A DNA stretch of 64,000 nt from a virus, in IMG/VR virus record IMGVR_UViG_3300042894_002769, positions 1 to 64,000 of that record, one strand, 5' to 3'. How positions within the stretch are numbered: the first letter of the stretch is position 1; every line of letters starts with the position of its first letter. The notes beneath the pieces are model-generated. The model was given only the letters and a program-made list of their open reading frames with translations, was not told the DNA's origin and made no database searches. Made by a program: the position numbers and the translations under genes. Shown here piece by piece: positions 1 to 64,000 of the stretch.

Positions 1-1722
1 ACCTAGTGTTACACGCGGTAACTCATTAAAAACATATTCAATATCTATAATATCACATCGTTTTTTAAAAAACGATAATAATCTGTCAGTTACAGATTGC
101 ATTGCTGTCTGCGATATTAACAAACTCTCAAACTGAACTCGAAGTGCTTGTGGGTGACGCGCTTTGACATTCAAATCAGCGGATTCTTGGACTAAGCTAT
201 CTTGCGCTACAGTAGCTTTCCACGCAGCAGGTGTCGCACCGAGAACATCAGATTGTACTGTATAATTTTTAGCATAGTGAGCCAATACCGAATAGTACGG
301 CAATCCATTTTCAGCAACACCATTTGAACTTCTTGTCACACTGCTACCAATAACTCGATAAAAATTTAAAGTTAAATCAGGTGTAGTGGACGGCTCTTGA
401 AAAAGAGCAGCTGTGACTTGGTTGACATTATATGTACTGTTATCTGCTAATGAGTCACCAAACCACCAGTAAGCACCACATGATTTACAAATATTATCAA
501 GGACTGCTCTGATGGTTATGTCTTTGTCAATGTACAAACCAATTGAACCGACTGTATTTAACTTCGTTACCGATGTCGCACTTGTTGTCACAGTGTAGGT
601 GCTGGTCAACGTAACAGCTGAATCATAACCGTCGGCTGTGATAATTCCGATTGGGATTTCCCCAAATGGGTACTCACTATCAATAGCCGGAGTTATGCGA
701 ATGTTACCTTGGTATGAGCCAAATGTTCCTGCTGGCGGTGCGGTATTATTAAACTCAGTCAATGAGTTGTAAGTAATACCTCTGTCTATTTGTGTACCGC
801 TATCGTAAACAGCATTTATCGTCATAGCGGTGCTTACCGACAATGAATATTTATGTGTCACGTTATCTGTTATTACAGGTTGTTCATTGATAACTGATTG
901 AGGTGTTGAGAATGTGATACTGTCACAAACCTTTTTAAATACATCACCAGCAAGACTGACTGTATCGGTAGCATTGCAGGTTATTTGTTGTACTGCCATC
1001 GTGCCTAATCTGAAGTAACCTTGGAATCGGTCAAAAGTTCCAGCAGCAGGATTAGTGGCTACTAAATTTGCAAGTGATGTGTGCGTCGTACCTAATGTTA
1101 TTGCGACACCTTTATCGTAAACGCTAGTCACAGTTGTTGTGGTCAAATCACTAACTTGATAAATACCAAGTGTCGCATAACATAATACTGGCGTGACATT
1201 AAGCACTGTTCCATATACTCTAGGTTTAACATTTCCTTTGATGTCAGAAGTTAAACCTTCTGTCGCACCTGTGCCTAAATAGCGTGTAACGGCTAACGGC
1301 AAATCTAACGATTCGGATAACGACTTTAGCGTCAATTGTAAATCATTTCCTGATTGATACATTCTTGTCACAATACCTTTAAACCATGTTGTGACAACAC
1401 CTGATGGCGATACTAATTGTAATGTACATTCACGACCATCAAATGCGTAATCGATTAGGTAATTTAACTTACCGTCAATATTGGTCAAAATCATCTCACC
1501 AATGGACGGTTGGTTCATAGCTTTGATGATACCACCATCGTTCCCTGAAATGACCACACGAGCAGGCTGACGCATTCTAGGTTGGTAATATCGACCTGTC
1601 GTTGCGTCTTTGTAGCCTTTATCGCTGAAATATAACATCACGGGGTTATTGGAAGCATCTAGCGCATTGATAGTTGCTATCCAATCCCCTTGTAACTGAC
1701 TAACCCCAAATTGTTGTGTCAT
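1..1722 (-). CDS. Tail protein downstream of tape measure (distal tail/tail-tip type); 3' end runs off the window
   Basis: Not in the ORF track. Open frame from ATG at 1722 (ATGA overlap with the TMP stop) to position 1: MTQQFGVSQLQGDWIATINALDASNNPVMLYFSDKGY...YLGTGATEGLTSDIKGNVKPRVYGTVLNVTPVL...; position and KPRVYG motif typical of tail proteins following a TMP. Confidence 0.75.
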   Translation of the reverse strand, partial: MTQQFGVSQLQGDWIATINALDASNNPVMLYFSDKGYKDATTGRYYQPRMRQPARVVISGNDGGIIKAMNQPSIGEMILTNIDGKLNYLIDYAFDGRECTLQLVSPSGVVTTWFKGIVTRMYQSGNDLQLTLKSLSESLDLPLAVTRYLGTGATEGLTSDIKGNVKPRVYGTVLNVTPVLCYATLGIYQVSDLTTTTVTSVYDKGVAITLGTTHTSLANLVATNPAAGTFDRFQGYFRLGTMAVQQITCNATDTVSLAGDVFKKVCDSITFSTPQSVINEQPVITDNVTHKYSLSVSTAMTINAVYDSGTQIDRGITYNSLTEFNNTAPPAGTFGSYQGNIRITPAIDSEYPFGEIPIGIITADGYDSAVTLTSTYTVTTSATSVTKLNTVGSIGLYIDKDITIRAVLDNICKSCGAYWWFGDSLADNSTYNVNQVTAALFQEPSTTPDLTLNFYRVIGSSVTRSSNGVAENGLPYYSVLAHYAKNYTVQSDVLGATPAAWKATVAQDSLVQESADLNVKARHPQALRVQFESLLISQTAMQSVTDRLLSFFKKRCDIIDIEYVFNELPRVTLG

Positions 1723-4700
1723 GCGTAAGCCGCTTCCTTAGATGTTTGTTTGATTGATTCAAGTGACATATTTTGTGAATGTGCCTGTTCAATTAATTGT
1801 TTGAAACCTTCTTGAAGAATATCATTTTGAGCTTTCAATATTTTATTCTGAAGTTTCATTTCTACAATTTCTTCTTCACATTTTTTCTCATACGAATCGT
1901 TATTTGCAGCTTGAGTTTTAACTACGGCTCTCACACCAAGACCAGAACTTGTTTGGGTCAATGGCATGATAGCTTCAGAACCTGCTTCGCCCATCATACC
2001 GATGTTAAAGGTAGTTGGTTTCGATACAATACCGTTAGTGAATGCACCACCGTCAGCAAACATTCGCATCGTACCACCGCCCATATTGTATCCCGTCAAC
2101 GTATAATAATTTTGAGCTGTGGACTTAGCAGTTTTTAATGCTTCATTGTAATAACCAAGTGCTTTTTTGTATTCATCAGTAGCAGAAGTTTTCTTAGACC
2201 CTTGCTTAGAACCAGTTTCATACGCTGATGTATTCACCATATCGATTTCTCTTTCTAAATCTTGATAAGGTGTAATTTCCATATCGATTTGTTTATCATG
2301 TGTGGCATTGTAACCAAGTACCCAACTTAAATTTTTATTGTAAGTGCTATTTGGGTCATTGAACACATTATACATTTTAGCACCAATATCAATAGCTGAT
2401 TTTTCAGTTGTTTTATAAGCACCAGTATCTTGCCACTTTTGAACATCACTTGCTTTTGAAACTGACGATAAGTAATCCTCGATACCCATATTACTTAGAC
2501 CGATATAGTTTTTCTTATTACGAGTTTCATTTTTAGCTGGAATGTAGGCTTCAATTTTGGCATTGCCTGTTGAGAATAAATCAATAGCATTTTGAACTTC
2601 GCCAGCTTTTGTAAGCATTGAATCAAAACCTGTAATCATGTTCAACACTTCCGTGACAGCAGTTTTAATTGCTGTAGTTAACGCATCAATAGTCGATGTG
2701 CTAATAGCAGGTATTTGGATATTGAATACAATTTTATCTGCTGCCATGTCTTTGACATTTTCAACTTTACCAAGAGCTTCATTGGATAAATTATCAATGT
2801 TGACAGCTAGTCCAACTTTGATATTTTTAATCGCTTTTGTTAAATTTGCAATTTCAGTATTCAAATCAGAACTTGCGCCAGATTTAACTTGTAAGCCAAC
2901 ATCGGCATAAAGGTCATTTATGTCAGAAACCTCTTTAGCAAGGTCAGCTTCAGAACTTGACGATACGTCGAAGTTCTCAATCGTTGCATTGACGCTTGCA
3001 GATAAATCACCAAATCGTTTCAACTTGGCATTAAGCGCAGCCACATTCGCGTCACTTGGATTTAAGACGACGTTGTTAATATCTGCTTGAATGCCAGTCA
3101 ATGCTAATTTCAAACTACTTATCGCAGCTGTTTTTGATTCAGGTGATATTTTAGCCGTAGCCACAGCTTCAACAGAGCTAAACGCTCTTTCTAATGAATC
3201 GATAGCTATATTCTGACTGTCAGCATTGATACTACTTTCAACAAGTGATTTAACTGTGCCAAAGGTACTTGTCATTTCTTTTGATGCCGCTAATTTTGTC
3301 TTAGGGTCAACATTAGAAGTAATCAATACATCAACAGCGCTGAATGCTTTTTCAAGCGCATGGAGAGCCTTAGCTTGGCTTTCAGGTGCAATTTCAACTG
3401 TAATCAAGTCAGTCATTTTTCCAAATGCTGTTTTTAATTCTGATACCACCGATGCTTTAGCACCATCATCCAAATCGCTTATGATAGTAGCTTTAACAGC
3501 GCTAAATCCACGTTCCAATGCAATTAACGCTGCGTCTTGTGTTTTTTCATTTATGTCAGGATTTACTGATGCTATCACACTTGAGAACGCACTTGTTAAT
3601 GTGCTGAATGTTGATTTAATTGTAGCTGGACTTGCTTTCGAATTGATAGTAGCTTCAATCGAGCCAAATGCAGTGTCAATTGCTTTTTCAGCTTTTGCTT
3701 GCAACACTGGGTTAACCATAGGTGCAATATCAGCTGTGATTGTTTTGAATGCTACTTTTAATGTATTACTAGCTTCAGTTAAAGCACTGCCATTTAGATT
3801 CGCATTCACTATTGCAGGAATCGCTGCAAAAGCTTTATTGAGTCTAGTCAAAACATCAGCTTTTTTAGATTCACTCAATGTACTTTCGATAGTTGCTTGA
3901 ATATGGTCAAAGGCTGAGTGCATAGTACGCACAACTTCAGACTGTGATGCTGTTGACAATGTTGTGAATACTTTAGAATCAATCACAGCAAAAGTTTTTG
4001 TCAAACTATCTCTTAATTTTGTAGTAGTTGCTGGATTATCGGCAATAGTGATTCTTCCGATAAACGCACTGAATCTTTCACGGAGTGTTACCATCATTTC
4101 AACTAAACTTGAACCGCTTGCGGTAACAGGTACTCTATATGAACCTTGTGCAAGAAAGTCTTTAATACTTTGAGAAACACTACGCAATGAACTATCGGTA
4201 ACATTTAATCCAGTTATCTTAGCGCTCAAACCTGTCAATTTATCGACACTTTGTTGTAAACGTGCAATTAAATCTTTGTCATTTGGATTCACTTTTAAAT
4301 CTTTAACAATACCTAAGACTTCAGCTTGCAATGTATCAAATGTATCTAAATCAGCTTGTAATTGAGCAATATTTTCAGGAGTTGGTGTTGCTCTCACATT
4401 CTTGATTTCAAAGCGTAATGCTGAGAATGCTGTGGTCAACGCATTTAAAGTTTCTTCTTGTTTAGTAGTATCAATCCCAACACTAACTATGGCATCAATC
4501 GTTGTAACAAGACCTGTATCAGAACCAATAGCTTGAATAAATTTATTTAAGAATGCCGCATCACTAGCTGATGCACCTTCTACCATTTTTGTTGTTTCCA
4601 GCATTACGGATGCTTTTGCATCAACTGCCAATTTACTTTGAGTCACAGAACCTAAATTAGCTATCGATGCTGCTAAGTTATCAATAACTTTTGTAGTCGC

Positions 4701-7700
4701 ATCTTCAATACCAGCAAATGTAGGTTTAGTATAAATGCCTACTTTAATCAATTTTAACTCAGCAAGCATGGCTTGTTGAACATCGAGCGCTTCAGGTAAA
4801 GAAGTCACCTTATCGATAACTTGCTGTTGTAAATCAACACCTGCTTTACTAGAGCCATAGAAGTTTTTAATTGCTCCTAAGTACGCATCAGCAACACTTG
4901 TGATTTTAGATTGTGCTATTTCTTGGTCAGCAGTTGATATAGGATTTGTGATACGCAACATTGTTTTTGAATATTGCATAGCCGCTGCATCCAACTGTGA
5001 CTTAGTTGAGCCAAGTGATGTGATTTTAAGACCTGTCGCCCAATCAGATAATGATTTCTTAAACGTAGTCGCAGTATCATTTGCCGCTTTTGATGCGTTA
5101 TCCATAGCATTTTTTAAATCTGATGCTGCACCCATTAAGGTAACTAATGTTGCATCGAGTGGGTTATTACGGAATGCTTTAGTTGCTTCATCGAGTGTTT
5201 TGAATGTAGTTGATTTCAAGATAGTATCAACGCGAGCTTGCGCTACGTCAATTTTCATTTGAGCATATTCGCTAGATGTCATTGCATATTTCTTAGCTTT
5301 ATCAACAGCAGTAGCGGCTTTATCGATACCACCTAGCGCATCAACAAAGGCTTGTGCCCGCGCTCCAAAATCATCCTTGCCTGCAAAAATATTACTAAGT
5401 TTTTGGCTCGCGTTGATAAACATTTCAAAGACAAGACCCATTGAATTTTGAACTTCTTGGGTTGCTTTTTGTAATTGCAGTGCTTTATCGGCATCATACG
5501 CTAATTGTGCTTTTTGAATATCTTTATTGGCAGAAGCAATACCCGCTTTATCTTTATTCTGAGTTGCAACAATCAATGCGTTATTGGCGGCATCAAGCGC
5601 TTTCTTAGTATCAGTCGTGTATTTATCAGCAACCGCATTGATAGTAGTCAACGCATAAGTTAAATCACCTGTACCTATCACACCATAGTCTTGAGCTGTT
5701 CCAGCAACTGACATACCACCTTGTTTAAATGCGGCTATTAAGTCAGGTAACGATGAGCGTGAAATTTCTTTGTTAGCAGCATCTTTACCCATTAATTTTT
5801 GAGTTGTTAAAAACGCATTTGTTGTATTATCGATTTTTTGCATCAAATCAGTCTGCGCTTTACTAACCACATCAGTTGGTGAATATTTACCAGTTATGTC
5901 AAGAAGATTTCTGTTTCTATACTCAGCGGTAAATGCTGATGCCAATTGTTTCATACCCGCAACATTAGCCGCATACGCATCTTTGTCAGCTGACGTATAG
6001 GTCATCACCCAAGGCTGATTTACAAATTCTTTTGGTAATGTTTTTAATGCAGCAGTGACAGCTTTCACACTTCCGTAGTTTAAAGTTTCAATAGTTGTCA
6101 ATTGCTTTTCAGTCAACCTTGGTAAAGTATCAAAGAATTTTTGGAATAATGGTAAATTACTTTCAACTGGGTTTAAGTTTGTAGTATCACGGACGTATGA
6201 CTTATTACCATAAACATCGTTTTTACCATAAGTTAAAATACCTTTAGTTGTATCCATACCCAATTTATCAACAGTTGTTGGGTATTTTGTCAAACTTGCT
6301 GGCGCTTCAGTGATACCGCCTGCTTGTAGTTTATCGTAAATTTTATTAATTTCAGTACCACTTCTCACAAATATGTTATGCGCAACATCCGCAAGCGAAC
6401 TTGTGTATTGCAGTGCTTGCGCAATTGACATTTTATATGCGTTAACAATAGTATTTACAATACCTGCTGTTTGCGAAATATCTTGTTGAGATGTTGTCGA
6501 TTTGCCAGTTGTTGTCGCATTAGCAGCATCACCAATAACAGCTGTATTTATTTTCTTCTTGGCAAGAATATCCATCACAATGCCAAGTTTTATAAACTGC
6601 TCGTTAATGGCAGACAAGCCGACTGTCGAATCACTAATGGCTTTAAATGTTTCATCCGCCATTTGCTGAACAGTCTTTTTACTTTTGACCATATCACCAA
6701 GTCTTTTTTGAATAAACTCTAAAACACCGATAGGTGATTCAGTTGCCATTTTTTGTAGAATGGTGGTTGTTTCAATTGCTTGGGTTTTAGTATTTGTAAT
6801 CTGTTTACTTTCAGTTAAAGCTAGTATCACAGATGTTGTATATTCTTTTGGTAAATTTTTAATAAATACAGATAGCCAGCCGCCAACTTGTCTACCAGCT
6901 TCAGTGTTCGTTTTCTGCAAATTAGTCACAACACTATTGAAAAGCCAGTTGGTCATTTTCATAGCATCAAAGCTACTTGATTCGACACGTTTCATCGTAG
7001 CGCCAATATTTCTAAAGATACCTCTTGTATAATCTTCACTATTACCAAGCGCTTTATCAACAGTGCCGACAACATTACCAATCGACTGTAACGTGTTACC
7101 AACTCGCGTAACAAATTCTTTTTCTTGCTTTGTGATGGCGTAATCCAAACCTTGCGTTCTGCCATAATAAACATCACCCATATTTGTTGACATCGCAAGA
7201 ACACGATTTTCTTTGCTAACTTTATTAACAGTCGGTGCTTGAACGTCTGCGTATTTAGATTTGCCATTTTCACCAATGGCATTCATACCTTTAGATATGA
7301 TAATACCGAAATCAATTTTCTTTTGATGTTCAAAAAGACTACCAATTAATTTACCAATCATATCGCCAATAATGATACCAAGTAGCGTGCCGATTCCCGG
7401 AAGTAAAATTGTCCCAATAATTGCGCCAGCCATCATTCCTACCATACGAGAAATATTCATAGGCGTGAAACCATCTTTGATGACACTCATAGTCGTACTA
7501 ATCACAGATGCTGCTGCGGCAATTCCTAGTAATACAGGATTCATCGACGCAATAGTTGACCCCATTGTTGCAATACTTGCTGCAAATGCGACATTACCGA
7601 GAGCATCGATGACACCAATTGTTTTACCCATAACGCCATCTAACTTATCCCAACTAGTTGCCAAAGAGTACGCTTCAATACCTAGTGACGCGACAAATCC

Positions 7701-10700
7701 GATTGTTGAAAGTAATGAGCTAGATAAACCTTTTGATGCTTTTGCAGCACCATCAATAGCTGTTTTAGTAGATTCAAATGTAGGTGTGATTGCATTACCG
7801 ATAGCATTGCTTAAATTAGTTGACGCATTTGTACCTAATGCTGCACCAGTTCCAGCAACACCCGCAGCCGATGTTCCCGTTGTAATAGCATTAAAAGTAG
7901 CAGGCGTTATCGCACTGCTAACTGCCGTATTTAAACTCGCAATAGCAGCGGACGATGCTTGTATTGATAGATTGCTTGCCACAGCAGCACCACTTGTCAA
8001 ACCTAAGTAGTCGGTCACAGCTGCGTAGCCTGCTTTCACAGTTTCCGTGATTGGCGCAAGGCTTTCTTTAAATGCTGTGTACGCTGATTTAATCGCGCTC
8101 ATTGTTTCAGGGAAATATGCTTGCAATGTGTCGCCAGCAAATTTAGAAATTGCATCAGATTGTTTATACATCAAACTGAAACCTTTTCCTAAGCCATCGC
8201 GCAAATCTTTATTAAACTGAGTTGCTTCCTTACTGTAAATTAAAAAGTCCATATTTGCCACAGACATATCAACTGCTTGCATTGAACTTGCATCAGCAGG
8301 TATTCCATTTGGATAGTCTGAAGTCATTGATGTTTGTGACGTATTTAGTTTAGGCTCTGCTTTAGACAGTCCCATATAAGTACCGATAGCGACAGCTCCA
8401 GCAAGTGCTGTCAAACTACCGCCCATTGAGAATCCTTCGCCACTCAATCCTGAAAATAATTGTTTAACAATACCTTGAGCAATGAAATCCATAGCTGCAC
8501 CAATCATTCGATTGAGCATTGATTTGAACATGTCACCAAGTGCTTGTGTCGCAGTTTTACCTTGTACCAACATGTCGGTAAACATAGTCGATAATGATTG
8601 CGACAAGTTATCAACACCAAGACCTGCTTTTTCGATAAAGCCAAGCATTTCTTTTTGGTCTTGTAACTGAATAATATTTTGACCAGCTTTTGAATCAGCT
8701 GTCACACCTTTTGTTTTTAGAAGGTTTGCTGTTTCTACAGCTTTAGCTCCTTTTAATAAAAGTTCTAGTTGTTTCTCATTAGCAAGTGTCAAATCATCTT
8801 CAACAGTTGCTTGTGATTTTAAAAGTCCCATCAATGCAGATTGTTCAGATGAAATTTTAGTTTTTAGCAACGCTACTTTTTCATTGGCATCGAGAATATC
8901 TCTTTCGTACTCAAGTAATATTCTTTCATTCTCAGGACGTTTTAAATCTCTAATGTTTTTTTGTTGCTGAACCATGTCGGCTAACAATGCTTCTTGTTCA
9001 CTTAATGATGACGTATCTGAAAGCATCATTCCTTGAATTGGTGCAATGGCAAAACCACCTTTGTTTTTAGCTAACGCTGCGAGTTCAACTTCATTTTGTA
9101 ATTTTGCTTTAGCATTGATTAAAACCATTTGCGCTTCATAGGTACGTTTTTCCGCAGCTAGTTTGGCATCAAGACCCTTTATGTATCGGTCACTGGCTTC
9201 TTTTTCTATTGACTCTTGGTCATTAATTAAACTTCTTAATGTCGCTAGGCGTTTTTTGCCTAATTCAAAATCAGCTTGTTCTTCTTTGGTTTTAATAATA
9301 CCCGCTTTTGACGATAGCTCAGTCATCAAGGTGTATTCTTCAGTCAGCAATTTAGCAAGTGCTTCAGATTGACCTGAGAAGTCAGGTACAAGTGCTTCTT
9401 TAGTAACTTTCTTATATTCACCAGCAAGACTTTGAATTTGAGCGATTACTTCAGGTGCAAGTTTACCTTCTTTGCCAGCGGCATATTGTTGGTAGTATTG
9501 TAATACTTGCGGAATGTAATTTTTAGTTTCAGCTGGCACACGCGATAAATCATTACCGACTTTTGCAAAATTCCCAGTACCGAAATTGTAACCAGCAAGT
9601 GCTTTTTTAACATCACCGCCAAAAGTATTTAATACTTCAGATAATATTTTTACACCAGCACGAATATTCTGTTCGATATTTTTAGGGTCGGTAATACCAT
9701 ACGCATCAAAATTAGATGGCTTAATTTGCATTAAACCAGTTGCACCAGATTTATTATGAGCGTTTACTTTCCATTGTGATTCTTGCTCAATCACAGCTTT
9801 AACTAAATTAGTGTCAACTTTAAACTTAGCCGCATAAGTATCAATATACCCAAGAACCTCTTTTGTCGTTGTTGCAACGCGAGGTGTCACAGTTTTAGCA
9901 TCGATTTCTTGAACAGCTAAATCATAAGATTCGACCATTGCTTTTTTGAAACCGATATTATATTTTTTGTACATCGATTCCATCATTTTATTTTGTGATT
10001 CGACGTACTGTAAATTTGATTCTTGAAGTCTTGGTAGAGTTTCTTTGAAGTTTTCTAGTTCTCTTTGTAGCTGTGCGCTTTTTTCTTCCATTTTTTGTAA
10101 GTCAAAGGCTTTGCCTGCATCAGCAGCAACGCTTGCCATACCTTCCTGTAACGCAACTCCGCGCATGTAATTAGAGCTATTTTTAGAACCAAGGTCATTT
10201 AAATTACCTTCTCTAACTATTCTCAAAATGTCAGCTACTTTAAAATTACTTTCACCAGTAGTTGTGCGAATTTTACTTTCATATTTTTTAGCAAATTCAT
10301 CCTGTGCTTTTGAAATAGCTTCTTCACGAGCAGGCATTGCCTTTTGATACAACTTGTAAGTTTCTTCTTCGATTGCTAAAATTTTTGCATTTGTTGCAAC
10401 TTGTTGGTTAAGAATTCTTTGACCTTCAAGTAATTTTTGTTCGTAAGTACCTTGATATTTATTTAACTGGTCAAGCAAACCGATTGCTTCAAGTTGTTTT
10501 TCAACTTTCGCCATTTCATTTTTGGCATCAACGTCAGCTTTGTTTTTATCATATTCACTTTTTAATCCAGCTACATTATTGTTAGTTTCACCAGACATTG
10601 CTCTAGCCATTAGTTGTGGCATTGAGTGAAAACCAAACCCATAATCGCTAAAAACACTTTTACTTTTTTGCATTTCATTAAATTTTTCTTGAACAAAAGT

Positions 10701-13700
10701 GATTGTGTTTTTCAATCCTTCAAATTCAGCAGAAATTAATTTAAATGTTTTAACAATTGGATTTTCGGATTCATCAAATGTTTTCCAAAGCGCTTCCCAA
10801 CTTGCATTAATACCTGTGATAGCATCGGTGTTAGTATTTTTAAATGTATAAATAGCAGTACCAAGACTTGCAACTAATCCAATAATCATCATTATCGGAT
10901 TACGCGATAACGCCATATTCCAAAGATTTACAAGTAGTGTGCTGCCTATCACAGCAGTTGAAAATACACCAATGCCAGCACCAAGTGATATTACAACAGA
11001 ACCGAGTGTGTCAAAATTATCAGCAAGTTTTCTAGCTAACTCGGCAAAGTCTTTACTGACACCACTAGATTCATTTAGTTTACCTAGATATCTAGTAAAC
11101 GCATTTTCGATAATTGCAAAACTTTGACCAAAGGTTACTTCAACATCTTTTGATAAAGCATTCAACTCATCTTTGGCACGAAGTAATGCTTCGGCATAAA
11201 CAGCTGAGTACATTTTTCCTTGAAGCATCAATTCACGACCTTGTGGCAAACTCATCACAAGACCTTTATGTGCTTCAACATATTTTTCTAAAGCCGCACT
11301 TCCGCGTTCAAGTCCTTCTTCGTTCATCCCTTTAAGCGCTGCTTTTGCTTCGTTGTAATGCTTGATTGCCACTTGCATCACAATTGGGATACCATCGTTG
11401 ATAGACTTAAATTCTTGACCACGAACAACAACACCACCAAGTGCTTGCTCTAACTGCAATAATGCACCACGAGCATTTTGCGTATTTAAACCCATAATCA
11501 TCAAGGCTTGACCAAGTTCTTTGGTCAAAGTCATTGCCTTATCGTTACCCATACCCATTGCTTCAACAGCTCGTGACATACGACTAAACAATGTCGCAGT
11601 ACCTTCAAGCGATGTGCGGGTATCTTGTGATATTTTAAATACTTCATCGACTTTCATTTCGACAAGCATTTTTCGCTGTTCGGCATTTAATATTTCGGTT
11701 GCGCCAGTCACACGCTCTAAGCCATCTACCATTTGGTGCATAGCAACTTTTACCATTGATACAAAGTGCATCCAATGGTCAGCATATTCTAATAATTGTC
11801 TTGCTGATAAATAAACACCTAGTTGCATCAATACATTAGTCACCATACCCATTGTATTGTGTACCATACCCATTGCTGTATTTAAACCAGAATGTGCTTT
11901 GGTGTATTCTTGTAGTATTGAAATATCTTCACGCGATGTCACAAAGGCTTTACCTTGTGATAGCATTTGACCACGTTCTTCACGCTGTCTTTTCATATCA
12001 GCGTAATGCGCATTGTCTTGTATTTGTTGGATTTCAGCTTCTTTGATAATGTCTGCTTTTCTAAGTTCAAACATTTCTTTTTCGTTAGCAACACGATGTG
12101 CCATTGCAGCTTCAAAGCCGCGTGCTTCAGCTTCAGCTGCTAGTTGAATATTTCGTAGGATTGATTCTGTGACAATTTTATTTTCATTGATTTGAGCGTT
12201 GCCTATTTTTACAGCAGCATCAATTTTATAGCGTTCTTCAATAGTAGTGGATTCGTTAATCATTGACAGCATTCTTGATATTGAACCTTGTTGCAATGTT
12301 TCAATTCTATGAATGGCATTTTCACGAGTAGCAATGTCTTTTGCTGTCACAGCTGCATTTAATTTTTCTTGTTGCGACGCCATCATTTGCTGATACTTTT
12401 CAATCTTAGCAAGTTCGACAATAGTTTGGTCAGCAATTGCGCCTGTTGCCATTTGTGGAGGTATCGCAACGTAATTCTGTGGCTCTTTATATTTCGCGTA
12501 ACCTTGAGCCGTCATTCCTGCATTTTGCATAAGGAACTCGGCTTCTGACATTGATTTACGAGCTTGGAACAACTCATTGTACATTTTAGTCATTTCTGAC
12601 ACTTTGGTACGTTCTGCGTTTAATTCAGCATTCCGATAAAATTCTTGTAACGCTGCTTTTTCAGCAAGCATTCGTTTTTCGTGTTCAACAAGTGTGTTGT
12701 CAACAGCAAACAACGCATCATACATACGAGTCATTTCGGAAACACGCATTCTTTCAGCATTCAAATCAGCTTGTCGATTAAAGTTACGCAAAGATTCTTC
12801 TTCACTTAATCTACGCTGTTCCATTTCAAGTAACATTGAATTCAATTCACTACGTTCTTTACGAACATTTGCTAATCGTTCTGCATCTTTTTGAGCAGCT
12901 GATTGTTTAGCAGATTGTTCTGCTAATAATTCCTTTTCTTGCGCATCAAGTAGCTTTTCAAATTCAGCAATACGCTCACCCATCATAAACTTATCACGAT
13001 TAGCGTCAGCCTGACGATAAAAATCCCGTAACTCATTTTGTTTTGTACCAAGTCTTTCTTCAGATTCCATCACAAGTTTGAAGCGTTCATCAAGTGCTTT
13101 CTTCTCAGCTTCTTTTAAAACAGCTGCTCCATTAGGAACAAGGTTCTGACTTGTAGTACCACCAGTAGTACCAGTGCTTTGCAAACCACCGTAGGAATAA
13201 TCACCACGTTTAAATACTTCAGATTGGTCAGGATATGCTGCCATAGATAAACCAGCTGGCATACCGTTGTATGTTCCACCAATCGCACGTCCACCAGACC
13301 CAGTTACACCTGCGCCCAAATTAACAAACGATTTTTCTTTTTGCTCTAGTACCGCAAGTGCTTCAGTACGTTTATTTGTTTCAGCTACTATAACTGCTGT
13401 TTTTTCTTGCTCGACTGATTTAACAATATCAACAGTTTCTCTACGCGCAGTGGCTTCTGCTTTCAAGCCGCTTTCAATTGCTTTAGTTGCTTCGTTTGTT
13501 GAATTGATTATCACATCAAGCGACAACTGTGCTGAAGATGCAATTTCTTTATTTGTGGCTTTTGCATTATCTGTGATAGCTTTTGAAGACTTAGTTAATG
13601 CTGAATCTAATTGACTTTGCATTGACTCAATATTACGCAATGTTTCTGTCACGGAAGATTGAATATTGGCAAAATTGGATGTTATTTGTTTGTAGGCTTT

Positions 13701-14162
13701 ATCGACATCCGTGAGCATTCTTGTCACAGAATCAGTGGTTGCTGCATTTAATGTGGCGCGTAATTGGTCAGCTGCGGTTGTTGCGGCTTGCTGTGTTTTT
13801 TCATTTACCTTTTCAACACTTGCGGAGTCAAGTGTTAATTCGACAGGAACTGAGTGCTTACTAATAGCTCGTAATGACGCTTCAACTTGTTCATCGCTTG
13901 CGATGATGTTAACGCCAACATTAACAGTTTTATTTGAAAGTTTTGTAGACAGTTCAGTTTCAGTCACATTCAGATTGACATTCTTCTGAATTGTACCTTC
14001 GCTTAATGTTTTTATTTGTTCTTTGGCAGCAGTCGTGTCAGCTTGTACTTTGACAGACGGTTTTTGTTTATTGATATGCTCATTAAGTTCAGCTGCGTGT
14101 TTAATCGCAGCTTCACTATCTAAATCAACATTAATCTTTACACCAATCTCACCATCTATCAT
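1719..14162 (-). CDS. Giant tape measure protein (4147 aa) with tape-measure domain and lytic transglycosylase (SLT) domain
   Basis: Follows the tail chaperones. Tape-measure motif (ISQDTRTSLEGTATLFSRM...LLQLEQALGGVVVRGQEFKSI); SLT motif (AVIEQESQW...GATGLMQI...ALAGYNFG) at ~9500-9850; C-terminal FADGGAF...GEAGSEAIMPL motif. Confidence 0.93.
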   Translation of the reverse strand: MIDGEIGVKINVDLDSEAAIKHAAELNEHINKQKPSVKVQADTTAAKEQIKTLSEGTIQKNVNLNVTETELSTKLSNKTVNVGVNIIASDEQVEASLRAISKHSVPVELTLDSASVEKVNEKTQQAATTAADQLRATLNAATTDSVTRMLTDVDKAYKQITSNFANIQSSVTETLRNIESMQSQLDSALTKSSKAITDNAKATNKEIASSAQLSLDVIINSTNEATKAIESGLKAEATARRETVDIVKSVEQEKTAVIVAETNKRTEALAVLEQKEKSFVNLGAGVTGSGGRAIGGTYNGMPAGLSMAAYPDQSEVFKRGDYSYGGLQSTGTTGGTTSQNLVPNGAAVLKEAEKKALDERFKLVMESEERLGTKQNELRDFYRQADANRDKFMMGERIAEFEKLLDAQEKELLAEQSAKQSAAQKDAERLANVRKERSELNSMLLEMEQRRLSEEESLRNFNRQADLNAERMRVSEMTRMYDALFAVDNTLVEHEKRMLAEKAALQEFYRNAELNAERTKVSEMTKMYNELFQARKSMSEAEFLMQNAGMTAQGYAKYKEPQNYVAIPPQMATGAIADQTIVELAKIEKYQQMMASQQEKLNAAVTAKDIATRENAIHRIETLQQGSISRMLSMINESTTIEERYKIDAAVKIGNAQINENKIVTESILRNIQLAAEAEARGFEAAMAHRVANEKEMFELRKADIIKEAEIQQIQDNAHYADMKRQREERGQMLSQGKAFVTSREDISILQEYTKAHSGLNTAMGMVHNTMGMVTNVLMQLGVYLSARQLLEYADHWMHFVSMVKVAMHQMVDGLERVTGATEILNAEQRKMLVEMKVDEVFKISQDTRTSLEGTATLFSRMSRAVEAMGMGNDKAMTLTKELGQALMIMGLNTQNARGALLQLEQALGGVVVRGQEFKSINDGIPIVMQVAIKHYNEAKAALKGMNEEGLERGSAALEKYVEAHKGLVMSLPQGRELMLQGKMYSAVYAEALLRAKDELNALSKDVEVTFGQSFAIIENAFTRYLGKLNESSGVSKDFAELARKLADNFDTLGSVVISLGAGIGVFSTAVIGSTLLVNLWNMALSRNPIMMIIGLVASLGTAIYTFKNTNTDAITGINASWEALWKTFDESENPIVKTFKLISAEFEGLKNTITFVQEKFNEMQKSKSVFSDYGFGFHSMPQLMARAMSGETNNNVAGLKSEYDKNKADVDAKNEMAKVEKQLEAIGLLDQLNKYQGTYEQKLLEGQRILNQQVATNAKILAIEEETYKLYQKAMPAREEAISKAQDEFAKKYESKIRTTTGESNFKVADILRIVREGNLNDLGSKNSSNYMRGVALQEGMASVAADAGKAFDLQKMEEKSAQLQRELENFKETLPRLQESNLQYVESQNKMMESMYKKYNIGFKKAMVESYDLAVQEIDAKTVTPRVATTTKEVLGYIDTYAAKFKVDTNLVKAVIEQESQWKVNAHNKSGATGLMQIKPSNFDAYGITDPKNIEQNIRAGVKILSEVLNTFGGDVKKALAGYNFGTGNFAKVGNDLSRVPAETKNYIPQVLQYYQQYAAGKEGKLAPEVIAQIQSLAGEYKKVTKEALVPDFSGQSEALAKLLTEEYTLMTELSSKAGIIKTKEEQADFELGKKRLATLRSLINDQESIEKEASDRYIKGLDAKLAAEKRTYEAQMVLINAKAKLQNEVELAALAKNKGGFAIAPIQGMMLSDTSSLSEQEALLADMVQQQKNIRDLKRPENERILLEYERDILDANEKVALLKTKISSEQSALMGLLKSQATVEDDLTLANEKQLELLLKGAKAVETANLLKTKGVTADSKAGQNIIQLQDQKEMLGFIEKAGLGVDNLSQSLSTMFTDMLVQGKTATQALGDMFKSMLNRMIGAAMDFIAQGIVKQLFSGLSGEGFSMGGSLTALAGAVAIGTYMGLSKAEPKLNTSQTSMTSDYPNGIPADASSMQAVDMSVANMDFLIYSKEATQFNKDLRDGLGKGFSLMYKQSDAISKFAGDTLQAYFPETMSAIKSAYTAFKESLAPITETVKAGYAAVTDYLGLTSGAAVASNLSIQASSAAIASLNTAVSSAITPATFNAITTGTSAAGVAGTGAALGTNASTNLSNAIGNAITPTFESTKTAIDGAAKASKGLSSSLLSTIGFVASLGIEAYSLATSWDKLDGVMGKTIGVIDALGNVAFAASIATMGSTIASMNPVLLGIAAAASVISTTMSVIKDGFTPMNISRMVGMMAGAIIGTILLPGIGTLLGIIIGDMIGKLIGSLFEHQKKIDFGIIISKGMNAIGENGKSKYADVQAPTVNKVSKENRVLAMSTNMGDVYYGRTQGLDYAITKQEKEFVTRVGNTLQSIGNVVGTVDKALGNSEDYTRGIFRNIGATMKRVESSSFDAMKMTNWLFNSVVTNLQKTNTEAGRQVGGWLSVFIKNLPKEYTTSVILALTESKQITNTKTQAIETTTILQKMATESPIGVLEFIQKRLGDMVKSKKTVQQMADETFKAISDSTVGLSAINEQFIKLGIVMDILAKKKINTAVIGDAANATTTGKSTTSQQDISQTAGIVNTIVNAYKMSIAQALQYTSSLADVAHNIFVRSGTEINKIYDKLQAGGITEAPASLTKYPTTVDKLGMDTTKGILTYGKNDVYGNKSYVRDTTNLNPVESNLPLFQKFFDTLPRLTEKQLTTIETLNYGSVKAVTAALKTLPKEFVNQPWVMTYTSADKDAYAANVAGMKQLASAFTAEYRNRNLLDITGKYSPTDVVSKAQTDLMQKIDNTTNAFLTTQKLMGKDAANKEISRSSLPDLIAAFKQGGMSVAGTAQDYGVIGTGDLTYALTTINAVADKYTTDTKKALDAANNALIVATQNKDKAGIASANKDIQKAQLAYDADKALQLQKATQEVQNSMGLVFEMFINASQKLSNIFAGKDDFGARAQAFVDALGGIDKAATAVDKAKKYAMTSSEYAQMKIDVAQARVDTILKSTTFKTLDEATKAFRNNPLDATLVTLMGAASDLKNAMDNASKAANDTATTFKKSLSDWATGLKITSLGSTKSQLDAAAMQYSKTMLRITNPISTADQEIAQSKITSVADAYLGAIKNFYGSSKAGVDLQQQVIDKVTSLPEALDVQQAMLAELKLIKVGIYTKPTFAGIEDATTKVIDNLAASIANLGSVTQSKLAVDAKASVMLETTKMVEGASASDAAFLNKFIQAIGSDTGLVTTIDAIVSVGIDTTKQEETLNALTTAFSALRFEIKNVRATPTPENIAQLQADLDTFDTLQAEVLGIVKDLKVNPNDKDLIARLQQSVDKLTGLSAKITGLNVTDSSLRSVSQSIKDFLAQGSYRVPVTASGSSLVEMMVTLRERFSAFIGRITIADNPATTTKLRDSLTKTFAVIDSKVFTTLSTASQSEVVRTMHSAFDHIQATIESTLSESKKADVLTRLNKAFAAIPAIVNANLNGSALTEASNTLKVAFKTITADIAPMVNPVLQAKAEKAIDTAFGSIEATINSKASPATIKSTFSTLTSAFSSVIASVNPDINEKTQDAALIALERGFSAVKATIISDLDDGAKASVVSELKTAFGKMTDLITVEIAPESQAKALHALEKAFSAVDVLITSNVDPKTKLAASKEMTSTFGTVKSLVESSINADSQNIAIDSLERAFSSVEAVATAKISPESKTAAISSLKLALTGIQADINNVVLNPSDANVAALNAKLKRFGDLSASVNATIENFDVSSSSEADLAKEVSDINDLYADVGLQVKSGASSDLNTEIANLTKAIKNIKVGLAVNIDNLSNEALGKVENVKDMAADKIVFNIQIPAISTSTIDALTTAIKTAVTEVLNMITGFDSMLTKAGEVQNAIDLFSTGNAKIEAYIPAKNETRNKKNYIGLSNMGIEDYLSSVSKASDVQKWQDTGAYKTTEKSAIDIGAKMYNVFNDPNSTYNKNLSWVLGYNATHDKQIDMEITPYQDLEREIDMVNTSAYETGSKQGSKKTSATDEYKKALGYYNEALKTAKSTAQNYYTLTGYNMGGGTMRMFADGGAFTNGIVSKPTTFNIGMMGEAGSEAIMPLTQTSSGLGVRAVVKTQAANNDSYEKKCEEEIVEMKLQNKILKAQNDILQEGFKQLIEQAHSQNMSLESIKQTSKEAAYA

Positions 14163-14539
14163 TTCTTAGTTTCCTTTTCTTGAGCCTTAGCTGCGAAGTC
14201 CATATAGATACCGTCGAGCCGTTTAATAACTAATACTTCAAAAGGGGAAATAGGTTTTTGCATCAACATTGACCAAGCGAGAATTTCACTATAGGCTAAG
14301 GGTGATGTCCCCATACCATTGTTTTGTCTGCCCGAATTCAGTTGTAGAAACCAATCCCATAAGTAACGAACCATATCGCTAACCTCGATACTTTTTAGTT
14401 GCTCAGGGATTGATTTTGTGTGTTTAGCGACTTTTTCCAAATGCTCTCTAAGTGTGCATCCGTCGCTTTGTTTCTCAGAAAGGGTTAGTTCTTTTTCTGC
14501 GAAATCAAATAAATCTGAAATCAGGCTGCTGTAAAATTT
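14159..14539 (-). CDS. Tail assembly chaperone, C-terminal (GT-like) part reached by -1 frameshift
   Basis: The -1 frame is open from the slippery heptamer A AAT TTT (14533-14539) through ...DGCTLREHLEKVAKH...YLWDWFLQLNSGR; the tracked ORF 14159..14440 is its distal part. Confidence 0.8.
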   Translation of the reverse strand, partial: KFYSSLISDLFDFAEKELTLSEKQSDGCTLREHLEKVAKHTKSIPEQLKSIEVSDMVRYLWDWFLQLNSGRQNNGMGTSPLAYSEILAWSMLMQKPISPFEVLVIKRLDGIYMDFAAKAQEKETKK

Positions 14540-14922
14540 TTGATTTCATCACTAGCATCGTTTACTTGCTTTCTCAATTCAGGATTGATTGTGCAAAGTT
14601 CGATTGCTTTTTCAGGTGAGTAGTCAATGTCAATACCAGACCAGCCGATGATACGCTTTGCTGTTAGTTCGACAGAAAATTGGACATCGTCTCTTGCTTT
14701 ACGAATTTCGATTTCTTTACCTTTACGCTCACTTAATTTATCTGAACGACGTTGCGCATCGGCATTTTCCAAAACAGCATCAGTGATGATGTTGCTATGG
14801 CTGCCAATTACTTTAACTTTAAATTCAGTTTCTTTTTGTGTGTTTGGGTCAATGTACGCAAATTCAAAAGGTTTGTCAGCGGTAGACACTAAGTCCATGT
14901 CTTTGAATGATAAAACTGCCAT
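14521..14922 (-). CDS. Tail assembly chaperone (G-like)
   Basis: 133 aa between major tail protein and TMP; slippery site just before its stop codon. Confidence 0.85.
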   Translation of the reverse strand: MAVLSFKDMDLVSTADKPFEFAYIDPNTQKETEFKVKVIGSHSNIITDAVLENADAQRRSDKLSERKGKEIEIRKARDDVQFSVELTAKRIIGWSGIDIDYSPEKAIELCTINPELRKQVNDASDEIKNFTAA

Positions 14923-15007
14923 AAATAATTTCCTGCTTGGTTAGTTAATACGAATCACGATTGTTTCATACTCGTAAAGACTTGTCAAACAGTAATATAT
15001 AAGGGGA

Positions 15008-15031
15008 TGGCGGGAGAGAGTTCCCCCGCCA
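15008..15031 (-). other. GC-rich hairpin after the major tail gene (stabiliser or weak terminator)
   Basis: TGGCGGG...CCCGCCA inverted repeat; no clear U-tract. Confidence 0.45.
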
Positions 15032-15042
15032 ATAAACTCAGA

Positions 15043-16833
15043 TTAAGCGTTTGAGTCGTGAACTTGAATCGTAGTTGCTTCAAATCCGTTTGTGCCTTTA
15101 CCAAGAATCGCAGTAAATGGTGCTGATAATGACAAGCCTTTTTCACCGTCATCTTTTGTTGCGCCAGTTAATTTGATGCGTGGCATTGTCACAGTAAATG
15201 TTGAAGAACCTGCTGAATCGGTACTACCTGCACCAGTAGTCAATACTAATACAATAAAGCCTTCAGATTCATTGAGGAACTTATCACGAAGAACAGTGTT
15301 TTCGAAATACGCAGTTAAGTTACCAGATACGTCGATAGCGCCAACAAATACATCAGGAGTTACATCTGAGCCAACGCAATCACCTTTTGTACCATTACCG
15401 TTAATAGTAATGTCAAATGCCGTGATTAAGCCAGATTCGATAACGTCATCAATGTAAATCGCACCAACAGCTGATGAGAATACTGAATCTGTACCAATTG
15501 CTTGTGCGCCAGCTGCTAATACTGATGTCGTACCTGAAGTCATGTTTTGACCCATGAACGAAATATCAGCAGTAACCAAACCAGATGCAGGTGCTTTAAT
15601 TGCTAACTGAGTTGCACGGCAACCTTTGAATACTTCAGATACAGCAATATCACTAAACCAATGTTCAACACTGAATGAATCATTAGTGTGACCTGTTGTT
15701 GGAATAAATGTATTTTTACCAACAGTTGCAAATGTCACAGCTGAAGATGCTGTGCCAGCAGCAGTACCATAACCAGCCGCACCCACCCACAAATCAACAC
15801 CGTTAGCAATACGAACATCAATAACAGTTGAGCTAACAACGCGCAATACGACTAAATGGCGATTCAAACCACCAGCAGCTAATGATAACCAACCACCAGT
15901 AGCAGCAGTAGCTTTGATAACTGAACCAACTTTAACATTGGCAAAAGTACCAGTTGTTGCAGTTAATCTTGCACCAACAGCAGTTTCTAATGATGGTGTC
16001 ACAGCAGTTGGGAATGTTGCAGCAGGTGTGCTAAAGTTTCTACGCAAAACAGCTGCAATAAAATCAGAATATGAATTACTTGATAATTCACCACTAATTG
16101 AACCGTCAACAGATTTACCACCGTGTCTGAAATCAGCACGTTGCATATCAGTACGAATTTCATTTGATTTGAAAGTTGCTTTTTTCAATTCAATGTTAGA
16201 AGTAACACGACGTGCAATTTTTGGAGTTGAGCCAGTTAAACTCAATGTTACCGCTACACCAGTTGCGATAGCTTGTGGTAAAGGTGGTACAAATGTAATT
16301 TCAGTTGTAGTTGTTGCATTGTTAGTAATACCTGTAACTGTAAATACTTGTGTAAGACCGGCTAATGTAAATTGCTGACCTAATGCGTAAATACCTGTCA
16401 CAGCTGTTAGTAAAGTATTGTTATCACCAGCCATATTAGAACCACTAGTAGAACCAGCGGCACTTGGAACAGTGATGGTGTCAACAGCAGTTGAAGTTAC
16501 TAGTGTAGCAATTGCATTATTTGCAGCAGCGACAGCAGCATTATTTAATGTTAAAGCAGTTGTCACGCCAGTTGCACTGTGTGTTGCCGCAGTTACTTTG
16601 AATGATTCACCATTGATTTTAATAACTTGACCAACAAGAAATGTTCCAGTTGTACCAGCTGCTAAAATCGCAGTTGCTACAGCTGCCGCAGTTGCAGCTG
16701 CCGCATAAGTAACACCGCCTGTAATGGTCGCAGGTGAGAGTAAGCCTTCACCAGATACTCGCGTACCTAGTACACCGAAAGTAGATTCTTTCGCGTAAGC
16801 CACCTGCTTAAATATACCAGTTGCTATAGTCAT
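15043..16833 (-). CDS. Major tail tube protein with N-proximal insertion
   Basis: Motifs YAKESTFG and RRVTSNIELKKATFKSNEIRTDMQRADFRHG...GELS, C-terminal TMPRIKLTG; siphovirus tail-tube family; synteny. Confidence 0.85.
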   Translation of the reverse strand: MTIATGIFKQVAYAKESTFGVLGTRVSGEGLLSPATITGGVTYAAAATAAAVATAILAAGTTGTFLVGQVIKINGESFKVTAATHSATGVTTALTLNNAAVAAANNAIATLVTSTAVDTITVPSAAGSTSGSNMAGDNNTLLTAVTGIYALGQQFTLAGLTQVFTVTGITNNATTTTEITFVPPLPQAIATGVAVTLSLTGSTPKIARRVTSNIELKKATFKSNEIRTDMQRADFRHGGKSVDGSISGELSSNSYSDFIAAVLRRNFSTPAATFPTAVTPSLETAVGARLTATTGTFANVKVGSVIKATAATGGWLSLAAGGLNRHLVVLRVVSSTVIDVRIANGVDLWVGAAGYGTAAGTASSAVTFATVGKNTFIPTTGHTNDSFSVEHWFSDIAVSEVFKGCRATQLAIKAPASGLVTADISFMGQNMTSGTTSVLAAGAQAIGTDSVFSSAVGAIYIDDVIESGLITAFDITINGNGTKGDCVGSDVTPDVFVGAIDVSGNLTAYFENTVLRDKFLNESEGFIVLVLTTGAGSTDSAGSSTFTVTMPRIKLTGATKDDGEKGLSLSAPFTAILGKGTNGFEATTIQVHDSNA

Positions 16834-16845
16834 TTCGTTAATTCC

Positions 16846-17253
16846 TTAATTAAGAAAGTTAGAATAAAAATATACCTTCACAGTTACCACGAATCTATCA
16901 CCATTGGTATAGTTCGAGGTTTCAGGTGTGGCGTATATTACCACGTTAATTCCATTTTTAGTTAAAACAGTTCCTCGCTTGAATTTATTTCTCACGAGGT
17001 CTGCTCTGCGTAATGCGTCACCAGTACCTTTACCTCTTGGATAAAGTAAGTCAACTTGAAGATAACCTTCTTCTCTGTGCTGAATATCACCTATTGTTGA
17101 GTTGACAGGTTTAGTGGATGTGATGGTTACATATTGAAACGGAACATCAACTTTTGGTGTATATGATGTATTTTCAAAAACCGTATCGATTGCCGGTGTC
17201 ATTGTCAACAATGCTGACTCTAAAGCTGATTTAATGTTAATTAAACTACTCAT
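16846..17253 (-). CDS. Tail terminator (DUF4128-like)
   Basis: 135 aa, GYLQVDLLYPRGKG...RADLVRNKFKRG motif; immediately upstream of tail tube. Confidence 0.75.
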   Translation of the reverse strand: MSSLINIKSALESALLTMTPAIDTVFENTSYTPKVDVPFQYVTITSTKPVNSTIGDIQHREEGYLQVDLLYPRGKGTGDALRRADLVRNKFKRGTVLTKNGINVVIYATPETSNYTNGDRFVVTVKVYFYSNFLN

Positions 17254-17822
17254 TGTTTATATTCCATAATAGCTTTTCGTAATCCTTGTGTCATTGCTGC
17301 ATCAATATCAGAAGCAGTAATGTTATCACCAAGTACAGCATCAGGTGACGTTGCTGTTGGTGAAGGCATTACATACGCCCATGTCGCACCACCATTACCA
17401 TGACCATCCCATTTTTCAACAGCTTCAGCATAATATTTTTGAGGATTTCTTGAATTCGGTTTACTTCTAGCGTTGTTATAAATTATATACCGCTTTGGCT
17501 TAACGCCATCTAATCCATGATTTGTTTGTAATCTTGCAACTTCTGCTAATGCGCCAGAACCTGATGCGTCAGCTTCTCTTTGAAGATTTAAATCAAAACT
17601 AAATGTAGTTACATTCCAGTTATTTTTATAACCGCCAGCAGGTCTATGTGATGGTAATTCGGGCATAAAATCATTTTTACCACCTCTCCAAAACTCAGGA
17701 TGTCGAATAGGTGACATCTGTATCAAATAGGTTGTCAAATCAGCAACACCGTATCTAACAGCACGATGCCCAATGCGCTCGGCTTTATTTATTTGAGCCT
17801 TTAAAAATTCTTCAAGGTTCAT
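17250..17822 (-). CDS. Neck/tail-completion protein (HK97 gp10-like position)
   Basis: SP...GGYKNNWNV...IIYNN...YAEAVE pattern; synteny. Confidence 0.6.
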   Translation of the reverse strand: MNLEEFLKAQINKAERIGHRAVRYGVADLTTYLIQMSPIRHPEFWRGGKNDFMPELPSHRPAGGYKNNWNVTTFSFDLNLQREADASGSGALAEVARLQTNHGLDGVKPKRYIIYNNARSKPNSRNPQKYYAEAVEKWDGHGNGGATWAYVMPSPTATSPDAVLGDNITASDIDAAMTQGLRKAIMEYKQ

Positions 17823-18178
17823 GTCACACCTCGTACTTGAACCTCGTACAGAACGACAACTGATGCCGGTTTAATAATTTTCACATCGATGACTGAAAAT
17901 TTATCAGTACCAACAGTTATGGTGTCATTTGGTAAAATTGCAGATACCCCGACTGGACTAACTAATAACTTTCTATCTGAGAATTTGATTGAACCTGAAC
18001 TTTTCTCATTGTCTGTAAACGTATCGACAACTGCCACAGTCGATACAGTTACTTCAGTTTCGCTATAGCCGCCAGTATTGGCATCATATTGACCTGTCGA
18101 TTTAGAGGTAATCGTAACGGCTTGCCCAAACTCCGCAAGCAAATTATCCGCAGTTATGAGCAAATTTTCGTAGTTCAT
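17819..18178 (-). CDS. Head closure/head-tail joining protein
   Basis: 119 aa, LLAEFGQAVTI...YDANTG...DRKLLV...LYEVQVR; synteny. Confidence 0.7.
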   Translation of the reverse strand: MNYENLLITADNLLAEFGQAVTITSKSTGQYDANTGGYSETEVTVSTVAVVDTFTDNEKSSGSIKFSDRKLLVSPVGVSAILPNDTITVGTDKFSVIDVKIIKPASVVVLYEVQVRGVT

Positions 18179-18684
18179 CGGATTACTCTACCACTACCAG
18201 TTGTATTCGATAATAAAGTCTTAGCTAAATTATCAGCCATGATGTATTGTGAAAACTGCTTTCTTGTTTCAGGCTGATTATATGGACGTTCAATAACATC
18301 AACTGTTTTAATACTACCGACAGTTCGTTCAGTACGGGTATTGATTTGCAACTCAGTATCGATATTATTTGCAAGTTCAGCCTTAGCTGCAATCACAGCA
18401 TACTCACAAATAGCTTTGAGCATATTTGGTGGCATCGCTACGTCGCCATCACGAGGGAACGACAATGATTGTGTTTCAGTTAACGGTAAATCTTTTAATT
18501 TTGTTGCAAAGCGCATTTCAAAATAGTCAGTTGCTTTGACCAATGCGATTTTTTTCGCATCAGTAAACAAGTCTACCCAAGTCGCATTTCCGCGCAATGT
18601 GAAATACTCATTTGCAAACTCTAATGTACATAAAGAATTAGCATCCACTAATCCTGTACCATCTTCAGCAATAAACATGACCAT
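18175..18684 (-). CDS. Head-tail adaptor (DnaT-like-domain family)
   Basis: EDGTGLVDANS...YFTLRGN...ALVKATDY...QSLSFPR motif typical of this adaptor family. Confidence 0.75.
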   Translation of the reverse strand: MVMFIAEDGTGLVDANSLCTLEFANEYFTLRGNATWVDLFTDAKKIALVKATDYFEMRFATKLKDLPLTETQSLSFPRDGDVAMPPNMLKAICEYAVIAAKAELANNIDTELQINTRTERTVGSIKTVDVIERPYNQPETRKQFSQYIMADNLAKTLLSNTTGSGRVIR

Positions 18685-18743
18685 CCTCGCTTAACATTAT
18701 TTTCAACATATTACAATGTTTTTTATAAATTGTCATTATTAAA

Positions 18744-18772
18744 TAAGAGCTATTTATCGCAATAGCTCTTAA
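18744..18772. terminator. Hairpin/terminator between head-fibre cassette and neck genes
   Basis: TAAGAGCTATT-tatcgc-AATAGCTCTTA inverted repeat. Confidence 0.55.
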
Positions 18773-18776
18773 TGGT

Positions 18777-18968
18777 TTAGCCAAACGTCATGCCAATTTC
18801 AACATATTGGTTTTTTGAAAACTCAGGAACTTCGGCTATCGTACCGACAACTCCTGTTTCAACATCATAATATTTTTGAACCACAATTGAATCGATTTCT
18901 TCTTGTGATAGACCTTGATAAAAATGTGTGCAATTTGGCATTTTGTCTGCCAGTTTTAATGTTGCCAT
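18777..18968 (-). CDS. Small hypothetical virion-cassette protein
   Basis: Likely start MATLKLAD at 18968, coupled to the upstream stop. Confidence 0.5.
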   Translation of the reverse strand: MATLKLADKMPNCTHFYQGLSQEEIDSIVVQKYYDVETGVVGTIAEVPEFSKNQYVEIGMTFG

Positions 18969-18970
18969 TG

Positions 18971-19978
18971 TCAACTCCAAAATTGAATTAAAGTTTCTGT
19001 GTATGTACCACTACCTGTATTTTGTTGCCAGCTTGCAGGTGGAGCTGAGAGAATACGCGCTAAATTGAATCCTGTAAATAAGACGGACGTATAATCAAAA
19101 ATAAGCGTTTTCGCAGACGGGTTAGCAATGAGCATTGTGTTCATTCCCGAACCATAATTAAACATATCTGTGAATCTTGAATCGCTAATGGTTATTAACT
19201 TCACAGAACCTATTGTGGACGTAATTGCGAACACATCTCTAAAGTCTTTGATTGACACCACTCTACTAGCCGATATGAATGATGTTTTAAATAGTTCAGT
19301 ATCTATGTAAAATTTAAGCGTGTTAATTTTAACTGAACCTGTAAAGCTAAAGAGCAGTCTGTCAATAGGTACGTTAAGTGACGCAAAAGTGACATTAGCC
19401 ATGCTAACTGTCTGCATACCATAAAAATTACTTCTAAGTATCGCCATTGACGGGTTGTCGCCAAAAACATAATCGTATTTTTTAAAAGTTACAATTTTAC
19501 CAAGTGGTACTGACGATGTTTTAAATAGTGAGGTGTCCCTATAAAACTTAGCTGTTGTTATTTTCGGCAAACTAATAAGTGACCCAACGTCAAATCTAAG
19601 AATACTTTTATTTAACATTGAAATTACTTTAACTGTTGTCAATCCAGCAAATTTATAAACATTTTTTAGATTTGATATTGTTGTGACGCTCACGGGTTTA
19701 ACAAAAGTAACAAATTCAGGTCTAGCTATACTTCTTGTGATAACGGGAGCAGGTTTAATAAACGAATGGTCAAATCTTAATTTTACTGAGTATTTTGAAT
19801 ATAAACTTCCAGTGGGATTGGTTTTTAATCCGGCAAATTTATAAATTTGTTGAATGCCCGCGCTAACAAGTAACGCGGGTTTCAGTGCCGATATTTCACG
19901 AGTAAGCGAACCGATAGCCGCACTGCGACTACCAAATCCGAATTTATAAATTCCCGTGACATCGACTATTGGAATCAT
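18971..19978 (-). CDS. Hypothetical structural protein with internal repeats
   Basis: 335 aa; repeated YKFAGL...LRFD and KFYxDTxLFKTS segments; translationally coupled in the late operon. Confidence 0.55.
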   Translation of the reverse strand: MIPIVDVTGIYKFGFGSRSAAIGSLTREISALKPALLVSAGIQQIYKFAGLKTNPTGSLYSKYSVKLRFDHSFIKPAPVITRSIARPEFVTFVKPVSVTTISNLKNVYKFAGLTTVKVISMLNKSILRFDVGSLISLPKITTAKFYRDTSLFKTSSVPLGKIVTFKKYDYVFGDNPSMAILRSNFYGMQTVSMANVTFASLNVPIDRLLFSFTGSVKINTLKFYIDTELFKTSFISASRVVSIKDFRDVFAITSTIGSVKLITISDSRFTDMFNYGSGMNTMLIANPSAKTLIFDYTSVLFTGFNLARILSAPPASWQQNTGSGTYTETLIQFWS

Positions 19979-22179
19979 GCTGGCATTGCAATTTGACCAA
20001 GATTGATTGTACCAGTTGGATTTCCTCCAACTGATAATCCACCATTGACGTTACTGTAGACTTTAAGACCTGTATCAACAGATACATAAATACGCGAACC
20101 ATCAAAGAATGCAATGCAGTTTGCTGTAGCAAACGCATTAGGTGTGCCTTGGTCAATCATCAACACAGGAGCAGCAAGCACAGTTGTCGCTGTTTTGCCT
20201 AAAGAAGATATGAACCAAGCATTAGCAACAGCTGAATTCTGAGGTATCAGCACAAGCGAACCTTGACATTTAAATGCAGCCATAGCTCGGTTTGCAGTTA
20301 GTGCCGATGCAGTACCAACTGACGTTGCACCAATTAACACACCTGTTCTTGGATTAAACTGAGTCTGATAAATTGTACTTGATGTCACAGCTTGCCAAGA
20401 AATAGCATTGTTGCCATCTAACATTTGAACATTGACGTTACTAGGAATACCGCCTGTTGCAACTGTTGTTATCAATGTGGGTGTTGTGCCATTAAAAGGA
20501 ATTTTAATAATTCTAAAATTGACTGCTGCAACTGGAATTGGACTAGCTAAGAAATTACCTTCAAAATCCGCCTCAATATCACGAACAATTTGAGATTCTG
20601 ATGCAGGTAAAGCAGGACTTGTTACCGTTGCAGGTGATGCTGCGGTTATTGCAGTCACAGTTCCTGTTGATGCTTGTGCAATATATCTAGCAAAAATCGG
20701 AGTATTCGATGCTGCGAAAGGTGCGCAAACAACTGTACCGCCATTGATACCAATAGCACTATAACCAGCACCAGCTGCTATGGTTGCAACAGTTTCATCA
20801 GCTGTATCGATACGAGTTAGAGCCGTTGCCGCTGTACTAGATGTCGCATAAACAAAGCGTTCACCATCAAATTCAATATCGGTGTAACCACCACCTGAAG
20901 CAACGGTATTTGCGGTTTTAGTATCAAGTCTAAATCTCACAATTGAGCCACCACCAGCTAAAATTGCGTAAATCGAAACACCTGTGTAACAAACAGCTTC
21001 GGGTCTACCGCCAAACGCATATATCTCATTTGTCCATGATGTATTGGCAAACCAAGATGTGTTATCGGTACTTGCTGTTTTATGGTGGCAGTTTAATAAC
21101 CAATGAGGTCTATCAGTACCAGTGCCAGATGCGTTGCCATCTGTATCACAAGGTATTGTGATTTTATTCATATTTTGACCAATTGGCGCTAATACCTTTA
21201 AGCCAAAAATTTGACCATAGTTAGTAATAGTTGTTGCAAAATCAGAAATAGGTTTTATTGGCAATGTCAATCTACGAGTAGAATCCCAACCATTTGACAC
21301 AAATTTATTACCTAGGTTTCCTAAGTACCAAATAAAAGGATTAACTGTCAATGCTAACCAATTTGGCATAAAGGTTGCGCCATAGTCACCACCCCATGTT
21401 TTAGCCGCGTTGATACCAAAATAACCTTGACGGGTTCTTGGCATGCAAATCAATGTGTAATCAGTATTGTTTAACGGTTTACCTGAACCACCTGCGGTTT
21501 GTGAACCTAAGCACCACAATGTTGACGACACCCATCCCCAACAAGGATAATTCGCAGTTGTTGTGTCCATCACATCTTCACGCGCAGTTTCAAAAATACC
21601 TGCCCACAGTGAAGGCTCGTTATTCACATAAGAGTGAATCATTCCCCATCGCGGTGCAAAATTTACAATGAAATCACAAGAGGTTAAGTTAAATCCAATT
21701 GGCGCACTATCCATATAAGTATAGGCTTCGTTGACACCTGTTTTAGATGAAGTCGCTGTTGGTGTAGCTGAATTGTAATTAACAGGGTTATCCCAATATT
21801 CAAAGCATGTGATATTAACAATCAATCGTTTTAAATTGTAACGTAATACTGCATTTTTGTAAGTCACACCGTCTTTATTTCGACATCTAAACACTTGTGT
21901 GTAAATTGGCGATTGTGTTCCTGAAGTAGCATCTTGACCACCCCAAAATGAATCGAATAATATCCAACCGCTATCAATTTGAGCTGTTACACCTGAAGCT
22001 GCTGTGAAGGTCACACCGGATAACGCACCCGCGCTGCCAACAGTCGTATCGGTAATTGCATCCGCAATCGCATTAGCAAAAGTTAAAAATGGCGTTAAAT
22101 TTGCCGCACCCGATGTAGGGGTAAATTGTGTAGAAATTTGAACAGTGGACTGTCCTATGTATTTAGCTGAGATTGTCAT
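19975..22179 (-). CDS. Large virion structural protein (fibre/adhesin-like, beta-rich)
   Basis: 734 aa, Thr/Ala/Gly/Ser-rich, propeller-like C-terminal half; late operon. Confidence 0.55.
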   Translation of the reverse strand: MTISAKYIGQSTVQISTQFTPTSGAANLTPFLTFANAIADAITDTTVGSAGALSGVTFTAASGVTAQIDSGWILFDSFWGGQDATSGTQSPIYTQVFRCRNKDGVTYKNAVLRYNLKRLIVNITCFEYWDNPVNYNSATPTATSSKTGVNEAYTYMDSAPIGFNLTSCDFIVNFAPRWGMIHSYVNNEPSLWAGIFETAREDVMDTTTANYPCWGWVSSTLWCLGSQTAGGSGKPLNNTDYTLICMPRTRQGYFGINAAKTWGGDYGATFMPNWLALTVNPFIWYLGNLGNKFVSNGWDSTRRLTLPIKPISDFATTITNYGQIFGLKVLAPIGQNMNKITIPCDTDGNASGTGTDRPHWLLNCHHKTASTDNTSWFANTSWTNEIYAFGGRPEAVCYTGVSIYAILAGGGSIVRFRLDTKTANTVASGGGYTDIEFDGERFVYATSSTAATALTRIDTADETVATIAAGAGYSAIGINGGTVVCAPFAASNTPIFARYIAQASTGTVTAITAASPATVTSPALPASESQIVRDIEADFEGNFLASPIPVAAVNFRIIKIPFNGTTPTLITTVATGGIPSNVNVQMLDGNNAISWQAVTSSTIYQTQFNPRTGVLIGATSVGTASALTANRAMAAFKCQGSLVLIPQNSAVANAWFISSLGKTATTVLAAPVLMIDQGTPNAFATANCIAFFDGSRIYVSVDTGLKVYSNVNGGLSVGGNPTGTINLGQIAMPA

Positions 22180-23066
22180 GAGTACACCATAATTAAGTTT
22201 AAGTTTTTACCACCAGTTGTTAACAAATCTACCGTCAAATAATCATTTTCAGTTACGGTCAATGGTAATGGTTGTTTGTCTGATTTTTCAGTATCTGGCG
22301 GCAATGATATTGACCCTACCATAATACCATTTTTATTGACATTTACAGTTACTTCTTCTTGTGAATTAACACCAATTGATAAATACGCTTCAGTGATAAC
22401 AATAGTCTTATCAGGAAAAAACTTAACTGTTCCTAGCATTGGAACAAGTGTACCAATCAAATTAAATATTCGTATGTCGCTAGGTTTTGGAATATTTTTC
22501 CAAAGATTAGTAGTAGCATCGTATGAAATAATATCATCGTCTTGTGGCGTAGTTATCGCAACATTATGGAGTTCTTCAAGCTCGTAACCATTTTGAACTT
22601 TTACTGAAATTGAGCCATTGTTTATTTGCTTACGAGTAACAACACCAAGATAAACTAAATGAGCAGGCGCATGTGGTTTGTCGGTATAGCCATAAATCAA
22701 TCCGCCAGCAACTGTCGGACTTAGCCAAACTGGGTCGCCTTCTTGCGTTGCGGCATTAGTATTTAAACCACTAAGCAAGCCATCATTTACAACATAGCCT
22801 TGCGCATTTTTAGCTAAATCTTGTTCAAGCAATCCTAGTGTTTTACTTGATGTTAACTCAGAATTGGCTTTAGCTAATTTGACTAAAACATTAGCACCTG
22901 ATGCACCACTAACGTAAACAGCTTGCCCTTTATATATAGTAAAGTCTTCGCCATTTTTCACATATTGGCGAATTTGTGTAGCCGAAATCTCACCGATAAT
23001 TGAATCACCAACTGGCAATTCGCTTATGATTTCATCTATTAAAATTAACGGTCTTCTTGCAGTCAT
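22176..23066 (-). CDS. Head fibre/decoration-like protein
   Basis: 296 aa; IYKGQAVYVSGASG...LAKANSE...GLNT...VWLSPTVAGG...ELEELHNVAI fibre/cement-like motifs. Confidence 0.55.
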   Translation of the reverse strand: MTARRPLILIDEIISELPVGDSIIGEISATQIRQYVKNGEDFTIYKGQAVYVSGASGANVLVKLAKANSELTSSKTLGLLEQDLAKNAQGYVVNDGLLSGLNTNAATQEGDPVWLSPTVAGGLIYGYTDKPHAPAHLVYLGVVTRKQINNGSISVKVQNGYELEELHNVAITTPQDDDIISYDATTNLWKNIPKPSDIRIFNLIGTLVPMLGTVKFFPDKTIVITEAYLSIGVNSQEEVTVNVNKNGIMVGSISLPPDTEKSDKQPLPLTVTENDYLTVDLLTTGGKNLNLIMVYS

Positions 23067-23067
23067 T

Positions 23068-23694
23068 TTAAATTTTAATCACAGGTGTGGAAATCGTAAT
23101 GTACATTTTCGTAGCTGAAATCGCTGTTCCTATTAACTGGATTAATCCTGCTGTTGGAACAGTCGTTGTAATTTGACCAAGGTGTGTCAAATAATATTTG
23201 TCACCAATTGTTAAGTTTTGGAAATTTTCAATAAGGCTTCCCGATACACCTATGTCCAGTGTAGCACCAGCAACAGCTGCATTTTTAACAAGACCTATGA
23301 TTTTTCCGTACAGGGCAGTATCATCAACATCAGCTACAACTATCCCAGTTGCGCCAGCTGCAATAACGGTATGTGTAGCAATACTAGGTATTGACTGAGG
23401 TAGCGGTAAGTGCAATATGGCATATTCGCCCGTGTCACCCTTATCGCCTTTTTCACCTTGAAGTCCAGCTGCTGTCACATGGATAATATTTTTTGTGACA
23501 GGATTTACTTCGATGATTGTTTTTGCTTTATTTGAAACTTCTATTATATGATTTTCAGTGGCGACATTTATCGCTCCAGCTGAACTGACTGATGCCACAA
23601 TTGAATTCGATTTTGGTGCTACCTCAATAACAGTTTGTTTTTTGGTAGATAGGTCAATTGAATTCTTTTCTGTTGTGACATTTATTATAGTCAT
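23068..23694 (-). CDS. Structural protein with short collagen-like tract and cement-like C-terminal domain
   Basis: GLQGEKGDKGDTGE followed by IIGLV...GDKYYL...GQITTTVPT...IGTAISAT. Confidence 0.55.
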   Translation of the reverse strand: MTIINVTTEKNSIDLSTKKQTVIEVAPKSNSIVASVSSAGAINVATENHIIEVSNKAKTIIEVNPVTKNIIHVTAAGLQGEKGDKGDTGEYAILHLPLPQSIPSIATHTVIAAGATGIVVADVDDTALYGKIIGLVKNAAVAGATLDIGVSGSLIENFQNLTIGDKYYLTHLGQITTTVPTAGLIQLIGTAISATKMYITISTPVIKI

Positions 23695-24065
23695 GTTGCT
23701 CTTGTGACTTCAGGTACTACTAGCACCTTGTCTTTGTAATCTGCTACAGGCGGAACGATAGTTGAAACAGTTGTGCCGATTGCATACTGAACGTCATAAA
23801 AATATGCGCCAGCAGGAATCAACTTAGTCATGCTAGAAGGCACGCATAAATAGGCTATGCCGCCAACAATATCATCATTGACATTATTACCAGCCGTTGA
23901 GCTAAATTGCAGCACAGCGTCAATATCAGCGTCATCGAGAGAAGTTTTTAGCGTTATCCAAAATTTATAACCAGTGATGTTCTGTGGACTACCGGCTAAA
24001 TCAGTTAGGCGTAACTCAAGATTAAACTCGTCGCCTATGCGCATATCATCAATATATTTAGCCAC
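23691..24065 (-). CDS. BppU-N-like structural adaptor protein
   Basis: GDEF.LEL...NITGYKFWITLK...GAYFYDVQ...VVPEVTR pattern. Confidence 0.55.
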   Translation of the reverse strand: MAKYIDDMRIGDEFNLELRLTDLAGSPQNITGYKFWITLKTSLDDADIDAVLQFSSTAGNNVNDDIVGGIAYLCVPSSMTKLIPAGAYFYDVQYAIGTTVSTIVPPVADYKDKVLVVPEVTRAT

Positions 24066-24107
24066 GATAACCTCTTTCTAAAAGACTTCTCACAATGATT
24101 CCTAACA

Positions 24108-24452
24108 TTAATCTACTTCGCTGTTATAAACTATTTTTGCAGATACAGTACCTGTTACAGCTGTCACATCCACAATCAAATTGATTGCCGATGCGATAAC
24201 ATAATTTGTAGCACCAGCGGTACTAATTGTCGATAACACTAAATCTTTAGCCGCATCGCCAAAAGGATTGCTGATTACTTTAACTGTCGCAGTACCTGTA
24301 ATATGAACACAAACGGTACTCAAAGCAGGGCAAAAAAGCTCGCTAGAGCGTGTAGGCGCTGTAACACTTAATTTATCGGTAATTGTAGTTACATCATTAG
24401 CTGTAGCTACAGTTGCTGGAAATATAAATGCGGTTTTAAAATTATCGCTCAT
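24108..24452 (-). CDS. Hypothetical structural protein (beta-rich)
   Basis: 114 aa in the late operon downstream of the capsid gene. Confidence 0.5.
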   Translation of the reverse strand: MSDNFKTAFIFPATVATANDVTTITDKLSVTAPTRSSELFCPALSTVCVHITGTATVKVISNPFGDAAKDLVLSTISTAGATNYVIASAINLIVDVTAVTGTVSAKIVYNSEVD

Positions 24453-25009
24453 GGCATTTTACGCGCATCAATTGGATTAACATATCCAAGAATGTCATTA
24501 AGACCTAAGCCTGATTCAACAAAGGCTTTTTGGCGTTCTTCTTGCGCTCTGCGGTCTTGGTCTGCCGCTGCAAAGAATATTTGAATACCGCGAGTCAATT
24601 TTGAATCATCGTCTTCATGTGCTAATAATTTGCGCAATCCTGCAACTTCAACATGTGCAACTTCCAACTGTTCTTCAATACTGGTTTTTTGAACATTTAG
24701 TTCAGAAATAGTGGTTTCCAATGTAGTGATGCGTGTCAATAACTCATCATCGCTAATAACAGGTTGCTCATCAATAACAGATTGTTCAGGTACAGCATCT
24801 TGCGATGCTTGAGCTGGTTTTTTCTTAGGCGGCTTATATGTTGCCACATTGCTACGAAGTAAACCGTATGCCACATCGTTAATGTTCTCACGAGTGACTT
24901 CAACACCAAGTAAACCTGACACGATGTCAAGACGAGGTAAACCGTCATCAGTCCATAGACCGTCATCTTCAGGTGATAGTGATTTTAAAGTGCTTAATAA
25001 ATTTTCCAT
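24449..25009 (-). CDS. Capsid-adjacent hypothetical protein
   Basis: Likely start MENLL at 25009 (RBS GAGG); DDGLWTDDGLPRLD motif plus coiled coil. Confidence 0.6.
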   Translation of the reverse strand: MENLLSTLKSLSPEDDGLWTDDGLPRLDIVSGLLGVEVTRENINDVAYGLLRSNVATYKPPKKKPAQASQDAVPEQSVIDEQPVISDDELLTRITTLETTISELNVQKTSIEEQLEVAHVEVAGLRKLLAHEDDDSKLTRGIQIFFAAADQDRRAQEERQKAFVESGLGLNDILGYVNPIDARKMP

Positions 25010-25029
25010 GATTACCTCAAATTTGGAAA

Positions 25030-25054
25030 TGGTGCGCATAAAATATGCGCACCA
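25030..25054 (-). terminator. Hairpin after major capsid gene
   Basis: TGGTGCGCATA-aaa-TATGCGCACCA inverted repeat. Confidence 0.55.
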
Positions 25055-25067
25055 AAAGAGCAGTTAA

Positions 25068-26099
25068 TTAGGCTTCGCGTGTTACTAAACGAGCAAATGG
25101 AATTTGCTTACGTTCTGAATAAACACGTTGCCATGAAGCAGCTGCTGCCAAAGTTGTATCATCAGCACCGCCACTTGGAGTAGTTGAGCCAACCCAACCA
25201 CAGCCAACAGGTGCAATTGCCCATTCAACACGGTTGTAGAGTTCTTCACGACCACCGCCAGTACCAAGTTCAGGACGACGGATTGTTTCGGTAGGTACTT
25301 TTGGAGCGCCAAAGCCTAAGCGAACAGCGCCATCAGCAAATAACCAAGATTCATAAACACCAGTTGCAGGATTTGGCATAGCGTCATCAACAATTACTTC
25401 TTTACCCATGAAGTAAGGAATGCTCATTGCGCCTTCAGATGGTTTGATAAATTGAATCAAATCATTTTTAAGCATACGAGCGTAAACGATGCTGTGTACC
25501 ATAATTGTGTTGATAACATCCATGCTATCGCCCATCGTTGCAGCAGCTTCAATGAATGCTGACGCGCTGAATGTGGTTGTTGATGCGTTATAAGTTGTCG
25601 CTGTATTCAAACCGTCTGTTGAGAACGCTAAGTTACGAACTAAGTCATAACGGACGTGTTCTGAAGCAGTTGGAGCTGCGTCATTGTCAGCAAAGATTCC
25701 TTTCATTGTTGCAATAAATGTAGCTTGATGCGCACGCGCCCAAACTGATGCAACACGATTAGCAATGCTCATCATTGGGTCAGCACCTGCTAATGCAGCT
25801 TCCAAATCGTAGCTTGACCATGCACCATTGCGTGATAAACGGATTTGAGTTTCAACTGCCGCAGTAGTTACCGCTGGAGTTGCTGCTGAAGAAGTTGCTG
25901 TTGATACGTTGATTGCCGAAGTTGACAAATCGCGGAATGATGGGATGTTGGTTGTGTAACCGCCACCAGCTAAGAATGAATCCAATAACGGGTCAAGAGT
26001 TACCGCACGAGATTGAATTAAGCGTGATTTTTGTTGTGTTAACTGTTGTACATAAGGGTTAAATACCTCTGGTACAATGATATTGTTTAAAGAAGCCAT
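25068..26099 (-). CDS. Major capsid protein
   Basis: IIVPEVFNPYV...AGADPMMSIANRVA...MVHSIVYARM...VIVDDAMP...WQRVYSERKQI; follows scaffold. Confidence 0.9.
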   Translation of the reverse strand: MASLNNIIVPEVFNPYVQQLTQQKSRLIQSRAVTLDPLLDSFLAGGGYTTNIPSFRDLSTSAINVSTATSSAATPAVTTAAVETQIRLSRNGAWSSYDLEAALAGADPMMSIANRVASVWARAHQATFIATMKGIFADNDAAPTASEHVRYDLVRNLAFSTDGLNTATTYNASTTTFSASAFIEAAATMGDSMDVINTIMVHSIVYARMLKNDLIQFIKPSEGAMSIPYFMGKEVIVDDAMPNPATGVYESWLFADGAVRLGFGAPKVPTETIRRPELGTGGGREELYNRVEWAIAPVGCGWVGSTTPSGGADDTTLAAAASWQRVYSERKQIPFARLVTREA

Positions 26100-26206
26100 G
26101 ATTGATTCCTAAGTAAAGATAAGTGTTTAATTTTTTCATAACTAAAATTCCTTTCCCATGATTAGAATTTATAAAAGAAAACGTCAACCATTTGACGCGC
26201 TTACCT

Positions 26207-26237
26207 TAACTTAGCATATCTAGCGTATTTTTGTCAA
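26207..26237 (-). promoter_or_regulatory. Sigma70-like promoter for the capsid operon
   Basis: TTGACA-18-TAAGTT with extended TG on the minus strand. Confidence 0.5.
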
Positions 26238-26238
26238 T

Positions 26239-26267
26239 AAAAAAGCCACCGTTTTACGGGTGGCTTT
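26239..26267 (-). terminator. Intrinsic terminator after scaffold gene
   Basis: AAAGCCACC...GGTGGCTTT hairpin with U-tract on the minus strand. Confidence 0.75.
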
Positions 26268-26282
26268 AGTTGGCGTTGTTGC

Positions 26283-27080
26283 TTAGTTAAGCGACACACC
26301 GTGCATTGCCGCAAGTCGTACTGCTTCGGCTTTATTATTTGTATAAACCTCACCTTGTTTTGTGAGATTTAGCGTAGCCGGATTCCAAGGATTTGTTGCG
26401 CCACCATAACTAGTTGATGAGCCGCCCATCGAACCGCCACCTTGAGATTGACCCCACCAGTAAGGATTCAAAGGTTGTCTTTCAGATAACCAAACACTCA
26501 CATCTAAAAATGGCGTACAGCCAGCATTTTCACGAGTGACTACTTTACCTTCGTCGTTCACAACAAATACTTTTTCAGCCAATAACTGAACATGCTCACG
26601 ATGCTCAGGAACAATTTTGGCTTTGTTAATTTCGGCTTCAACAGCATCTTTAATTAAACGTGCATTACGTTCAGCTTGATGTTGTTGTAATAGTTTGTCA
26701 CGGTCAGCTAATTGCTGTTGCAAAGTTTGTTTTTCAGCTTCAAGTGGTCTGACCAAGGCTTTGACACGCGCTTCAGCAACTTCATTAACTTTTGATTCGT
26801 CAAAAGTACCAGTGCCAGCAGCTTCAAGTTCAGTCAATTTTGTTAATGATGATTTCAATGTATCAATATCGCCAAGCTCAATGTAAGGACGTAGTGACTC
26901 TTTGACAAGACGATGGTCATTACGTTCTTTTGTTAACGAACTTGTTAAGCGTTCAATATCAGCATCGGTTTTTAAACCAACAACGCCCGTTAATTTATAT
27001 GTGTCACCTTCTTGTGTGTAAAGCACATGGAAGGCTTCAGGAATGGCATCAAGTGATGCTTCAACTGGGTTTAACTTCAT
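26283..27080 (-). CDS. Capsid scaffolding protein
   Basis: Coiled coil, LTKERNDH, WWGQSQGGGS and NPW...NLTKQG C-terminus; between portal and capsid. Confidence 0.8.
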   Translation of the reverse strand: MKLNPVEASLDAIPEAFHVLYTQEGDTYKLTGVVGLKTDADIERLTSSLTKERNDHRLVKESLRPYIELGDIDTLKSSLTKLTELEAAGTGTFDESKVNEVAEARVKALVRPLEAEKQTLQQQLADRDKLLQQHQAERNARLIKDAVEAEINKAKIVPEHREHVQLLAEKVFVVNDEGKVVTRENAGCTPFLDVSVWLSERQPLNPYWWGQSQGGGSMGGSSTSYGGATNPWNPATLNLTKQGEVYTNNKAEAVRLAAMHGVSLN

Positions 27081-27102
27081 GATAATTTCCTAATTGGTTA
27101 GT

Positions 27103-28635
27103 TTATTTAGGTGCGTTATTGTAACCTGTTTTTAGCGTATTAGCTGGATTATCAGGTGGTACATTTTGCGCATCTGGTTGTGGTGGTACTACTTTTGGCT
27201 GCATTGCTTCTTTCTGTTTAATTGCCTGCTCGCGTTGGTCAGCAAGTTCTTTTTCAGCAGTTTGCAATTCATTTTCAAATTCAAGTTTAGTAAAGTTTTG
27301 AGTTTTAAGCAAGGTATGAATAGACTCATTTGCCAAAGGCGCACCCATAGTTTTAGCTTGCATAAGCTGAACAAAATCTTGACCAGTAAGTTTTAAATTC
27401 ACGAAATCTAAGTTAGCTTTCACTGAAACTTCTTTTGGGTCACATCCCATCCACTCCGCAGCAATTCTCAAAATACGCTCAAGTCCTGACGCACAAGTTA
27501 ATGCAACTTCCATCAAATTTGCAGTTTGTGCAGTCATTCGCAATCTTAACGCATCGCCTGATTCTTGAGTTGATTTTGAGTTAAGTAACTGACCTGCTTT
27601 TGCTTGTGCGGAAGAACGGTCATTTTCAATTGCCATACGCATTTCAGAAAGACCTGATGATGACACGCCTATGTATTTAGCATCGCCACCTATGTTCACA
27701 TCAATTTTAGAGCCAGCACCAACACGCACATCTTCATCAGGATTTCCCATGCCGCCAATCACAATTAAAGTTTCTTGACCTTGCATGTAAAGCGTATGTC
27801 GATAATCTGCTTCGCCACGATATATCAACATGCACGAATCAACTAAACCTTGCAATGGCATTGCATCCACTTTAGCTAAGTTGTTTTTACTGTTAATAAA
27901 CACAAACGGTATTTGCTGTAATGTTTCTGACCGAATTGCAGGAATATATCGCTCAGTCATGTTTTCAAGACTTATGGTATCGAAGCCTTGATAAACCGAT
28001 TGCACATAACCGTAACCGGCATTTGACGGCTCATTAGCTTCAATGTCACCAAGTGTCAATACGCGATAACGATTTACCCATTGCCATTCAAACGATTTTC
28101 TAAAGTAACGTGACTCATCAAGTACGACTAAATTAAGACTGTTTAAACCACCAATATTATCGTTATCGTCCCAGTTAATGATTGTTTCAGCTGGATACAT
28201 TGCAATGTATGGCTCAAGCTCAGTAACCTTATCAGCAGGTAAATCAAGCAATAATCCGACACGACCTGTTAATAATTGTTCGTGATGAATTTTTCTAATC
28301 AGAGTATTTAAACTATCGTTAGTAATTGTTGCCTTTTTACGCAAAAATTCCATCTTAGCCGGTAGCTCAATAATGGTTTCTTTGTTATTTAAAAGACCAA
28401 TATAAGATTGCGTGGCAGTTGCTACATAATCAGGAAATACTGCACGTTGCTTATATGACTCATAATTAATATAACCGACTTCTTTAACATTCATACCGTC
28501 TTGCAAATGACTTGCTGTCGCTGGCAGGTACAATTGACCTTTGCGCTTAACGTATCTCTCGCCAGCGTAACAATCACGCGCTGTTACCCAGTCGGGTGCT
28601 TGCATTAAATATTCAGGGTGTTTTGTTGTTATCAT
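27103..28635 (-). CDS. Portal protein (DUF4055 type)
   Basis: HPEY...W...RDCYAGE..VK.KGQLYLP...Y..YKQRAVF; IPFVFINS; ESGDALRLR. Confidence 0.9.
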   Translation of the reverse strand: MITTKHPEYLMQAPDWVTARDCYAGERYVKRKGQLYLPATASHLQDGMNVKEVGYINYESYKQRAVFPDYVATATQSYIGLLNNKETIIELPAKMEFLRKKATITNDSLNTLIRKIHHEQLLTGRVGLLLDLPADKVTELEPYIAMYPAETIINWDDNDNIGGLNSLNLVVLDESRYFRKSFEWQWVNRYRVLTLGDIEANEPSNAGYGYVQSVYQGFDTISLENMTERYIPAIRSETLQQIPFVFINSKNNLAKVDAMPLQGLVDSCMLIYRGEADYRHTLYMQGQETLIVIGGMGNPDEDVRVGAGSKIDVNIGGDAKYIGVSSSGLSEMRMAIENDRSSAQAKAGQLLNSKSTQESGDALRLRMTAQTANLMEVALTCASGLERILRIAAEWMGCDPKEVSVKANLDFVNLKLTGQDFVQLMQAKTMGAPLANESIHTLLKTQNFTKLEFENELQTAEKELADQREQAIKQKEAMQPKVVPPQPDAQNVPPDNPANTLKTGYNNAPK

Positions 28636-28636
28636 G

Positions 28637-28894
28637 TTAAACGCCTACCTTATCGGAAGTAATATTGATTAGATAGACATTTAGTCCACCCATCGCACTC
28701 ATGAATTGCGTATATTGGTCGGTTGTTAAATTAAAGTCGGGAATGAAACTGGCAATTGCGGGAGCAATGATGACAAAAATGTTTAAAATAATTTGAAATC
28801 GCTTAACGCCTGTTGCACATGATATGACATTTCCTTCTTTCAAAGCTGTGATTGGTGACATGCGCCATCCCTCGAAAATGTTAATTTTAATCAC
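28637..28894 (-). CDS. Putative holin/small membrane protein
   Basis: Two hydrophobic segments, ends ITSDKVGV; candidate promoter TTTACA-17-TATAAG lies just upstream. Confidence 0.5.
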   Translation of the reverse strand: MIKINIFEGWRMSPITALKEGNVISCATGVKRFQIILNIFVIIAPAIASFIPDFNLTTDQYTQFMSAMGGLNVYLINITSDKVGV

Positions 28895-28939
28895 TGCTTA
28901 TACCATATAGGTCGTTTTTTGTAAATAAAGCAACTTTCA

Positions 28940-28998
28940 AAAAAAAAAAACCGAAGCAGTGTGACGTACTTCGGTTAAAGGAGTTCCACTAATGGAAT
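28940..28998 (-). ncRNA. Candidate ~60-nt sRNA with exposed anti-Shine-Dalgarno segment
   Basis: Promoter TTGCTA-18-TATAGT with extended TG (-10 at 29005-29010); transcript hairpin UUCCA-UUAG-UGGAA, single-stranded CUCCUUU, terminator hairpin CCGAAG...CUUCGG plus U12. Confidence 0.55.
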
Positions 28999-29010
28999 GA
29001 CAATACTATA

Positions 29011-29250
29011 TCACATTATGGAATCACTTAGCAAAGGCATGTACATTTTGCTGAAATATTCTTTTGAAATCCATGTGACATAATCGATATTTTCATTAAT
29101 TTCAGTAACAACTAAATAACCATCTTCATTACTTTCTACCTCATCAGTTCCATCTGAGATGTAAATATCGCCACCAGTTATTGACAATTCATATTCAAAC
29201 CATGTCATCGGTTTGGCTTTTACTTTTGCAAAACTCACATAACTTTGCAT
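29011..29250 (-). CDS. Stand-alone homologue of the N-terminal domain of the Tad2-fusion protein
   Basis: Likely start MQSYV at 29250 (RBS AAGGAG); KVKAKPMT...DGYLVV...YVTWISKEYFSKMY aligns by eye with KVINAVEMT...AGYLVE...YVTWSPKEVFSKAY of 31559..32017. Confidence 0.65.
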   Translation of the reverse strand: MQSYVSFAKVKAKPMTWFEYELSITGGDIYISDGTDEVESNEDGYLVVTEINENIDYVTWISKEYFSKMYMPLLSDSIM

Positions 29251-29251
29251 T

Positions 29252-30778
29252 CTATGCTCCTTTTGTTTTACCAAATCTCGCTCCGGTAGCAGTTGATAAT
29301 ATTTTGTATCGTAATTCGTCAGCAATATGGTCACAAGAATCCGTATCCAAATCGTCTAAGTTTTTAGAATCACGAGGGAGTGTTGGGAAAATTTCAATGA
29401 AATCTTTACAAGTATTAAAAACAAATAATCCTGCCTTTTCGCGTATTCCTGTAGGCGGTTTAAAAGAATTGCTCAAAAACTCTCGAACAGCAATCCATCC
29501 ACCGACACGACTTCCAGCTGACTTATCTGACCTTGCCCATGCTACGCCTTGGCGTATTGTCCCATCGTCCAGTCTAACCGGCTTTAACATGTCACCAGCA
29601 ATCGAAATACCTGATTGAATGTTCCATATTGCATTATCGGCTGCACCAGCGCGTACACGCCCATAGATGCCCATTTTTAGTTCTCTTTCGATGATGCCTT
29701 TGGAAATCATTTCATTTTTCATATACAAACCTTTGTTTGTATCATCAGGGTCACAACCATACCATTCACCTATTCTGAATACATCGCCTTTCACTGTTGA
29801 CATCAATCGCCCATTGGCAAGAACAATATCTGAGCCATCAGAAGTCCAATACCAACCGACAGAAAATGGTGCGCTACTTCCCCAGTCAAAACATCTATCA
29901 ATTGTACCCGCATTAGGAATATTAAAAGGTTTAACCACATGCACAAAACTATCCCAAACATCATCGAACATACCTCCGTCAACACCAGCATCCCAATCGC
30001 CAAATAACCAAGCTCTGCGTTTAGCAGGGTCTTTGATTTTATATAAATCGACAATATATTTTGGTGAAAGTTTTTTGTTTTCTGCCCAAGTTGAAAAAAT
30101 GTGACACTGTGTCGTAGTTATTGGTTCGACTTCTTGGGTTCGAGGATTTAAAATTTCTACAGTTGTTTTTAGTATTTCACCCGATATACTTGCATCGATA
30201 AAGCGTTTTTTAAGCCAATTTCGACCAACACCTGATGGGTTGCTGGTATAAAATTGACACATGGGAATTTCAGGCAGTATTGTGCCATCTGATAATGGAT
30301 TTTCTTCAGGTACAAATGATGACCGATTGAGTGATGACAATAAATCGACTATCACAGGTGTGGGTTGCTTACTGACCTCGTTAACACCGATAAATGGAAA
30401 CTCTGACCCATGTAGCTTGTCATAGTCATCCATTGAACGTATGGCGCGTAGGAGTAATTCTTCGCCTGTTTTCCATACCCATTTGTACTCACCTTTTGAT
30501 GCCAAAAATTTAGCACCATCATTGAACTGTAAAAAATATTTTTTAGTTTTTCCGATAATATCATCAAGTGACGATAACTGTGTATCGATGATTAATCCGC
30601 GCCAGAAAATACCATAACCTCTACCAACAGTTTGCCGAAATCGCATAATTTGAACGTCTGTCTTACCGCCACCACGAGTACCGTGATAGAGTATGGTATT
30701 ACTTGGACAAGACATTGCCAATCGTTGACTGCCTTCCTGTGCTTCCCAAACTAATTTTTGATTTGGTTCTAATTGCAT
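29252..30778 (-). CDS. terL: Terminase large subunit
   Basis: Walker A GTRGGGKT, Walker B IGVNEV, TSNPSG, nuclease motifs FDWG and DHIADELRY. Confidence 0.93.
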   Translation of the reverse strand: MQLEPNQKLVWEAQEGSQRLAMSCPSNTILYHGTRGGGKTDVQIMRFRQTVGRGYGIFWRGLIIDTQLSSLDDIIGKTKKYFLQFNDGAKFLASKGEYKWVWKTGEELLLRAIRSMDDYDKLHGSEFPFIGVNEVSKQPTPVIVDLLSSLNRSSFVPEENPLSDGTILPEIPMCQFYTSNPSGVGRNWLKKRFIDASISGEILKTTVEILNPRTQEVEPITTTQCHIFSTWAENKKLSPKYIVDLYKIKDPAKRRAWLFGDWDAGVDGGMFDDVWDSFVHVVKPFNIPNAGTIDRCFDWGSSAPFSVGWYWTSDGSDIVLANGRLMSTVKGDVFRIGEWYGCDPDDTNKGLYMKNEMISKGIIERELKMGIYGRVRAGAADNAIWNIQSGISIAGDMLKPVRLDDGTIRQGVAWARSDKSAGSRVGGWIAVREFLSNSFKPPTGIREKAGLFVFNTCKDFIEIFPTLPRDSKNLDDLDTDSCDHIADELRYKILSTATGARFGKTKGA

Positions 30779-30806
30779 AATTGTTATTATTAAAATGGCT
30801 CAAAAT

Positions 30807-30847
30807 AAAAAAGGCAACCAACGAGCCTGAAGGTTGCCTTTCTTTTT
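30807..30847. terminator. Bidirectional intrinsic terminator
   Basis: AAAAAAGGCAACC...GGTTGCCTTTCTTTTT. Confidence 0.75.
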
Positions 30848-30870
30848 ATAGCAAAATAATTATTTGCAAA

Positions 30871-30945
30871 CTAGCAAACAACTTTTTTACCTTTACCTTT
30901 ACCAGTGCCTTTTTTTGGCATCATTGGTTTTTTCATAGCAGCCAT
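30871..30945 (-). CDS. 24-aa lysine/glycine-rich peptide
   Basis: MAAMKKPMMPKKGTGKGKGKKVVC with GGAG RBS; below ORF-track cutoff. Confidence 0.6.
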   Translation of the reverse strand: MAAMKKPMMPKKGTGKGKGKKVVC

Positions 30946-30977
30946 GATAGCTTCTCCAGTCAGATTAAAATCGAATC

Positions 30978-31130
30978 CTACTTTAACTTAGTACCGCAAA
31001 CGGTACAAGTAAAATTATTTTTAGTATCTGAATTCATCACACGCATATCTTTGCCATGTAACTTATCTTGTGATTGACCTGCTAATGATTTTTTGTCGCA
31101 ATTATTGCATCTTTTAATCTCAGCCGTCAT
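30978..31130 (-). CDS. 50-aa zinc-ribbon-like protein
   Basis: MTAEIKRCNNCDKK...QDKLHGKDMRVMN...FTCTVCGTKLK; two CxxC motifs; overlaps the upstream gene end. Confidence 0.7.
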   Translation of the reverse strand: MTAEIKRCNNCDKKSLAGQSQDKLHGKDMRVMNSDTKNNFTCTVCGTKLK

Positions 31131-31392
31131 TTTGAATTTCCTCGACAGGCGCTACAGGTAACTCGACATCAATTACGCTATCATCAGTTAGTGCAAATAG
31201 CGCTATTCTTTTTTCAAGTGCCACTAAGTAGCCAGTCATGTGTAATAACTGTGTGTTAAGTAAAGCTACATGTTCCTGTGAAATATCCACATTAATTGCG
31301 CCATGTGCAAGGTCTGTTAAGAACTTTGACAAGTCATTAAGTTTAACCTCTAAGGCTTCTTTTTCACTAATTACTCTTTCTTGGAATGACAT
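31120..31392 (-). CDS. crAss001_48-like helical protein (candidate immune-signal sponge)
   Basis: FQERVISEKEAL..KL..LSKFL...LLNTQL..M..Y...LEKRIALF matches this family by recall. Confidence 0.65.
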   Translation of the reverse strand: MSFQERVISEKEALEVKLNDLSKFLTDLAHGAINVDISQEHVALLNTQLLHMTGYLVALEKRIALFALTDDSVIDVELPVAPVEEIQNDG

Positions 31393-31408
31393 AATTTTTC
31401 CTCTAAGT

Positions 31409-31471
31409 TGGTCAGTTATGAGGGACTTGCACCCCCGACCTCAGCGCTCTACCAAACTGAGCTAATAACTG
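31409..31471 (-). ncRNA. tRNA-like RNA lacking the anticodon arm
   Basis: CAGTTAT-TA-GCTC AGTTTGGTA GAGC-G-CTG-AGGTC-GGGGG TGCAAGT CCCTC-ATAACTG-A-CCA: intact acceptor stem, D arm, T arm and CCA; only 3 nt where the 17-nt anticodon arm belongs. Confidence 0.85.
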
Positions 31472-31482
31472 TAATATAAACG

Positions 31483-31558
31483 TGGTGTCCTCACAGGGAG
31501 TCGAACCCCAATCTTACGCATTATGAGTACGGAGCATTGACCGTTATGCTATAAGGAC
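31483..31558 (-). tRNA. tRNA with CAU anticodon (Ile2/lysidine type or Met)
   Basis: 76-nt cloverleaf GTCCTTA...loop CTCATAA...TTCGACT...TGAGGAC-A-CCA; starts directly after the upstream stop codon. Confidence 0.9.
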
Positions 31559-32017
31559 TTACTCAATCACATACCAATCATCTGCAAGTGTGTCACTAAC
31601 TGATGCAACCCATGTGTCAAATGAATTTCTGGTATTTTTAATAACAAAATGCGCACATAATTCTGAAAATTCAAAGTCACGCGCTTTAACTAATTTAACA
31701 TACATACCATTACCGTTCCAGCCAGCGCGAGCCACAATGTGACCCACTTTAAGCGCTTCAATTGCCATACCAAATGACAATCTATCAACAGGGCGATAGG
31801 CTTTTGAAAAAACTTCTTTTGGCGACCATGTAACATAGCCGTCATACTGTACGGTATTAGCTTGACCACCATCAAGATATTCAACTAAATAACCTGCGTC
31901 GTTTGGGTTTTCATCTTTTGGAAGTTCCCATCCGCGAAAATCATTGTACTCTTGACGTGTCATTTCAACAGCGTTAATTACTTTTGTGCCGATATATTGT
32001 CGCATAAAATTTCTCAA
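31559..32017 (-). CDS. DUF2829 (Tad2-like, anti-Thoeris sponge family) domain fused to an N-terminal domain
   Basis: C-terminal LSFGMAIEALKVG..VARAGWNGNGMYV...WVASVSDTLADDW; N-terminal YIGTKVINA...WSPKEVF domain. Confidence 0.8.
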   Translation of the reverse strand: MRNFMRQYIGTKVINAVEMTRQEYNDFRGWELPKDENPNDAGYLVEYLDGGQANTVQYDGYVTWSPKEVFSKAYRPVDRLSFGMAIEALKVGHIVARAGWNGNGMYVKLVKARDFEFSELCAHFVIKNTRNSFDTWVASVSDTLADDWYVIE

Positions 32018-32724
32018 TTGTTGTAACGTAGTAAAATATCACGACAAATGCCTGACCGAACAACGTCATCGATGGTGAAATAGCAAAATTGAATGTTATT
32101 CACATTTTGTAATCGATTCATAGCATCTTTAAGTCCTGATTTACAACTTATATCACATTGATTCACATCACCATCGATAATTATCTTACAGCCTTCACCA
32201 ACACGAGTTAGAAACATGCGCATTTGTTCAACTGATGTATTTTGTGCTTCATCAAGTATCACAACTGAATCGGTGAATGTCACACCTCGCATATAGGCTA
32301 ATGGTTTGAACTCAATCATTTTCTTATTCAGATAATAATCCACCACAGGCTTACCCAAACGTCGTGATAATATCTCTATCATTGGGAGCATCCAAGGCTC
32401 AGTCTTATCTGATAATTCACCTTTCAAATAACCAAGGCTTTCACCAGCTTCAACTATTGGACGACAAATGATTATTTTGGTTATGTTTTTTAATTGCAAT
32501 TGTTGCGCAGCATAACTTAGCGCAATATAACTTTTTCCAGTACCAGCGCAACCTACGCCAAAAGTAATAATATTGCCATAAATTGCATTTAAATATTGTT
32601 GTTGTGCATCGTTTAAAGCAGTGGGTGCTTTGACATGATATGTCTGCTCAACCTGATACGATACAGATTCTTCTAATTTAGCTTTACGTTTATCCCTTCT
32701 TTTTGCTCTTTTATCAAATTCCAT
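32014..32724 (-). CDS. phoH: PhoH-family ATPase
   Basis: GCAGTGKS, RPIVEAGESLGYLKG, LAYMRGVTF, ILDEAQN, GDVNQCD, DVVRS. Confidence 0.95.
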   Translation of the reverse strand: MEFDKRAKRRDKRKAKLEESVSYQVEQTYHVKAPTALNDAQQQYLNAIYGNIITFGVGCAGTGKSYIALSYAAQQLQLKNITKIIICRPIVEAGESLGYLKGELSDKTEPWMLPMIEILSRRLGKPVVDYYLNKKMIEFKPLAYMRGVTFTDSVVILDEAQNTSVEQMRMFLTRVGEGCKIIIDGDVNQCDISCKSGLKDAMNRLQNVNNIQFCYFTIDDVVRSGICRDILLRYNN

Positions 32725-32748
32725 AAAGTCCCTAGTTAGTTTAGAAGT

Positions 32749-32894
32749 TGATAGTTGCTGGTACTGAACTCCGGCTTGTGGTGCTGTTTAACACACGCTT
32801 ACTCTTTCGAGATAGTTACCCCTACAGTAACACTCCACTAGGCTTTTGGGCTTCTACCCCGTTCCATAGCATATCAGCCTATGCTTTAACTATC
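32749..32894 (-). ncRNA. Structured RNA with closing helix and loop-loop pseudoknot upstream of phoH
   Basis: Closing helix UGAUAGUU/AACUAUCA; hairpin GCAUA-GGCUGA-UAUGC whose loop can pair with UCAGU in the loop of the 3' hairpin GCCGG-AGUUCAGUA-CCAGC. Confidence 0.6.
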
Positions 32895-32983
32895 ACGCAT
32901 GCCAACTGGTATGCAATTAGCATGCGTGATAATACTTAGCACATTGCGGAAAACGTATATATCCATTAACCGCATGTGCAATT

Positions 32984-33090
32984 TTGTCATTTACCCAATG
33001 GGAATTGAACCCATAATTTATCATAAATATCGTGTCGCGCTTGATAAGATATGATTTGGTTTACCTAGTTTAACCTATAGGTTTATCACA
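32984..33090 (-). ncRNA. tRNA-like RNA with enlarged anticodon arm and no CCA
   Basis: ACCTA-TA-GGTT AAACTAGGTA AACC ... ATGGG TTCAATT CCCAT-TGGGT: D and T arms clear; ~36-nt bulged arm in place of the anticodon arm. Confidence 0.65.
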
Positions 33091-33097
33091 AGGTTTT

Positions 33098-33127
33098 ATC
33101 TTACTGCTGGTTTAGGGCGCTTGTCAA
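33098..33127 (-). promoter_or_regulatory. Sigma70-like promoter driving the tRNA-like/ncRNA/phoH transcript
   Basis: TTGACA-18-TAAGAT. Confidence 0.65.
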
Positions 33128-33282
33128 TACTGTTTGCGATTAGTTGCTAAAATACCTGTCACAATGATATGAACAAGTCCTAGCGTACTGATGCACAAAA
33201 ATAAAATATTGCGAAAATCGTTATAATTTTGTGACCAATTATGCGTGTGGTGATTTTCATGTGGAATTCTCACAAGGAGTTT

Positions 33283-33468
33283 AAAAAGAAAAACCCCGCA
33301 TCACACGGGCAGCGATACGGGGTTTGTCCTTATTTTTATGCCGATTCTGCATTAAGAGTCGTGGAGGATATGATGAGGTATCGGCATTAATAATATTGCC
33401 GTCTTTCCGAGCTGTCATTTCACCACAAAAGGAGAGTATAAATGTCACATGAACGTCACAAATAATAC
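33283..33468 (-). ncRNA. Candidate ~185-nt sRNA with two anti-RBS segments
   Basis: Own promoter and a 14-bp terminator stem whose G-U pairs work only on the minus strand; contains CAUUUAUACUCUCCUUUUGUGGUG and CAUCAUAUCCUCCAC. Confidence 0.55.
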
Positions 33469-33474
33469 AGCCTT

Positions 33475-33503
33475 ATGGTAAATAGTAATTGCCCGTATGT
33501 CAA
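33475..33503 (-). promoter_or_regulatory. Sigma70-like promoter
   Basis: TTGACA-17-TACCAT. Confidence 0.65.
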
Positions 33504-33507
33504 TAAA

Positions 33508-34284
33508 TTATTCGATAGGTTCAGGCGCAGGCTCAAATGATTCGCCTTCCGCTACATCTGATAATTCTTTGGCAAATGAAGATATTTTTTCCATCACAGC
33601 TGCTACCGCAGGGTCGCTTAGATGGTTTGCAATGGGTTCGTATTTGATGCCAAAGTGACTGATAACTTCTTCCATTAGCGCGTCATCTAAGACTTGATTG
33701 TCCTGCATTGGAATTCTGATGTCAGAAGCCATGTAAGGCAATTGAATTTCTTGGCATGAAGCGACATAGGCAATTTGGTCATTTTTCACATAGCCAAGGA
33801 TACCGCCATTTGTGTTACCTGTTGTGACATCGTAATGTAGTATCGCATGGACATCGTAGAATTTAATCACAGCAGTGTCGGTTGGGTAAGTTTGGACTTT
33901 GAGAATTGACTTTTTACGATTACTCACACGGTAAAGCGCATCTTCGGATACTTCGTGGGTCTTATTGACCAAATTGTTGAATACGGGATAGAAGTAATTA
34001 TTAGCATCTTCTAAGACATTGCTCACAGAGAATAACTCACTGAAGTCGTCATCGTCGTCTTCAATTGGGGTCAGGGGTTGTTCCCATAGGAGCGAGCTGA
34101 CCATACCACCTACTGCTGCGGCTGAGTGTTGGTTTAAGTTAGCTTTTTCGTCTTGAGCGAAAGCAGCTTGAAGGTCAGTGATGAATTTTTCAACGAGTGG
34201 GATTGCAACCGAGATTTCAAAGATACCGCGTGATTCTAGGTCGTCTTGCAAGCGTTGTAGTTCAAATGCGTGGTGTGTTGTCAT
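33508..34284 (-). CDS. Hypothetical acidic protein
   Basis: 258-aa ORF with upstream promoter TTGCTT-17-TAAAAT (~34321-34349). Confidence 0.7.
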   Translation of the reverse strand: MTTHHAFELQRLQDDLESRGIFEISVAIPLVEKFITDLQAAFAQDEKANLNQHSAAAVGGMVSSLLWEQPLTPIEDDDDDFSELFSVSNVLEDANNYFYPVFNNLVNKTHEVSEDALYRVSNRKKSILKVQTYPTDTAVIKFYDVHAILHYDVTTGNTNGGILGYVKNDQIAYVASCQEIQLPYMASDIRIPMQDNQVLDDALMEEVISHFGIKYEPIANHLSDPAVAAVMEKISSFAKELSDVAEGESFEPAPEPIE

Positions 34285-34628
34285 AGGTGATTATCATTTT
34301 CTAAAATTAAGGAAACCCAATTTTAAGGATTTGCTTGCTGAAAAGCAAGTTTTTTGGATTGGGGTGGGTGCATGGCATGAATAGGAAGGTGAATAGGAAA
34401 TCGTGGCGTAGAGGGCGAGTTTGGTGGGTTGTAGGGTGGGGAATGAGTAGGAAGGTGTGGCTGAGGGGAGAGTTTGAAAATCATGATGACTGTGTGGAGC
34501 TGGGGATTGGATAGATATATAAAATAGTTTCGACCTGTTTAGGGTAGGTTAAATTTACTATTTTCGTTAAAATTGACGTTTTTTTGCCGTTTTTTTCCTA
34601 TCCGGTGGGGTAAAACCTTGCAAGCGAT

Positions 34629-34659
34629 AAAAAAAAAGCGCCTTTTGAGCGCTTTTTTT
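34629..34659. terminator. Bidirectional terminator closing the early block
   Basis: A9-GCGC...GCGC-T7 hairpin. Confidence 0.75.
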
Positions 34660-34681
34660 CCGAAAATTATTTTTTTTCGTG

Positions 34682-34900
34682 CTATTCGTAGCGGTCTACC
34701 GTTATTTTTTCGCCTTTAATAATGATATAAAGCGTTCCGATATTAGAAAAAATGCAGCAATAAACGCGATACGCTCGCCCGTTGGTTAGCGCCTTATAAG
34801 GTGTCTTTAATTTTTTCCCATATCCTGACGCGGTTTGTTGTAGTCCGCGCGTGTGATACCACAAAGGCGCTTCAATGAATTCTAAGTTAACGGGTCGCAT
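34682..34900 (-). CDS. Early hypothetical protein
   Basis: Likely start MRPVNLEF (RBS GGAG); TASGYGKKLKTPY...RVYCCIFSNIGTLYI. Confidence 0.7.
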   Translation of the reverse strand: MRPVNLEFIEAPLWYHTRGLQQTASGYGKKLKTPYKALTNGRAYRVYCCIFSNIGTLYIIIKGEKITVDRYE

Positions 34901-34902
34901 GT

Positions 34903-35418
34903 CTATTTTCTCCAGTGCATTGTGATTAGTGCGGGCGTGTCTGTTAGCGTTCCAAGTATCTCGCACTCTTTCAAGTCGTGCGGCTCTGCTATCAATTCAA
35001 CGCTAAACGGTTTCATCTGAGCGTTTTCCCATTGTGCAAGCGCTTGCGCCTCACCATCTGTTAAACCTGTAATATCTCCATTTTGTAGCGCTGCAAGGTA
35101 TGGCGCGTGGATTGTTGCGCGTCGCGTGTGCCATTTTTTACAGTGCCTTCTTATCCATACTTTCAACGCTTCGACGCTCTTAAAATATACTCTGATTTCA
35201 TGCGCTGGTTGTGTGAAGTTCTGATAATGAAATAAATTGATAGTGTTCAGGCGTAAATGATTAATATCAAAATCAGTGAAGACTATAGGCGTGTTGTCAT
35301 AACGTCCCGTGTTTATGCTGTAATCCTGACCATTTACACGAATTTTAAAACCGTGTAAGCTGTCAATTCTTTGCGCTCTGTCTCTGATTTTATACAATGC
35401 CAGTTGTTGCGGTTTCAT
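34903..35418 (-). CDS. Early hypothetical protein
   Basis: 171-aa coupled ORF; ALQNGDITGLTD motif. Confidence 0.65.
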   Translation of the reverse strand: MKPQQLALYKIRDRAQRIDSLHGFKIRVNGQDYSINTGRYDNTPIVFTDFDINHLRLNTINLFHYQNFTQPAHEIRVYFKSVEALKVWIRRHCKKWHTRRATIHAPYLAALQNGDITGLTDGEAQALAQWENAQMKPFSVELIAEPHDLKECEILGTLTDTPALITMHWRK

Positions 35419-35726
35419 AATATCGCGCTCCCGTAATCGATGGCGTAAAGTGGGCGCTCTGTCGCGCGTTCTTTGATAATAATATTGTATCCATCATCAT
35501 CAATGCTACATCTTCCAGCGCTTGCGCTTGTTAAGTATCCTGACTCCCTAAAATGTTTCAATAGTTGGCGCGGTGTCCAGTCTAAACAATCAGCGCTAAT
35601 TGTTCCGATTGTGTGCCAATTATTCCAGTCGTAGCCGTTGCGGTTATTTCCCCACGCATCAATTGATAATATTTTCAAATCATCAGGCGCGGGCGTTGGT
35701 GTTGGTGTCGTGTTAATTAATAGCAT
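35415..35726 (-). CDS. Early hypothetical protein
   Basis: Likely start MLLINT at 35726 (RBS AGGAGG); LSIDAWGN...GYDWNNW motif. Confidence 0.7.
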   Translation of the reverse strand: MLLINTTPTPTPAPDDLKILSIDAWGNNRNGYDWNNWHTIGTISADCLDWTPRQLLKHFRESGYLTSASAGRCSIDDDGYNIIIKERATERPLYAIDYGSAIL

Positions 35727-36312
35727 GATAAATGCCTCCTTTTGTATAGGTGTATTCATTTAAAATTAAATTTTCTTTAATGTTTTCTTCGCTTGTTTGG
35801 TTGTCGTGTTCGCGCTGTAATATCCGATATATGACGCGGTTTAGGTCAATCAATAAATCGTCAAAATCTTCACACTCTACCGCGTCGCCCGTTTTGCTGT
35901 TGCTACAATCTGCGCTTGTGCTTCGTTCGTGGGTGTAATTCCCTCGATGGGTTATCGTCGCCCGTAACCTGTAAAGGTGGCGCTTTTGGATTGCTTGCAA
36001 GCGCTTTGCAATGTCTAATAATTCCGACGTTGGGCGGTCTTGTTGTAGCGTTTTAAATGCGCCTTTATCATAGCTATAATTACCAGTGATGCACGCTCCT
36101 GACCCTTGGCAATGGCTCAAGTCATACATAATTTTAACGTCATAAAATCCCATAATTTCAAGCGCTGCCGTGATATCTTCTTCGATAAAGTCTAAAAAAG
36201 TCCATTCGTAGCGCTCGCGCTCTACAATTCGCGCTTGTACTGCTGGTGATAAGTCTTTGAAAAAATAAACCGGAATCACTCCAGCGGGTGTCGCTGTTGT
36301 TTCGTGTGTCAT
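35713..36312 (-). CDS. Early protein of a family often annotated 'antitoxin of toxin-antitoxin stability system'
   Basis: QGSGAC..G.Y...LQAIQKRHLYRL.A.I.HRGNY.HE...IYR.LQ.E....TSEE...E....NEYTYT..G, recognised by recall; function unproven. Confidence 0.6.
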   Translation of the reverse strand: MTHETTATPAGVIPVYFFKDLSPAVQARIVERERYEWTFLDFIEEDITAALEIMGFYDVKIMYDLSHCQGSGACITGNYSYDKGAFKTLQQDRPTSELLDIAKRLQAIQKRHLYRLRATITHRGNYTHERSTSADCSNSKTGDAVECEDFDDLLIDLNRVIYRILQREHDNQTSEENIKENLILNEYTYTKGGIYHAIN

Positions 36313-36314
36313 TG

Positions 36315-37013
36315 TTACGCTCCTATCTTGCGTTTGATGATGCGGTGGTTGTAGTGCGGCTGGTTTGCTTGATAGTCCGCAAGGGTCGCGCGTGCGGCTG
36401 TCATTGTGTCATCAACGCTTGATAATTCCCATTTTTTGCCATCATATAAACTTTCGATGTGATATTCAAATATAGGAATTTTGAGCGCTTGTTTTTGTGT
36501 GTCTGTGCCATTGTTCGCATAATAGGAAAGTATGCTCAAAAGGGCGTGCGGGTCGCGTATCTGGTCGCCTTTTGCGCCTTGTCGTAGCTTTGGTGTGATG
36601 TTCAGGCGCTGGGCGCTAAATGCTCTGTATTGTTCCGCGTGCGGCTTGATTTTCAAAAGGCTGTTGCCGTTTTTATCTACTCCATTAAAAAACGCGTCAA
36701 AATGTATAAAGCTGTCAGGTGTTGGCGCTTGTTCAGGCGCTGGCGCTGGTTCGTTTAACGCTCTGAAGTCGCGCGTGAAAAAATAACTTTGAGCGCTGTC
36801 GTTTGCGTATCCTGCAAGGTTAAAACCTCGCAATTCTAAAATGTCACGGGCGTGATGGTCGCATGTCTGAAAGCTGTCATCATAGCTGAAAATTTCCGAT
36901 ACTTTGAAGCGAGTATCTGTAATTTTAAAGCGGGTAGGCTTGTGGTCGGTTGCTCCTATATAGTTCACAATAAACAATTGATGATTGATAGAGGATAATA
37001 ATTTTTCTTTCAT
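36315..37013 (-). CDS. Early hypothetical multi-module protein
   Basis: 232 aa; YIGATDHKPTRFKI N-terminal module and PAPAPE linker. Confidence 0.65.
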   Translation of the reverse strand: MKEKLLSSINHQLFIVNYIGATDHKPTRFKITDTRFKVSEIFSYDDSFQTCDHHARDILELRGFNLAGYANDSAQSYFFTRDFRALNEPAPAPEQAPTPDSFIHFDAFFNGVDKNGNSLLKIKPHAEQYRAFSAQRLNITPKLRQGAKGDQIRDPHALLSILSYYANNGTDTQKQALKIPIFEYHIESLYDGKKWELSSVDDTMTAARATLADYQANQPHYNHRIIKRKIGA

Positions 37014-37122
37014 GGTGTTTTCTCCAGTGTTTAAAATTTAATTTTACCGTATCTTTTAACGCTAAAATGTCGCGCTAAAATAATGACAATAATCAAAACA
37101 ATAATAATGCTTAAAATTGCCT

Positions 37123-37557
37123 TTAATCCTCCCATTTTTGAATCTCCGATAATAATTGCATCAGGTCTCCGGATAAAGTGACGGCTTTAAAATCACCGTC
37201 CAATCGATAATATTTTTCAAGCGCTCCGCGTGCGTCCATAATATTTTGTACGGCTCTATTTTTCGCGGCTTGCCGATTTATAGCGCGGTCTAGTGTTTGA
37301 GCGTGCTTTCTTGTTGTCGTATCTCTAACGACGTATTGAGCAACAATAGCGCGTAATTCATCAGGCGTGGCGCTGGTATAAATTGCCTCATCGTTTTGTA
37401 GTGTAACGATGTATAAAACAAAGTCAGAAAAATGTAAAATGTCCATGGTTTGCGCTTCGCTGTCGTCTATAATTTCCACTCCCTGTGATACAGTCGCGCG
37501 TAAAGTAAAGCGCTGTATTTTTGCCGCGTTCGCGGCTCTTTCGTGTTCAGTTATCAT
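37123..37557 (-). CDS. Early hypothetical protein
   Basis: 144-aa ORF with GGAG RBS. Confidence 0.65.
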   Translation of the reverse strand: MITEHERAANAAKIQRFTLRATVSQGVEIIDDSEAQTMDILHFSDFVLYIVTLQNDEAIYTSATPDELRAIVAQYVVRDTTTRKHAQTLDRAINRQAAKNRAVQNIMDARGALEKYYRLDGDFKAVTLSGDLMQLLSEIQKWED

Positions 37558-37611
37558 TTTTTTTCTCCGGTGGTGGTGGTTTGGCGCTGGTGGTGTCCAG
37601 CGCCTTTTGTT

Positions 37612-37821
37612 TTAAATAAATCTCATTTTATAGAGTAGCGCATCCTGCAAGATAATTTGATTTTTGAATCCTGCCGCGGTCAATGCTTTGCTTGTTGCTA
37701 GCATCTCTGAGGTGGTCAAGTTTTTAAAGATAATCGAATACTCATCACTATTAAATGAAAGTACTCCAGCATTTTGCAGGTGGAGGCTGGTGTAAAGTTC
37801 TACTAATTGCGAGTAAGTCAT
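37612..37821 (-). CDS. Early hypothetical protein
   Basis: 69-aa ORF, first gene of the block; same 19-nt leader as the next gene. Confidence 0.6.
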   Translation of the reverse strand: MTYSQLVELYTSLHLQNAGVLSFNSDEYSIIFKNLTTSEMLATSKALTAAGFKNQIILQDALLYKMRFI

Positions 37822-38066
37822 GATTTTAATCTCCGGTGGTGGTGGTTTGTTGTTTGGGTTTCATTTACAGCGCGGTTAGTGTATCGCGTTTTTTAAAAAA
37901 GTTTTAAAAAAGTTTAAAAATATTTTTCTGTTTTTTCGTAACTTGTTGAATTATAACGATATTTATTTTTTTCAAAAATTTTAAAATAAACATTTTTCGG
38001 ATTTTTTCCGCACTTGTTGCGGGTGTCATACTGGTAAGCGCTGCCGGTTATATCTCCACCTTGCAA

Positions 38067-38137
38067 GCTCTGCAGCTCTGCAGCTCTGCAGGTGTTCAGG
38101 TAGGTGTTCAGGTAGGTGTTCAGGTAGGTGTTCAGGT
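38067..38137. repeat. Two abutting microsatellites: (GCTCTGCA)x3 and (AGGTGTTCAGGT)x4
   Basis: Read directly; perfect copies. Confidence 0.95.
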
Positions 38138-38145
38138 CTGCCGGA

Positions 38146-38335
38146 ATTTTGACGCGTCAATTTTACAGCGCGTCAATTCTCTGGCATGTCAACTTTCTGA
38201 CGCGTCAATTCTATGACGGTGTCAATTTTCTGACGCGTCAATTCTATGACGGTGTCAATTTTCTGACGCGTCAATTTTGTGACGCGACAATTTTTTGACG
38301 CGTCAAATTTCAGGCGCGACAATTTTTTGACACTC
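38146..38335. repeat. Tandem array of 11 units of 16-17 bp with palindromic core TGACGCGTCA
   Basis: Cores start at 38150, 38166, 38182, 38198, 38214, 38231, 38247, 38264, 38280, 38296, 38312. Confidence 0.92.
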
Positions 38336-38388
38336 CCTGCCGCCTGTGGAATTTATGCGAGCGAATCCGCAAGGGGATGCAATGGCAA

Positions 38389-38428
38389 TAAAAAAAAGCG
38401 CATGATAGATTTTACCCATCAATGCGCT
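38389..38428 (-). terminator. Intrinsic terminator after clamp-like gene
   Basis: AGCGCAT...ATGCGCT stem with U-tract on the minus strand. Confidence 0.6.
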
Positions 38429-38504
38429 GTCGTCTGTAAAATTAATTGCCTTGGTTAGCCTTTAGCATTAATTGCCTTGGTTAGCCTTCATGCCGTTAGC
38501 CTTC

Positions 38505-39542
38505 TTAGTGACGTTGCCCCATTGCAATATTGTACCCGTTAGCCTTCTCGATGACTGCACACATTTCGGTAAAAATAATTTCAACGTCGTTAGCCTTCTC
38601 GATTGTGAGTAAATCAATCAGATAGTTACATTCAAATCTACCTATAATTTGGATGCCCTTAGTATTATTGTCGTGGTTAGCCTTTACGCTAAACAGCGTT
38701 TTCTTTTCGTGGTCAGCTATGTCGTGAAATAGTAAATCGTTTCCATCCAGTATCACAGTCACACCTTTTGACTTATCCACTGATAATAAATTACTGAGGT
38801 TAGCCTTCAATCCTTTAAGCATTTCCTTTCTTTTAACTGTCACAGTGGTTAATTTATTATTGACATATTGCGCCATCAACCTGTCAAAGCTAGGATATTT
38901 AGAGTTGATTGGCGTTACATACAAGGCAAAGTCAACACCATTAAATTCAATAACGCTCAAATTACCTTCTTTTGTGTACCTGACGTAAACATCGACATCG
39001 GCATCAATAATGCTTAATATTTCGACGGCATTCCTTGGTATGAGTACATCAATTAAATGTTTGCATGGAACATCAAGTTTATCTGTTACCAGTCTATAGC
39101 CGTCACTCACAGCGGTGTTGATAGACTTATCTGTAAACGATACGAATTGACTGTTTAAGTAATACCTAACATCAGCTTTACCCATAACAGTCAGGTAGGC
39201 TTTGTTAAACAATTTTGCGGCATTTACTTCACATATTTTAGCCGTCACAGGTGATTCGAGTATGAGCGACTCAAAGCGTTCTTTAAGTACATCCGCAAAA
39301 ACTGTTGATACCGTTAAACTCGGATAAACCGCATTTAAATCCTTACCGTGCATAAGCGCATCAACAAATGAAATTACTGACGGCTTAATGTTATTATTGT
39401 TCTCTGAAAAGTCATTGCGTACCACTAAAGATACCTCAGGACTTGTTGCAAAAACGTGTGATTCTGTTAATAGTACACCGTCACCAAAAATATATTTTTT
39501 GCCAACTGATTTAATAAATTTACTGATAATTTTAGATTTCAT
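38505..39542 (-). CDS. dnaN: DNA polymerase III beta sliding clamp-like protein
   Basis: MGKADVRYYLNS...TAVSDGYRL...VLIPRNAV...INSKYPSFDRLM...F...YLIDLL match clamp domains 2-3; N-terminal domain divergent. Confidence 0.8.
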   Translation of the reverse strand: MKSKIISKFIKSVGKKYIFGDGVLLTESHVFATSPEVSLVVRNDFSENNNNIKPSVISFVDALMHGKDLNAVYPSLTVSTVFADVLKERFESLILESPVTAKICEVNAAKLFNKAYLTVMGKADVRYYLNSQFVSFTDKSINTAVSDGYRLVTDKLDVPCKHLIDVLIPRNAVEILSIIDADVDVYVRYTKEGNLSVIEFNGVDFALYVTPINSKYPSFDRLMAQYVNNKLTTVTVKRKEMLKGLKANLSNLLSVDKSKGVTVILDGNDLLFHDIADHEKKTLFSVKANHDNNTKGIQIIGRFECNYLIDLLTIEKANDVEIIFTEMCAVIEKANGYNIAMGQRH

Positions 39543-39599
39543 TTTAATTCGCCCGTGATTTTAATTAGTGTTTACTTTATTTAACCATTTCGCTTTTAT

Positions 39600-39995
39600 T
39601 CAGCAAATAACTTTAACGATTTCGTAACCGTAATCATGCGCAATTTCAAGCAATGTTCGTTCAATTCTACCTTCGCTAATTGAACTAAATGCGCTAAATC
39701 CTGCATTTTGGACAGCTTCCTGAGCTGCGACATTGTGCTTATTGTATCCGCCACCGCTAGCCTTACCGTTGCCTTTTGAATAAATACCGTTTTCAAAATC
39801 GCCCAAGCCATAAGCGTGAAAGTCAGCATAGATTGTACTGGCAGAAGCACTGCGCCCACTATAGATACCCAGTTCCATAATGGTGCGAATTTCGTTATCA
39901 ACTAACGCGACAACAACATACTTTTGCACGCATTCTTTATCAGAATGATTTTGAAAACGAGGTGATACTTTTGATACATCGAATTTAATAGCCAT
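39600..39995 (-). CDS. Hypothetical protein
   Basis: Likely start MAIKFD at 39995 (RBS GGAG); GNGKASGGGYNK motif. Confidence 0.65.
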   Translation of the reverse strand: MAIKFDVSKVSPRFQNHSDKECVQKYVVVALVDNEIRTIMELGIYSGRSASASTIYADFHAYGLGDFENGIYSKGNGKASGGGYNKHNVAAQEAVQNAGFSAFSSISEGRIERTLLEIAHDYGYEIVKVIC

Positions 39996-40114
39996 GTTAA
40001 TCTCCAAATAATGTGGTAAAGTGTAAGTAAGACAGCGTGTTTTCTCGCTGTTGCTGAGTAATATACCGACATTTTTAAAAAACAAAAGAAATTTTTAAAA
40101 ATTTTTAAAATTTT

Positions 40115-40630
40115 TTAAATTTGAAAAACTAAAGATTCGTCAATTTCTAGGCTATCTTCTTGTTTTATAACGTCAATTAGTGATTTATGATAAGTAACTT
40201 TACCGTCGCGTCCTTTGCGCAATAGGTGCAATCCTTGCGCAGTCGCGTCGCCTTCAGCATCAGCAATGCCTAAATCACAAAGAAGGCTTTTTATCACATT
40301 GCTTTTAACACGGGTCTTAATGCGCAAGGTGGCGAAACTCACAAAGTCAGGTGATGGCGTGTAATCGACATTTTTATGAAATACGCTAGCCGGTTCTCGG
40401 TCTTCAGGCAGCGGTCTTCTGTCAGATTTGTCGAAATTGGTACGCATTGCCCTGCTATTTCGCTTTTCACGTTGTTCGTTAGCCTTTTTAGCGTCAAGAA
40501 ACTTCTGGCGCTTAGGTGACACCTTATTGCTTGGGATTAGCCTTTTACCGGTTTTGTCAAAAACAGATTTGATTTCAGTCAACGGTTTGAGTTTATCGTA
40601 TTCAGACATGCCGTTAGACCTCGCTTTCAA
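40115..40630 (-). CDS. Basic protein with possible C-terminal winged-helix (antirepressor-C-like)
   Basis: K/R-rich N-half; SFATL...KSNVIKSLLCDLGI...ATAQG. Confidence 0.5.
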   Translation of the reverse strand: MKARSNGMSEYDKLKPLTEIKSVFDKTGKRLIPSNKVSPKRQKFLDAKKANEQREKRNSRAMRTNFDKSDRRPLPEDREPASVFHKNVDYTPSPDFVSFATLRIKTRVKSNVIKSLLCDLGIADAEGDATAQGLHLLRKGRDGKVTYHKSLIDVIKQEDSLEIDESLVFQI

Positions 40631-41216
40631 TATAATTGAGAACTATCACAGCAGCAAAGATTAACAATGACCATTTTCGATACCCGCTAATTGTCGCAAT
40701 ATACGGTGATGCGTTAGCCTTAGTTAGCCTTCTGGTTAAACCTTCGTTAACTATCTCAATTAACCCCATGTCACATAAATACTTATCGATGGTCGAGCGT
40801 TTCACGCCACCTAGCACCGACATTTCAAAGACACTCAGATAGCCTTCGTTAAAAGATGTCGTTAGCTGCTCTGCATAACTTTCGTCAATGTCAATGAAAA
40901 GTAAATACTTACTGATATAGGTATCAACAAAATGAACATCTATGTCAGTTGCTGTCGAATCGAGTTCCAGTAACACATTGCTCACAAGGTCTTTTCCATA
41001 ACCAATTACTGAGATGATTGCAATATCAACTGGGATTTCATAATTTTTAACAGCTCTGCGCCCAATGCTCTCAATAGTGTAATCAAGTTTTCTAATTAGC
41101 CTGTCACTGATTAGCCTTTTTAACATAGCGTTGTAATCGGAACTGGTTAGCCTTTCTTTTTTATTAGCGTACTTATTGAACGCTTTAAGAAACGTAAATA
41201 CGTTAGTTTTTTTCAT
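40614..41216 (-). CDS. Hypothetical protein, possible DNA-binding domain
   Basis: 200 aa; LSVFEMS...KRSTIDKYLCDMGLI resembles the neighbour's C-terminal helix pattern. Confidence 0.55.
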   Translation of the reverse strand: MKKTNVFTFLKAFNKYANKKERLTSSDYNAMLKRLISDRLIRKLDYTIESIGRRAVKNYEIPVDIAIISVIGYGKDLVSNVLLELDSTATDIDVHFVDTYISKYLLFIDIDESYAEQLTTSFNEGYLSVFEMSVLGGVKRSTIDKYLCDMGLIEIVNEGLTRRLTKANASPYIATISGYRKWSLLIFAAVIVLNYIESEV

Positions 41217-41258
41217 GTCGTTAGCCTTTAATGCAGTGAATAGAATCGACGCTCGCTA

Positions 41259-41287
41259 AGTGTATCACTACCAAAACAGTCAGTCAA
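41259..41287 (-). promoter_or_regulatory. Leftward sigma70-like promoter
   Basis: TTGACT-17-TACACT with extended TG. Confidence 0.7.
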
Positions 41288-41448
41288 AAAAAAATCTCAT
41301 GAATTTTGCACGAGTTTTAAAATTTTTTTGAAAAAAAAAATAAAAATAATTTTTCACCATCCGCACCCATTGCCGACGACCCCTAAAAAATCCGATTTTG
41401 TTGTAAAAATACCACTGATGTTTAGCCGTCTAAGTAGTATTTTGTCCG

Positions 41449-41893
41449 TAAGTATTTGATTTATATACATATTTTCAAAAATATTTCTTGCAAAATGAAT
41501 AAAATCAATAGCTTGCCATGTTAATATATATGTTATATATAATATATATATTATATATATTTATATATAGTATATACTATATATAAATATATTTTTAATC
41601 GTTACACGATTTACCCCTATACACCCCGTTTTGCTCATCAGTACCTACCACAGATTAGCCCTTCCTGTCAAGCATTATTTTTACTCTATTTTCCACCTAT
41701 CCGAAAAAAAAAACGACTACCCACTTTTTTAAGCACCACTTACCAATAGTGTACAGCTGGTCTACATATCATTTTGCCAATTCAAAAAAAGTCTGTGACG
41801 TTTTTTAATCGACCCTTTTTTAACCTATATTTCAATACGTTGCCACAAAGCCTAAATTTGCATTTTTAAAAACCCCCTTATAACTTATTGATT
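41449..41893. promoter_or_regulatory. IHF consensus sites and AT-rich palindrome (candidate origin or packaging region)
   Basis: WATCAANNNNTTR matches at 41449-41461 (-), 41503-41515 (+), 41881-41893 (-); perfect 38-bp palindrome at 41555-41592. Confidence 0.6.
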
Positions 41894-42009
41894 TATAAAA
41901 ACAACAAGTTTCCACTTCACCTCAATTTTACCAGCTCTCTCATAAAAATTTTCTGATACCACCCACTATTTCCACCATCCCTACCGACCCCCATTTTTAA
42001 ATTAAAAAG

Positions 42010-42038
42010 TTGCACACAACTTTCTACAATGTTAAGCT
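42010..42038 (+). promoter_or_regulatory. Rightward sigma70-like promoter of the replication arm
   Basis: TTGCAC-17-TAAGCT with extended TG. Confidence 0.65.
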
Positions 42039-42045
42039 CTTTATC

Positions 42046-42121
42046 GACCCTGTGAGCGATAATGTTCCGCCATGAACATCTCTACCTATTGAAATTTATC
42101 AATACATCGCTCTCAGCGGTC
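42046..42121 (+). ncRNA. Structured 5' leader (multibranch RNA)
   Basis: Outer helix GACC-CUG-GAGCGAU/AUCGCUC-CAG-GGUC enclosing hairpins AUGUUC/GAACAU and UAUUGA/UCAAUA. Confidence 0.55.
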
Positions 42122-42153
42122 ACTTTACTAATTTCAACAGGACAACCTTACTA

Positions 42154-42780
42154 ATGACTCAATCATCCACTGTGACCCCCATAGAATTAAATTTAACAAC
42201 CATTGCACCATACCTGCACAACGTAAATGTCGCACTGCGGTCTTTCAACAGTCATTGCGAAGCCACATTAGCTCGCGGTGTCGCTTTAGGTATCGAACTC
42301 TTAGCGTTACGCGTGTCTGTTGTGACTCAATTTGAAAAAGCAAAATCAACTTCTATCGAATCGCGTGAAGGTCAAATCGCATGGCGAAATTACGCAAAAG
42401 AAAACATCCCTATCTCAATAACGCATTGCAATCGTTTCATAAACCTTGCACGATATTACATGCAACACGACGCTCTACCTATCCATAGCTCTATAAGCGC
42501 AGCATGCGCAGCAATTGGAGCATCGCCTGAAGTCCTAAAGTCACTTCAAGAACGTGAATCTAATGGCGAAAACATCAGCAGGGATAAAGTAACAAAAGCC
42601 ATTAACCTTTCACGAAATACGCTTAACCTTAAAAAATCAATTCAGGCAGTTAATCAAAACACACTTAAAATCATCGACGGTCACGCACCTAATGAATTAT
42701 CCAAAGACCAATGGTTAATCTTGCGTGACGAATTAACAGATATCGCTGACCACATCACTGCGATTATTAAAAAACTATGA
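42154..42780 (+). CDS. DUF3102-like protein
   Basis: GIELLALR...WRNYAKENIPISITHCNRFINLA pattern. Confidence 0.55.
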   Translation: MTQSSTVTPIELNLTTIAPYLHNVNVALRSFNSHCEATLARGVALGIELLALRVSVVTQFEKAKSTSIESREGQIAWRNYAKENIPISITHCNRFINLARYYMQHDALPIHSSISAACAAIGASPEVLKSLQERESNGENISRDKVTKAINLSRNTLNLKKSIQAVNQNTLKIIDGHAPNELSKDQWLILRDELTDIADHITAIIKKL

Positions 42781-42926
42781 AGAAAATTCGCAAAAGATAC
42801 AAAACACTACGAATTTACGAATCGGATTACCCCAATTTGTTAAAAATTAAAAAATCTCTTAATTTACCTTCGCTATCGGACGCACTGCGATTTGCAATCA
42901 GTACCACTATGGAAATGCGGAAATGA
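42777..42926 (+). CDS. 49-aa ribbon-helix-helix-like DNA-binding protein
   Basis: MKKIRKRYKTLRIYESDYPNLLKIKKSLNLPSLSDALRFAI...; ATGA overlaps with both neighbours; below track cutoff. Confidence 0.65.
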   Translation: MKKIRKRYKTLRIYESDYPNLLKIKKSLNLPSLSDALRFAISTTMEMRK

Positions 42927-45502
42927 ATGACCAACTTAACAATTTGCCGCAAGAATTACGACTATTGCCACAATGGTGCTACACGTCACCTGACCGCAAT
43001 GGTAAATACAAAATTCCAATGGGTAGAAATAAAACCTATGCTGCGAGCAATGACCCCGATACATGGTTAACCTTTGAAGATGCAGTTAGCCTGTCTGAAG
43101 GAAAACCTATTGGCTTTATGCTGTCAGCTAATGACCCCTATGCTGTGATAGACATTGATACGGGATATGCGTTTTGCGATATTGCAGGACAATTGCAACC
43201 CGACTTAGCCTTAATGCGCTATGAGTTTCATCAGCGATTATTGTCGTATTTGAATACCACGCCTACTTATAGCGAGATTACGCTGTCAGGCTACAATTAT
43301 CACACTTGGCATCGATTGCTTGATATGTCGGAGATATTTGCAGGGATTCGTGTATCGAGAATGCCTATTAAATTGCCTGATGGAACGCACCATACGCTTG
43401 ATAATGCGGGGATTGAAATTTACTCTAAGGAGCGATTTATTGTCTGCACGGGTAATTCGATTTCACTAGATACCATTAGCCTTGCGTCTACTGAGTTTTA
43501 TACGTTTTTGGAAAAAGCGCGTAAATTGACGACAAGAGCCGGTGGTAGCAAAGCCAGTGATTCTAAACCGCAAGTGGATACGGATGTGACCGTCCTGTCG
43601 AATTTACTGGGCATTGACTTTGATGAGGATTCTTATGTGAGAGCCATTGATGTTGTGACAGCAATTACCACTGAAGGCAATGCTTTTGAGGAAACCTATC
43701 GTGAGTTATTTCGCGGTGATATGACGGATTATCCATCGCAAAGTGAAGCTGATTATGCGCTGATAATTGCTATAGCCAAAATATCCCCTAATGACCCGCA
43801 GGTATTTAGGTTGTTTCGATTATCTGCACTGGGTAAACGTCCAAAGGCTATGGACAATGATGTCTATTTGCAACGCTCTGTGAATACGGCTAGAGCTGAG
43901 ATTAAGCGCGAAGAATCTGAAATGAATGAAGTGCGTGACTTTATCAATTCGACGAGAAAAGCCAAGGAGAAAAAACCTCAGCCTCGACTATTGACACAGA
44001 CTGCGACGAAATCTGCGATATTGGATGTACATGGTAAGCCACTAGTGTCTACTAGAGTACGTCAGCATAAGAAAGCCATTATGCCTGATATTTCGGATAT
44101 TGTGCCTGAAGGAACTGACCTCAAATTGGTGGGAACTGAAAATGAACTAGACTATCCGCCTGCCTTAGCAGGTGAGCATAGCAATTGGCTAATGGAACAT
44201 GCGCCACAACCAATGGCAGAAGCCTGTATTGTGAACACGTTGTCACTCTTGGCAGGTATTGGCGGAGCGTCGTATAAAATCAACCCCATTAGACCGACGG
44301 GTATTAACAGCTATTTTGTTTTGATGTCACTGTCTGCGACAGGTAAAGATATTTTGCATTCGGGCATGGGGTATATTAAAAAATCGATGGCAGATGTTGC
44401 GCCAGAATTGATAGATTTTATTGATAATAATCAATACAAGTCACAAAGTGCCATTATGCAAGCCATTGATGTGCATAAATTTGATAGCTTTTTGCATTTG
44501 ATTCCTGAATTTTCTAAATTATTGCATAGTGCAAATACTGTGTCACACTACGCAGAACTGTTAAACTTTACCTTATCGGCATATACGGCTTCGAGTGACG
44601 GTAATGAATTGCAAGGTGTGCGTAAGTCGGGATTTGCGACAGGTAAAGCTGGTGCAGAACTTAAACCAAGACCTAATGGCTTTGGGTATTCGTTTTGCGG
44701 TGAATGTACTGAAAATGATTTTAACTCAGCGCTCAATAATGGCATGCTAAGAGATGGCAAATTGTCGCGCTTTATCTGCGTTAGGGGTGATGACTATTTG
44801 ACCATTGGCAACCCCACAAATCCGCATTTACCGCCTAAGTTGAAACATAACTTAGCTAAAGCGATTAAATTTAGTGCTAGTGGTCAAAAAAGAATGATTC
44901 ACATGACCGATAGGGCGCAGCGACTTGACCAAGCATATTATGTGCTGATGTCAGATACGCTTAACCAGCATCGCTCGGTTGATGATGACCCTATGCGCGT
45001 TGTTTATAACCGCGCTAGGCTTAAAGTGTGGCGTGTTGCAGGTAGCCTAGCTATGCTTGAGAATCCTGATGCGCCTATTATCACAGAAGAACAATATTTG
45101 TGGGCAATGGGTCTTGTGAATCGTGATGTGTCAATAATGTCATACAAAATTATTAATCGCATAGTCGGTGATGGCGCGGATGACCATGACAGAATGGATA
45201 AGGTTAAGAGCCTAATTGATGATTTTACGGTTTATGGTTACACGCACAAAGAACACGACGTGCTGTATGGCAATGCGCTTGAGAAACATGGCGTAGTGGC
45301 ACGCAGGGCATTGCGTGAAAGTGTCAAATATTTGCCGATATTTAAAAACCCGCGCACGGGGAAATCGGATGTAGCTTTGATTGATAGTGCAATTAAAAAT
45401 CTTGTTTCAGAAGGCGTGATTAAATATTACGACGCTAAGGCAAGTAATGCTAATTTCGGTATTCGTACCGAGTGTTATTCACTGCAAGGAAAAGTAAAAT
45501 GA
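42923..45502 (+). CDS. NrS-1-like primase-polymerase fused to a DUF3987-like ATPase/helicase domain
   Basis: GFMLSANDPYAVIDID, YSEITLSG..YH, IEIYSKERFIVCTGN, SQSEADYAL helical bundle; Walker-A-like SATGKD. Confidence 0.85.
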   Translation: MNDQLNNLPQELRLLPQWCYTSPDRNGKYKIPMGRNKTYAASNDPDTWLTFEDAVSLSEGKPIGFMLSANDPYAVIDIDTGYAFCDIAGQLQPDLALMRYEFHQRLLSYLNTTPTYSEITLSGYNYHTWHRLLDMSEIFAGIRVSRMPIKLPDGTHHTLDNAGIEIYSKERFIVCTGNSISLDTISLASTEFYTFLEKARKLTTRAGGSKASDSKPQVDTDVTVLSNLLGIDFDEDSYVRAIDVVTAITTEGNAFEETYRELFRGDMTDYPSQSEADYALIIAIAKISPNDPQVFRLFRLSALGKRPKAMDNDVYLQRSVNTARAEIKREESEMNEVRDFINSTRKAKEKKPQPRLLTQTATKSAILDVHGKPLVSTRVRQHKKAIMPDISDIVPEGTDLKLVGTENELDYPPALAGEHSNWLMEHAPQPMAEACIVNTLSLLAGIGGASYKINPIRPTGINSYFVLMSLSATGKDILHSGMGYIKKSMADVAPELIDFIDNNQYKSQSAIMQAIDVHKFDSFLHLIPEFSKLLHSANTVSHYAELLNFTLSAYTASSDGNELQGVRKSGFATGKAGAELKPRPNGFGYSFCGECTENDFNSALNNGMLRDGKLSRFICVRGDDYLTIGNPTNPHLPPKLKHNLAKAIKFSASGQKRMIHMTDRAQRLDQAYYVLMSDTLNQHRSVDDDPMRVVYNRARLKVWRVAGSLAMLENPDAPIITEEQYLWAMGLVNRDVSIMSYKIINRIVGDGADDHDRMDKVKSLIDDFTVYGYTHKEHDVLYGNALEKHGVVARRALRESVKYLPIFKNPRTGKSDVALIDSAIKNLVSEGVIKYYDAKASNANFGIRTECYSLQGKVK

Positions 45503-45753
45503 GTTTACTAACTGAACAACAACTTGAGGACATTATGTCAAATGTCCATGTTTGCGATGAAGATTGGTTTGAAAGTTTACTTAGAAAATGGAACGACAGG
45601 CAATCTGACTTCCCAGAACCAAAATGGCAAACAGCACCTAAAAATGCAGTAGTTGCTCAGATAAGAGAATACTGGCTTGATGAAAATGACAATGTTATTG
45701 AATTCAATGTACTTAAACAAAGAGTAATCACAAAGGTGGAAGATGGACAATAA
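45499..45753 (+). CDS. Hypothetical protein
   Basis: Likely start MSLLTEQQ; PKWQTAPKNA motif. Confidence 0.6.
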   Translation: MSLLTEQQLEDIMSNVHVCDEDWFESLLRKWNDRQSDFPEPKWQTAPKNAVVAQIREYWLDENDNVIEFNVLKQRVITKVEDGQ

Positions 45754-46024
45754 AGATAAAACATTCCTGTTAGAACGTCGTGCAGCGTTGCTAAAACAGC
45801 AATTCGATATGATGGAGCAGGTTCAAGAAATTGATAGGTTATTAGAAGCAAATAATGCAAAGCCTAAGTGGAATCCTGAAGGCGGAGATTGGTGGATTAC
45901 CGGTAATAGTGACATCGTGCCTGCAACAGTGGCGACGCTGTTTGGTGCAAGACGACCAACTGAGCAACAAGCAGAACGCGCATATCAATTGAGATGCGTA
46001 GATTTAATCGTTTGCTTGCACTAA
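45743..46024 (+). pseudogene. Hypothetical protein, probably frameshifted near 45982
   Basis: After ...EQQAERA an alternative frame continues SIEMRRFNRLLALRDELCGYE. Confidence 0.45.
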
Positions 46025-46042
46025 GGGACGAGCTTTGCGGCT

Positions 46043-46327
46043 ATGAAATCAATTTTAATAATTTTTTTAATGTGCATGTCCAGCGTGACATTTGCACACG
46101 GTTCAAGTCACCAAACCAAATGGGAATATCACATTGATGATTTAGGCACGCCTTATATGCAATGCGGAAGACTGATGTATTCTGAATTATCTACATTGTT
46201 CGTCACTGTCGGTAATTTGCAGTATCGACTGCTACCAGAAATAATTGGTCGTGAAACAATGGCAGGTGCGGTTAAAGAAAAAGGTCAACGATGCTACGGG
46301 CATGGTTTTTATAATTCTTGGAGATAA
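46043..46327 (+). CDS. Hypothetical exported protein
   Basis: N-terminal signal peptide MKSILIIFLMCMSSVTFA. Confidence 0.6.
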   Translation: MKSILIIFLMCMSSVTFAHGSSHQTKWEYHIDDLGTPYMQCGRLMYSELSTLFVTVGNLQYRLLPEIIGRETMAGAVKEKGQRCYGHGFYNSWR

Positions 46328-46677
46328 TGATGGCAGTATTAAGTGAAAAACAAATTGAAGAACTCGTCGCTCTATTTGATGTATGGTGGAATGGTGAGCA
46401 GTCGTATCGTGATTATTTAACTGAGTGGAACGATAAGCAACCTACTCAGCAGCATGCGTCAAGTGATAAGCCACCTAACTCATCAATTGGCGTTTCTGAA
46501 ATAACCTTGCGTGACTATTTTGCAGTGGAAGCAAGTGATGTCGATGTTGACAAATTTATGCCTAAAACTGTTGGCGATTGGGACAAAATGCACAAAGAAG
46601 ACGGTGAAGCACGAACTCGACAACGTGCGAGATACCTCCATGCTGATGCAATGCTTAAAGCAAGGGGTCGAGTATGA
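46327..46677 (+). CDS. Hypothetical protein with TLRDYFA...ADAML motif
   Basis: RBS GGAG; motif shared with the next gene. Confidence 0.65.
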   Translation: MMAVLSEKQIEELVALFDVWWNGEQSYRDYLTEWNDKQPTQQHASSDKPPNSSIGVSEITLRDYFAVEASDVDVDKFMPKTVGDWDKMHKEDGEARTRQRARYLHADAMLKARGRV

Positions 46678-46931
46678 GTAAAATTAAAACTGGCGGTGCA
46701 GCATTTCCAAGTGGTGAGTCGTACAGTGTTAATGGTGCGATAAATCAAAAAGCGCCATTACACCAAGGCATGACCTTGCGCGATTATTTTGCAGCAAAAG
46801 CCATGCAAGCTGAAATAAATGAATACTCAGGCATACCGACGACAAAACAAGAATATTTGTTTGAAATTGCGGTAAACGCTTATGCTATGGCTGATGCAAT
46901 GCTTAAAATGAGGGATGTGGAAATTGAGTAA
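46674..46931 (+). CDS. Hypothetical protein with GGAAFP...GMTLRDYFAAKAMQ...AYAMADAML motif
   Basis: Common small phage protein family. Confidence 0.7.
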   Translation: MSKIKTGGAAFPSGESYSVNGAINQKAPLHQGMTLRDYFAAKAMQAEINEYSGIPTTKQEYLFEIAVNAYAMADAMLKMRDVEIE

Positions 46932-46941
46932 GGTGACGATT

Positions 46942-47451
46942 ATGCCAAATAATAACGATTTCAGAACCTATTTGCCGTCAGAAATTGAGTTTCGACAAAA
47001 CTTTGCGGCTGAGTATGTCAAAGATAATGACGCGGTAAATGCACTTATGCGCTGTGGAATGGTCGCAGTTTATGCCATGCAACACGCAGCGGAAATTATG
47101 GAAGAACCGTATGTTCAAGAATTAATCAGCAGAGAAAGTTTTAAATTTCAAGAACTTGATGCTACCAAAGAATTAAAAGAAGAATCCATTATGGAACTTC
47201 GACGAATTATTAGTAGTAAGACAGCAAAAGATAATGATAAAATATCTGCGATTTCAAAGTTAAGTTCTATTTACGGTTGGGAATCAAACGGTAACTCAGA
47301 GTTACCATCGGGCGTGATGATAGTGCCAGCAATGACTGATATTGATAGTTGGTCAACAATGGCAGTAGCGTCACAAGACATGTTACGCGAGAAAATGTAT
47401 GACATGGCTAAACAAATTGAGTTAAAGGAACAGGAAGATGTCGCAAAATGA
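46942..47451 (+). CDS. Putative terminase small subunit
   Basis: FAAEYVKDNDAVNALMRCG HTH-like start, KISAISKLSSIYG, GVMIVPAM..IDSW...A..SQ..L C-terminus. Confidence 0.6.
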   Translation: MPNNNDFRTYLPSEIEFRQNFAAEYVKDNDAVNALMRCGMVAVYAMQHAAEIMEEPYVQELISRESFKFQELDATKELKEESIMELRRIISSKTAKDNDKISAISKLSSIYGWESNGNSELPSGVMIVPAMTDIDSWSTMAVASQDMLREKMYDMAKQIELKEQEDVAK

Positions 47452-47809
47452 TGTTGTCTTACCTTTATCGAAAAAGCACATCGAAGTAATCAAATTTAAG
47501 CTCGCGTTGCAATACGCAGCTGACAAAGAATACACATGTTTGAAAAATGTTAATGCGCTAGTCAACATGGACTATGTGTTTTTTACTGTTAAGATGATAA
47601 ATAATCACATTGAAAAAGCAATCATGCAAGGACATGACACGGTTTGTATTGAATGTGGGCATATTCATTTTGATGGTATTCGCAAAGTTGAATGGGATAT
47701 GGTCATGATGCTTTTTGAAGAAGCTGATGCTTTTAAGATACGTTCACAAGAGTTTCAAATTACGCCAAATTTACCATCACGAAGAATCACAATTTACTGG
47801 GAGAAGTAA
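47438..47809 (+). CDS. Hypothetical protein
   Basis: 123-aa coupled ORF. Confidence 0.55.
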   Translation: MSQNDVVLPLSKKHIEVIKFKLALQYAADKEYTCLKNVNALVNMDYVFFTVKMINNHIEKAIMQGHDTVCIECGHIHFDGIRKVEWDMVMMLFEEADAFKIRSQEFQITPNLPSRRITIYWEK

Positions 47810-47810
47810 G

Positions 47811-48767
47811 ATGTCAAAAGAATATTTAATTAACAAAATAGTCTATCACGACTATGCTGAGGGGTTTCAAGAGTTAATTGATATTGAAAAACTATTATCA
47901 AAATTTCCAACAGATGCTGTCATTGCTTTAGCAATCGATACATGCACTGATGTTGAAGCAATAGCCAGACACGGTAAACCGTCTGATAATGCAGCATTAG
48001 TGCGTAAATTATTGCTTTTAGTTGCGCTGGATTCTGAAGTACCGCCTATGATGGATAATAAAGCCATTGCCAATAAGATTGTTCATATTATGCGTAAATC
48101 TTTTATAGATAAATCATCAGCACTTGATTTACGCGATGCTATTTGCAATGCAATAACTGAGTATTTTCCAAGAAATACCACATCACTATTTCCTGACACT
48201 TTAAATGGACTTTATGAAAAATATCTTGTAGAAAATAAAAAAAGTATGCTTTTCACTGCTGGCGATTATGTTATCGATAAGAAAACTAAAGTCACCTATT
48301 TCATCACTACTTGTGAATATATAAAAGTTACAAAATGCGTGCAGCATACACTTTCAATTGTGCGCAATGGTATAACTACAACAATTGGTGTGTACGACAA
48401 TGATATTTATGACAAATTTGAATTAATTGAAACCAAACCTCAGCGTAATCAAATTTATCAATTAAGACTTGGTGATTTAAAAGTTAGAGTTTTAAAAGTT
48501 ACCAATCAAACTGTTTATTATGAAAACTTATATAACGTATCTTTACTTAGTCAGTGTGAACTAGAAAAGTTTATTCAAATATATAAACAAGTGAAAGTAT
48601 TTGCAGGCGAAAAATGGATGGTCGATGGTGTAGTACAGGGTAATATTGTTTTAGTAAACACTAATGCCGACCATGTGACAAATGTTGTTATAAAGCAAAA
48701 CAACGCTTCGTCAACTATTAGAATATTGCTTTCGTCATTCGTAAATTATCAACCAACCGAGGAATAA
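47811..48767 (+). CDS. Hypothetical protein with repeated SH3/KOW-like C-terminal modules
   Basis: Likely start MSKEY at 47811 (RBS GGAG). Confidence 0.6.
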   Translation: MSKEYLINKIVYHDYAEGFQELIDIEKLLSKFPTDAVIALAIDTCTDVEAIARHGKPSDNAALVRKLLLLVALDSEVPPMMDNKAIANKIVHIMRKSFIDKSSALDLRDAICNAITEYFPRNTTSLFPDTLNGLYEKYLVENKKSMLFTAGDYVIDKKTKVTYFITTCEYIKVTKCVQHTLSIVRNGITTTIGVYDNDIYDKFELIETKPQRNQIYQLRLGDLKVRVLKVTNQTVYYENLYNVSLLSQCELEKFIQIYKQVKVFAGEKWMVDGVVQGNIVLVNTNADHVTNVVIKQNNASSTIRILLSSFVNYQPTEE

Positions 48768-48768
48768 A

Positions 48769-49029
48769 ATGTCAAATTTAATTAATTTAGTTATGCTTTG
48801 TATCGTAGCATTCGCTATGTCTTTGCACTATCCATCAGAAGCACTTTTTGTCGAACAATTTGTTATTTTGGTGCAAGGTTTTACCTATATTGTTGTATTA
48901 AGATTTATTCAAAGTGAATCGGTAAAATTAGCATTTAGCTTTTTGTCATTTCAGTTACTGCATATCGGTACAGCATTTGCGTTAGGCTTAGGATATGTTT
49001 TAATCACAAGTCCTATGACATTAGGTTAA
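48769..49029 (+). CDS. Small membrane protein
   Basis: Three hydrophobic segments. Confidence 0.6.
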   Translation: MSNLINLVMLCIVAFAMSLHYPSEALFVEQFVILVQGFTYIVVLRFIQSESVKLAFSFLSFQLLHIGTAFALGLGYVLITSPMTLG

Positions 49030-49031
49030 AA

Positions 49032-49283
49032 ATGAATATCACGCATATATACCAAAGTTTAACACCTTATTTGCGTGATAGATTTTGCAGTGAAGTTTTT
49101 ACGCTTGGTTTGGTACACGAGTTAAATCAAGCCAAGTATGAAGCGCATTGCAGAAGGCTTATCAAGCAACACAACGGGTCATCGCGTACACTTTATAAAG
49201 CGATGATGAATCTTGATTTAGAGCAAAGAAAACGCTTTTTTGATGTGATTAGTGGAGTATTGGAACATGAGCTTACCAATTAA
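49032..49283 (+). CDS. Hypothetical protein
   Basis: 83-aa ORF in operon. Confidence 0.6.
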   Translation: MNITHIYQSLTPYLRDRFCSEVFTLGLVHELNQAKYEAHCRRLIKQHNGSSRTLYKAMMNLDLEQRKRFFDVISGVLEHELTN

Positions 49284-49905
49284 CGGATTATTGCCGACGG
49301 AAGAAGAAACAGCGATACCAGTTTATGTGCAAATTGAATCTATTGTAAATGACCCTTACGCAATTTTGCGTGACTATTTTAAATATTCACCCGAAACAGG
49401 TGTTATTTCTCGCACACAGTGTTATCAATCGCGCTTTATTGGTAAACCAACGCTGATAAAAAGCCAAGCAGGTGACAACTTTCAAGTTTACATAATGCTT
49501 GGTAAAAAACGAAAAGTATTTGCTGCGTGGAAGGTAGCAACATATTTGATGACTGGGATATTTCCAAATAAAAATTACGTCGTGCATTTTATGGATGGCG
49601 ATAAAAGTAATCTTTGCGCACAAAATCTATCAGTCATACCAAAAACATTTGCGACGCATTTAAATAACAATTTAATGGGTGAGAATCTATCGGTAAAACA
49701 AAATGGTAAACGGTTTGTGGTTGCCATAAAAAGAAATTCTGACCATCGATACCTAGGTACTTATGATTCTGAAAAAGAAGCACGGGTTGTGTATATGCGC
49801 GAGAAATTGCGCCTACGCAATGAAATTTTAGAAATTGTAAAGTTATCAAGACTTAATGTTGTTTCCATCACCAAGAGGTTATATCAACCATGTGCGATAC
49901 AGTAG
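49267..49905 (+). CDS. HNH endonuclease-like protein with AP2-like C-terminus (HNH motif degenerate)
   Basis: LRDYFKYSPETG; VVHFMDGDKSNLCAQNL; RYLGTYDSEKEARVVY. Confidence 0.7.
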   Translation: MSLPINGLLPTEEETAIPVYVQIESIVNDPYAILRDYFKYSPETGVISRTQCYQSRFIGKPTLIKSQAGDNFQVYIMLGKKRKVFAAWKVATYLMTGIFPNKNYVVHFMDGDKSNLCAQNLSVIPKTFATHLNNNLMGENLSVKQNGKRFVVAIKRNSDHRYLGTYDSEKEARVVYMREKLRLRNEILEIVKLSRLNVVSITKRLYQPCAIQ

Positions 49906-50195
49906 CTAGAATTGTTGTTGTTGTTTTACCTGATGATATTGATTTTTCAATTTATGTTTCGATGACACTTACTGGAAGTCTTATTCCAGCTACATTTCAC
50001 GATGATATTGACGACAATCGTGAAATTGATGTGACCGATATTAAATTTGAAGAAGGTTATAGCGAGTATGACACTTGCGATTTTAAAGAAAAGGTCTATA
50101 ATTACGTTAACTATCACTTGCCAAGAATTTTTAATGAAGTGCAACGTGATAGTGATTTGATTTTTCTACCACACAGATTAAAGGTCACAACATGA
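49890..50195 (+). CDS. Hypothetical acidic protein
   Basis: 101 aa with RBS GAGG. Confidence 0.55.
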   Translation: MCDTVARIVVVVLPDDIDFSIYVSMTLTGSLIPATFHDDIDDNREIDVTDIKFEEGYSEYDTCDFKEKVYNYVNYHLPRIFNEVQRDSDLIFLPHRLKVTT

Positions 50196-50389
50196 AGTTT
50201 GATAAAAACAGTTTGATTATGGGAATCATTCTAGGTATTTTGCTGAGTGTATTTTCCGTTTGGCTATTGCCATTTTATATGGTTCACGACGCTGATATTG
50301 GCGGCTTTGTGTTCCGCGATAACAAAGTCTATGAGCTAACTGAAATGCTCAACGAACCGCCACAACAGACACAACAACGGGTAAAATAA
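50192..50389 (+). CDS. Small membrane-anchored protein
   Basis: N-terminal TM helix. Confidence 0.55.
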   Translation: MKFDKNSLIMGIILGILLSVFSVWLLPFYMVHDADIGGFVFRDNKVYELTEMLNEPPQQTQQRVK

Positions 50390-50583
50390 TGATTAATGAA
50401 TATTTAAAATTTATACTATTCACAGTAGTTTTAGCTGCGTTTAATGTAAAGATTCTTGACATGTCGCTTAAAGAATCTATTGATTTATCAATGCTTTCAA
50501 TTGCAGTTGTATCAGTGATTGAGCTGAAATTCCATGTCAAGCGCATTTTGAAACAATTGCGCGAACTTGATATTCTTGATTAA
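50389..50583 (+). CDS. Small membrane protein
   Basis: Two hydrophobic stretches; coupled. Confidence 0.5.
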   Translation: MINEYLKFILFTVVLAAFNVKILDMSLKESIDLSMLSIAVVSVIELKFHVKRILKQLRELDILD

Positions 50584-50683
50584 CACCACAAAAGGTAAAA
50601 CCATGCGATTAAATAAAACAATGCAAGAAGTCTTCCTGTTGCAACTAACATTATCACAGACTTAAAACAATTGGGGTGGAAAA

Positions 50684-51022
50684 ATGGCAAATAAAATATT
50701 ATTAAATGTCGGCTATAACCGATACATCAAACTGCCAGAAGTTGCGACAGCTGAGTTTATTGTTGCGTTGCTCGGTGTGAAATCGTATTACGAAAAAAGT
50801 TACCAAACTGGTAAATTTACAGCGTTTAAATGTGATGGAGCTAGTGACATAGCTGAAATAATCTCAGTTGATGAAAACGAACTGCCTGATACAAATCCTC
50901 AAATAGTCGAAATGAATGACATTATGGCTGAAAACAATCGTTTGACGCGAGAAAATGAAATGCTCTTGAACAAACTAAAAGAATTATCACCATCTGAAGA
51001 AACTGCTGTGGTAGTGCTATGA
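50684..51022 (+). CDS. Hypothetical protein with C-terminal coiled coil
   Basis: 112-aa ORF. Confidence 0.6.
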   Translation: MANKILLNVGYNRYIKLPEVATAEFIVALLGVKSYYEKSYQTGKFTAFKCDGASDIAEIISVDENELPDTNPQIVEMNDIMAENNRLTRENEMLLNKLKELSPSEETAVVVL

Positions 51023-51390
51023 CTCTTGAAAAGTTGATTATCATTTTGAAGTCACATGAGTTTCAAAATAGTAAGAATATATCCATCATTCATGACTTTT
51101 TTGAAAAATTCACGGCTTTAACTATTAATCCCGAAGACGATTGGACTAACACTCACTTAATTCGTATCGGTAGTGAAATGGCTGATGCTATTGTTCAAAC
51201 AGGCGTGCAATGTGAAGTGAAAATCCCAAGTAGTCACACAATTCAAGGTTTATACTTTGGATTATTGATGAGCTATGACGAGCCTTGGTTACAGTTTTCT
51301 GAAGTTGGGCAAGATGGTAAATTAGTTCGGTGTGTCGCACCATTGTTTTTTAATGGTGAACACAAATATGTTTGGCATGGCTTGACTTAA
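51019..51390 (+). CDS. Hypothetical protein
   Basis: 123-aa coupled ORF. Confidence 0.6.
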   Translation: MTLEKLIIILKSHEFQNSKNISIIHDFFEKFTALTINPEDDWTNTHLIRIGSEMADAIVQTGVQCEVKIPSSHTIQGLYFGLLMSYDEPWLQFSEVGQDGKLVRCVAPLFFNGEHKYVWHGLT

Positions 51391-51454
51391 AGCATATTAT
51401 GATTTAGTATGACACATCGCTTAGTTGTTGAATCACTAAGCGATGTTTTTTTTT
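51382..51454 (+). promoter_or_regulatory. Promoter TTGACT-17-TAGTAT overlapping an intrinsic terminator
   Basis: Hairpin ACATCGCTTAG...CTAAGCGATGT plus T-run at 51414-51454. Confidence 0.65.
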
Positions 51455-51471
51455 CACCAAGGAGAAATTTT

Positions 51472-51534
51472 ATGTTTTCAATTTTAGGTATATCTGTGCT
51501 TTGCTTTTTTGTTGTTGTTTTTTTGTGGCTATAG
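51472..51534 (+). CDS. 20-aa hydrophobic peptide
   Basis: MFSILGISVLCFFVVVFLWL behind a strong AAGGAG RBS. Confidence 0.5.
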   Translation: MFSILGISVLCFFVVVFLWL

Positions 51535-51571
51535 GAAATTGTAATGAATAAATTAACTAACGGGCAATAAA

Positions 51572-53893
51572 ATGAAAATTACACCTTCAAAACATCAATT
51601 AGCAATTTTTGACCATATTCAAAATTCTAAAAACAATCTGCTGGTACAAGCCTGTGCCGGTAGTGGTAAGACGACTACTATTTTAGGTTGTCTTGAATTA
51701 ATACCGCCATCAGAATCTGTTTTATTATTGGCATTCAATAAATCTATTGTTGAAACATTAGTCAAACGCGCTCCGACAACAGCAGATATTAAGACGTTCA
51801 ATTCTGTTGGCAATAGCCTTGTGACTCGATATATGGGTAAAGTCACACTGACACCTAATAAGATTCGTGAAATCGTTTACAGCTATGGTCTTGAAAAAGA
51901 AACTGGCGAAGCCTTAATCAAAATTATTGAGCTATGTAAGCGATTAAACATTGCTCTCGATGGTGGCTGTGCGACGCTTTTAACACCTGAGATAATGGAG
52001 TACATAATCTCACGATTCGGCATCCCTGTTCCTAAAACATTCAATCGTGAAAAGCTATTTAACCTAGTCAGCGACGGTCTATTGCGAAACATTTACATGG
52101 CTGTTGAAAACAAAATCATTGATTACGATGACCAAGTGTTTTTGCCAATTTATCGTGGTTGGGAATCGGTGCGCTACGATTGGGTATTTGTTGATGAAGC
52201 TCAGGACATCTCGCCAATTAGAACAGCATTGCTAGAAAAGCATTTAAAGCATGATGCTCGTATGATTGCTGTTGGAGATAAGTGTCATCCAGTTGGAACA
52301 AAAGTAACCAGATATTCAAAAAATGGTGAGAGATATGAAACAAATATTGAAGACCTTGAAATAGGCGATATGGTTACGACATACCGTACTCATGATTGTG
52401 CATTTAGAAACCAAGGTAATGTGGTAAATGGTAAAACAATAAGACCGTTTGAAGGTGAGCTAGTAATTGTCACAACGATAAGCGGTGAGGAAAGTAGATA
52501 TACGCCAAATCATATATGTTTAGCTAATTTTGAATCGCATCGAAATAAACATGCTGTGTATTTAATGCGAAAAGGTAATCAATATCGCATAGGTAAGTGT
52601 TCAATGTCATATCATAGGGCAAGTGGGTTATCTGCTAGAATGCGCTCAGAATCTGCTGAAGCTATCTGGCTTTTAGACTTATACGACACTGAGAATGAAG
52701 CATTTTTTTGGGAGCAAGCTATCTCAGGTAAATTCGGAATACCTCAACTAATGTTCGACTCTAACAAAATGAATCGTGAACACGCACATCGACTTTTAAG
52801 TAAAGCGTGGGAGTTTATAGGTGATAATAGCGATAGAGCTAATGTCATACTTCGTTATTATAAACGTGACATAAATTACCCATTGTTTGATATTAAAAGC
52901 AAAGCGCAAATGACAATGAAGCGTCCAATTCTGGTAAGAGCTTGTAATTTGATAGATGGCACTAGAGTCCTCCCGTTTAAAAAAGATAGAACTTCAACTC
53001 ATGTTAGAAAAATAGAATGGGAAGAAATTAAAATCAGTTATGCGGAATATCGAGGTGATGTTGTATCACTTGATGTATCGGGAAATAGTTTATATGTTGC
53101 CGACAATATTGTGACACATAATTGCCAAGCAATTTATGGCTTTACCGGCTCAACAGCGAGAGCTATGGACGAATTAAAGAGCAAATTTAACTGTGACCAG
53201 CTACCATTGTCAGTGAGTTATCGATGCCCTGTAGCTGTTGTTGCAGAAGCTGCTAAACTCGTCCCAGTGATTGAGCATGCTGAAAATGCGGAAGAAGGTT
53301 CAGTAACCGATTTAACGCAAATCGAAGCTAAAATTAAAATTTCAACATTAAGTGAGTATGACATTATACTATGTCGGACTAACGCGCCATTATCAGCATT
53401 GGCATGGAAGTTAATTCAGGCAAGGATACCTGTGAGTATTCTTGGTCGTGACATTGGTAAAAATTTAATGGTACTGATTGATTCATTTAGAACCAATGAC
53501 ATTATTGAAATGACAACCAAATTAAAAGCGTGGCTTAATTTGCAATTGGATAAATATGCTGATAATGAAATGATGCAAAGTAACGTGCTTGACCGATACC
53601 AAAGCATCATGTGTTTTGCCGAAGATAGTCTTGATGTCCCATCAATGAAACGGACTATTGAAGAATTATTTTCTGATGATTTAAGTGATTCAAAATTGGT
53701 TTTATCGAGTATTCACAAGTCAAAAGGTATGGAATTTAACAATGTTGCAATTTTAAATCCTGAATTAATACCTATCAAATATGCCAAGCAGGATTGGCAA
53801 TTGGAGCAAGAACGTAATTTAAAATATGTAGCGATTACACGAGCGATAAAATCACTGGTATATTTCAAAGATACGCAACTCACAAGTAATTAG
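51572..53893 (+). CDS. UvrD/Rep-like SF1 helicase with intein
   Basis: ACAGSGKTT, VDEAQD, AVGDK|intein|CQAIYGF, SYRCP, SIHKSKGMEF, YVAITRA. Confidence 0.92.
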   Translation: MKITPSKHQLAIFDHIQNSKNNLLVQACAGSGKTTTILGCLELIPPSESVLLLAFNKSIVETLVKRAPTTADIKTFNSVGNSLVTRYMGKVTLTPNKIREIVYSYGLEKETGEALIKIIELCKRLNIALDGGCATLLTPEIMEYIISRFGIPVPKTFNREKLFNLVSDGLLRNIYMAVENKIIDYDDQVFLPIYRGWESVRYDWVFVDEAQDISPIRTALLEKHLKHDARMIAVGDKCHPVGTKVTRYSKNGERYETNIEDLEIGDMVTTYRTHDCAFRNQGNVVNGKTIRPFEGELVIVTTISGEESRYTPNHICLANFESHRNKHAVYLMRKGNQYRIGKCSMSYHRASGLSARMRSESAEAIWLLDLYDTENEAFFWEQAISGKFGIPQLMFDSNKMNREHAHRLLSKAWEFIGDNSDRANVILRYYKRDINYPLFDIKSKAQMTMKRPILVRACNLIDGTRVLPFKKDRTSTHVRKIEWEEIKISYAEYRGDVVSLDVSGNSLYVADNIVTHNCQAIYGFTGSTARAMDELKSKFNCDQLPLSVSYRCPVAVVAEAAKLVPVIEHAENAEEGSVTDLTQIEAKIKISTLSEYDIILCRTNAPLSALAWKLIQARIPVSILGRDIGKNLMVLIDSFRTNDIIEMTTKLKAWLNLQLDKYADNEMMQSNVLDRYQSIMCFAEDSLDVPSMKRTIEELFSDDLSDSKLVLSSIHKSKGMEFNNVAILNPELIPIKYAKQDWQLEQERNLKYVAITRAIKSLVYFKDTQLTSN
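52283..53122 (+). mobile_element. Intein (280 aa) in helicase motif III
   Basis: Starts CHPVGT, block B YTPNH, ends NIVTHN, +1 Cys; removal restores GDxxQ. Confidence 0.92.
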
Positions 53894-53901
53894 GAATCAC
53901 T

Positions 53902-54162
53902 ATGGCAAGAACAATATTATCCTTCAGAGTAACTGGGGAAGAATACGCGCAATTAAAAGCATTAGGCGCAAGCACTCACATTCGAGCAAAGTTAAATGAA
54001 TGGTCAAAAACTGAAGAACCGCCAGTTTTAAAACCAAGAGTAGGTGCTTTAATGGCAGTTATCAACTGCAAGGTCAACACCCGTGATTATGAGTTTTACC
54101 GTCAAAGTGCGAATAAGTACAACATGACGATTTCAGAATTTGTTAAAGCAATAGTGCTTTAA
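53902..54162 (+). CDS. Small DNA-binding protein (tandem RHH-like)
   Basis: ILSFRVTGEEYAQLK and VINCKVNTRDY...MTISEFVK. Confidence 0.6.
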   Translation: MARTILSFRVTGEEYAQLKALGASTHIRAKLNEWSKTEEPPVLKPRVGALMAVINCKVNTRDYEFYRQSANKYNMTISEFVKAIVL

Positions 54163-54195
54163 AATTATATTAGGTTTACAAACGTGAATAAAATG

Positions 54196-54224
54196 TTGCA
54201 TAAAAATTATCAAACTGTTAGTAT
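54196..54224 (+). promoter_or_regulatory. Sigma70-like promoter of the recombination operon
   Basis: TTGCAT-17-TAGTAT with extended TG; shares TAGTATGACAC with the 51.4-kb promoter. Confidence 0.7.
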
Positions 54225-54257
54225 GACACTTTATTTACACCACACGAGGATTTACAA

Positions 54258-55250
54258 ATGGCTTTAAAAATTGTACCAGAAGATGCACCGATTGCAGGAA
54301 TTCGCGCTGTTTTTTATGGCGGTGAAGGTATCGGTAAAACAACAACTGCATGTAGCGCACCAAGTCCACTTTTAGTTCGCATTGAAGATGGTGCGACATC
54401 GGTTGACAGAAAAAAAGTAATGATGACTGAGATTCACCGTGAAGCAATCGACGTTATTGAAACGACCAAAGATTTAGTAAAATGCTACGATGCTGAGAAA
54501 AAACAGTTAATCGTAAATGGTCGTGTGATTAAAACGATTGTTTATGATTCGGTCACAGCATTAGAGCGTAAAGTCCATGCGGCTATTATTAAGACTGACC
54601 AATACTGGCAACCAAACAATCCAAAGAACGTCACAATGGAATCAGCTGGCAATGGTTACGCTAGTGCGTACCAAGTTGCTAATGAGTTTTTTGTTGATTT
54701 TCTTCAACGCTTAGAGTTTTTTAAGAATCGTGGCATTAACATAATTTTAATTGCTCACAGTTTAAATAGCATTGAACGCGATACAATTGCCGGTAGCGAG
54801 TATTCAATGACAAACTTAGCATTGCATTCACCTAATAACGGTAAAGCCAACGGTAAGCGTGAAACAGTCCGTGAATGGGCAGATTTAATTGGTTATTTAC
54901 ACATGCCTATCACAGTAAGTAAATCAAAAGGCAATAAGATGGCTTTGGCATCCACTAGCGGGTCAGTAACGCATGCAATGGCGGTCAATAAGTCAACACG
55001 TTATGTTGCTAAAAATCGTTACCACATTGATGAAATTGATTTGATTGAAATCAAAAAGTCAGCTGGTTGGAATTGCTTGGCAAAAGTTATTTTGGATTGT
55101 GACGGTAAAGATTACACAAATCCTGATTACCCAATGCCTGATGGTTTGATTACATCAACTGATGTTGAAAAAGAAATTAATACCGATGCGGCATTTGAAG
55201 AAAGCATTGAAACCACTGAAACCTATGCTGAAGAAATTATTGAGGATTAA
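54258..55250 (+). CDS. Sak4-like AAA ssDNA-annealing protein
   Basis: YGGEGIGKTT, IEDG, TIVYDSVTALE, ILIAHS, EWADLIGY, AKNRY. Confidence 0.85.
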   Translation: MALKIVPEDAPIAGIRAVFYGGEGIGKTTTACSAPSPLLVRIEDGATSVDRKKVMMTEIHREAIDVIETTKDLVKCYDAEKKQLIVNGRVIKTIVYDSVTALERKVHAAIIKTDQYWQPNNPKNVTMESAGNGYASAYQVANEFFVDFLQRLEFFKNRGINIILIAHSLNSIERDTIAGSEYSMTNLALHSPNNGKANGKRETVREWADLIGYLHMPITVSKSKGNKMALASTSGSVTHAMAVNKSTRYVAKNRYHIDEIDLIEIKKSAGWNCLAKVILDCDGKDYTNPDYPMPDGLITSTDVEKEINTDAAFEESIETTETYAEEIIED

Positions 55251-55252
55251 TC

Positions 55253-55762
55253 ATGGCTGCGCTATACGAAATATCTAGTGAATATCGTGAAATGTTTGAG
55301 CATCTTAGCGATGCTTTGAGCAATGAAGAAATTGAAAATAAAGAACAATTGATTGCGGATACATTGATTGAGCTTGAAAACAAATTTGATGAAAAAGCAT
55401 TAAACGTCGCAATGTATATTGCTGAACTTGAAGCACAAGCTGATGCTGTAGCAAAGGTGGCAAAAGCGCAGGCAGAACGAGCCAAGAGCATTGCTAAAAA
55501 AGCAGATAGTTTGCGTTCATACTTATTGGTGCAAATGCACAGTATGCACAAAGAGAAACTGCAAAACACACAAATTACTTTACAGGTTGCAAAAAACCCT
55601 GTTAAAGTAGAGATTCTCAACGATTCGGTGATTTCCGATGAATTTAAGAAGCGCGTTGTCGAAGTATCTATCGATAAAACAGCAATCAAAACAGCAATCA
55701 ATGCTGGTAAAACTGTAGAAGGCGCAATACTTGTGTCAACTACTCGTTTAAACATTAAGTAA
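55253..55762 (+). CDS. Siphovirus Gp157-family protein
   Basis: LYEISSEY...KNPVKVEI...IDKTAIK.A...G..VEGA.L. Confidence 0.85.
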   Translation: MAALYEISSEYREMFEHLSDALSNEEIENKEQLIADTLIELENKFDEKALNVAMYIAELEAQADAVAKVAKAQAERAKSIAKKADSLRSYLLVQMHSMHKEKLQNTQITLQVAKNPVKVEILNDSVISDEFKKRVVEVSIDKTAIKTAINAGKTVEGAILVSTTRLNIK

Positions 55763-55775
55763 ATTGGATTACAAC

Positions 55776-56321
55776 ATGAGTATTTTTGATAAGAGCAGAA
55801 ACTGGGACGAAATCACAGAAGCTGGTGTGAGCAATCGTATCCGCAAAGGTTGGTTTAAAGTTATCATCACTGATGCAGAAGATAAAGACACCAAAGCTGG
55901 TGATAGCGTTCCTGAGTTCACTTTCAGAGTAGTTGACGGTGAAGACAAAGGTCGTGAAACACCACACAGATTTAACATTGAGAACAAAAATGAATTGACC
56001 GTGCGCATTGCTTTTGGTCAAATCAAAGCAATTATGAATTCTATCGGTATGCTTAAAGACGGTAAAATTATTGCTAACGGTTATGCTGATATTCTCAACA
56101 AGCAATTCTGGTTAAATGCCGATGTTAACAAAGAAGGCTTTATTGAACCAAAAGCATTTAAACCGCTTGACTTTAAACCACCGTATGAGGGTGCGCATCC
56201 AATGCAACCACCTCCACCTGCTGCTCGCAATAATGATGGTGCGCAAGGCGCTGCGCCTAGTTATGCAAATGCAGGAAAACCTACAAGTTACGCTGAAACT
56301 GACGATGACATTCCCTTTTAA
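55776..56321 (+). CDS. ssDNA-binding protein (DUF669-like)
   Basis: OB-like core and acidic tail DDDIPF; next to Sak4. Confidence 0.8.
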   Translation: MSIFDKSRNWDEITEAGVSNRIRKGWFKVIITDAEDKDTKAGDSVPEFTFRVVDGEDKGRETPHRFNIENKNELTVRIAFGQIKAIMNSIGMLKDGKIIANGYADILNKQFWLNADVNKEGFIEPKAFKPLDFKPPYEGAHPMQPPPPAARNNDGAQGAAPSYANAGKPTSYAETDDDIPF

Positions 56322-56332
56322 GGTAAATTATT

Positions 56333-56620
56333 ATGGCTAATGGAACAAAAGCTGAACTAGTGTCACTGGTTCACACAAAGTTAAAACAAAGTGGCGTTAC
56401 ATGCTACAAAAACCAAGTTGACGACATCATTGACGTTGTTTTGACCAGTATTCTTGAAACTGCTAAACAAAACGACAATGTGATTATCAGAAATTTTGGT
56501 ACGTTTAAAGTGAAAACAAGACCTGAGCATTTTGGTTCAAATCCAAGAACTCAAGAACGTATCACAATTGCTGAGTCAAAAGTATTTACATTTAAAGCAA
56601 GTAAATCGCTAGAAGTGTAA
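56333..56620 (+). CDS. HU/IHF-family DNA-binding protein
   Basis: IRNFGTFKV..R....GSNPRTQERITI......FKASKSL. Confidence 0.92.
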   Translation: MANGTKAELVSLVHTKLKQSGVTCYKNQVDDIIDVVLTSILETAKQNDNVIIRNFGTFKVKTRPEHFGSNPRTQERITIAESKVFTFKASKSLEV

Positions 56621-56626
56621 TGTTTG

Positions 56627-56657
56627 AATTGACGGGTATCTAACCTGCCCGTCAATT
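56627..56657 (+). terminator. Hairpin after HU gene
   Basis: AATTGACGGG...CCCGTCAATT. Confidence 0.55.
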
Positions 56658-56665
56658 TCACCAAA

Positions 56666-56893
56666 TTGGAAAAATTTATGAATTATCATAAAAGACAAAA
56701 TGAAATTAGACGTAAAGCAGATTTTCAAGCAATGTGCGTTGTTGCCATAACTTTATTGCTAATGGTCGCATCGTGGTGTACTCACATTGGTGTAGCATTT
56801 GCCAATGAGCAATGGTTATTATTAATCGCTGGTGCAATAGCGTTTCCAATCGGAATGGTTCACGGCATTGGCATTTGGTTTGGAATTTTTTAA
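56666..56893 (+). CDS. Small membrane protein
   Basis: SWCTHI...WLLLIAGAIAFPIGMVHGIGIWFG. Confidence 0.7.
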   Translation: MEKFMNYHKRQNEIRRKADFQAMCVVAITLLLMVASWCTHIGVAFANEQWLLLIAGAIAFPIGMVHGIGIWFGIF

Positions 56894-57046
56894 ATGAAAG
56901 TTGGCGATAAAGTTATTTTTTCAAAAGATGGTGTTCGACAAAAAGGTATTATTGTTGAAATTGTTGGCGAAACAGCAAAAATTGAACATTGGGTTGGGTG
57001 GGGAGTTTCATTTCGTAAATTGGAATGGTTAAAACCTTGTGATTAA
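56894..57046 (+). CDS. 50-aa KOW/SH3-like protein
   Basis: MKVGDKVIFSKDGVRQKGIIVEI...; below track cutoff; followed by terminator AATGCCGGT-TT-ACCGGCATTTTT. Confidence 0.6.
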   Translation: MKVGDKVIFSKDGVRQKGIIVEIVGETAKIEHWVGWGVSFRKLEWLKPCD

Positions 57047-57084
57047 GCACAATGCCGGTTTACCGGCATTTTTATGGTGGTTAC

Positions 57085-57300
57085 ATGAGCAACAAAACTT
57101 TAGATTATCATGGTATTGTAATATCTGATGTCGAATCAGTTAATTTGACATCAGACAGTATCACAATTGTGAAATACAATGGTGATACTAACAAATATGT
57201 AAATACAAATAAGCAAACAGTACATTTACTTTCAGATTTATATTTCTCAGAACTTAGGTCAGCTCTAATCAATGATTGGTTTAGCAAGCTATGCGAATAG
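57085..57300 (+). CDS. Hypothetical protein
   Basis: Likely start MSNKTL after the terminator. Confidence 0.5.
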   Translation: MSNKTLDYHGIVISDVESVNLTSDSITIVKYNGDTNKYVNTNKQTVHLLSDLYFSELRSALINDWFSKLCE

Positions 57301-58181
57301 CCGATAAGACATTAAATGCTATCGACAAAGTAACATTTGAAACACAAGGTGGTAAGTATCGGGAAGCACTTAGAAAATGGCTACCTCAAATGGAAGATGC
57401 TTACCGACCACAAGAAATGCTGCCACGCGGTCACTTAGGTGCGTCTTTACTTGGCAGAGAATGTTCACGTCAATTATGGTATGGCTTTAGATGGGCGGTT
57501 TATCCAAAATTCCCAAGCCATGTGATTAGATTATTCAATACAGGTCATTTATATGAAGCACGATTTTTAGCATTGCTCGAATCAATTGGTTGTACAGTAA
57601 AACAAAGTGACGAAAAAACAGGCAAGCAATTTCGCATAAATCATGGCGCATTTTTAGGTGGTAGCGGTGATGGCATTGCTCTTGGTGTACCTGATGTACC
57701 AGCTGGTAAATGGTGTTTACTTGAATTCAAAACTCACAATGACGCATCGTTTACAAAATTGATTGAAAAAGGTGTGCGATACGCAAAGCCTGAGCATTAT
57801 GTTCAAATGCAAATTTACATGCGAAAAATGAAGTTATCGCATGCGCTTTATATGGCAATGAATAAAAATGATGACAAGTTGCATGCTGAGATTATTTACT
57901 TAGACCAATACGCTGCTGATTTTTATATCAACCGAGGTATGGATATTATTCATGAGAAAATACCAAAAAAGATTTCAAATAATCCCGATTGTTTTAATTG
58001 CGCTTATTGCACATTTCTTGATGTTTGTCACTATGGTACACCACCTGAAAAGAACTGTCGTACTTGCCGATACTCGCGCCCAAGCGAGGAAGTATCATCA
58101 TGGGTATGTGAGTATTACCGCGCTAAGTTAAGTGTCGATAGGCAAATTAAGGCATGTGATAATTATATGCCCATAACGTAA
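57291..58181 (+). CDS. Cas4-like PD-(D/E)xK exonuclease
   Basis: HLGASLLGRECSR.LWY.FRW, GSGDG, LLEFKT, HYVQMQIYM, CAYC...C, NCRTC. Confidence 0.85.
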   Translation: MRIADKTLNAIDKVTFETQGGKYREALRKWLPQMEDAYRPQEMLPRGHLGASLLGRECSRQLWYGFRWAVYPKFPSHVIRLFNTGHLYEARFLALLESIGCTVKQSDEKTGKQFRINHGAFLGGSGDGIALGVPDVPAGKWCLLEFKTHNDASFTKLIEKGVRYAKPEHYVQMQIYMRKMKLSHALYMAMNKNDDKLHAEIIYLDQYAADFYINRGMDIIHEKIPKKISNNPDCFNCAYCTFLDVCHYGTPPEKNCRTCRYSRPSEEVSSWVCEYYRAKLSVDRQIKACDNYMPIT

Positions 58182-58190
58182 GGATTTAAA

Positions 58191-59045
58191 ATGCTAGATA
58201 AAAAATTAGTAGTGACTTTTTCAGGAGGTGAAACATCAGCAATGATGACATATCATCTTTTGAAAAAATATAAAACTATGGGATATTCTGAAATAGTTGT
58301 TATATTTGCAAATACAGGTCAAGAAAATGAAGAAACTTTAATTTTTGTTAATAATTGTCAAAAAATATTAAAATTTCCTGTAATTTGGTTGGAAGCCGAT
58401 GTTGTGCATGAATTTAGAAAAGGAACTAAGCACAAGATTGTGAATTTTGAAACTGCCAGTAGAAATGGCGAACCTTTTGAAGAAGTCTGTAAAAAGTACG
58501 CAATACCGTGTCATACATCAAGTCATTGTACAAGAGAATTAAAATTACACCCAATAAAATCATATTTGCGAGAAATTGGATGGAAAAAAGGAATGTACGA
58601 TACGGCTGTTGGGATACGATTAGATGAAATGCACAGAGTATCCATAAAAGCTATGGATGAAGGAGCTATTTATCCATTAGTAGATTGGAAAGATACTAAG
58701 AATACTGTAAGAGCTTTTTGGGAAAAAATGCCATTTAGGTTGAATTTACATGAACATCAGGGAAATTGTAAATGGTGTTGGAAAAAATCAATGCGCAAAT
58801 TACTTACTATTGCCACTGAAAACCCTGAGTATTTTGATTTTCCAAGAAAAATGGAACAAAATTATGCAAAACCCCATAAACAATTTTTTTTTAGAGGTTA
58901 TAAAAGTTCAGATGACATTATTGAATTATCAAAACAGCCTTTTGAAAAGTTTACAGACAATTACCGTGTAACAATTGCTAATTTTGACCCAATATTAGAT
59001 GCCGCAGGTTCATGTAGTGAATCGTGTGATATTTATAGCCAATGA
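58191..59045 (+). CDS. PAPS-reductase/adenine-nucleotide alpha-hydrolase family protein 1
   Basis: VVTFSGGETS, FANTGQE, CTRELK, GIRLDE, YPL, GNCKWCWKKS. Confidence 0.85.
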   Translation: MLDKKLVVTFSGGETSAMMTYHLLKKYKTMGYSEIVVIFANTGQENEETLIFVNNCQKILKFPVIWLEADVVHEFRKGTKHKIVNFETASRNGEPFEEVCKKYAIPCHTSSHCTRELKLHPIKSYLREIGWKKGMYDTAVGIRLDEMHRVSIKAMDEGAIYPLVDWKDTKNTVRAFWEKMPFRLNLHEHQGNCKWCWKKSMRKLLTIATENPEYFDFPRKMEQNYAKPHKQFFFRGYKSSDDIIELSKQPFEKFTDNYRVTIANFDPILDAAGSCSESCDIYSQ

Positions 59046-59062
59046 TTAAAAAGGAACAGTAG

Positions 59063-59827
59063 ATGATACATGTAATTAGTTTTTCAGGCGGTATGGGTAG
59101 CTTTGCCGAAGCAAAGTCATGTGTTGATAAATTTGGTAAAGAGAATACAAAACTATTATTTGCTGACACGCTCATGGAAGACGAAGATTTATATCGATTT
59201 AAAGATGAATGTGTTGAGTTTTTAGGTTGTGAATTAATCACATTAGTGCAGGGCATGACACCATTTGAAATATTTAAAAAAGAAAAGTTTATGGGAAATA
59301 GTATGGTTGACCCGTGTTCAAAACTTTTAAAACGAATTCCATTAAATAATTGGTTTACTAAAAACTACCAAATAGATGAAGCACACATGCACTTGGGTAT
59401 TGATTATTCGGAAAGCCATCGATTGGTAAAAGTAAAAGAAAGAATGTCGCCATATATATATCGGTCTACGTTAGTTGAAGATGGGCGAATTATTAACAAA
59501 GATTATAGCGAACAATTCGGTATCAAACGTCCAAGATTATATGATTGGAAACTAGGTCATAATAACTGCGGTGGGTTTTGTATTAAAGCAGGACTTGGAC
59601 ATTACAAAGCGCTTTATGAAGCTAATCCTGAAAGATATAGAGAGTTTGAAAGTAAAGAACAAGAAGTCTACGACGTAATAGGCGCAACGTATCCGTTTTT
59701 AAAAAAGACGGAAAATAAAGTGCTTAGAAGATTAACGCTTAAACAGTATAGGGAAGAATTTTTAATGCAAGGTAAAGTAACAGCATTAGAAAGCCAAGAA
59801 TATGGCGGATGCGGTTGCGCAATCTAA
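59063..59827 (+). CDS. PAPS-reductase/adenine-nucleotide alpha-hydrolase family protein 2
   Basis: VISFSGGMGS, FADTLMED, CSKLLK, HNNCGGFCIKAG, GGCGC. Confidence 0.8.
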   Translation: MIHVISFSGGMGSFAEAKSCVDKFGKENTKLLFADTLMEDEDLYRFKDECVEFLGCELITLVQGMTPFEIFKKEKFMGNSMVDPCSKLLKRIPLNNWFTKNYQIDEAHMHLGIDYSESHRLVKVKERMSPYIYRSTLVEDGRIINKDYSEQFGIKRPRLYDWKLGHNNCGGFCIKAGLGHYKALYEANPERYREFESKEQEVYDVIGATYPFLKKTENKVLRRLTLKQYREEFLMQGKVTALESQEYGGCGCAI

Positions 59828-59836
59828 ATTTAAAAT

Positions 59837-61543
59837 TTGTTTACGGGCAAACAAATGAAAAAACAATTACGACCATATCAAAAAACTGCCAATAACAGTA
59901 TTTTTGATTATTACAGACAAGGGCAAACTGGAAATCCATTGGTAGCATTACCAACTGGGACAGGCAAAGCCTTGTGTATTGCTGCGCTAATTTCAGCAAT
60001 TTACAATAAGCGCAATACCATAAAAATAATTATGGCGACACACAATAAAGAATTAGTGTTCCAAAATTGGGAGGAAACGGTCAGCTACGACGATTCTTTA
60101 CCATTGGGCGTATATTGCGCAGGGCTCAATCGAAAAGAAGTGTCACAGATTACTTATGGTAGTATTCAGTCTATGTCATCAAAAGTATCATTATTTGGTC
60201 ACATTGACTTGATAGTTATTGACGAAGCGCATCGCATTTCAAATAAAAAAGATACGGCTTATCAAAAATTTATTACGGCTTTACGCGAAGTAAATCCAAA
60301 CCTTAGAGTTGTTGGCTACACTGCAACGCCTTGGCGACTTGGTGAAGGCAAACTGACTGATGGTGATTTATTTTCTGACATCACATGTGATTTAACTGTT
60401 GGCGATGAGTTTCTATGGTTCATTGAAGAAGGCTATTTGGTAGACATCGTATCCAAAGCAACGCAAACAGTTCTCGATGTGAGCGACGTTCAGATACGAG
60501 GTGGTGAGTTTGTACCATCACAGTTACAAAAAGCCGTAGACAAGCAAGAAATAACCTACAACGCACTATGTGAAGCACTGCCCTACATCAATGCTTTCAA
60601 TAGTGTGATTATTTTTGCATCAGGTATCGAACATTCCGACCATATTGCTGAAATGCTCAATTCTGAATTTGATATACCGGCAATAAGCGTTCATAGCAAA
60701 ATTCACGAAACTTTACGCGACGATGCAATTGAAAAATATAAATCGGGTGACTACAAAGTCATTGTCAATAATAATATTTTGACAACTGGGTTCAATCATC
60801 CTGAACTTGATTTGATGATTGATTTATCACCAACCGCATCTTCTGCGCTACATGTTCAGAAAAATGGCAGATTGACGCGACCATTTTATGCAAAAGAATT
60901 CGACCTAGACGAGAAAGAAAGTCGCCTAGCATCAATAAAGGCTAGCCAAAAGCCGTATGCAATGCTTCTTGATTATGCCGGAAATATCATGCGTAATGGT
61001 AAAATAAACGCACCGCGTATCCCAAGAAAAAAAGGAGATGGCGGAGGTGGTGAAGCGCCTGTTAAATCATGTCCCGCATGTTTGACTTTGCACCATACGT
61101 CACGAAGAATTTGTAACACTGAGAATATTTTGACAGGTGTAATCTGTGAGCATGAATTTGAGTTTAAAACAAAACTCACAGTAGAAGCAGCAAATGAAAG
61201 TGTCATCAAACGAAATGTCGAGCCTGTCATGGACTGGTTTCATGTGACAAGCGTGAGCTATGCTCAAAAAGTATCTACAAAGGATAAGAAAACACCAATG
61301 CTGGTTGTGACATATCAGTGCGCAATGAATCGTTTTTCAGAATATGTGTTACTTGAACACGAAGGATTTGCAAAATCAAATGCTAAAAAATGGTGGCGAC
61401 AACGTCAAATTGATGGAGTACCACCGATACCAGAAACTGTCATTGAAGCATTAGAACATAGCAGTAAGTTACTAACGCCTAAAATGATTTACGTTGAAAC
61501 AAATACGAAATACCCAAAGATAAAGGAGTTTGCTTTTGAATGA
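59837..61543 (+). CDS. SF2 DEAH helicase (RadD/YejH-like) with Zn finger
   Basis: LRPYQ, PTGTGK, DEAH, TATP, LTTGFN, QKNGR..R, CPAC; real start probably 59855. Confidence 0.9.
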   Translation: MFTGKQMKKQLRPYQKTANNSIFDYYRQGQTGNPLVALPTGTGKALCIAALISAIYNKRNTIKIIMATHNKELVFQNWEETVSYDDSLPLGVYCAGLNRKEVSQITYGSIQSMSSKVSLFGHIDLIVIDEAHRISNKKDTAYQKFITALREVNPNLRVVGYTATPWRLGEGKLTDGDLFSDITCDLTVGDEFLWFIEEGYLVDIVSKATQTVLDVSDVQIRGGEFVPSQLQKAVDKQEITYNALCEALPYINAFNSVIIFASGIEHSDHIAEMLNSEFDIPAISVHSKIHETLRDDAIEKYKSGDYKVIVNNNILTTGFNHPELDLMIDLSPTASSALHVQKNGRLTRPFYAKEFDLDEKESRLASIKASQKPYAMLLDYAGNIMRNGKINAPRIPRKKGDGGGGEAPVKSCPACLTLHHTSRRICNTENILTGVICEHEFEFKTKLTVEAANESVIKRNVEPVMDWFHVTSVSYAQKVSTKDKKTPMLVVTYQCAMNRFSEYVLLEHEGFAKSNAKKWWRQRQIDGVPPIPETVIEALEHSSKLLTPKMIYVETNTKYPKIKEFAFE

Positions 61544-61643
61544 AAAAATAGAAAAATTATTTTTAACCATAGTTGGCATTTTGCTAATCGCATTGGCATT
61601 TCAAATAATTTACATAGTGAGTGGTATGGTATGGATGGTTTAA
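61536..61643 (+). CDS. 35-aa membrane peptide (TTG start)
   Basis: AAGGAG RBS; MNEKIEKLFLTIVGILLIALAFQIIYIVSGMVWMV fills the helicase-DUF5664 gap. Confidence 0.5.
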   Translation: MNEKIEKLFLTIVGILLIALAFQIIYIVSGMVWMV

Positions 61644-62005
61644 AATACGATGATGGTAAAGCGCCTTTGCATTTGGTTGATATGGACGTATTGATTGATG
61701 TGGCAAATGTATTTGGCTATGGTGCTGAAAAATATGCCGAACATAATTGGCGCAAAGGTATGAAAATAACAAGGCTTTTAAATGCAGCAATGCGCCATAT
61801 TGCCGAGTTACAAAAAGGCATCGATATTGACCCTGAAAGCAATCACTCACATGCTGCGCATACTATTGCCAATTTGGTTATGGTGTCAGCATTACTTCGT
61901 GATATGCCAGAATGTGATGACCGATACAAAAAAATAGTTAAAAAAGAACCTAAGTCAAAATCTGACTGCGACCCAACTTGGCAATTCGACAAAAAAGGTA
62001 ATTAG
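61631..62005 (+). CDS. DUF5664 dATP/dGTP diphosphohydrolase-like protein
   Basis: KYDDGK...VFGYGAEKY..HNWRKG...AAMRH...DPES..SH.AH..AN. Confidence 0.85.
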   Translation: MDGLKYDDGKAPLHLVDMDVLIDVANVFGYGAEKYAEHNWRKGMKITRLLNAAMRHIAELQKGIDIDPESNHSHAAHTIANLVMVSALLRDMPECDDRYKKIVKKEPKSKSDCDPTWQFDKKGN

Positions 62006-62006
62006 A

Positions 62007-62864
62007 ATGAGCAAATCATCAGTACAAATGGTTAAGCACAGTGTCGCAGCTGATACAAAAATTGAAATTGCGACGTTAGTTATTCGCATGCCACGTTTAA
62101 TTTTGGCTCAATTCAACACGCATCGTATGTTTAGTCGCAGTGCGCAATCGTCACGCGCTATCCCAGTAAAAAAATTATTAGCTGACGTGTATGCAAATCC
62201 TTATGTGCCTGAGTTTAGAGAAAATGAAAAAGGCATGCAATCGAGTATTCTGATTAGAGGTTTTCGTAGAGCGCTAGCTAAGTTTTTGTGGCTTTCAGCT
62301 AAAAATTTTGCAGTATCTATTGCATGGTTACTGTCAAAACTAAATGTGGCTAAGGAAATTGCAAATCGTGTATTAGAACCATTTTCGTATGTCACAGTTG
62401 TTGTAACATCGACAGAATGGGATAACTTTTTTGAATTACGGGCGCATCCCGATGCACAGGCAGATATTGACCAAGTTGCTGTGATGATTAGAAATGCGAT
62501 TAACGATTCAAAACCACAAGTTTTGGCTATTGATGAGTGGCATTTACCATTCATAAGCGACTTTGAAGTTATAGAAGCGGTATCTTTAAAAGACTTGTTA
62601 AAAATGTCAACAGCACGTTGCGCAAGAGTATCGTATTTGACGCACGATAGAGAGCGCCCAACGCGCGAAGAAGATTTCGCATTGTACGCACGATTGATTG
62701 AAAGTACACCAATGCACGCATCGCCATGTGAACATCAGGCAACACCACTTGGGGATTTTGAGCCATTTGGTATAACGCATATTGAACACAGTAATAATCA
62801 ACCTTGGTCGGGTAACTTTAGAGGTTGGATTCAACATCGACAGTTAATTCAACAATCACAGTAG
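62007..62864 (+). CDS. thyX: FAD-dependent thymidylate synthase
   Basis: AQFNTHRMFSRSAQSSRAIP, ANRVLEPF, ARCARVSY, HASPCEHQA. Confidence 0.88.
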   Translation: MSKSSVQMVKHSVAADTKIEIATLVIRMPRLILAQFNTHRMFSRSAQSSRAIPVKKLLADVYANPYVPEFRENEKGMQSSILIRGFRRALAKFLWLSAKNFAVSIAWLLSKLNVAKEIANRVLEPFSYVTVVVTSTEWDNFFELRAHPDAQADIDQVAVMIRNAINDSKPQVLAIDEWHLPFISDFEVIEAVSLKDLLKMSTARCARVSYLTHDRERPTREEDFALYARLIESTPMHASPCEHQATPLGDFEPFGITHIEHSNNQPWSGNFRGWIQHRQLIQQSQ

Positions 62865-62872
62865 GCTACGTG

Positions 62873-63028
62873 ATGGCTGATATTCCTGAAAGAAATAAAT
62901 GTCCAAAATGCGGTAATGGGATGGCAATTTACATGAGTCGCAATGAAAAAGTTTGTCATGATTGTAAAGTAGTTATCCCTTGGCATCTTGAGCCTAAACA
63001 AAAACCCCTTATTCAACATACGAGATAA
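62873..63028 (+). CDS. Small zinc-ribbon protein
   Basis: CPKC...CHDC; likely start MADIP. Confidence 0.6.
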   Translation: MADIPERNKCPKCGNGMAIYMSRNEKVCHDCKVVIPWHLEPKQKPLIQHTR

Positions 63029-63032
63029 AGAC

Positions 63033-63254
63033 ATGGGTATCATCGTACCGTTAAAACCAGTTGAAATTGAAACACCTCCAAATCAAGTCTTAGAAGAAGC
63101 AGTTGATAATTACGAAGCATTGCTTTTATTGGGGTACAACGTGCATGGTCAAATTGATATTAGAGCATCGAGTAATTTGAACCATGCTGAAATACTTTGG
63201 CTAATTGAAATATTTAAAAGAAAACTATTAGATGGTGATTACAGTGACGCATAA
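63033..63254 (+). CDS. Hypothetical protein
   Basis: Likely start MGIIVP; VLEEA...LLLGY...ILWLIE. Confidence 0.6.
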   Translation: MGIIVPLKPVEIETPPNQVLEEAVDNYEALLLLGYNVHGQIDIRASSNLNHAEILWLIEIFKRKLLDGDYSDA

Positions 63255-63858
63255 AATTGAAAGTAAAATTGTTGGGTACAAAGTTGTTGATAAATCTGTG
63301 GAAGAAGTTAAACCTGCTGTAATATCACAAGTTATGCACGAATCATTAAAAAGACCTGATTCATTGGTTGGTACAACGTACAAAATAAAAACACCGCAAT
63401 CAGAACATGCGCTGTATATCACTATTAACGATATGATTTTGGACGGTGTTTACCATCCGTATGAAATGTTTATCAATAGTAAAAATATGGAGCATTTCCA
63501 ATGGGTACTCGCTCTCACAAGGTTGGTTTCAGCTGTATGGCGCAAAGGCGGGGATAGTGTGTTCTTAGTTGAAGAATTAAAAAACGTATTCGACCCGAAA
63601 GGCGGATATTACAAACGTGGTGGTGTTTATATGCCGTCGCTAGTAGCCGAAATTGGTAGCATTGTCGAACAGCATTTAAAAGCTATAGGCATGATTAAAG
63701 TGGTTATTGACGAGCATCAAAAAGCATTTTTAGATGCCAAAAAAGAAGAATCACAAGGAATTGAGTTGCAGTTATGTTCAAAGTGTAACGTGAAGGCAAT
63801 GATTTTGATGGACGGTTGCATGACTTGTACCAATTGCGGTGATTCAAAATGCGGGTAA
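63232..63858 (+). CDS. nrdJb: Class II ribonucleotide reductase small part (NrdJb, TSCPD domain)
   Basis: RPDSLVGTTYKIKTP..EHALYITIND...FINSKNMEHFQW...DGCMTCTNCGDSKCG. Confidence 0.9.
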   Translation: MVITVTHKIESKIVGYKVVDKSVEEVKPAVISQVMHESLKRPDSLVGTTYKIKTPQSEHALYITINDMILDGVYHPYEMFINSKNMEHFQWVLALTRLVSAVWRKGGDSVFLVEELKNVFDPKGGYYKRGGVYMPSLVAEIGSIVEQHLKAIGMIKVVIDEHQKAFLDAKKEESQGIELQLCSKCNVKAMILMDGCMTCTNCGDSKCG

Positions 63859-64000
63859 ATTTACATCACGGTGATTGTATCGAATTTATGAAAACTCTAC
63901 CCAATAATTCAGTTGATATGGTGTTAACTGACCCTCCTTATGGTACGACTGCGTGTAAATGGGATAGCGTGATACCTTTTGAGCCTATGTGGGCAGAATT
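63849..64000 (+). CDS. N6-adenine/N4-cytosine DNA methyltransferase, N-terminal part (runs off window)
   Basis: MRVNLHHGDCIEFMKTLPNNSVDMVLTDPPYGTTACKWD; DPPY catalytic motif. Confidence 0.88.
   Translation, partial: MRVNLHHGDCIEFMKTLPNNSVDMVLTDPPYGTTACKWDSVIPFEPMWAE

What the first reader, a model, noticed from the sequence alone, without database searches (positions are those of the whole stretch)
32984..33127. Second tRNA mimic: own promoter, D/T arms kept, anticodon arm swapped for a 36-nt bulged hairpin, no CCA
Seen: just downstream of a TTGACA-18-TAAGAT promoter is a fold with D arm (GGUU/AACC, GG in loop), T arm (AUGGG UUCAAUU CCCAU), a long acceptor-like helix with symmetric mismatches (UUGU-G-AU-AA-ACCUA / UGGGU-AA-AU-G-ACAA), and an extended arm AUCAUA..UAUC-loop-GAUA..UAUGAU. 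With the anticodon-less RNA, the island holds two RNAs that keep the tRNA elbow but alter the anticodon arm in opposite ways. Inference: a family of phage tRNA-elbow scaffolds or decoys, or a processing signal for the long leader.
Basis: partly seen in the sequence, partly recalled or inferred. Interest (0 to 1): 0.72.

Follow-up and report, generated by a model that had tools for sequence, protein, structure and literature searches.

The report
Lysine tRNA look-alike with hairpin insert
A lake-water phage carries a gene with the body of a lysine tRNA, but a 19-base insert in its codon-reading loop, a frayed end and no CCA tail mean it almost certainly cannot decode; it is most likely a decaying tRNA gene, one more case of the known but unexplained tRNA-like RNAs of phages.

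Summary
On the minus strand (33091..32984), just after a TTGACA-18-TAAGAT promoter, lies a tRNA-shaped fold with all 30 proposed pairs standard. Rfam's tRNA model scores it 27.8 bits against a cut-off of 29 (E 3.6e-5 for the genome). 42 related phage records gave no sub-threshold match.

The arm is not swapped. It is a Lys(CUU)-type anticodon arm with a 19-nt insert after position 37. With the insert removed in silico, default ARAGORN calls tRNA-Lys(CUU).

The acceptor end has two A.A mismatches and there is no CCA, although both neighbouring phage tRNAs encode CCA. The phage encodes no splicing endonuclease, RtcB, RNA ligase, CCA-adding enzyme or Ro protein.

The element exists only in this phage population. 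Relatives with 68% PhoH identity have no tRNAs. One sister strain has lost elbow base G19; in another a low-depth contig splits the GG pair.

The "anticodon-less RNA" paired with it is a 14-nt deletion allele of a normal tRNA-Pro(UGG), which is intact in one sister strain.

Best reading: a non-decoding, tRNA-Lys-derived relic at the start of the phoH operon leader, possibly still an RNase P site. A selected decoy is not excluded. This scan has noted similar phage tRNA look-alikes on other DNA. No RNA data were available.

The parts
33098..33127 (-). Sigma-70-like promoter: -35 TTGACA (33127-33122), 18-nt spacer, -10 TAAGAT (33103-33098). A start is inferred near 33091.
   Evidence: Consensus scan gives 10 of 12 matches. 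In sister strain L005 both hexamers are unchanged, while the spacer carries 3 substitutions and a 1-nt deletion that shortens it from 18 to 17 nt.
33085..33091 (-). 5' leader strand UUGUGAU, which pairs with the 3' trailer (32990-32984) and extends the acceptor helix.
   Evidence: 6 of 7 pairs, P about 0.015 by resampling; the neighbouring tRNAs show 2 and 3 pairs.
33078..33084 (-). Acceptor 5' strand AAACCUA. The first two A's face A's on the 3' strand (A.A at 1:72 and 2:71).
   Evidence: Sequence; Rfam aligns only model positions 3-68; ARAGORN drawing.
33058..33077 (-). U8 and A9 followed by the D arm: stem GGUU/AACC and a 10-nt loop carrying A14, G18, G19 and A21.
   Evidence: Rfam alignment. 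G19 (33064) is A in L005/X5; one low-depth X13 contig has insertions at 33064 and 33067.
33020..33055 (-). Extended anticodon arm. Stem AUCAU/AUGAU; loop bases A32, U33, C34-U35-U36 (33048-33046) and A37; 19-nt insert UCAAGCGCGACACGAUAUU (33044-33026); then U38. Folds as 6 bp, a 3x2 internal loop, 4 bp and an 11-nt loop AAGCGCGACAC.
   Evidence: ARAGORN -i -ps calls tRNA-Lys(CUU) with a 19-nt 'intron'. With the insert removed, default ARAGORN calls tRNA-Lys(CUU). Fold. No 19-nt deletion was reported in any of the four runs laid.
32998..33019 (-). Variable loop AAAUU followed by the T arm AUGGG-UUCAAUU-CCCAU (U54, U55, C56 and A58 present).
   Evidence: Rfam alignment. The same T arm occurs in many unrelated tRNA-Glu, Val and other genes, so it says nothing about origin.
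32984..32997 (-). Acceptor 3' strand UGGGUAA followed by the trailer strand AUGACAA. No CCA.
   Evidence: Sequence. Run X10 has G32988A, A32990G and A32992C, all compatible with the helix. L005 has U32993C, which breaks one pair.
32725..32983 (-). Rest of the phoH leader: structured, with hairpins at about 32978-32938, 32931-32891 and 32886-32869. No terminator was found before phoH (32724-32014).
   Evidence: Fold z-score -3.84 for the 371-nt stretch 33095-32725, which includes the tRNA-like element. No minus-strand terminator downstream of 33291 in the scanned region. Only 1 difference in 206 nt between the window and L005.

Best explanation
This is a tRNA-Lys(CUU)-derived gene that no longer works as a decoder: a pseudo-tRNA or tRNA-like RNA.

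Shown:
- The body keeps the D, T and anticodon stems and the core tertiary bases.
- The anticodon loop carries a 19-nt insert after position 37.
- The top two acceptor pairs are A.A mismatches.
- There is an extra base or a mismatch at 26/27:43.
- There is no CCA.

Inferred:
- It is transcribed from the promoter at 33127-33098 as the first element of the long leader of the phoH / Tad2-like / tRNA-Met / tRNA-Pro operon, because no terminator lies in between.
- The RNA is a relic of a tRNA gene that this phage lineage acquired and is now losing. The neighbouring tRNA-Pro, which has lost its anticodon hairpin in most strains, is going the same way.
- At most, the L-shaped body still serves as a host RNase P cleavage point, or as a structured 5' end, for the operon transcript.
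For: - RF00005 scores 27.8 bits, E 3.6e-5 for the genome. Related phages give no such sub-threshold matches.
- ARAGORN calls Lys(CUU) once an insert is allowed, and at default thresholds once the 19 nt are removed.
- Both neighbouring tRNA genes encode CCA; this element does not.
- The complete genome has no tRNA splicing endonuclease, RtcB, RNA ligase, CCA-adding enzyme or Ro/TROVE protein.
- The neighbouring tRNA-Pro(UGG) is polymorphic for a 14-nt anticodon-hairpin deletion. tRNA genes are therefore being damaged in this population.
- Sister-strain changes hit defining tRNA bases. G19 becomes A and the pair 33082:32993 is broken in L005, which lowers the score to 23.9 bits. A single low-depth X13 contig shows D-loop and variable-loop indels.
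- Substitution density between the window and L005 is 2 in 112 nt in the element. It is 1 in 206 nt in the leader downstream and 9 in 129 nt upstream, so there is no sign of special constraint.
- The element is absent from the 68%-PhoH relatives, including a complete 57.8-kb genome, and from 42 TerL relatives.
- The promoter hexamers are kept while the spacer varies.
- Published precedent for degenerating phage tRNA genes: bioRxiv 10.1101/2020.12.14.422802.
Against: - The damage is oddly selective. In the window's copy every stem pair of the D, T and anticodon arms and all core tertiary bases are intact. All the lesions sit where charging and decoding happen.
- The leader/trailer helix (6 of 7 pairs, P about 0.015) is not expected for a plain relic.
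- The three X10 changes in the 3' strand all keep the helix, and the fourth adds a pair to the long arm.
- The insert is present in every strain laid, including the one about 11% diverged.
- Both damaged tRNAs of this phage are hit in the anticodon arm.
- No RNA data exist, so expression, processing and splicing are all untested.
Confidence: 0.52

Rival explanations
1. A selected, non-decoding tRNA mimic. The RNA keeps the tRNA body so that it binds a tRNA-recognising factor: a host anticodon nuclease or other tRNA-targeting defence, a modification enzyme, or a phage protein. The rod-like anticodon arm and the closed acceptor end keep it out of translation.
For: - The lesions are confined to the decoding and charging parts while the body stays intact.
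- The extended terminal helix is unlikely by chance, and the X10 changes preserve it.
- The insert is retained in all strains laid.
- It sits in the same operon as a Tad2-like anti-defence domain.
- Lysine tRNA is a known target of PrrC and PARIS, and phage T5 answers PARIS with a variant tRNA-Lys (PMC10264068, PMC11464382).
- T5 RNA1 is an annotated stable tRNA-like RNA with an enlarged anticodon arm.
Against: - G19 is lost in L005/X5, and a low-depth X13 contig splits the GG pair. The elbow is therefore not under visible constraint.
- There are no homologues beyond one population.
- The partner 'mimic' is a deletion allele that is polymorphic in the population.
- A decoy for an anticodon nuclease would be expected to keep a native-looking anticodon loop.
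Confidence: 0.2
2. A purpose-kept cis element of the operon leader. The tRNA-like fold is a recognition site for RNase P (and for 3' processing) that trims the primary transcript, or a 5'-terminal structure that protects the phoH operon mRNA from 5'-end-dependent decay.
For: - It lies immediately after the promoter, so the helix would start at about the first transcribed base.
- No terminator lies before phoH.
- The rest of the leader is highly structured and conserved.
Against: - Relatives with 68% PhoH identity manage without it and share no leader homology.
- Pairing of leader with trailer and A.A mismatches at the expected cleavage site are poor features for an RNase P substrate (general knowledge).
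- Nothing was tested experimentally.
Confidence: 0.17
3. A working tRNA-Lys(CUU) gene with a short intron at the canonical 37/38 site. The insert would be removed by an unknown host or phage activity, as proposed for the 'enigmatic introns' of Lak megaphage tRNAs.
For: - ARAGORN places a 19-nt insert exactly after A37, leaving U33, CUU and A37.
- The insert-free form passes default thresholds.
- The base after the 7-bp acceptor is A; from my own knowledge this is the discriminator used by lysine tRNAs.
- Introns in phage tRNAs have been reported (Devoto 2019, PMC6784885).
Against: - The fold around the junctions is a 6-bp stem, a 3x2 internal loop and a 4-bp stem. It is not a bulge-helix-bulge motif.
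- At 19 nt it is far too short for a group I intron.
- The phage has no splicing endonuclease, RtcB or RNA ligase.
- Two A.A mismatches at the acceptor end and a missing CCA stand against a working tRNA, given that the phage's real tRNAs encode CCA.
- AAG is the minor lysine codon, 107 against 536 AAA in 11 long ORFs.
- Relaxed ARAGORN intron calls are common: 5 in 708 kb of related phage DNA.
Confidence: 0.07
4. A chance resemblance in AT-rich spacer DNA.
For: - The score is below Rfam's cut-off.
- Folding energy is not unusual (z -0.65).
Against: - E is 3.6e-5 for the genome.
- There were no sub-threshold matches in 42 related records.
- All the conserved tertiary bases are in place.
Confidence: 0.02

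Closest known systems
Phage T5 RNA1 (NC_005859 30501-30644), annotated 'tRNA-like stable RNA with unknown functions'
   Same: - It is phage-encoded and lies in or next to a tRNA gene group.
- It is a sub-threshold match to Rfam tRNA: 24.0 bits, against 27.8 here.
- The acceptor, D and T arms are recognisable, and the anticodon loop is replaced by a much longer segment (47 nt in place of 7).
- Its function is unknown.
   Different: - There is no sequence similarity.
- T5 RNA1 also has a 19-nt insert in the variable region.
- The T5 record annotates it as a stable RNA; nothing is known about expression of this element.
- This element has a mismatched acceptor end continued by leader/trailer pairing.
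'Enigmatic introns' in tRNA genes of Lak megaphages (Devoto et al. 2019, PMC6784885)
   Same: Phage tRNA genes that bacterial-mode tRNA finders miss because of short inserts in the anticodon loop. The inserts are not group I introns.
   Different: - The Lak inserts are reported as conserved across cohorts and lie in otherwise good tRNAs of 540-kb phages.
- Here the acceptor end is also damaged, CCA is missing, and the element is confined to one population of a 79-kb phage.
Degenerating 'pseudo-tRNA' genes of phages, such as Staphylococcus jumbo phages Madawaska and Machias (bioRxiv 10.1101/2020.12.14.422802)
   Same: Aberrant tRNA-like genes read as tRNA genes in decay, present in some strains and absent in close relatives.
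   Different: Those were called by tRNAscan as pseudo. Their lesions are not described in the passage I read, so no structural comparison was possible.
Nuclease-resistant phage tRNAs, such as T5 tRNA-Lys against PARIS/AriB (PMC11464382) and anticodon-loop variants (PMC10264068)
   Same: Lysine-type phage tRNAs with altered anticodon stem-loops, in an anti-defence setting.
   Different: Those are working decoders with point changes. This element cannot place an anticodon at the right distance from the acceptor end, and probably cannot be charged.

Membership tests
tRNA (Rfam RF00005), functional elongator | Score at or above the curated gathering cut-off (29 bits) | tested here: not met
   27.8 bits in the window and 23.9 bits in L005. 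Default ARAGORN finds nothing.
tRNA (Rfam RF00005), functional elongator | 7-nt anticodon loop on a 5-bp stem | tested here: not met
   26 nt lie between the stem strands: a 7-nt loop plus a 19-nt insert.
tRNA (Rfam RF00005), functional elongator | Fully paired 7-bp acceptor stem with a 3' CCA (encoded or added) | tested here: not met
   A.A mismatches at 1:72 and 2:71. No CCA is encoded, although both neighbouring phage tRNAs encode it. The phage has no CCA-adding enzyme; addition by the host could not be tested.
tRNA (Rfam RF00005), functional elongator | D and T arms with the tertiary bases U8, A14, G18, G19, U54, U55, C56 and A58 | tested here: met
   All are present in the window's copy. 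G19 is lost in L005/X5.
Archaeal/eukaryal-type intron-bearing tRNA | Bulge-helix-bulge motif at the splice sites, and a splicing endonuclease plus ligase available | tested here: not met
   The fold is a 6-bp stem, a 3x2 internal loop and a 4-bp stem. PF01974, PF01139 and PF09414 are absent from the complete phage genome. The host is unknown.
Group I intron in a bacterial or phage tRNA | Self-splicing intron of a few hundred nt with the P1-P9 core | tested here: not met
   The insert is 19 nt, and there is no Rfam intron match.
Y RNA-like YrlA (RF02553) with Ro/Rsr | Match to the YrlA model and a TROVE-domain protein nearby | tested here: not met
   No YrlA match at this site at E <= 10. There is no TROVE domain in the genome.
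tmRNA | tRNA-like domain plus a tag reading frame | tested here: not met
   ARAGORN and Rfam find no tmRNA.
Phage attachment site carrying a tRNA gene fragment | An integrase in the phage, and identity to a host tRNA 3' end | tested here: not met
   There is no PF00589 integrase and the genome has direct terminal repeats. The 21-nt T-arm/acceptor word matches only assorted tRNA-Glu, Val, Ala, His and Gly genes of unrelated taxa.
Phage tRNA-like stable RNAs (T5 RNA1 type) | A stable transcript of defined size seen during infection | not testable with these tools
   No RNA holder was listed among public runs, and only DNA contigs were available.

The most novel reading that the evidence does not exclude
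Both damaged tRNAs of this operon are kept by selection as non-decoding tRNA bodies. They are the Lys-type gene with a rod in place of its anticodon loop and the Pro-type gene with its anticodon hairpin excised. Possible roles are bait for host tRNA-targeting defences or RNase P punctuation marks of an anti-defence operon. That would make them part of a wider, still unexplained class of phage tRNA look-alikes.
Probability: 0.15. Interest if true: 0.7.

Novelty: new member of a known kind. Interest (0 to 1): 0.36.

Why it matters
Phage genomes hold many tRNA-shaped genes that annotation tools skip or label 'pseudo'. Their role has been open since the T5 stable RNAs were described. This case adds a well-documented example with population-level variation. 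It also shows that one apparent 'designed' mimic, the anticodon-less RNA, is just a deletion allele of tRNA-Pro. That is a caution against reading function into every altered tRNA. If the look-alike were shown to be stable and needed, it would bear on how phages deal with tRNA-targeting immunity. On present evidence it is more likely a snapshot of tRNA gene loss.

Tried and rejected
- **Homologue searches.**
  - blastn against 50,697 phage records found no match.
  - Exact and gapped DNA patterns over IMG/VR found only the sister contig L005.
  - PhoH-anchored loci in IMG/VR and JGI metagenomes gave only 68% relatives without the element.
  - Eighty TerL-anchored loci were fetched. Forty-two of their records were scanned with RF00005 and held no tRNA-like relic.
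  - A genome-contig scan with the T-arm/acceptor word hit only unrelated tRNA-Glu, Val, Ala, His and Gly genes, which says nothing about origin or host.
- **Public runs.** No RNA holder was listed, so nothing can be said about expression.
- **The most diverged haplotype.** Run X13 is about 11% different over 32914-33224. Read laying printed only its best-supported differences, so its full sequence could not be recovered and no proper covariation test was possible.
- **A target for the 11-nt loop.** Its complement occurs about as often in the window as chance predicts: 18 against 12 +/- 3.4 with up to 2 mismatches.
- **Readings rejected.**
  - Ro/Y RNA, tmRNA, integration site, archaeal-type splicing and group I intron: see the membership tests.
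  - The plus-strand 51-aa ORF 32899-33054: it runs against the neighbouring genes, all on the minus strand, and I saw no support for it.
  - The plus-strand terminator-like call at 32998-33014: it is simply the T arm read on the other strand.

Full report
**Where it is.** The window is the first 64 kb of a complete 79,225-bp virus record with direct terminal repeats. The DNA is held by lake-water and freshwater metagenome runs. The portal and terminase proteins are less than 50% identical to those of cultured siphoviruses. The finding lies on the minus strand, in the 783-nt spacer between an unknown 258-aa ORF (34284-33508) and phoH (32724-32014). Downstream on the same strand come:
- a Tad2-like fusion gene;
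- tRNA-Met(CAU) at 31558-31483;
- a 60-nt tRNA-like RNA at 31471-31412;
- a crAss001_48-like gene;
- terL.

A terminator at 33325-33291 closes the upstream unit. The scan found no minus-strand terminator from there down to 30500, the lower limit of the scanned region.

**Check of the observation.**
- the TTGACA-18-TAAGAT promoter;
- the D arm with GG in its loop;
- the T arm AUGGG-UUCAAUU-CCCAU;
- the long terminal helix with symmetric A.A, A.A and G.G mismatches;
- the 36-nt bulged arm;
- no CCA.

All 30 proposed pairs are standard, and the cloverleaf is within 0.2 kcal/mol of the minimum free energy fold. Folding energy alone is not unusual (z -0.65).

Rfam's tRNA model aligns positions 3-68 at 27.8 bits. 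That is just under the 29-bit cut-off, with E 0.0079 in a 4-kb all-family scan and E 3.6e-5 for the genome. As a control, the same model over 42 related phage records returned only true tRNAs at E <= 0.001. The resemblance is therefore not chance.

**What it is.** The anticodon arm has not been swapped out. When inserts are allowed and thresholds relaxed, ARAGORN draws a tRNA-Lys(CUU) with these features:
- a 5-bp stem AUCAU/AUGAU;
- loop bases A32-U33-CUU-A37;
- a 19-nt insert (33044-33026) after position 37;
- U38.

With those 19 nt removed in a script, ARAGORN calls tRNA-Lys(CUU) at its default thresholds. The relaxed intron mode is not strong evidence by itself, because it made five calls in 708 kb of related phage DNA.

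Besides the insert there are three more departures from a working tRNA:
- A.A mismatches at the two top acceptor pairs;
- an extra base or a mismatch at 26/27:43;
- no CCA, although both neighbouring phage tRNA genes encode CCA.

The junctions do not form a bulge-helix-bulge motif, and 19 nt is far too short for a group I intron. The complete genome encodes no tRNA splicing endonuclease, RtcB, RNA ligase, CCA-adding enzyme, Ro/TROVE protein or integrase.

**Comparative evidence.** The element is confined to one phage population.
- The sister contig L005 (99% PhoH identity) has it with two changes: G19 to A in the D loop, and U32993 to C, which breaks an acceptor pair. Its score falls to 23.9 bits.
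- Laying contigs of four lake or freshwater runs on the region showed the same two changes in run X5.
- Run X10 has four other changes. Three lie in the 3' strand of the terminal helix and all are compatible with pairing. The fourth lies in the internal loop and adds a pair.
- Run X13 holds a haplotype about 11% diverged, seen in one contig of depth 2.9. It has 1-nt indels in the D loop, splitting the GG pair, and in the variable loop.
- No 19-nt deletion was reported in any of the four runs, so all appear to keep the insert.

Between the window and L005, the element has 2 differences in 112 nt. The leader downstream has 1 in 206 nt and the upstream spacer has 9 in 129 nt, so no special constraint is visible. 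The promoter hexamers are unchanged, while the spacer has three substitutions and a deletion that brings it from 18 to 17 nt.

Phages with 68% PhoH identity, one of them a complete 57.8-kb genome, have no tRNA, no tRNA-like element and no homologous leader. DNA-pattern and protein-anchored searches of IMG/VR, JGI metagenomes and GenBank phages found nothing else.

**The partner 'anticodon-less RNA'.** Run X10 carries 14 extra bases behind 31443. Putting them back gives a textbook tRNA-Pro(UGG) of 77 nt with CCA, called by ARAGORN with thresholds relaxed to 90%. The window, X4, X5 and X13 carry the deletion allele. The 'two mimics altered in opposite ways' are therefore one disrupted Lys-type gene and one recently deleted Pro gene. 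This weakens the family idea and shows that tRNA genes are being damaged in this lineage.

**Most likely mechanism.** I read the element as a tRNA-Lys(CUU) gene that this lineage acquired and that has lost decoding and charging ability. It is now carried as the first structured module of the phoH operon leader. Transcription from the promoter at 33127-33098 is inferred. A start near 33091 would put the extended helix at the very 5' end. Cleavage by host RNase P, or a 5'-end protective effect, is possible but unshown.

Several points stand against a plain relic:
- the lesions are selective;
- the 6-of-7 leader/trailer pairing has P about 0.015;
- the X10 changes preserve the helix;
- the insert is present in all strains.

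These keep a selected tRNA mimic (about 0.2) and a purpose-kept processing element (about 0.17) alive. A spliced, working tRNA-Lys is unlikely (about 0.07).

**Comparison with what is known.**
- Phage T5 RNA1 is annotated in NC_005859 as a 'tRNA-like stable RNA with unknown functions'. It behaves the same way in Rfam: 24.0 bits, with 47 nt where the 7-nt anticodon loop should be.
- Lak megaphages have tRNA genes with 'enigmatic introns' (PMC6784885).
- Staphylococcus jumbo phages have aberrant pseudo-tRNAs read as degenerating genes.
- Working phage tRNA-Lys variants that escape PARIS, and other anticodon-loop variants, give the defence context but are true decoders.

Earlier notes of this scan describe several similar insert-bearing tRNA look-alikes in other phages. 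None shares sequence with this one. I used those notes as leads only.

**Verdict.** This is a new member of a known, unexplained kind, and here it is most likely a decaying tRNA gene. A proper covariation test is therefore still outstanding.

Noticed in passing
window 31412-31471 (-), with run X10's insertion behind 31443: The 60-nt 'anticodon-less tRNA' is a 14-nt deletion allele of a canonical tRNA-Pro(UGG). The intact 77-nt gene with CCA is present in run X10. The deletion allele is in the window, X4, X5/L005 and X13.
   Followed up: yes
L005:976-1186 and L005:1646-2015 (corresponding to window 33224-33239 and about 32750-32778): The sister strain has a 200-nt replacement that encodes a small hydrophobic ORF. 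It also has a ~354-nt insertion in the phoH leader that repeats the motif GATAGTTAAA-stem-GGCTGA-stem with a different, compensated stem. The leader looks modular and recombining.
   Followed up: partly
window 32725-32983 (-): The rest of the phoH leader is highly structured (z -3.84 for the 371-nt stretch that includes the tRNA-like element). It holds a long hairpin of about 18-20 bp at 32931-32891 and further hairpins at 32978-32938 and 32886-32869. It is nearly invariant between strains (1 difference in 206 nt).
   Followed up: partly
window 33180-33260 (-): A possible 26-codon hydrophobic mini-ORF (MKITTRIIGHKIITIFAIFYFCASVR) lies between the upstream terminator and the promoter. I saw no clear ribosome-binding site. 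In L005 a different small hydrophobic ORF takes its place.
   Followed up: no
L008:3001-5560 (IMGVR_UViG_3300042346_000645): In the 68%-PhoH relatives, phoH is followed directly by a 598-aa ORF. The Tad2-like fusion, the tRNAs and the crAss001_48-like gene of this window therefore appear to be lineage-specific additions between phoH and terL.
   Followed up: partly
window 57291-62864 (+): The replication-side module holds two PAPS-reductase-like genes, a ResIII/DEAD helicase and a ThyX-like gene. Several large ORFs (for example 42923-45502, 859 aa) have no Pfam match.
   Followed up: no

Follow-up and report, generated by a model that had tools for sequence, protein, structure and literature searches.

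A putative small RNA gene joining an anti-Shine–Dalgarno arm to a widespread phage RNA hairpin upstream of phoH in an uncultivated freshwater phage

Between positions 33283 and 33503 of the phage record IMGVR_UViG_3300042894_002769, a promoter and a terminator on the minus strand enclose a short stretch in which ribosome-binding sites appear to be written in antisense. This raises the question of whether the unit encodes a small RNA that pairs with phage messages, or whether the stretch serves another purpose. The record comprises 79,225 bp with direct terminal repeats and a GC content of 37.8%; the window referred to here is its first 64 kb, the stretch of DNA that was analysed. The large terminase shares ~54% identity with its counterparts in Seuratvirus-like and Nonagvirus-like siphophages, and the host is likely a freshwater proteobacterium of low GC that uses SD sequences. 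A single ORF of 4147 aa occupies positions 1719-14162 (-) of the window.

The RNA locus resides within a 780-nt stretch without credible genes (32725-33507), flanked by a 258-aa ORF of no known family and by a PhoH-like gene. Beyond the latter lie a Tad2-like gene and then a tRNA-Met. The 258-aa ORF, the island, phoH, the Tad2-like gene and the tRNA are all on the minus strand, and the RNA locus is the first unit of this RNA island upstream of phoH. Among GenBank phages, a blastn search set for distant similarity found no match to 32700-33560 and tblastn found none to the 258-aa neighbour; a metagenome scan for GGTGAAATGACAGC..GGAAAGAC also gave no match. The matches listed for the stretch with the RNA locus are DNA contigs, mostly with lake-water or freshwater metagenome labels, and no RNA data sets are among them. 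The RNA itself was found only in near-identical strains, represented by the 4.6-kb viral contig L002 and by contigs from sequencing runs.

The initial annotation described a promoter TTGACA-17-TACCAT and a terminator specific to the minus strand, delimiting an RNA of ~185 nt. A consensus scan confirms this arrangement and flags no terminator on the plus strand of the locus. Transcription from the promoter is predicted to start near 33468, so that promoter and terminator delimit a minus-strand RNA of ~155-185 nt, the parts of which are collected in Table 1. The variable leader contains, in antisense, the spacer and ATG of segment 1, one of two segments in which complementarity to start sites had been noted, and also a plus-strand mini-ORF of 7 codons. 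The sequence of the hairpin in the middle of the unit is UGACAGC-UCG-GAAAGA-CGG-CA. The second promoter-like site that overlaps it is probably a by-product of the hairpin motif, because many copies of this motif in high-GC phages have no -10-like sequence after them. The island has a separate promoter further downstream (33127..33098, -).

Table 1. Predicted features of the RNA unit and its immediate surroundings (window coordinates)
Feature	Position	Strand	Sequence or basis
Sigma-70-like promoter P1	33475..33503	-	TTGACA-17-TACCAT; consensus scan, 10/12 matches
P1 hexamers	-35 TTGACA 33503-33498; -10 TACCAT 33480-33475	-	17-nt spacer
Variable 5' leader of the primary transcript	33439..33468	-	changes in strain X10
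Pyrimidine-rich anti-SD arm UACUCUCCUUUUGU, core of segment 1	33425..33438	-	sequence, homology
GGUGAAA, 5' extension of the pan-phage hairpin motif	33418..33424	-	viral contig scan
Pan-phage hairpin UGACAGC-stem-GGAAAGAC-stem-GCA	33397..33417	-	4-bp stem and one bulged U
Second promoter-like site ATGACA-17-TATTAT	33390..33418	-	consensus scan; overlaps hairpin
Long hairpin with large apical loop carrying segment 2	33339..33387	-	fold
Segment 2, CAUCAUAUCCUCCAC, anti-AUG and anti-SD	33375-33361	-	apical loop of long hairpin
A-rich single-stranded linker AUAAAAAUAAGGAC before terminator	33326..33338	-	sequence, fold
Intrinsic terminator, then U-tract	33283..33325	-	14-bp stem (33325..33291), 7 GC pairs
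Invariant 44 nt after terminator	33239..33282	-	strain comparison

The RNA (186 nt) folds at -52.3 kcal/mol, as opposed to -38.7+-3.5 for shuffled sequences (z -3.9). In the unconstrained minimum-energy fold, segment 1 is paired with segment 2, and the conserved hairpin is populated at 21% in the free ensemble. In the fold with this hairpin enforced (-50.7 kcal/mol), the unpaired fraction is approximately half for the arm and 88% for segment 2, which occupies the apical loop of the long hairpin (33387-33339). A hallmark of Hfq-type sRNAs is present, namely a rho-independent terminator with a U-tail and an adjacent A/U-rich single strand. A gathering-threshold Rfam scan of the whole window returned one tRNA only, and cmscan of 32600-33700 found no family at threshold for the RNA. 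The sub-threshold hits rdlD (20.8 bits vs a threshold of 50), ohsC (18.3 vs 50) and Thr_leader (26 vs 55) all fall on the terminator region and were rejected. The ORFs that overlap the RNA have no match in Pfam or PHROG. The sequence UCACCACA at 33246-33253 (-), just past the terminator, is complementary over 8 bp to UGUGGUGA of segment 1; upon read-through, this pairing could bring the entire RNA into a single closed domain, or the sequence could serve as an internal decoy.

Comparison between strains suggests which part of the unit is constrained. L002 is identical over the RNA and carries indels on either side. One contig of the divergent strain X10 has 0 differences in 33239-33438 and 24 in 33439-33700 (262 nt), and another has 9 differences in 33088-33224 (137 nt); thus a divergence of 6-9% on both sides borders an invariant RNA body. 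The invariant block begins exactly at UACUCUCC (33438), includes the anti-SD arm and extends through the terminator and the 44 nt after it. These 44 nt carry a third anti-SD word, CUCCUU, and end at the breakpoint of a strain-specific 200-nt replacement. Both promoter hexamers are the same in X10, whereas the first 30 nt of the predicted transcript vary, with three substitutions (33439, 33441 and 33463) and one T inserted after 33454 that frameshifts the plus-strand mini-ORF. As the spacer and ATG vary and the mini-ORF is frameshifted, conservation does not extend to the plus-strand "start site" as such, whereas it does cover the anti-SD part. On these grounds of sequence, the locus is very likely a real, constrained non-coding RNA gene. 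A 26-codon minus-strand ORF past the terminator was set aside, as it is not conserved and has 17 codons in L002.

The strains also differ in larger blocks. The window, relative to L002 and to contigs of runs X7 and X10, is missing ~186 nt net at 33224/33239 (L002:981-1180). This deletion truncates a 62-aa ORF with two transmembrane segments that is intact in L002 (L002:1093-1278), and the 49-aa ORF at 33124-33273 of the window is its remnant. Conversely, L002:1655-2007 is an extra 353-nt module, absent from the window at ~32750-32778, which adds another GAAAGA hairpin, a perfect one, and repeats the framed structured RNA described below. Near-identical strains thus differ by the gain and loss of entire modules in the island.

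The hairpin at the centre of the unit is a copy of an element that is spread widely among phages. The motif TGACAGC-N1-2-GGAAAGAC is present in at least 118 viral contigs. Among the 124 non-redundant copies listed, 90 have a perfect stem, formed by many different stem sequences, where ~0.9 would be expected; the covariation of the stem is confirmed. The loop is the hexamer GAAAGA in all copies listed. Elsewhere, the hairpin is located 3-9 nt before tRNA genes, 25-35 nt before starts or ahead of folded RNAs. The copy in the window phage is the only one in the 79-kb genome, matches the motif exactly save for its bulged U, and points the same way as the promoter, the terminator and every neighbouring gene, with the long hairpin following. 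The element has no Rfam entry, and a limited literature search found no paper on it. Use of the hairpin as a sigma-70 -35 element was considered and rejected, as tRNAs start 3-9 nt after it and there is no preference for T before TGACA. GGAAAGAC is not a common start-site block in the three genomes compared, and within the loci of "hairpin + terminator" mini-units nothing is complementary to the linkers.

In 25 viral contigs, representing at least eight sequence contexts, UGACAGC is preceded at a distance of 0-8 nt by the heptamer GGUGAAA, which also precedes it in 3 of the 124 copies of an unbiased sample, against 0.07 expected. Because of this recurrence, the GUGGUGAAA half of segment 1 is part of the hairpin motif and not an antisense seed. 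It is this half that matches CACCAC starts such as those of Sak4 and 50584. Anti-SD words are not enriched upstream of the hairpin in general (14 vs 12 of 124). The GGUGAAA contexts include temperate phages with GenBank relatives that infect enterobacteria. In Salmonella phage SPN3UB (L153, 2501-2588), GGUGAAA and the UGACAGC hairpin occur in an unannotated leader of 400 nt, between cI and the first early-left genes of this lambdoid phage, the place that nutL holds in lambda.

The initial annotation had gone further and proposed a multi-target trans-antisense RNA that would shut off early and middle genes of the phage, or host mRNAs, late in infection, both segments being complementary to start sites of the phage itself. 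Every match that it quoted was recovered in place: the plus-strand 24-mer of segment 1 (33421-33444) and TGGAGGATATGATG (33362-33375), CACCACAAAAGG again at 50584 ahead of a 20-codon ORF, CACCACACGAGGA... at 54238 ahead of the Sak4-like gene, TTTCACCAAGGAGA at 51452 and TGGAGATAATGATG at 46319. In the 79 kb, 17 plus-strand ATG sites follow a strong SD (a duplex with the anti-SD of -7 kcal/mol or better); two of these fall opposite the RNA, where ~0.05 would be expected in 184 nt. The composite CACCA[CA]-N0-6-SD occurs 14 times in the genome, as opposed to 2.9+-1.7 in shuffled genomes, and most copies besides the one opposite the RNA are real or plausible starts, among them those of Sak4, the genes at 37557, 37821 and 49890, and two 20-codon ORFs. 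A 12/12 match is estimated to arise ~0.2-1.7 times by chance.

Best-helix, duplex and cofold tests covered ~101-123 initiation regions of the window phage; full-length RNAduplex was discarded on account of unrealistically long duplexes. The ungapped helices formed by the RNA body with 101 initiation regions equal those of dinucleotide shuffles (minimum p 0.23), and the count of helices at or below -14 gives p 0.06 against such shuffles. For segment 1, p is 0.04-0.08 ungapped and 0.12 gapped against initiation regions, and 0.02-0.06 in comparison with genomic 31-mers. Segment 2 gives p 0.84 and stands at the 27-73% level of genomic 31-mers. The cofold energy difference, which includes intramolecular structure, gives p 0.16-0.9 when the arm is shuffled.

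The multi-target pairing claimed for the window phage is therefore not supported. The hybrid energies of the targets named, Sak4, 50584, 51452 and 46319, are no better than those of shuffled controls, an outcome set down beforehand as counting against the proposal. The CACCAC part of these targets would pair with GUGGUGAAA, a part of the pan-phage structural motif, and the spacer and AUG part of segment 1 varies between strains. Segment 2 does lie in a hairpin loop once the conserved hairpin forms, as had been described, but it has no target above chance. What stands of the trans-antisense proposal is a conserved non-coding RNA with anti-SD content, together with statistical support, in relatives, for pairing of the homologous arm with an initiation region.

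The arm itself points to other genes. Its complement, ACAAAAGGAG, has three copies in the genome: the one opposite the arm, and those in the initiation regions of the genes at 35726 (114 aa, no assigned family) and 29250 (79 aa, an N-terminal paralogue of the family of the Tad2-like gene). AAGGAG is found in 2 of 105 initiation regions, and both read ACAAAAGGAG, the exact 10-mer complement of the arm; in the form CUCCUUUUGU, the arm matches the only two AAGGAG-type start sites of the phage. The ACAA prefix of ACAAAAGGAG has a per-position frequency of 0.011 in upstream regions. The 10-bp helix is weak, with an arm energy test of p 0.32, and since it is short and AU-rich it is missed by energy tests. 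The match is only suggestive, and it would make these two genes better target candidates than those first named. The gene at 29250, one of the two, is followed at 28940-29034 (-) by a short unit that consists of an unpaired CUCCUUUAA stretch and a strong terminator.

Relatives with islands upstream of phoH provide a second view of the arm. In L003, L004 and L005, phoH is 68% identical to that of the window; L084 was found by motif scan and has the island in common with them. All four carry a non-coding island (0.8-1.2 kb) upstream of phoH. It starts right after the stop of the upstream gene with UACUCU-GUGUCCUCAG-UGUGGUGAAA, followed by an inserted hairpin of 31 nt and the GAAAGA hairpin, where the window counterpart reads UACUCU-CCUUU-UGUGGUGAAA-hairpin. 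The arm in these relatives is UACUCUGUGUCCUCAGUGU. We infer that it is homologous to the window arm from an identical 7-mer and 10-mer in the same order beside the same motif; a MAFFT alignment did not place the arm in a homologous position.

In the complete genome of a phage of this type (G001, 57.7 kb), the arm UCUGUGUCCUCAG is complementary at 13/13 positions to the SD and spacer of a gene for a 55-aa membrane protein, 6 kb downstream of the arm. The same 13/13 target is present in L003 and L004. The stacking energy of the G001 arm is -30, as opposed to -17+-2 for shuffles, and was reached by 0/250 and 0/600 shuffles (p<0.002); the gapped duplex gives p 0.01. The control with swapped arm is not clean, as the window arm gives p 0.07 against the initiation regions of G001. 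As arm and target are both identical among G001-type phages, no compensatory change is seen. GGACAC occurs in only six copies on both strands of G001. Three of these form the SD regions of the 55-aa gene, of phoH and of the gene for DNA polymerase, and two anti-copies lie in the RNA island, in the arm and in the hairpin loop GUGUCCUCAUAG. In G001 (L125-L127), all five copies of AGGACAC/GUGUCCU fall within 6 kb (36034, 37051, 37207, 37968 and 42011), and they are these three SD regions and two anti-copies. These complementarities are good evidence that such islands bear antisense copies of nearby start sites. The third island lineage, G005/L031, has no anti-initiation-region element in its island.

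The remainder of the island also contains structured RNA. The window phage, the G001 group and G005 all have a GAAAGA hairpin and a framed-RNA island directly upstream of phoH, while the gene on the other side differs; PhoH may be functionally linked to the island RNAs. The framed structured RNA lies just upstream of phoH at 32747-32896 (-) of the window, and in the relatives at L002:1913-2039, L003:4350-4476, L004:4418-4544, L005:4370-4515 and L084:8708-8834. Its closing helix of 8 bp (UGAUAGUU/AACUAUCA) is invariant, the stem of its 5' hairpin (loop AGGCUGAU) shows compensatory changes, and its 3' hairpin reads GCCGG/CCGGC. The core differs between phages. Double changes are seen in 5 of 19 predicted pairs, and the element has no Rfam match. 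Long-range pairing of GUGGUG with the CACCAC of the downstream structured RNA was rejected, because in the relatives this CACCAC is in a local hairpin with covarying stems. A tRNA-like element of 90 nt (32993-33082, -) scores 27.8 bits against an Rfam tRNA threshold of 29, is not called by ARAGORN and lies directly downstream of the promoter TTGACA-18-TAAGAT at 33127..33098 (-). Beside the tRNA-Met, L002:3315-3374 (window ~31409-31471) matches the Rfam tRNA model at 46 bits over only 60 nt; it is likewise uncalled by ARAGORN and is consistent with an anticodon-less tRNA.

The explanation that we prefer, tentatively and without calling it probable, is that of a c4-like RNA that acts against ribosome-binding sites through its arm. 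The locus would be an independent non-coding RNA gene, transcribed by the RNA polymerase of the host from near 33468 to the terminator near 33285, with the constrained part of the RNA starting at 33438. The RNA would consist of five parts: the anti-SD arm UACUCUCCUUUUGU, the GGUGAAA/UGACAGC/GAAAGA hairpin, the long hairpin displaying a second anti-SD/anti-AUG loop, the A-rich linker and the terminator. The arm would pair with the SD region of a few phage mRNAs and block initiation, as does the c4 RNA of P1/P7, the best candidate targets being the ACAAAAGGAG-type initiation regions at 35726 (114-aa gene) and 29250 (79-aa gene). The GAAAGA hairpin may be a structural or protein-binding handle, or a processing mark. 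Transcription of the unit, its pairing in vivo and the direction of regulation are what we infer from the DNA.

An unlikely alternative is that the unit is a cis-acting leader or attenuator, in which the promoter, a boxB-like GAAAGA hairpin and the terminator form a nut/put-like cassette, and the hairpin, alone or with a factor, sets the read-through of the polymerase into the island and phoH; the anti-SD words would then be incidental. The order of promoter (33503), hairpin (33417-33397) and terminator (33325-33291) mirrors pL-nutL-tL1, the extended motif of SPN3UB sits in a non-coding leader right after cI, and at least five copies of the motif elsewhere have a terminator 3-20 nt after them. 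The G001-type phages have no promoter before the island, and their next clear terminator-like hairpin is just before phoH. The RNA, however, has no boxA-like sequence, its loop is of 6 nt and is not a GNRA-like pentaloop, and motif copies right before each tRNA of an array are ill-suited to processive antitermination. Separate promoters downstream, e.g., 33127..33098, also speak against a read-through cassette, which in addition leaves the complementarity between arm and initiation regions in the relatives unexplained. It is also unlikely, to a similar degree, that the unit exists for the hairpin and is a structural, processing or protein-binding RNA without a base-pairing role. The hairpin would then mark or cap RNA units, or bind a factor, and the pyrimidine stretches would be structural or due to chance. 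This agrees with the hairpin being the one element with wide, covarying conservation and with its place, in many phages, at the head of genes, folded RNAs and tRNAs. The motif accounts for half of segment 1, the two segments pair together in the minimum-energy fold, and the energy tests are null. Since the regions upstream of the motif show no general excess of anti-SD words, the density of such words here and the G001 result would nonetheless need another explanation.

That the plus strand is the meaningful one, with micro-ORF starts (7 and 5 codons) or decayed relics of CACCAC-type gene starts and a coincidental RNA opposite, we regard as highly improbable. The sequence is a textbook member of the CACCA[CA]-SD-ATG start family, which heads two 20-codon ORFs, and few SDs of the genome are as strong as its two (-9.3 and -9.1). 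No promoter or terminator was found on that strand at the locus, however, and the neighbouring genes are all on the other. X10 frameshifts the 7-codon ORF and mutates the spacer while the anti-SD part is invariant, and the direction in which the pan-phage hairpin reads shows that the RNA is made from the minus strand. Open frames are also present on the minus strand, of 55 aa from GTG 33448 or 45 aa from ATG 33418, but a small protein is scarcely credible: neither frame has an SD, the upstream sequence being anti-SD, the frame crosses the terminator hairpin, the ATG belongs to the conserved UGACAGC motif, and Pfam and PHROG give no matches. A wider version of the preferred reading, in which the GAAAGA hairpin is the handle of a phage-wide RNA platform, is a long shot. 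The hairpin would be bound by a factor of the host or phage, with the sequence just 5' of the hairpin acting as a freely exchangeable guide arm that silences ribosome-binding sites. If true, hundreds of unrelated phages would carry one programmable device for translation control that is in no RNA catalogue, and the arm in the window phage group would silence chosen ribosome-binding sites of the phage or of its host.

To our knowledge, phage sRNAs that regulate genes of their own phage are known from only a handful of model phages. The locus and its relatives offer a testable case in uncultivated freshwater phages, with an anti-ribosome-site arm physically joined to a very widespread phage RNA hairpin. 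The new elements are the placement of this hairpin within an RNA delimited by promoter and terminator, its GGUGAAA extension, and the complementarity between arm and start sites in phages with phoH islands. If the arm acts, it would give the first functional handle on the hairpin, and regulatory wiring could be read from phage sequence through arm/start-site complementarity. If the arm is inert, the locus is one more example of the hairpin with clear boundaries, and can help in the search for what binds it.

Among known systems, lambda-type nut sites consist of boxA and a boxB hairpin (5-bp stem, GNRA-like pentaloop) and mediate N-dependent antitermination through an arginine-rich N-like protein. 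In the window RNA, too, a promoter is soon followed by a short GC-rich hairpin, its loop purine-rich and of GAAA type, and then by a terminator, and the SPN3UB motif occupies the pL leader. It differs in the hexamer GAAAGA of its loop, the fixed flanks UGACAGC/GCA and the stem of 4 bp plus a bulge, and in that the GAAAGA hairpin is found before individual tRNAs in lytic phages. For boxA (CGCTCTTA / TGCTCTTTA), a search with YGCTCTTWA allowing at most one mismatch gave no match inside 33283-33503. With the other GAAAGA hairpins the window copy has in common the flanks, the loop, the covarying stem of 4-5 bp and a position heading RNA units. Unlike them, it lies inside a small RNA delimited by promoter and terminator and not before a tRNA, has a bulged U, and is abutted by GGUGAAA and the anti-SD arm.

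The streptococcal csRNAs and the C-rich loops of S. aureus RNAIII and Rsa RNAs present CCUCC/CUCCU, sometimes with anti-AUG, and can cover many start sites. GcvB uses a GU-rich seed against CA-rich enhancers. The window RNA resembles the former in its anti-SD loops or arms and the latter in a GU-rich stretch opposite CA-rich sequence upstream of the SD, whereas it is phage-encoded and has no sequence relation to any of them.

C4 RNA is released from an operon transcript by RNase P. The c4 antisense RNA of phages P1 and P7 (immI operon), which has an Rfam family, C4, has been reviewed (PMC12197685). The window RNA departs from it in having its own promoter and terminator and a GAAAGA hairpin, and its candidate targets are 2-4 kb off on either side and not directly downstream. 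The Rfam C4 model has no match in 32600-33700 (cmscan, E up to 10). The window RNA would nonetheless be, like c4, a small RNA encoded by a phage. In c4, short exposed segments complementary to the ribosome-binding region of genes of the same phage block translation; the arm of the window RNA would act likewise, with an exact 10-nt match to two initiation regions but hybrid energies equal to those of shuffles, and the arm of the relatives has its 13/13 complementarity. In the G001-type phages, moreover, the island lies upstream of and in the same orientation as the presumed targets phoH, DNA polymerase and the 55-aa gene, just as c4 lies upstream of icd/ant.
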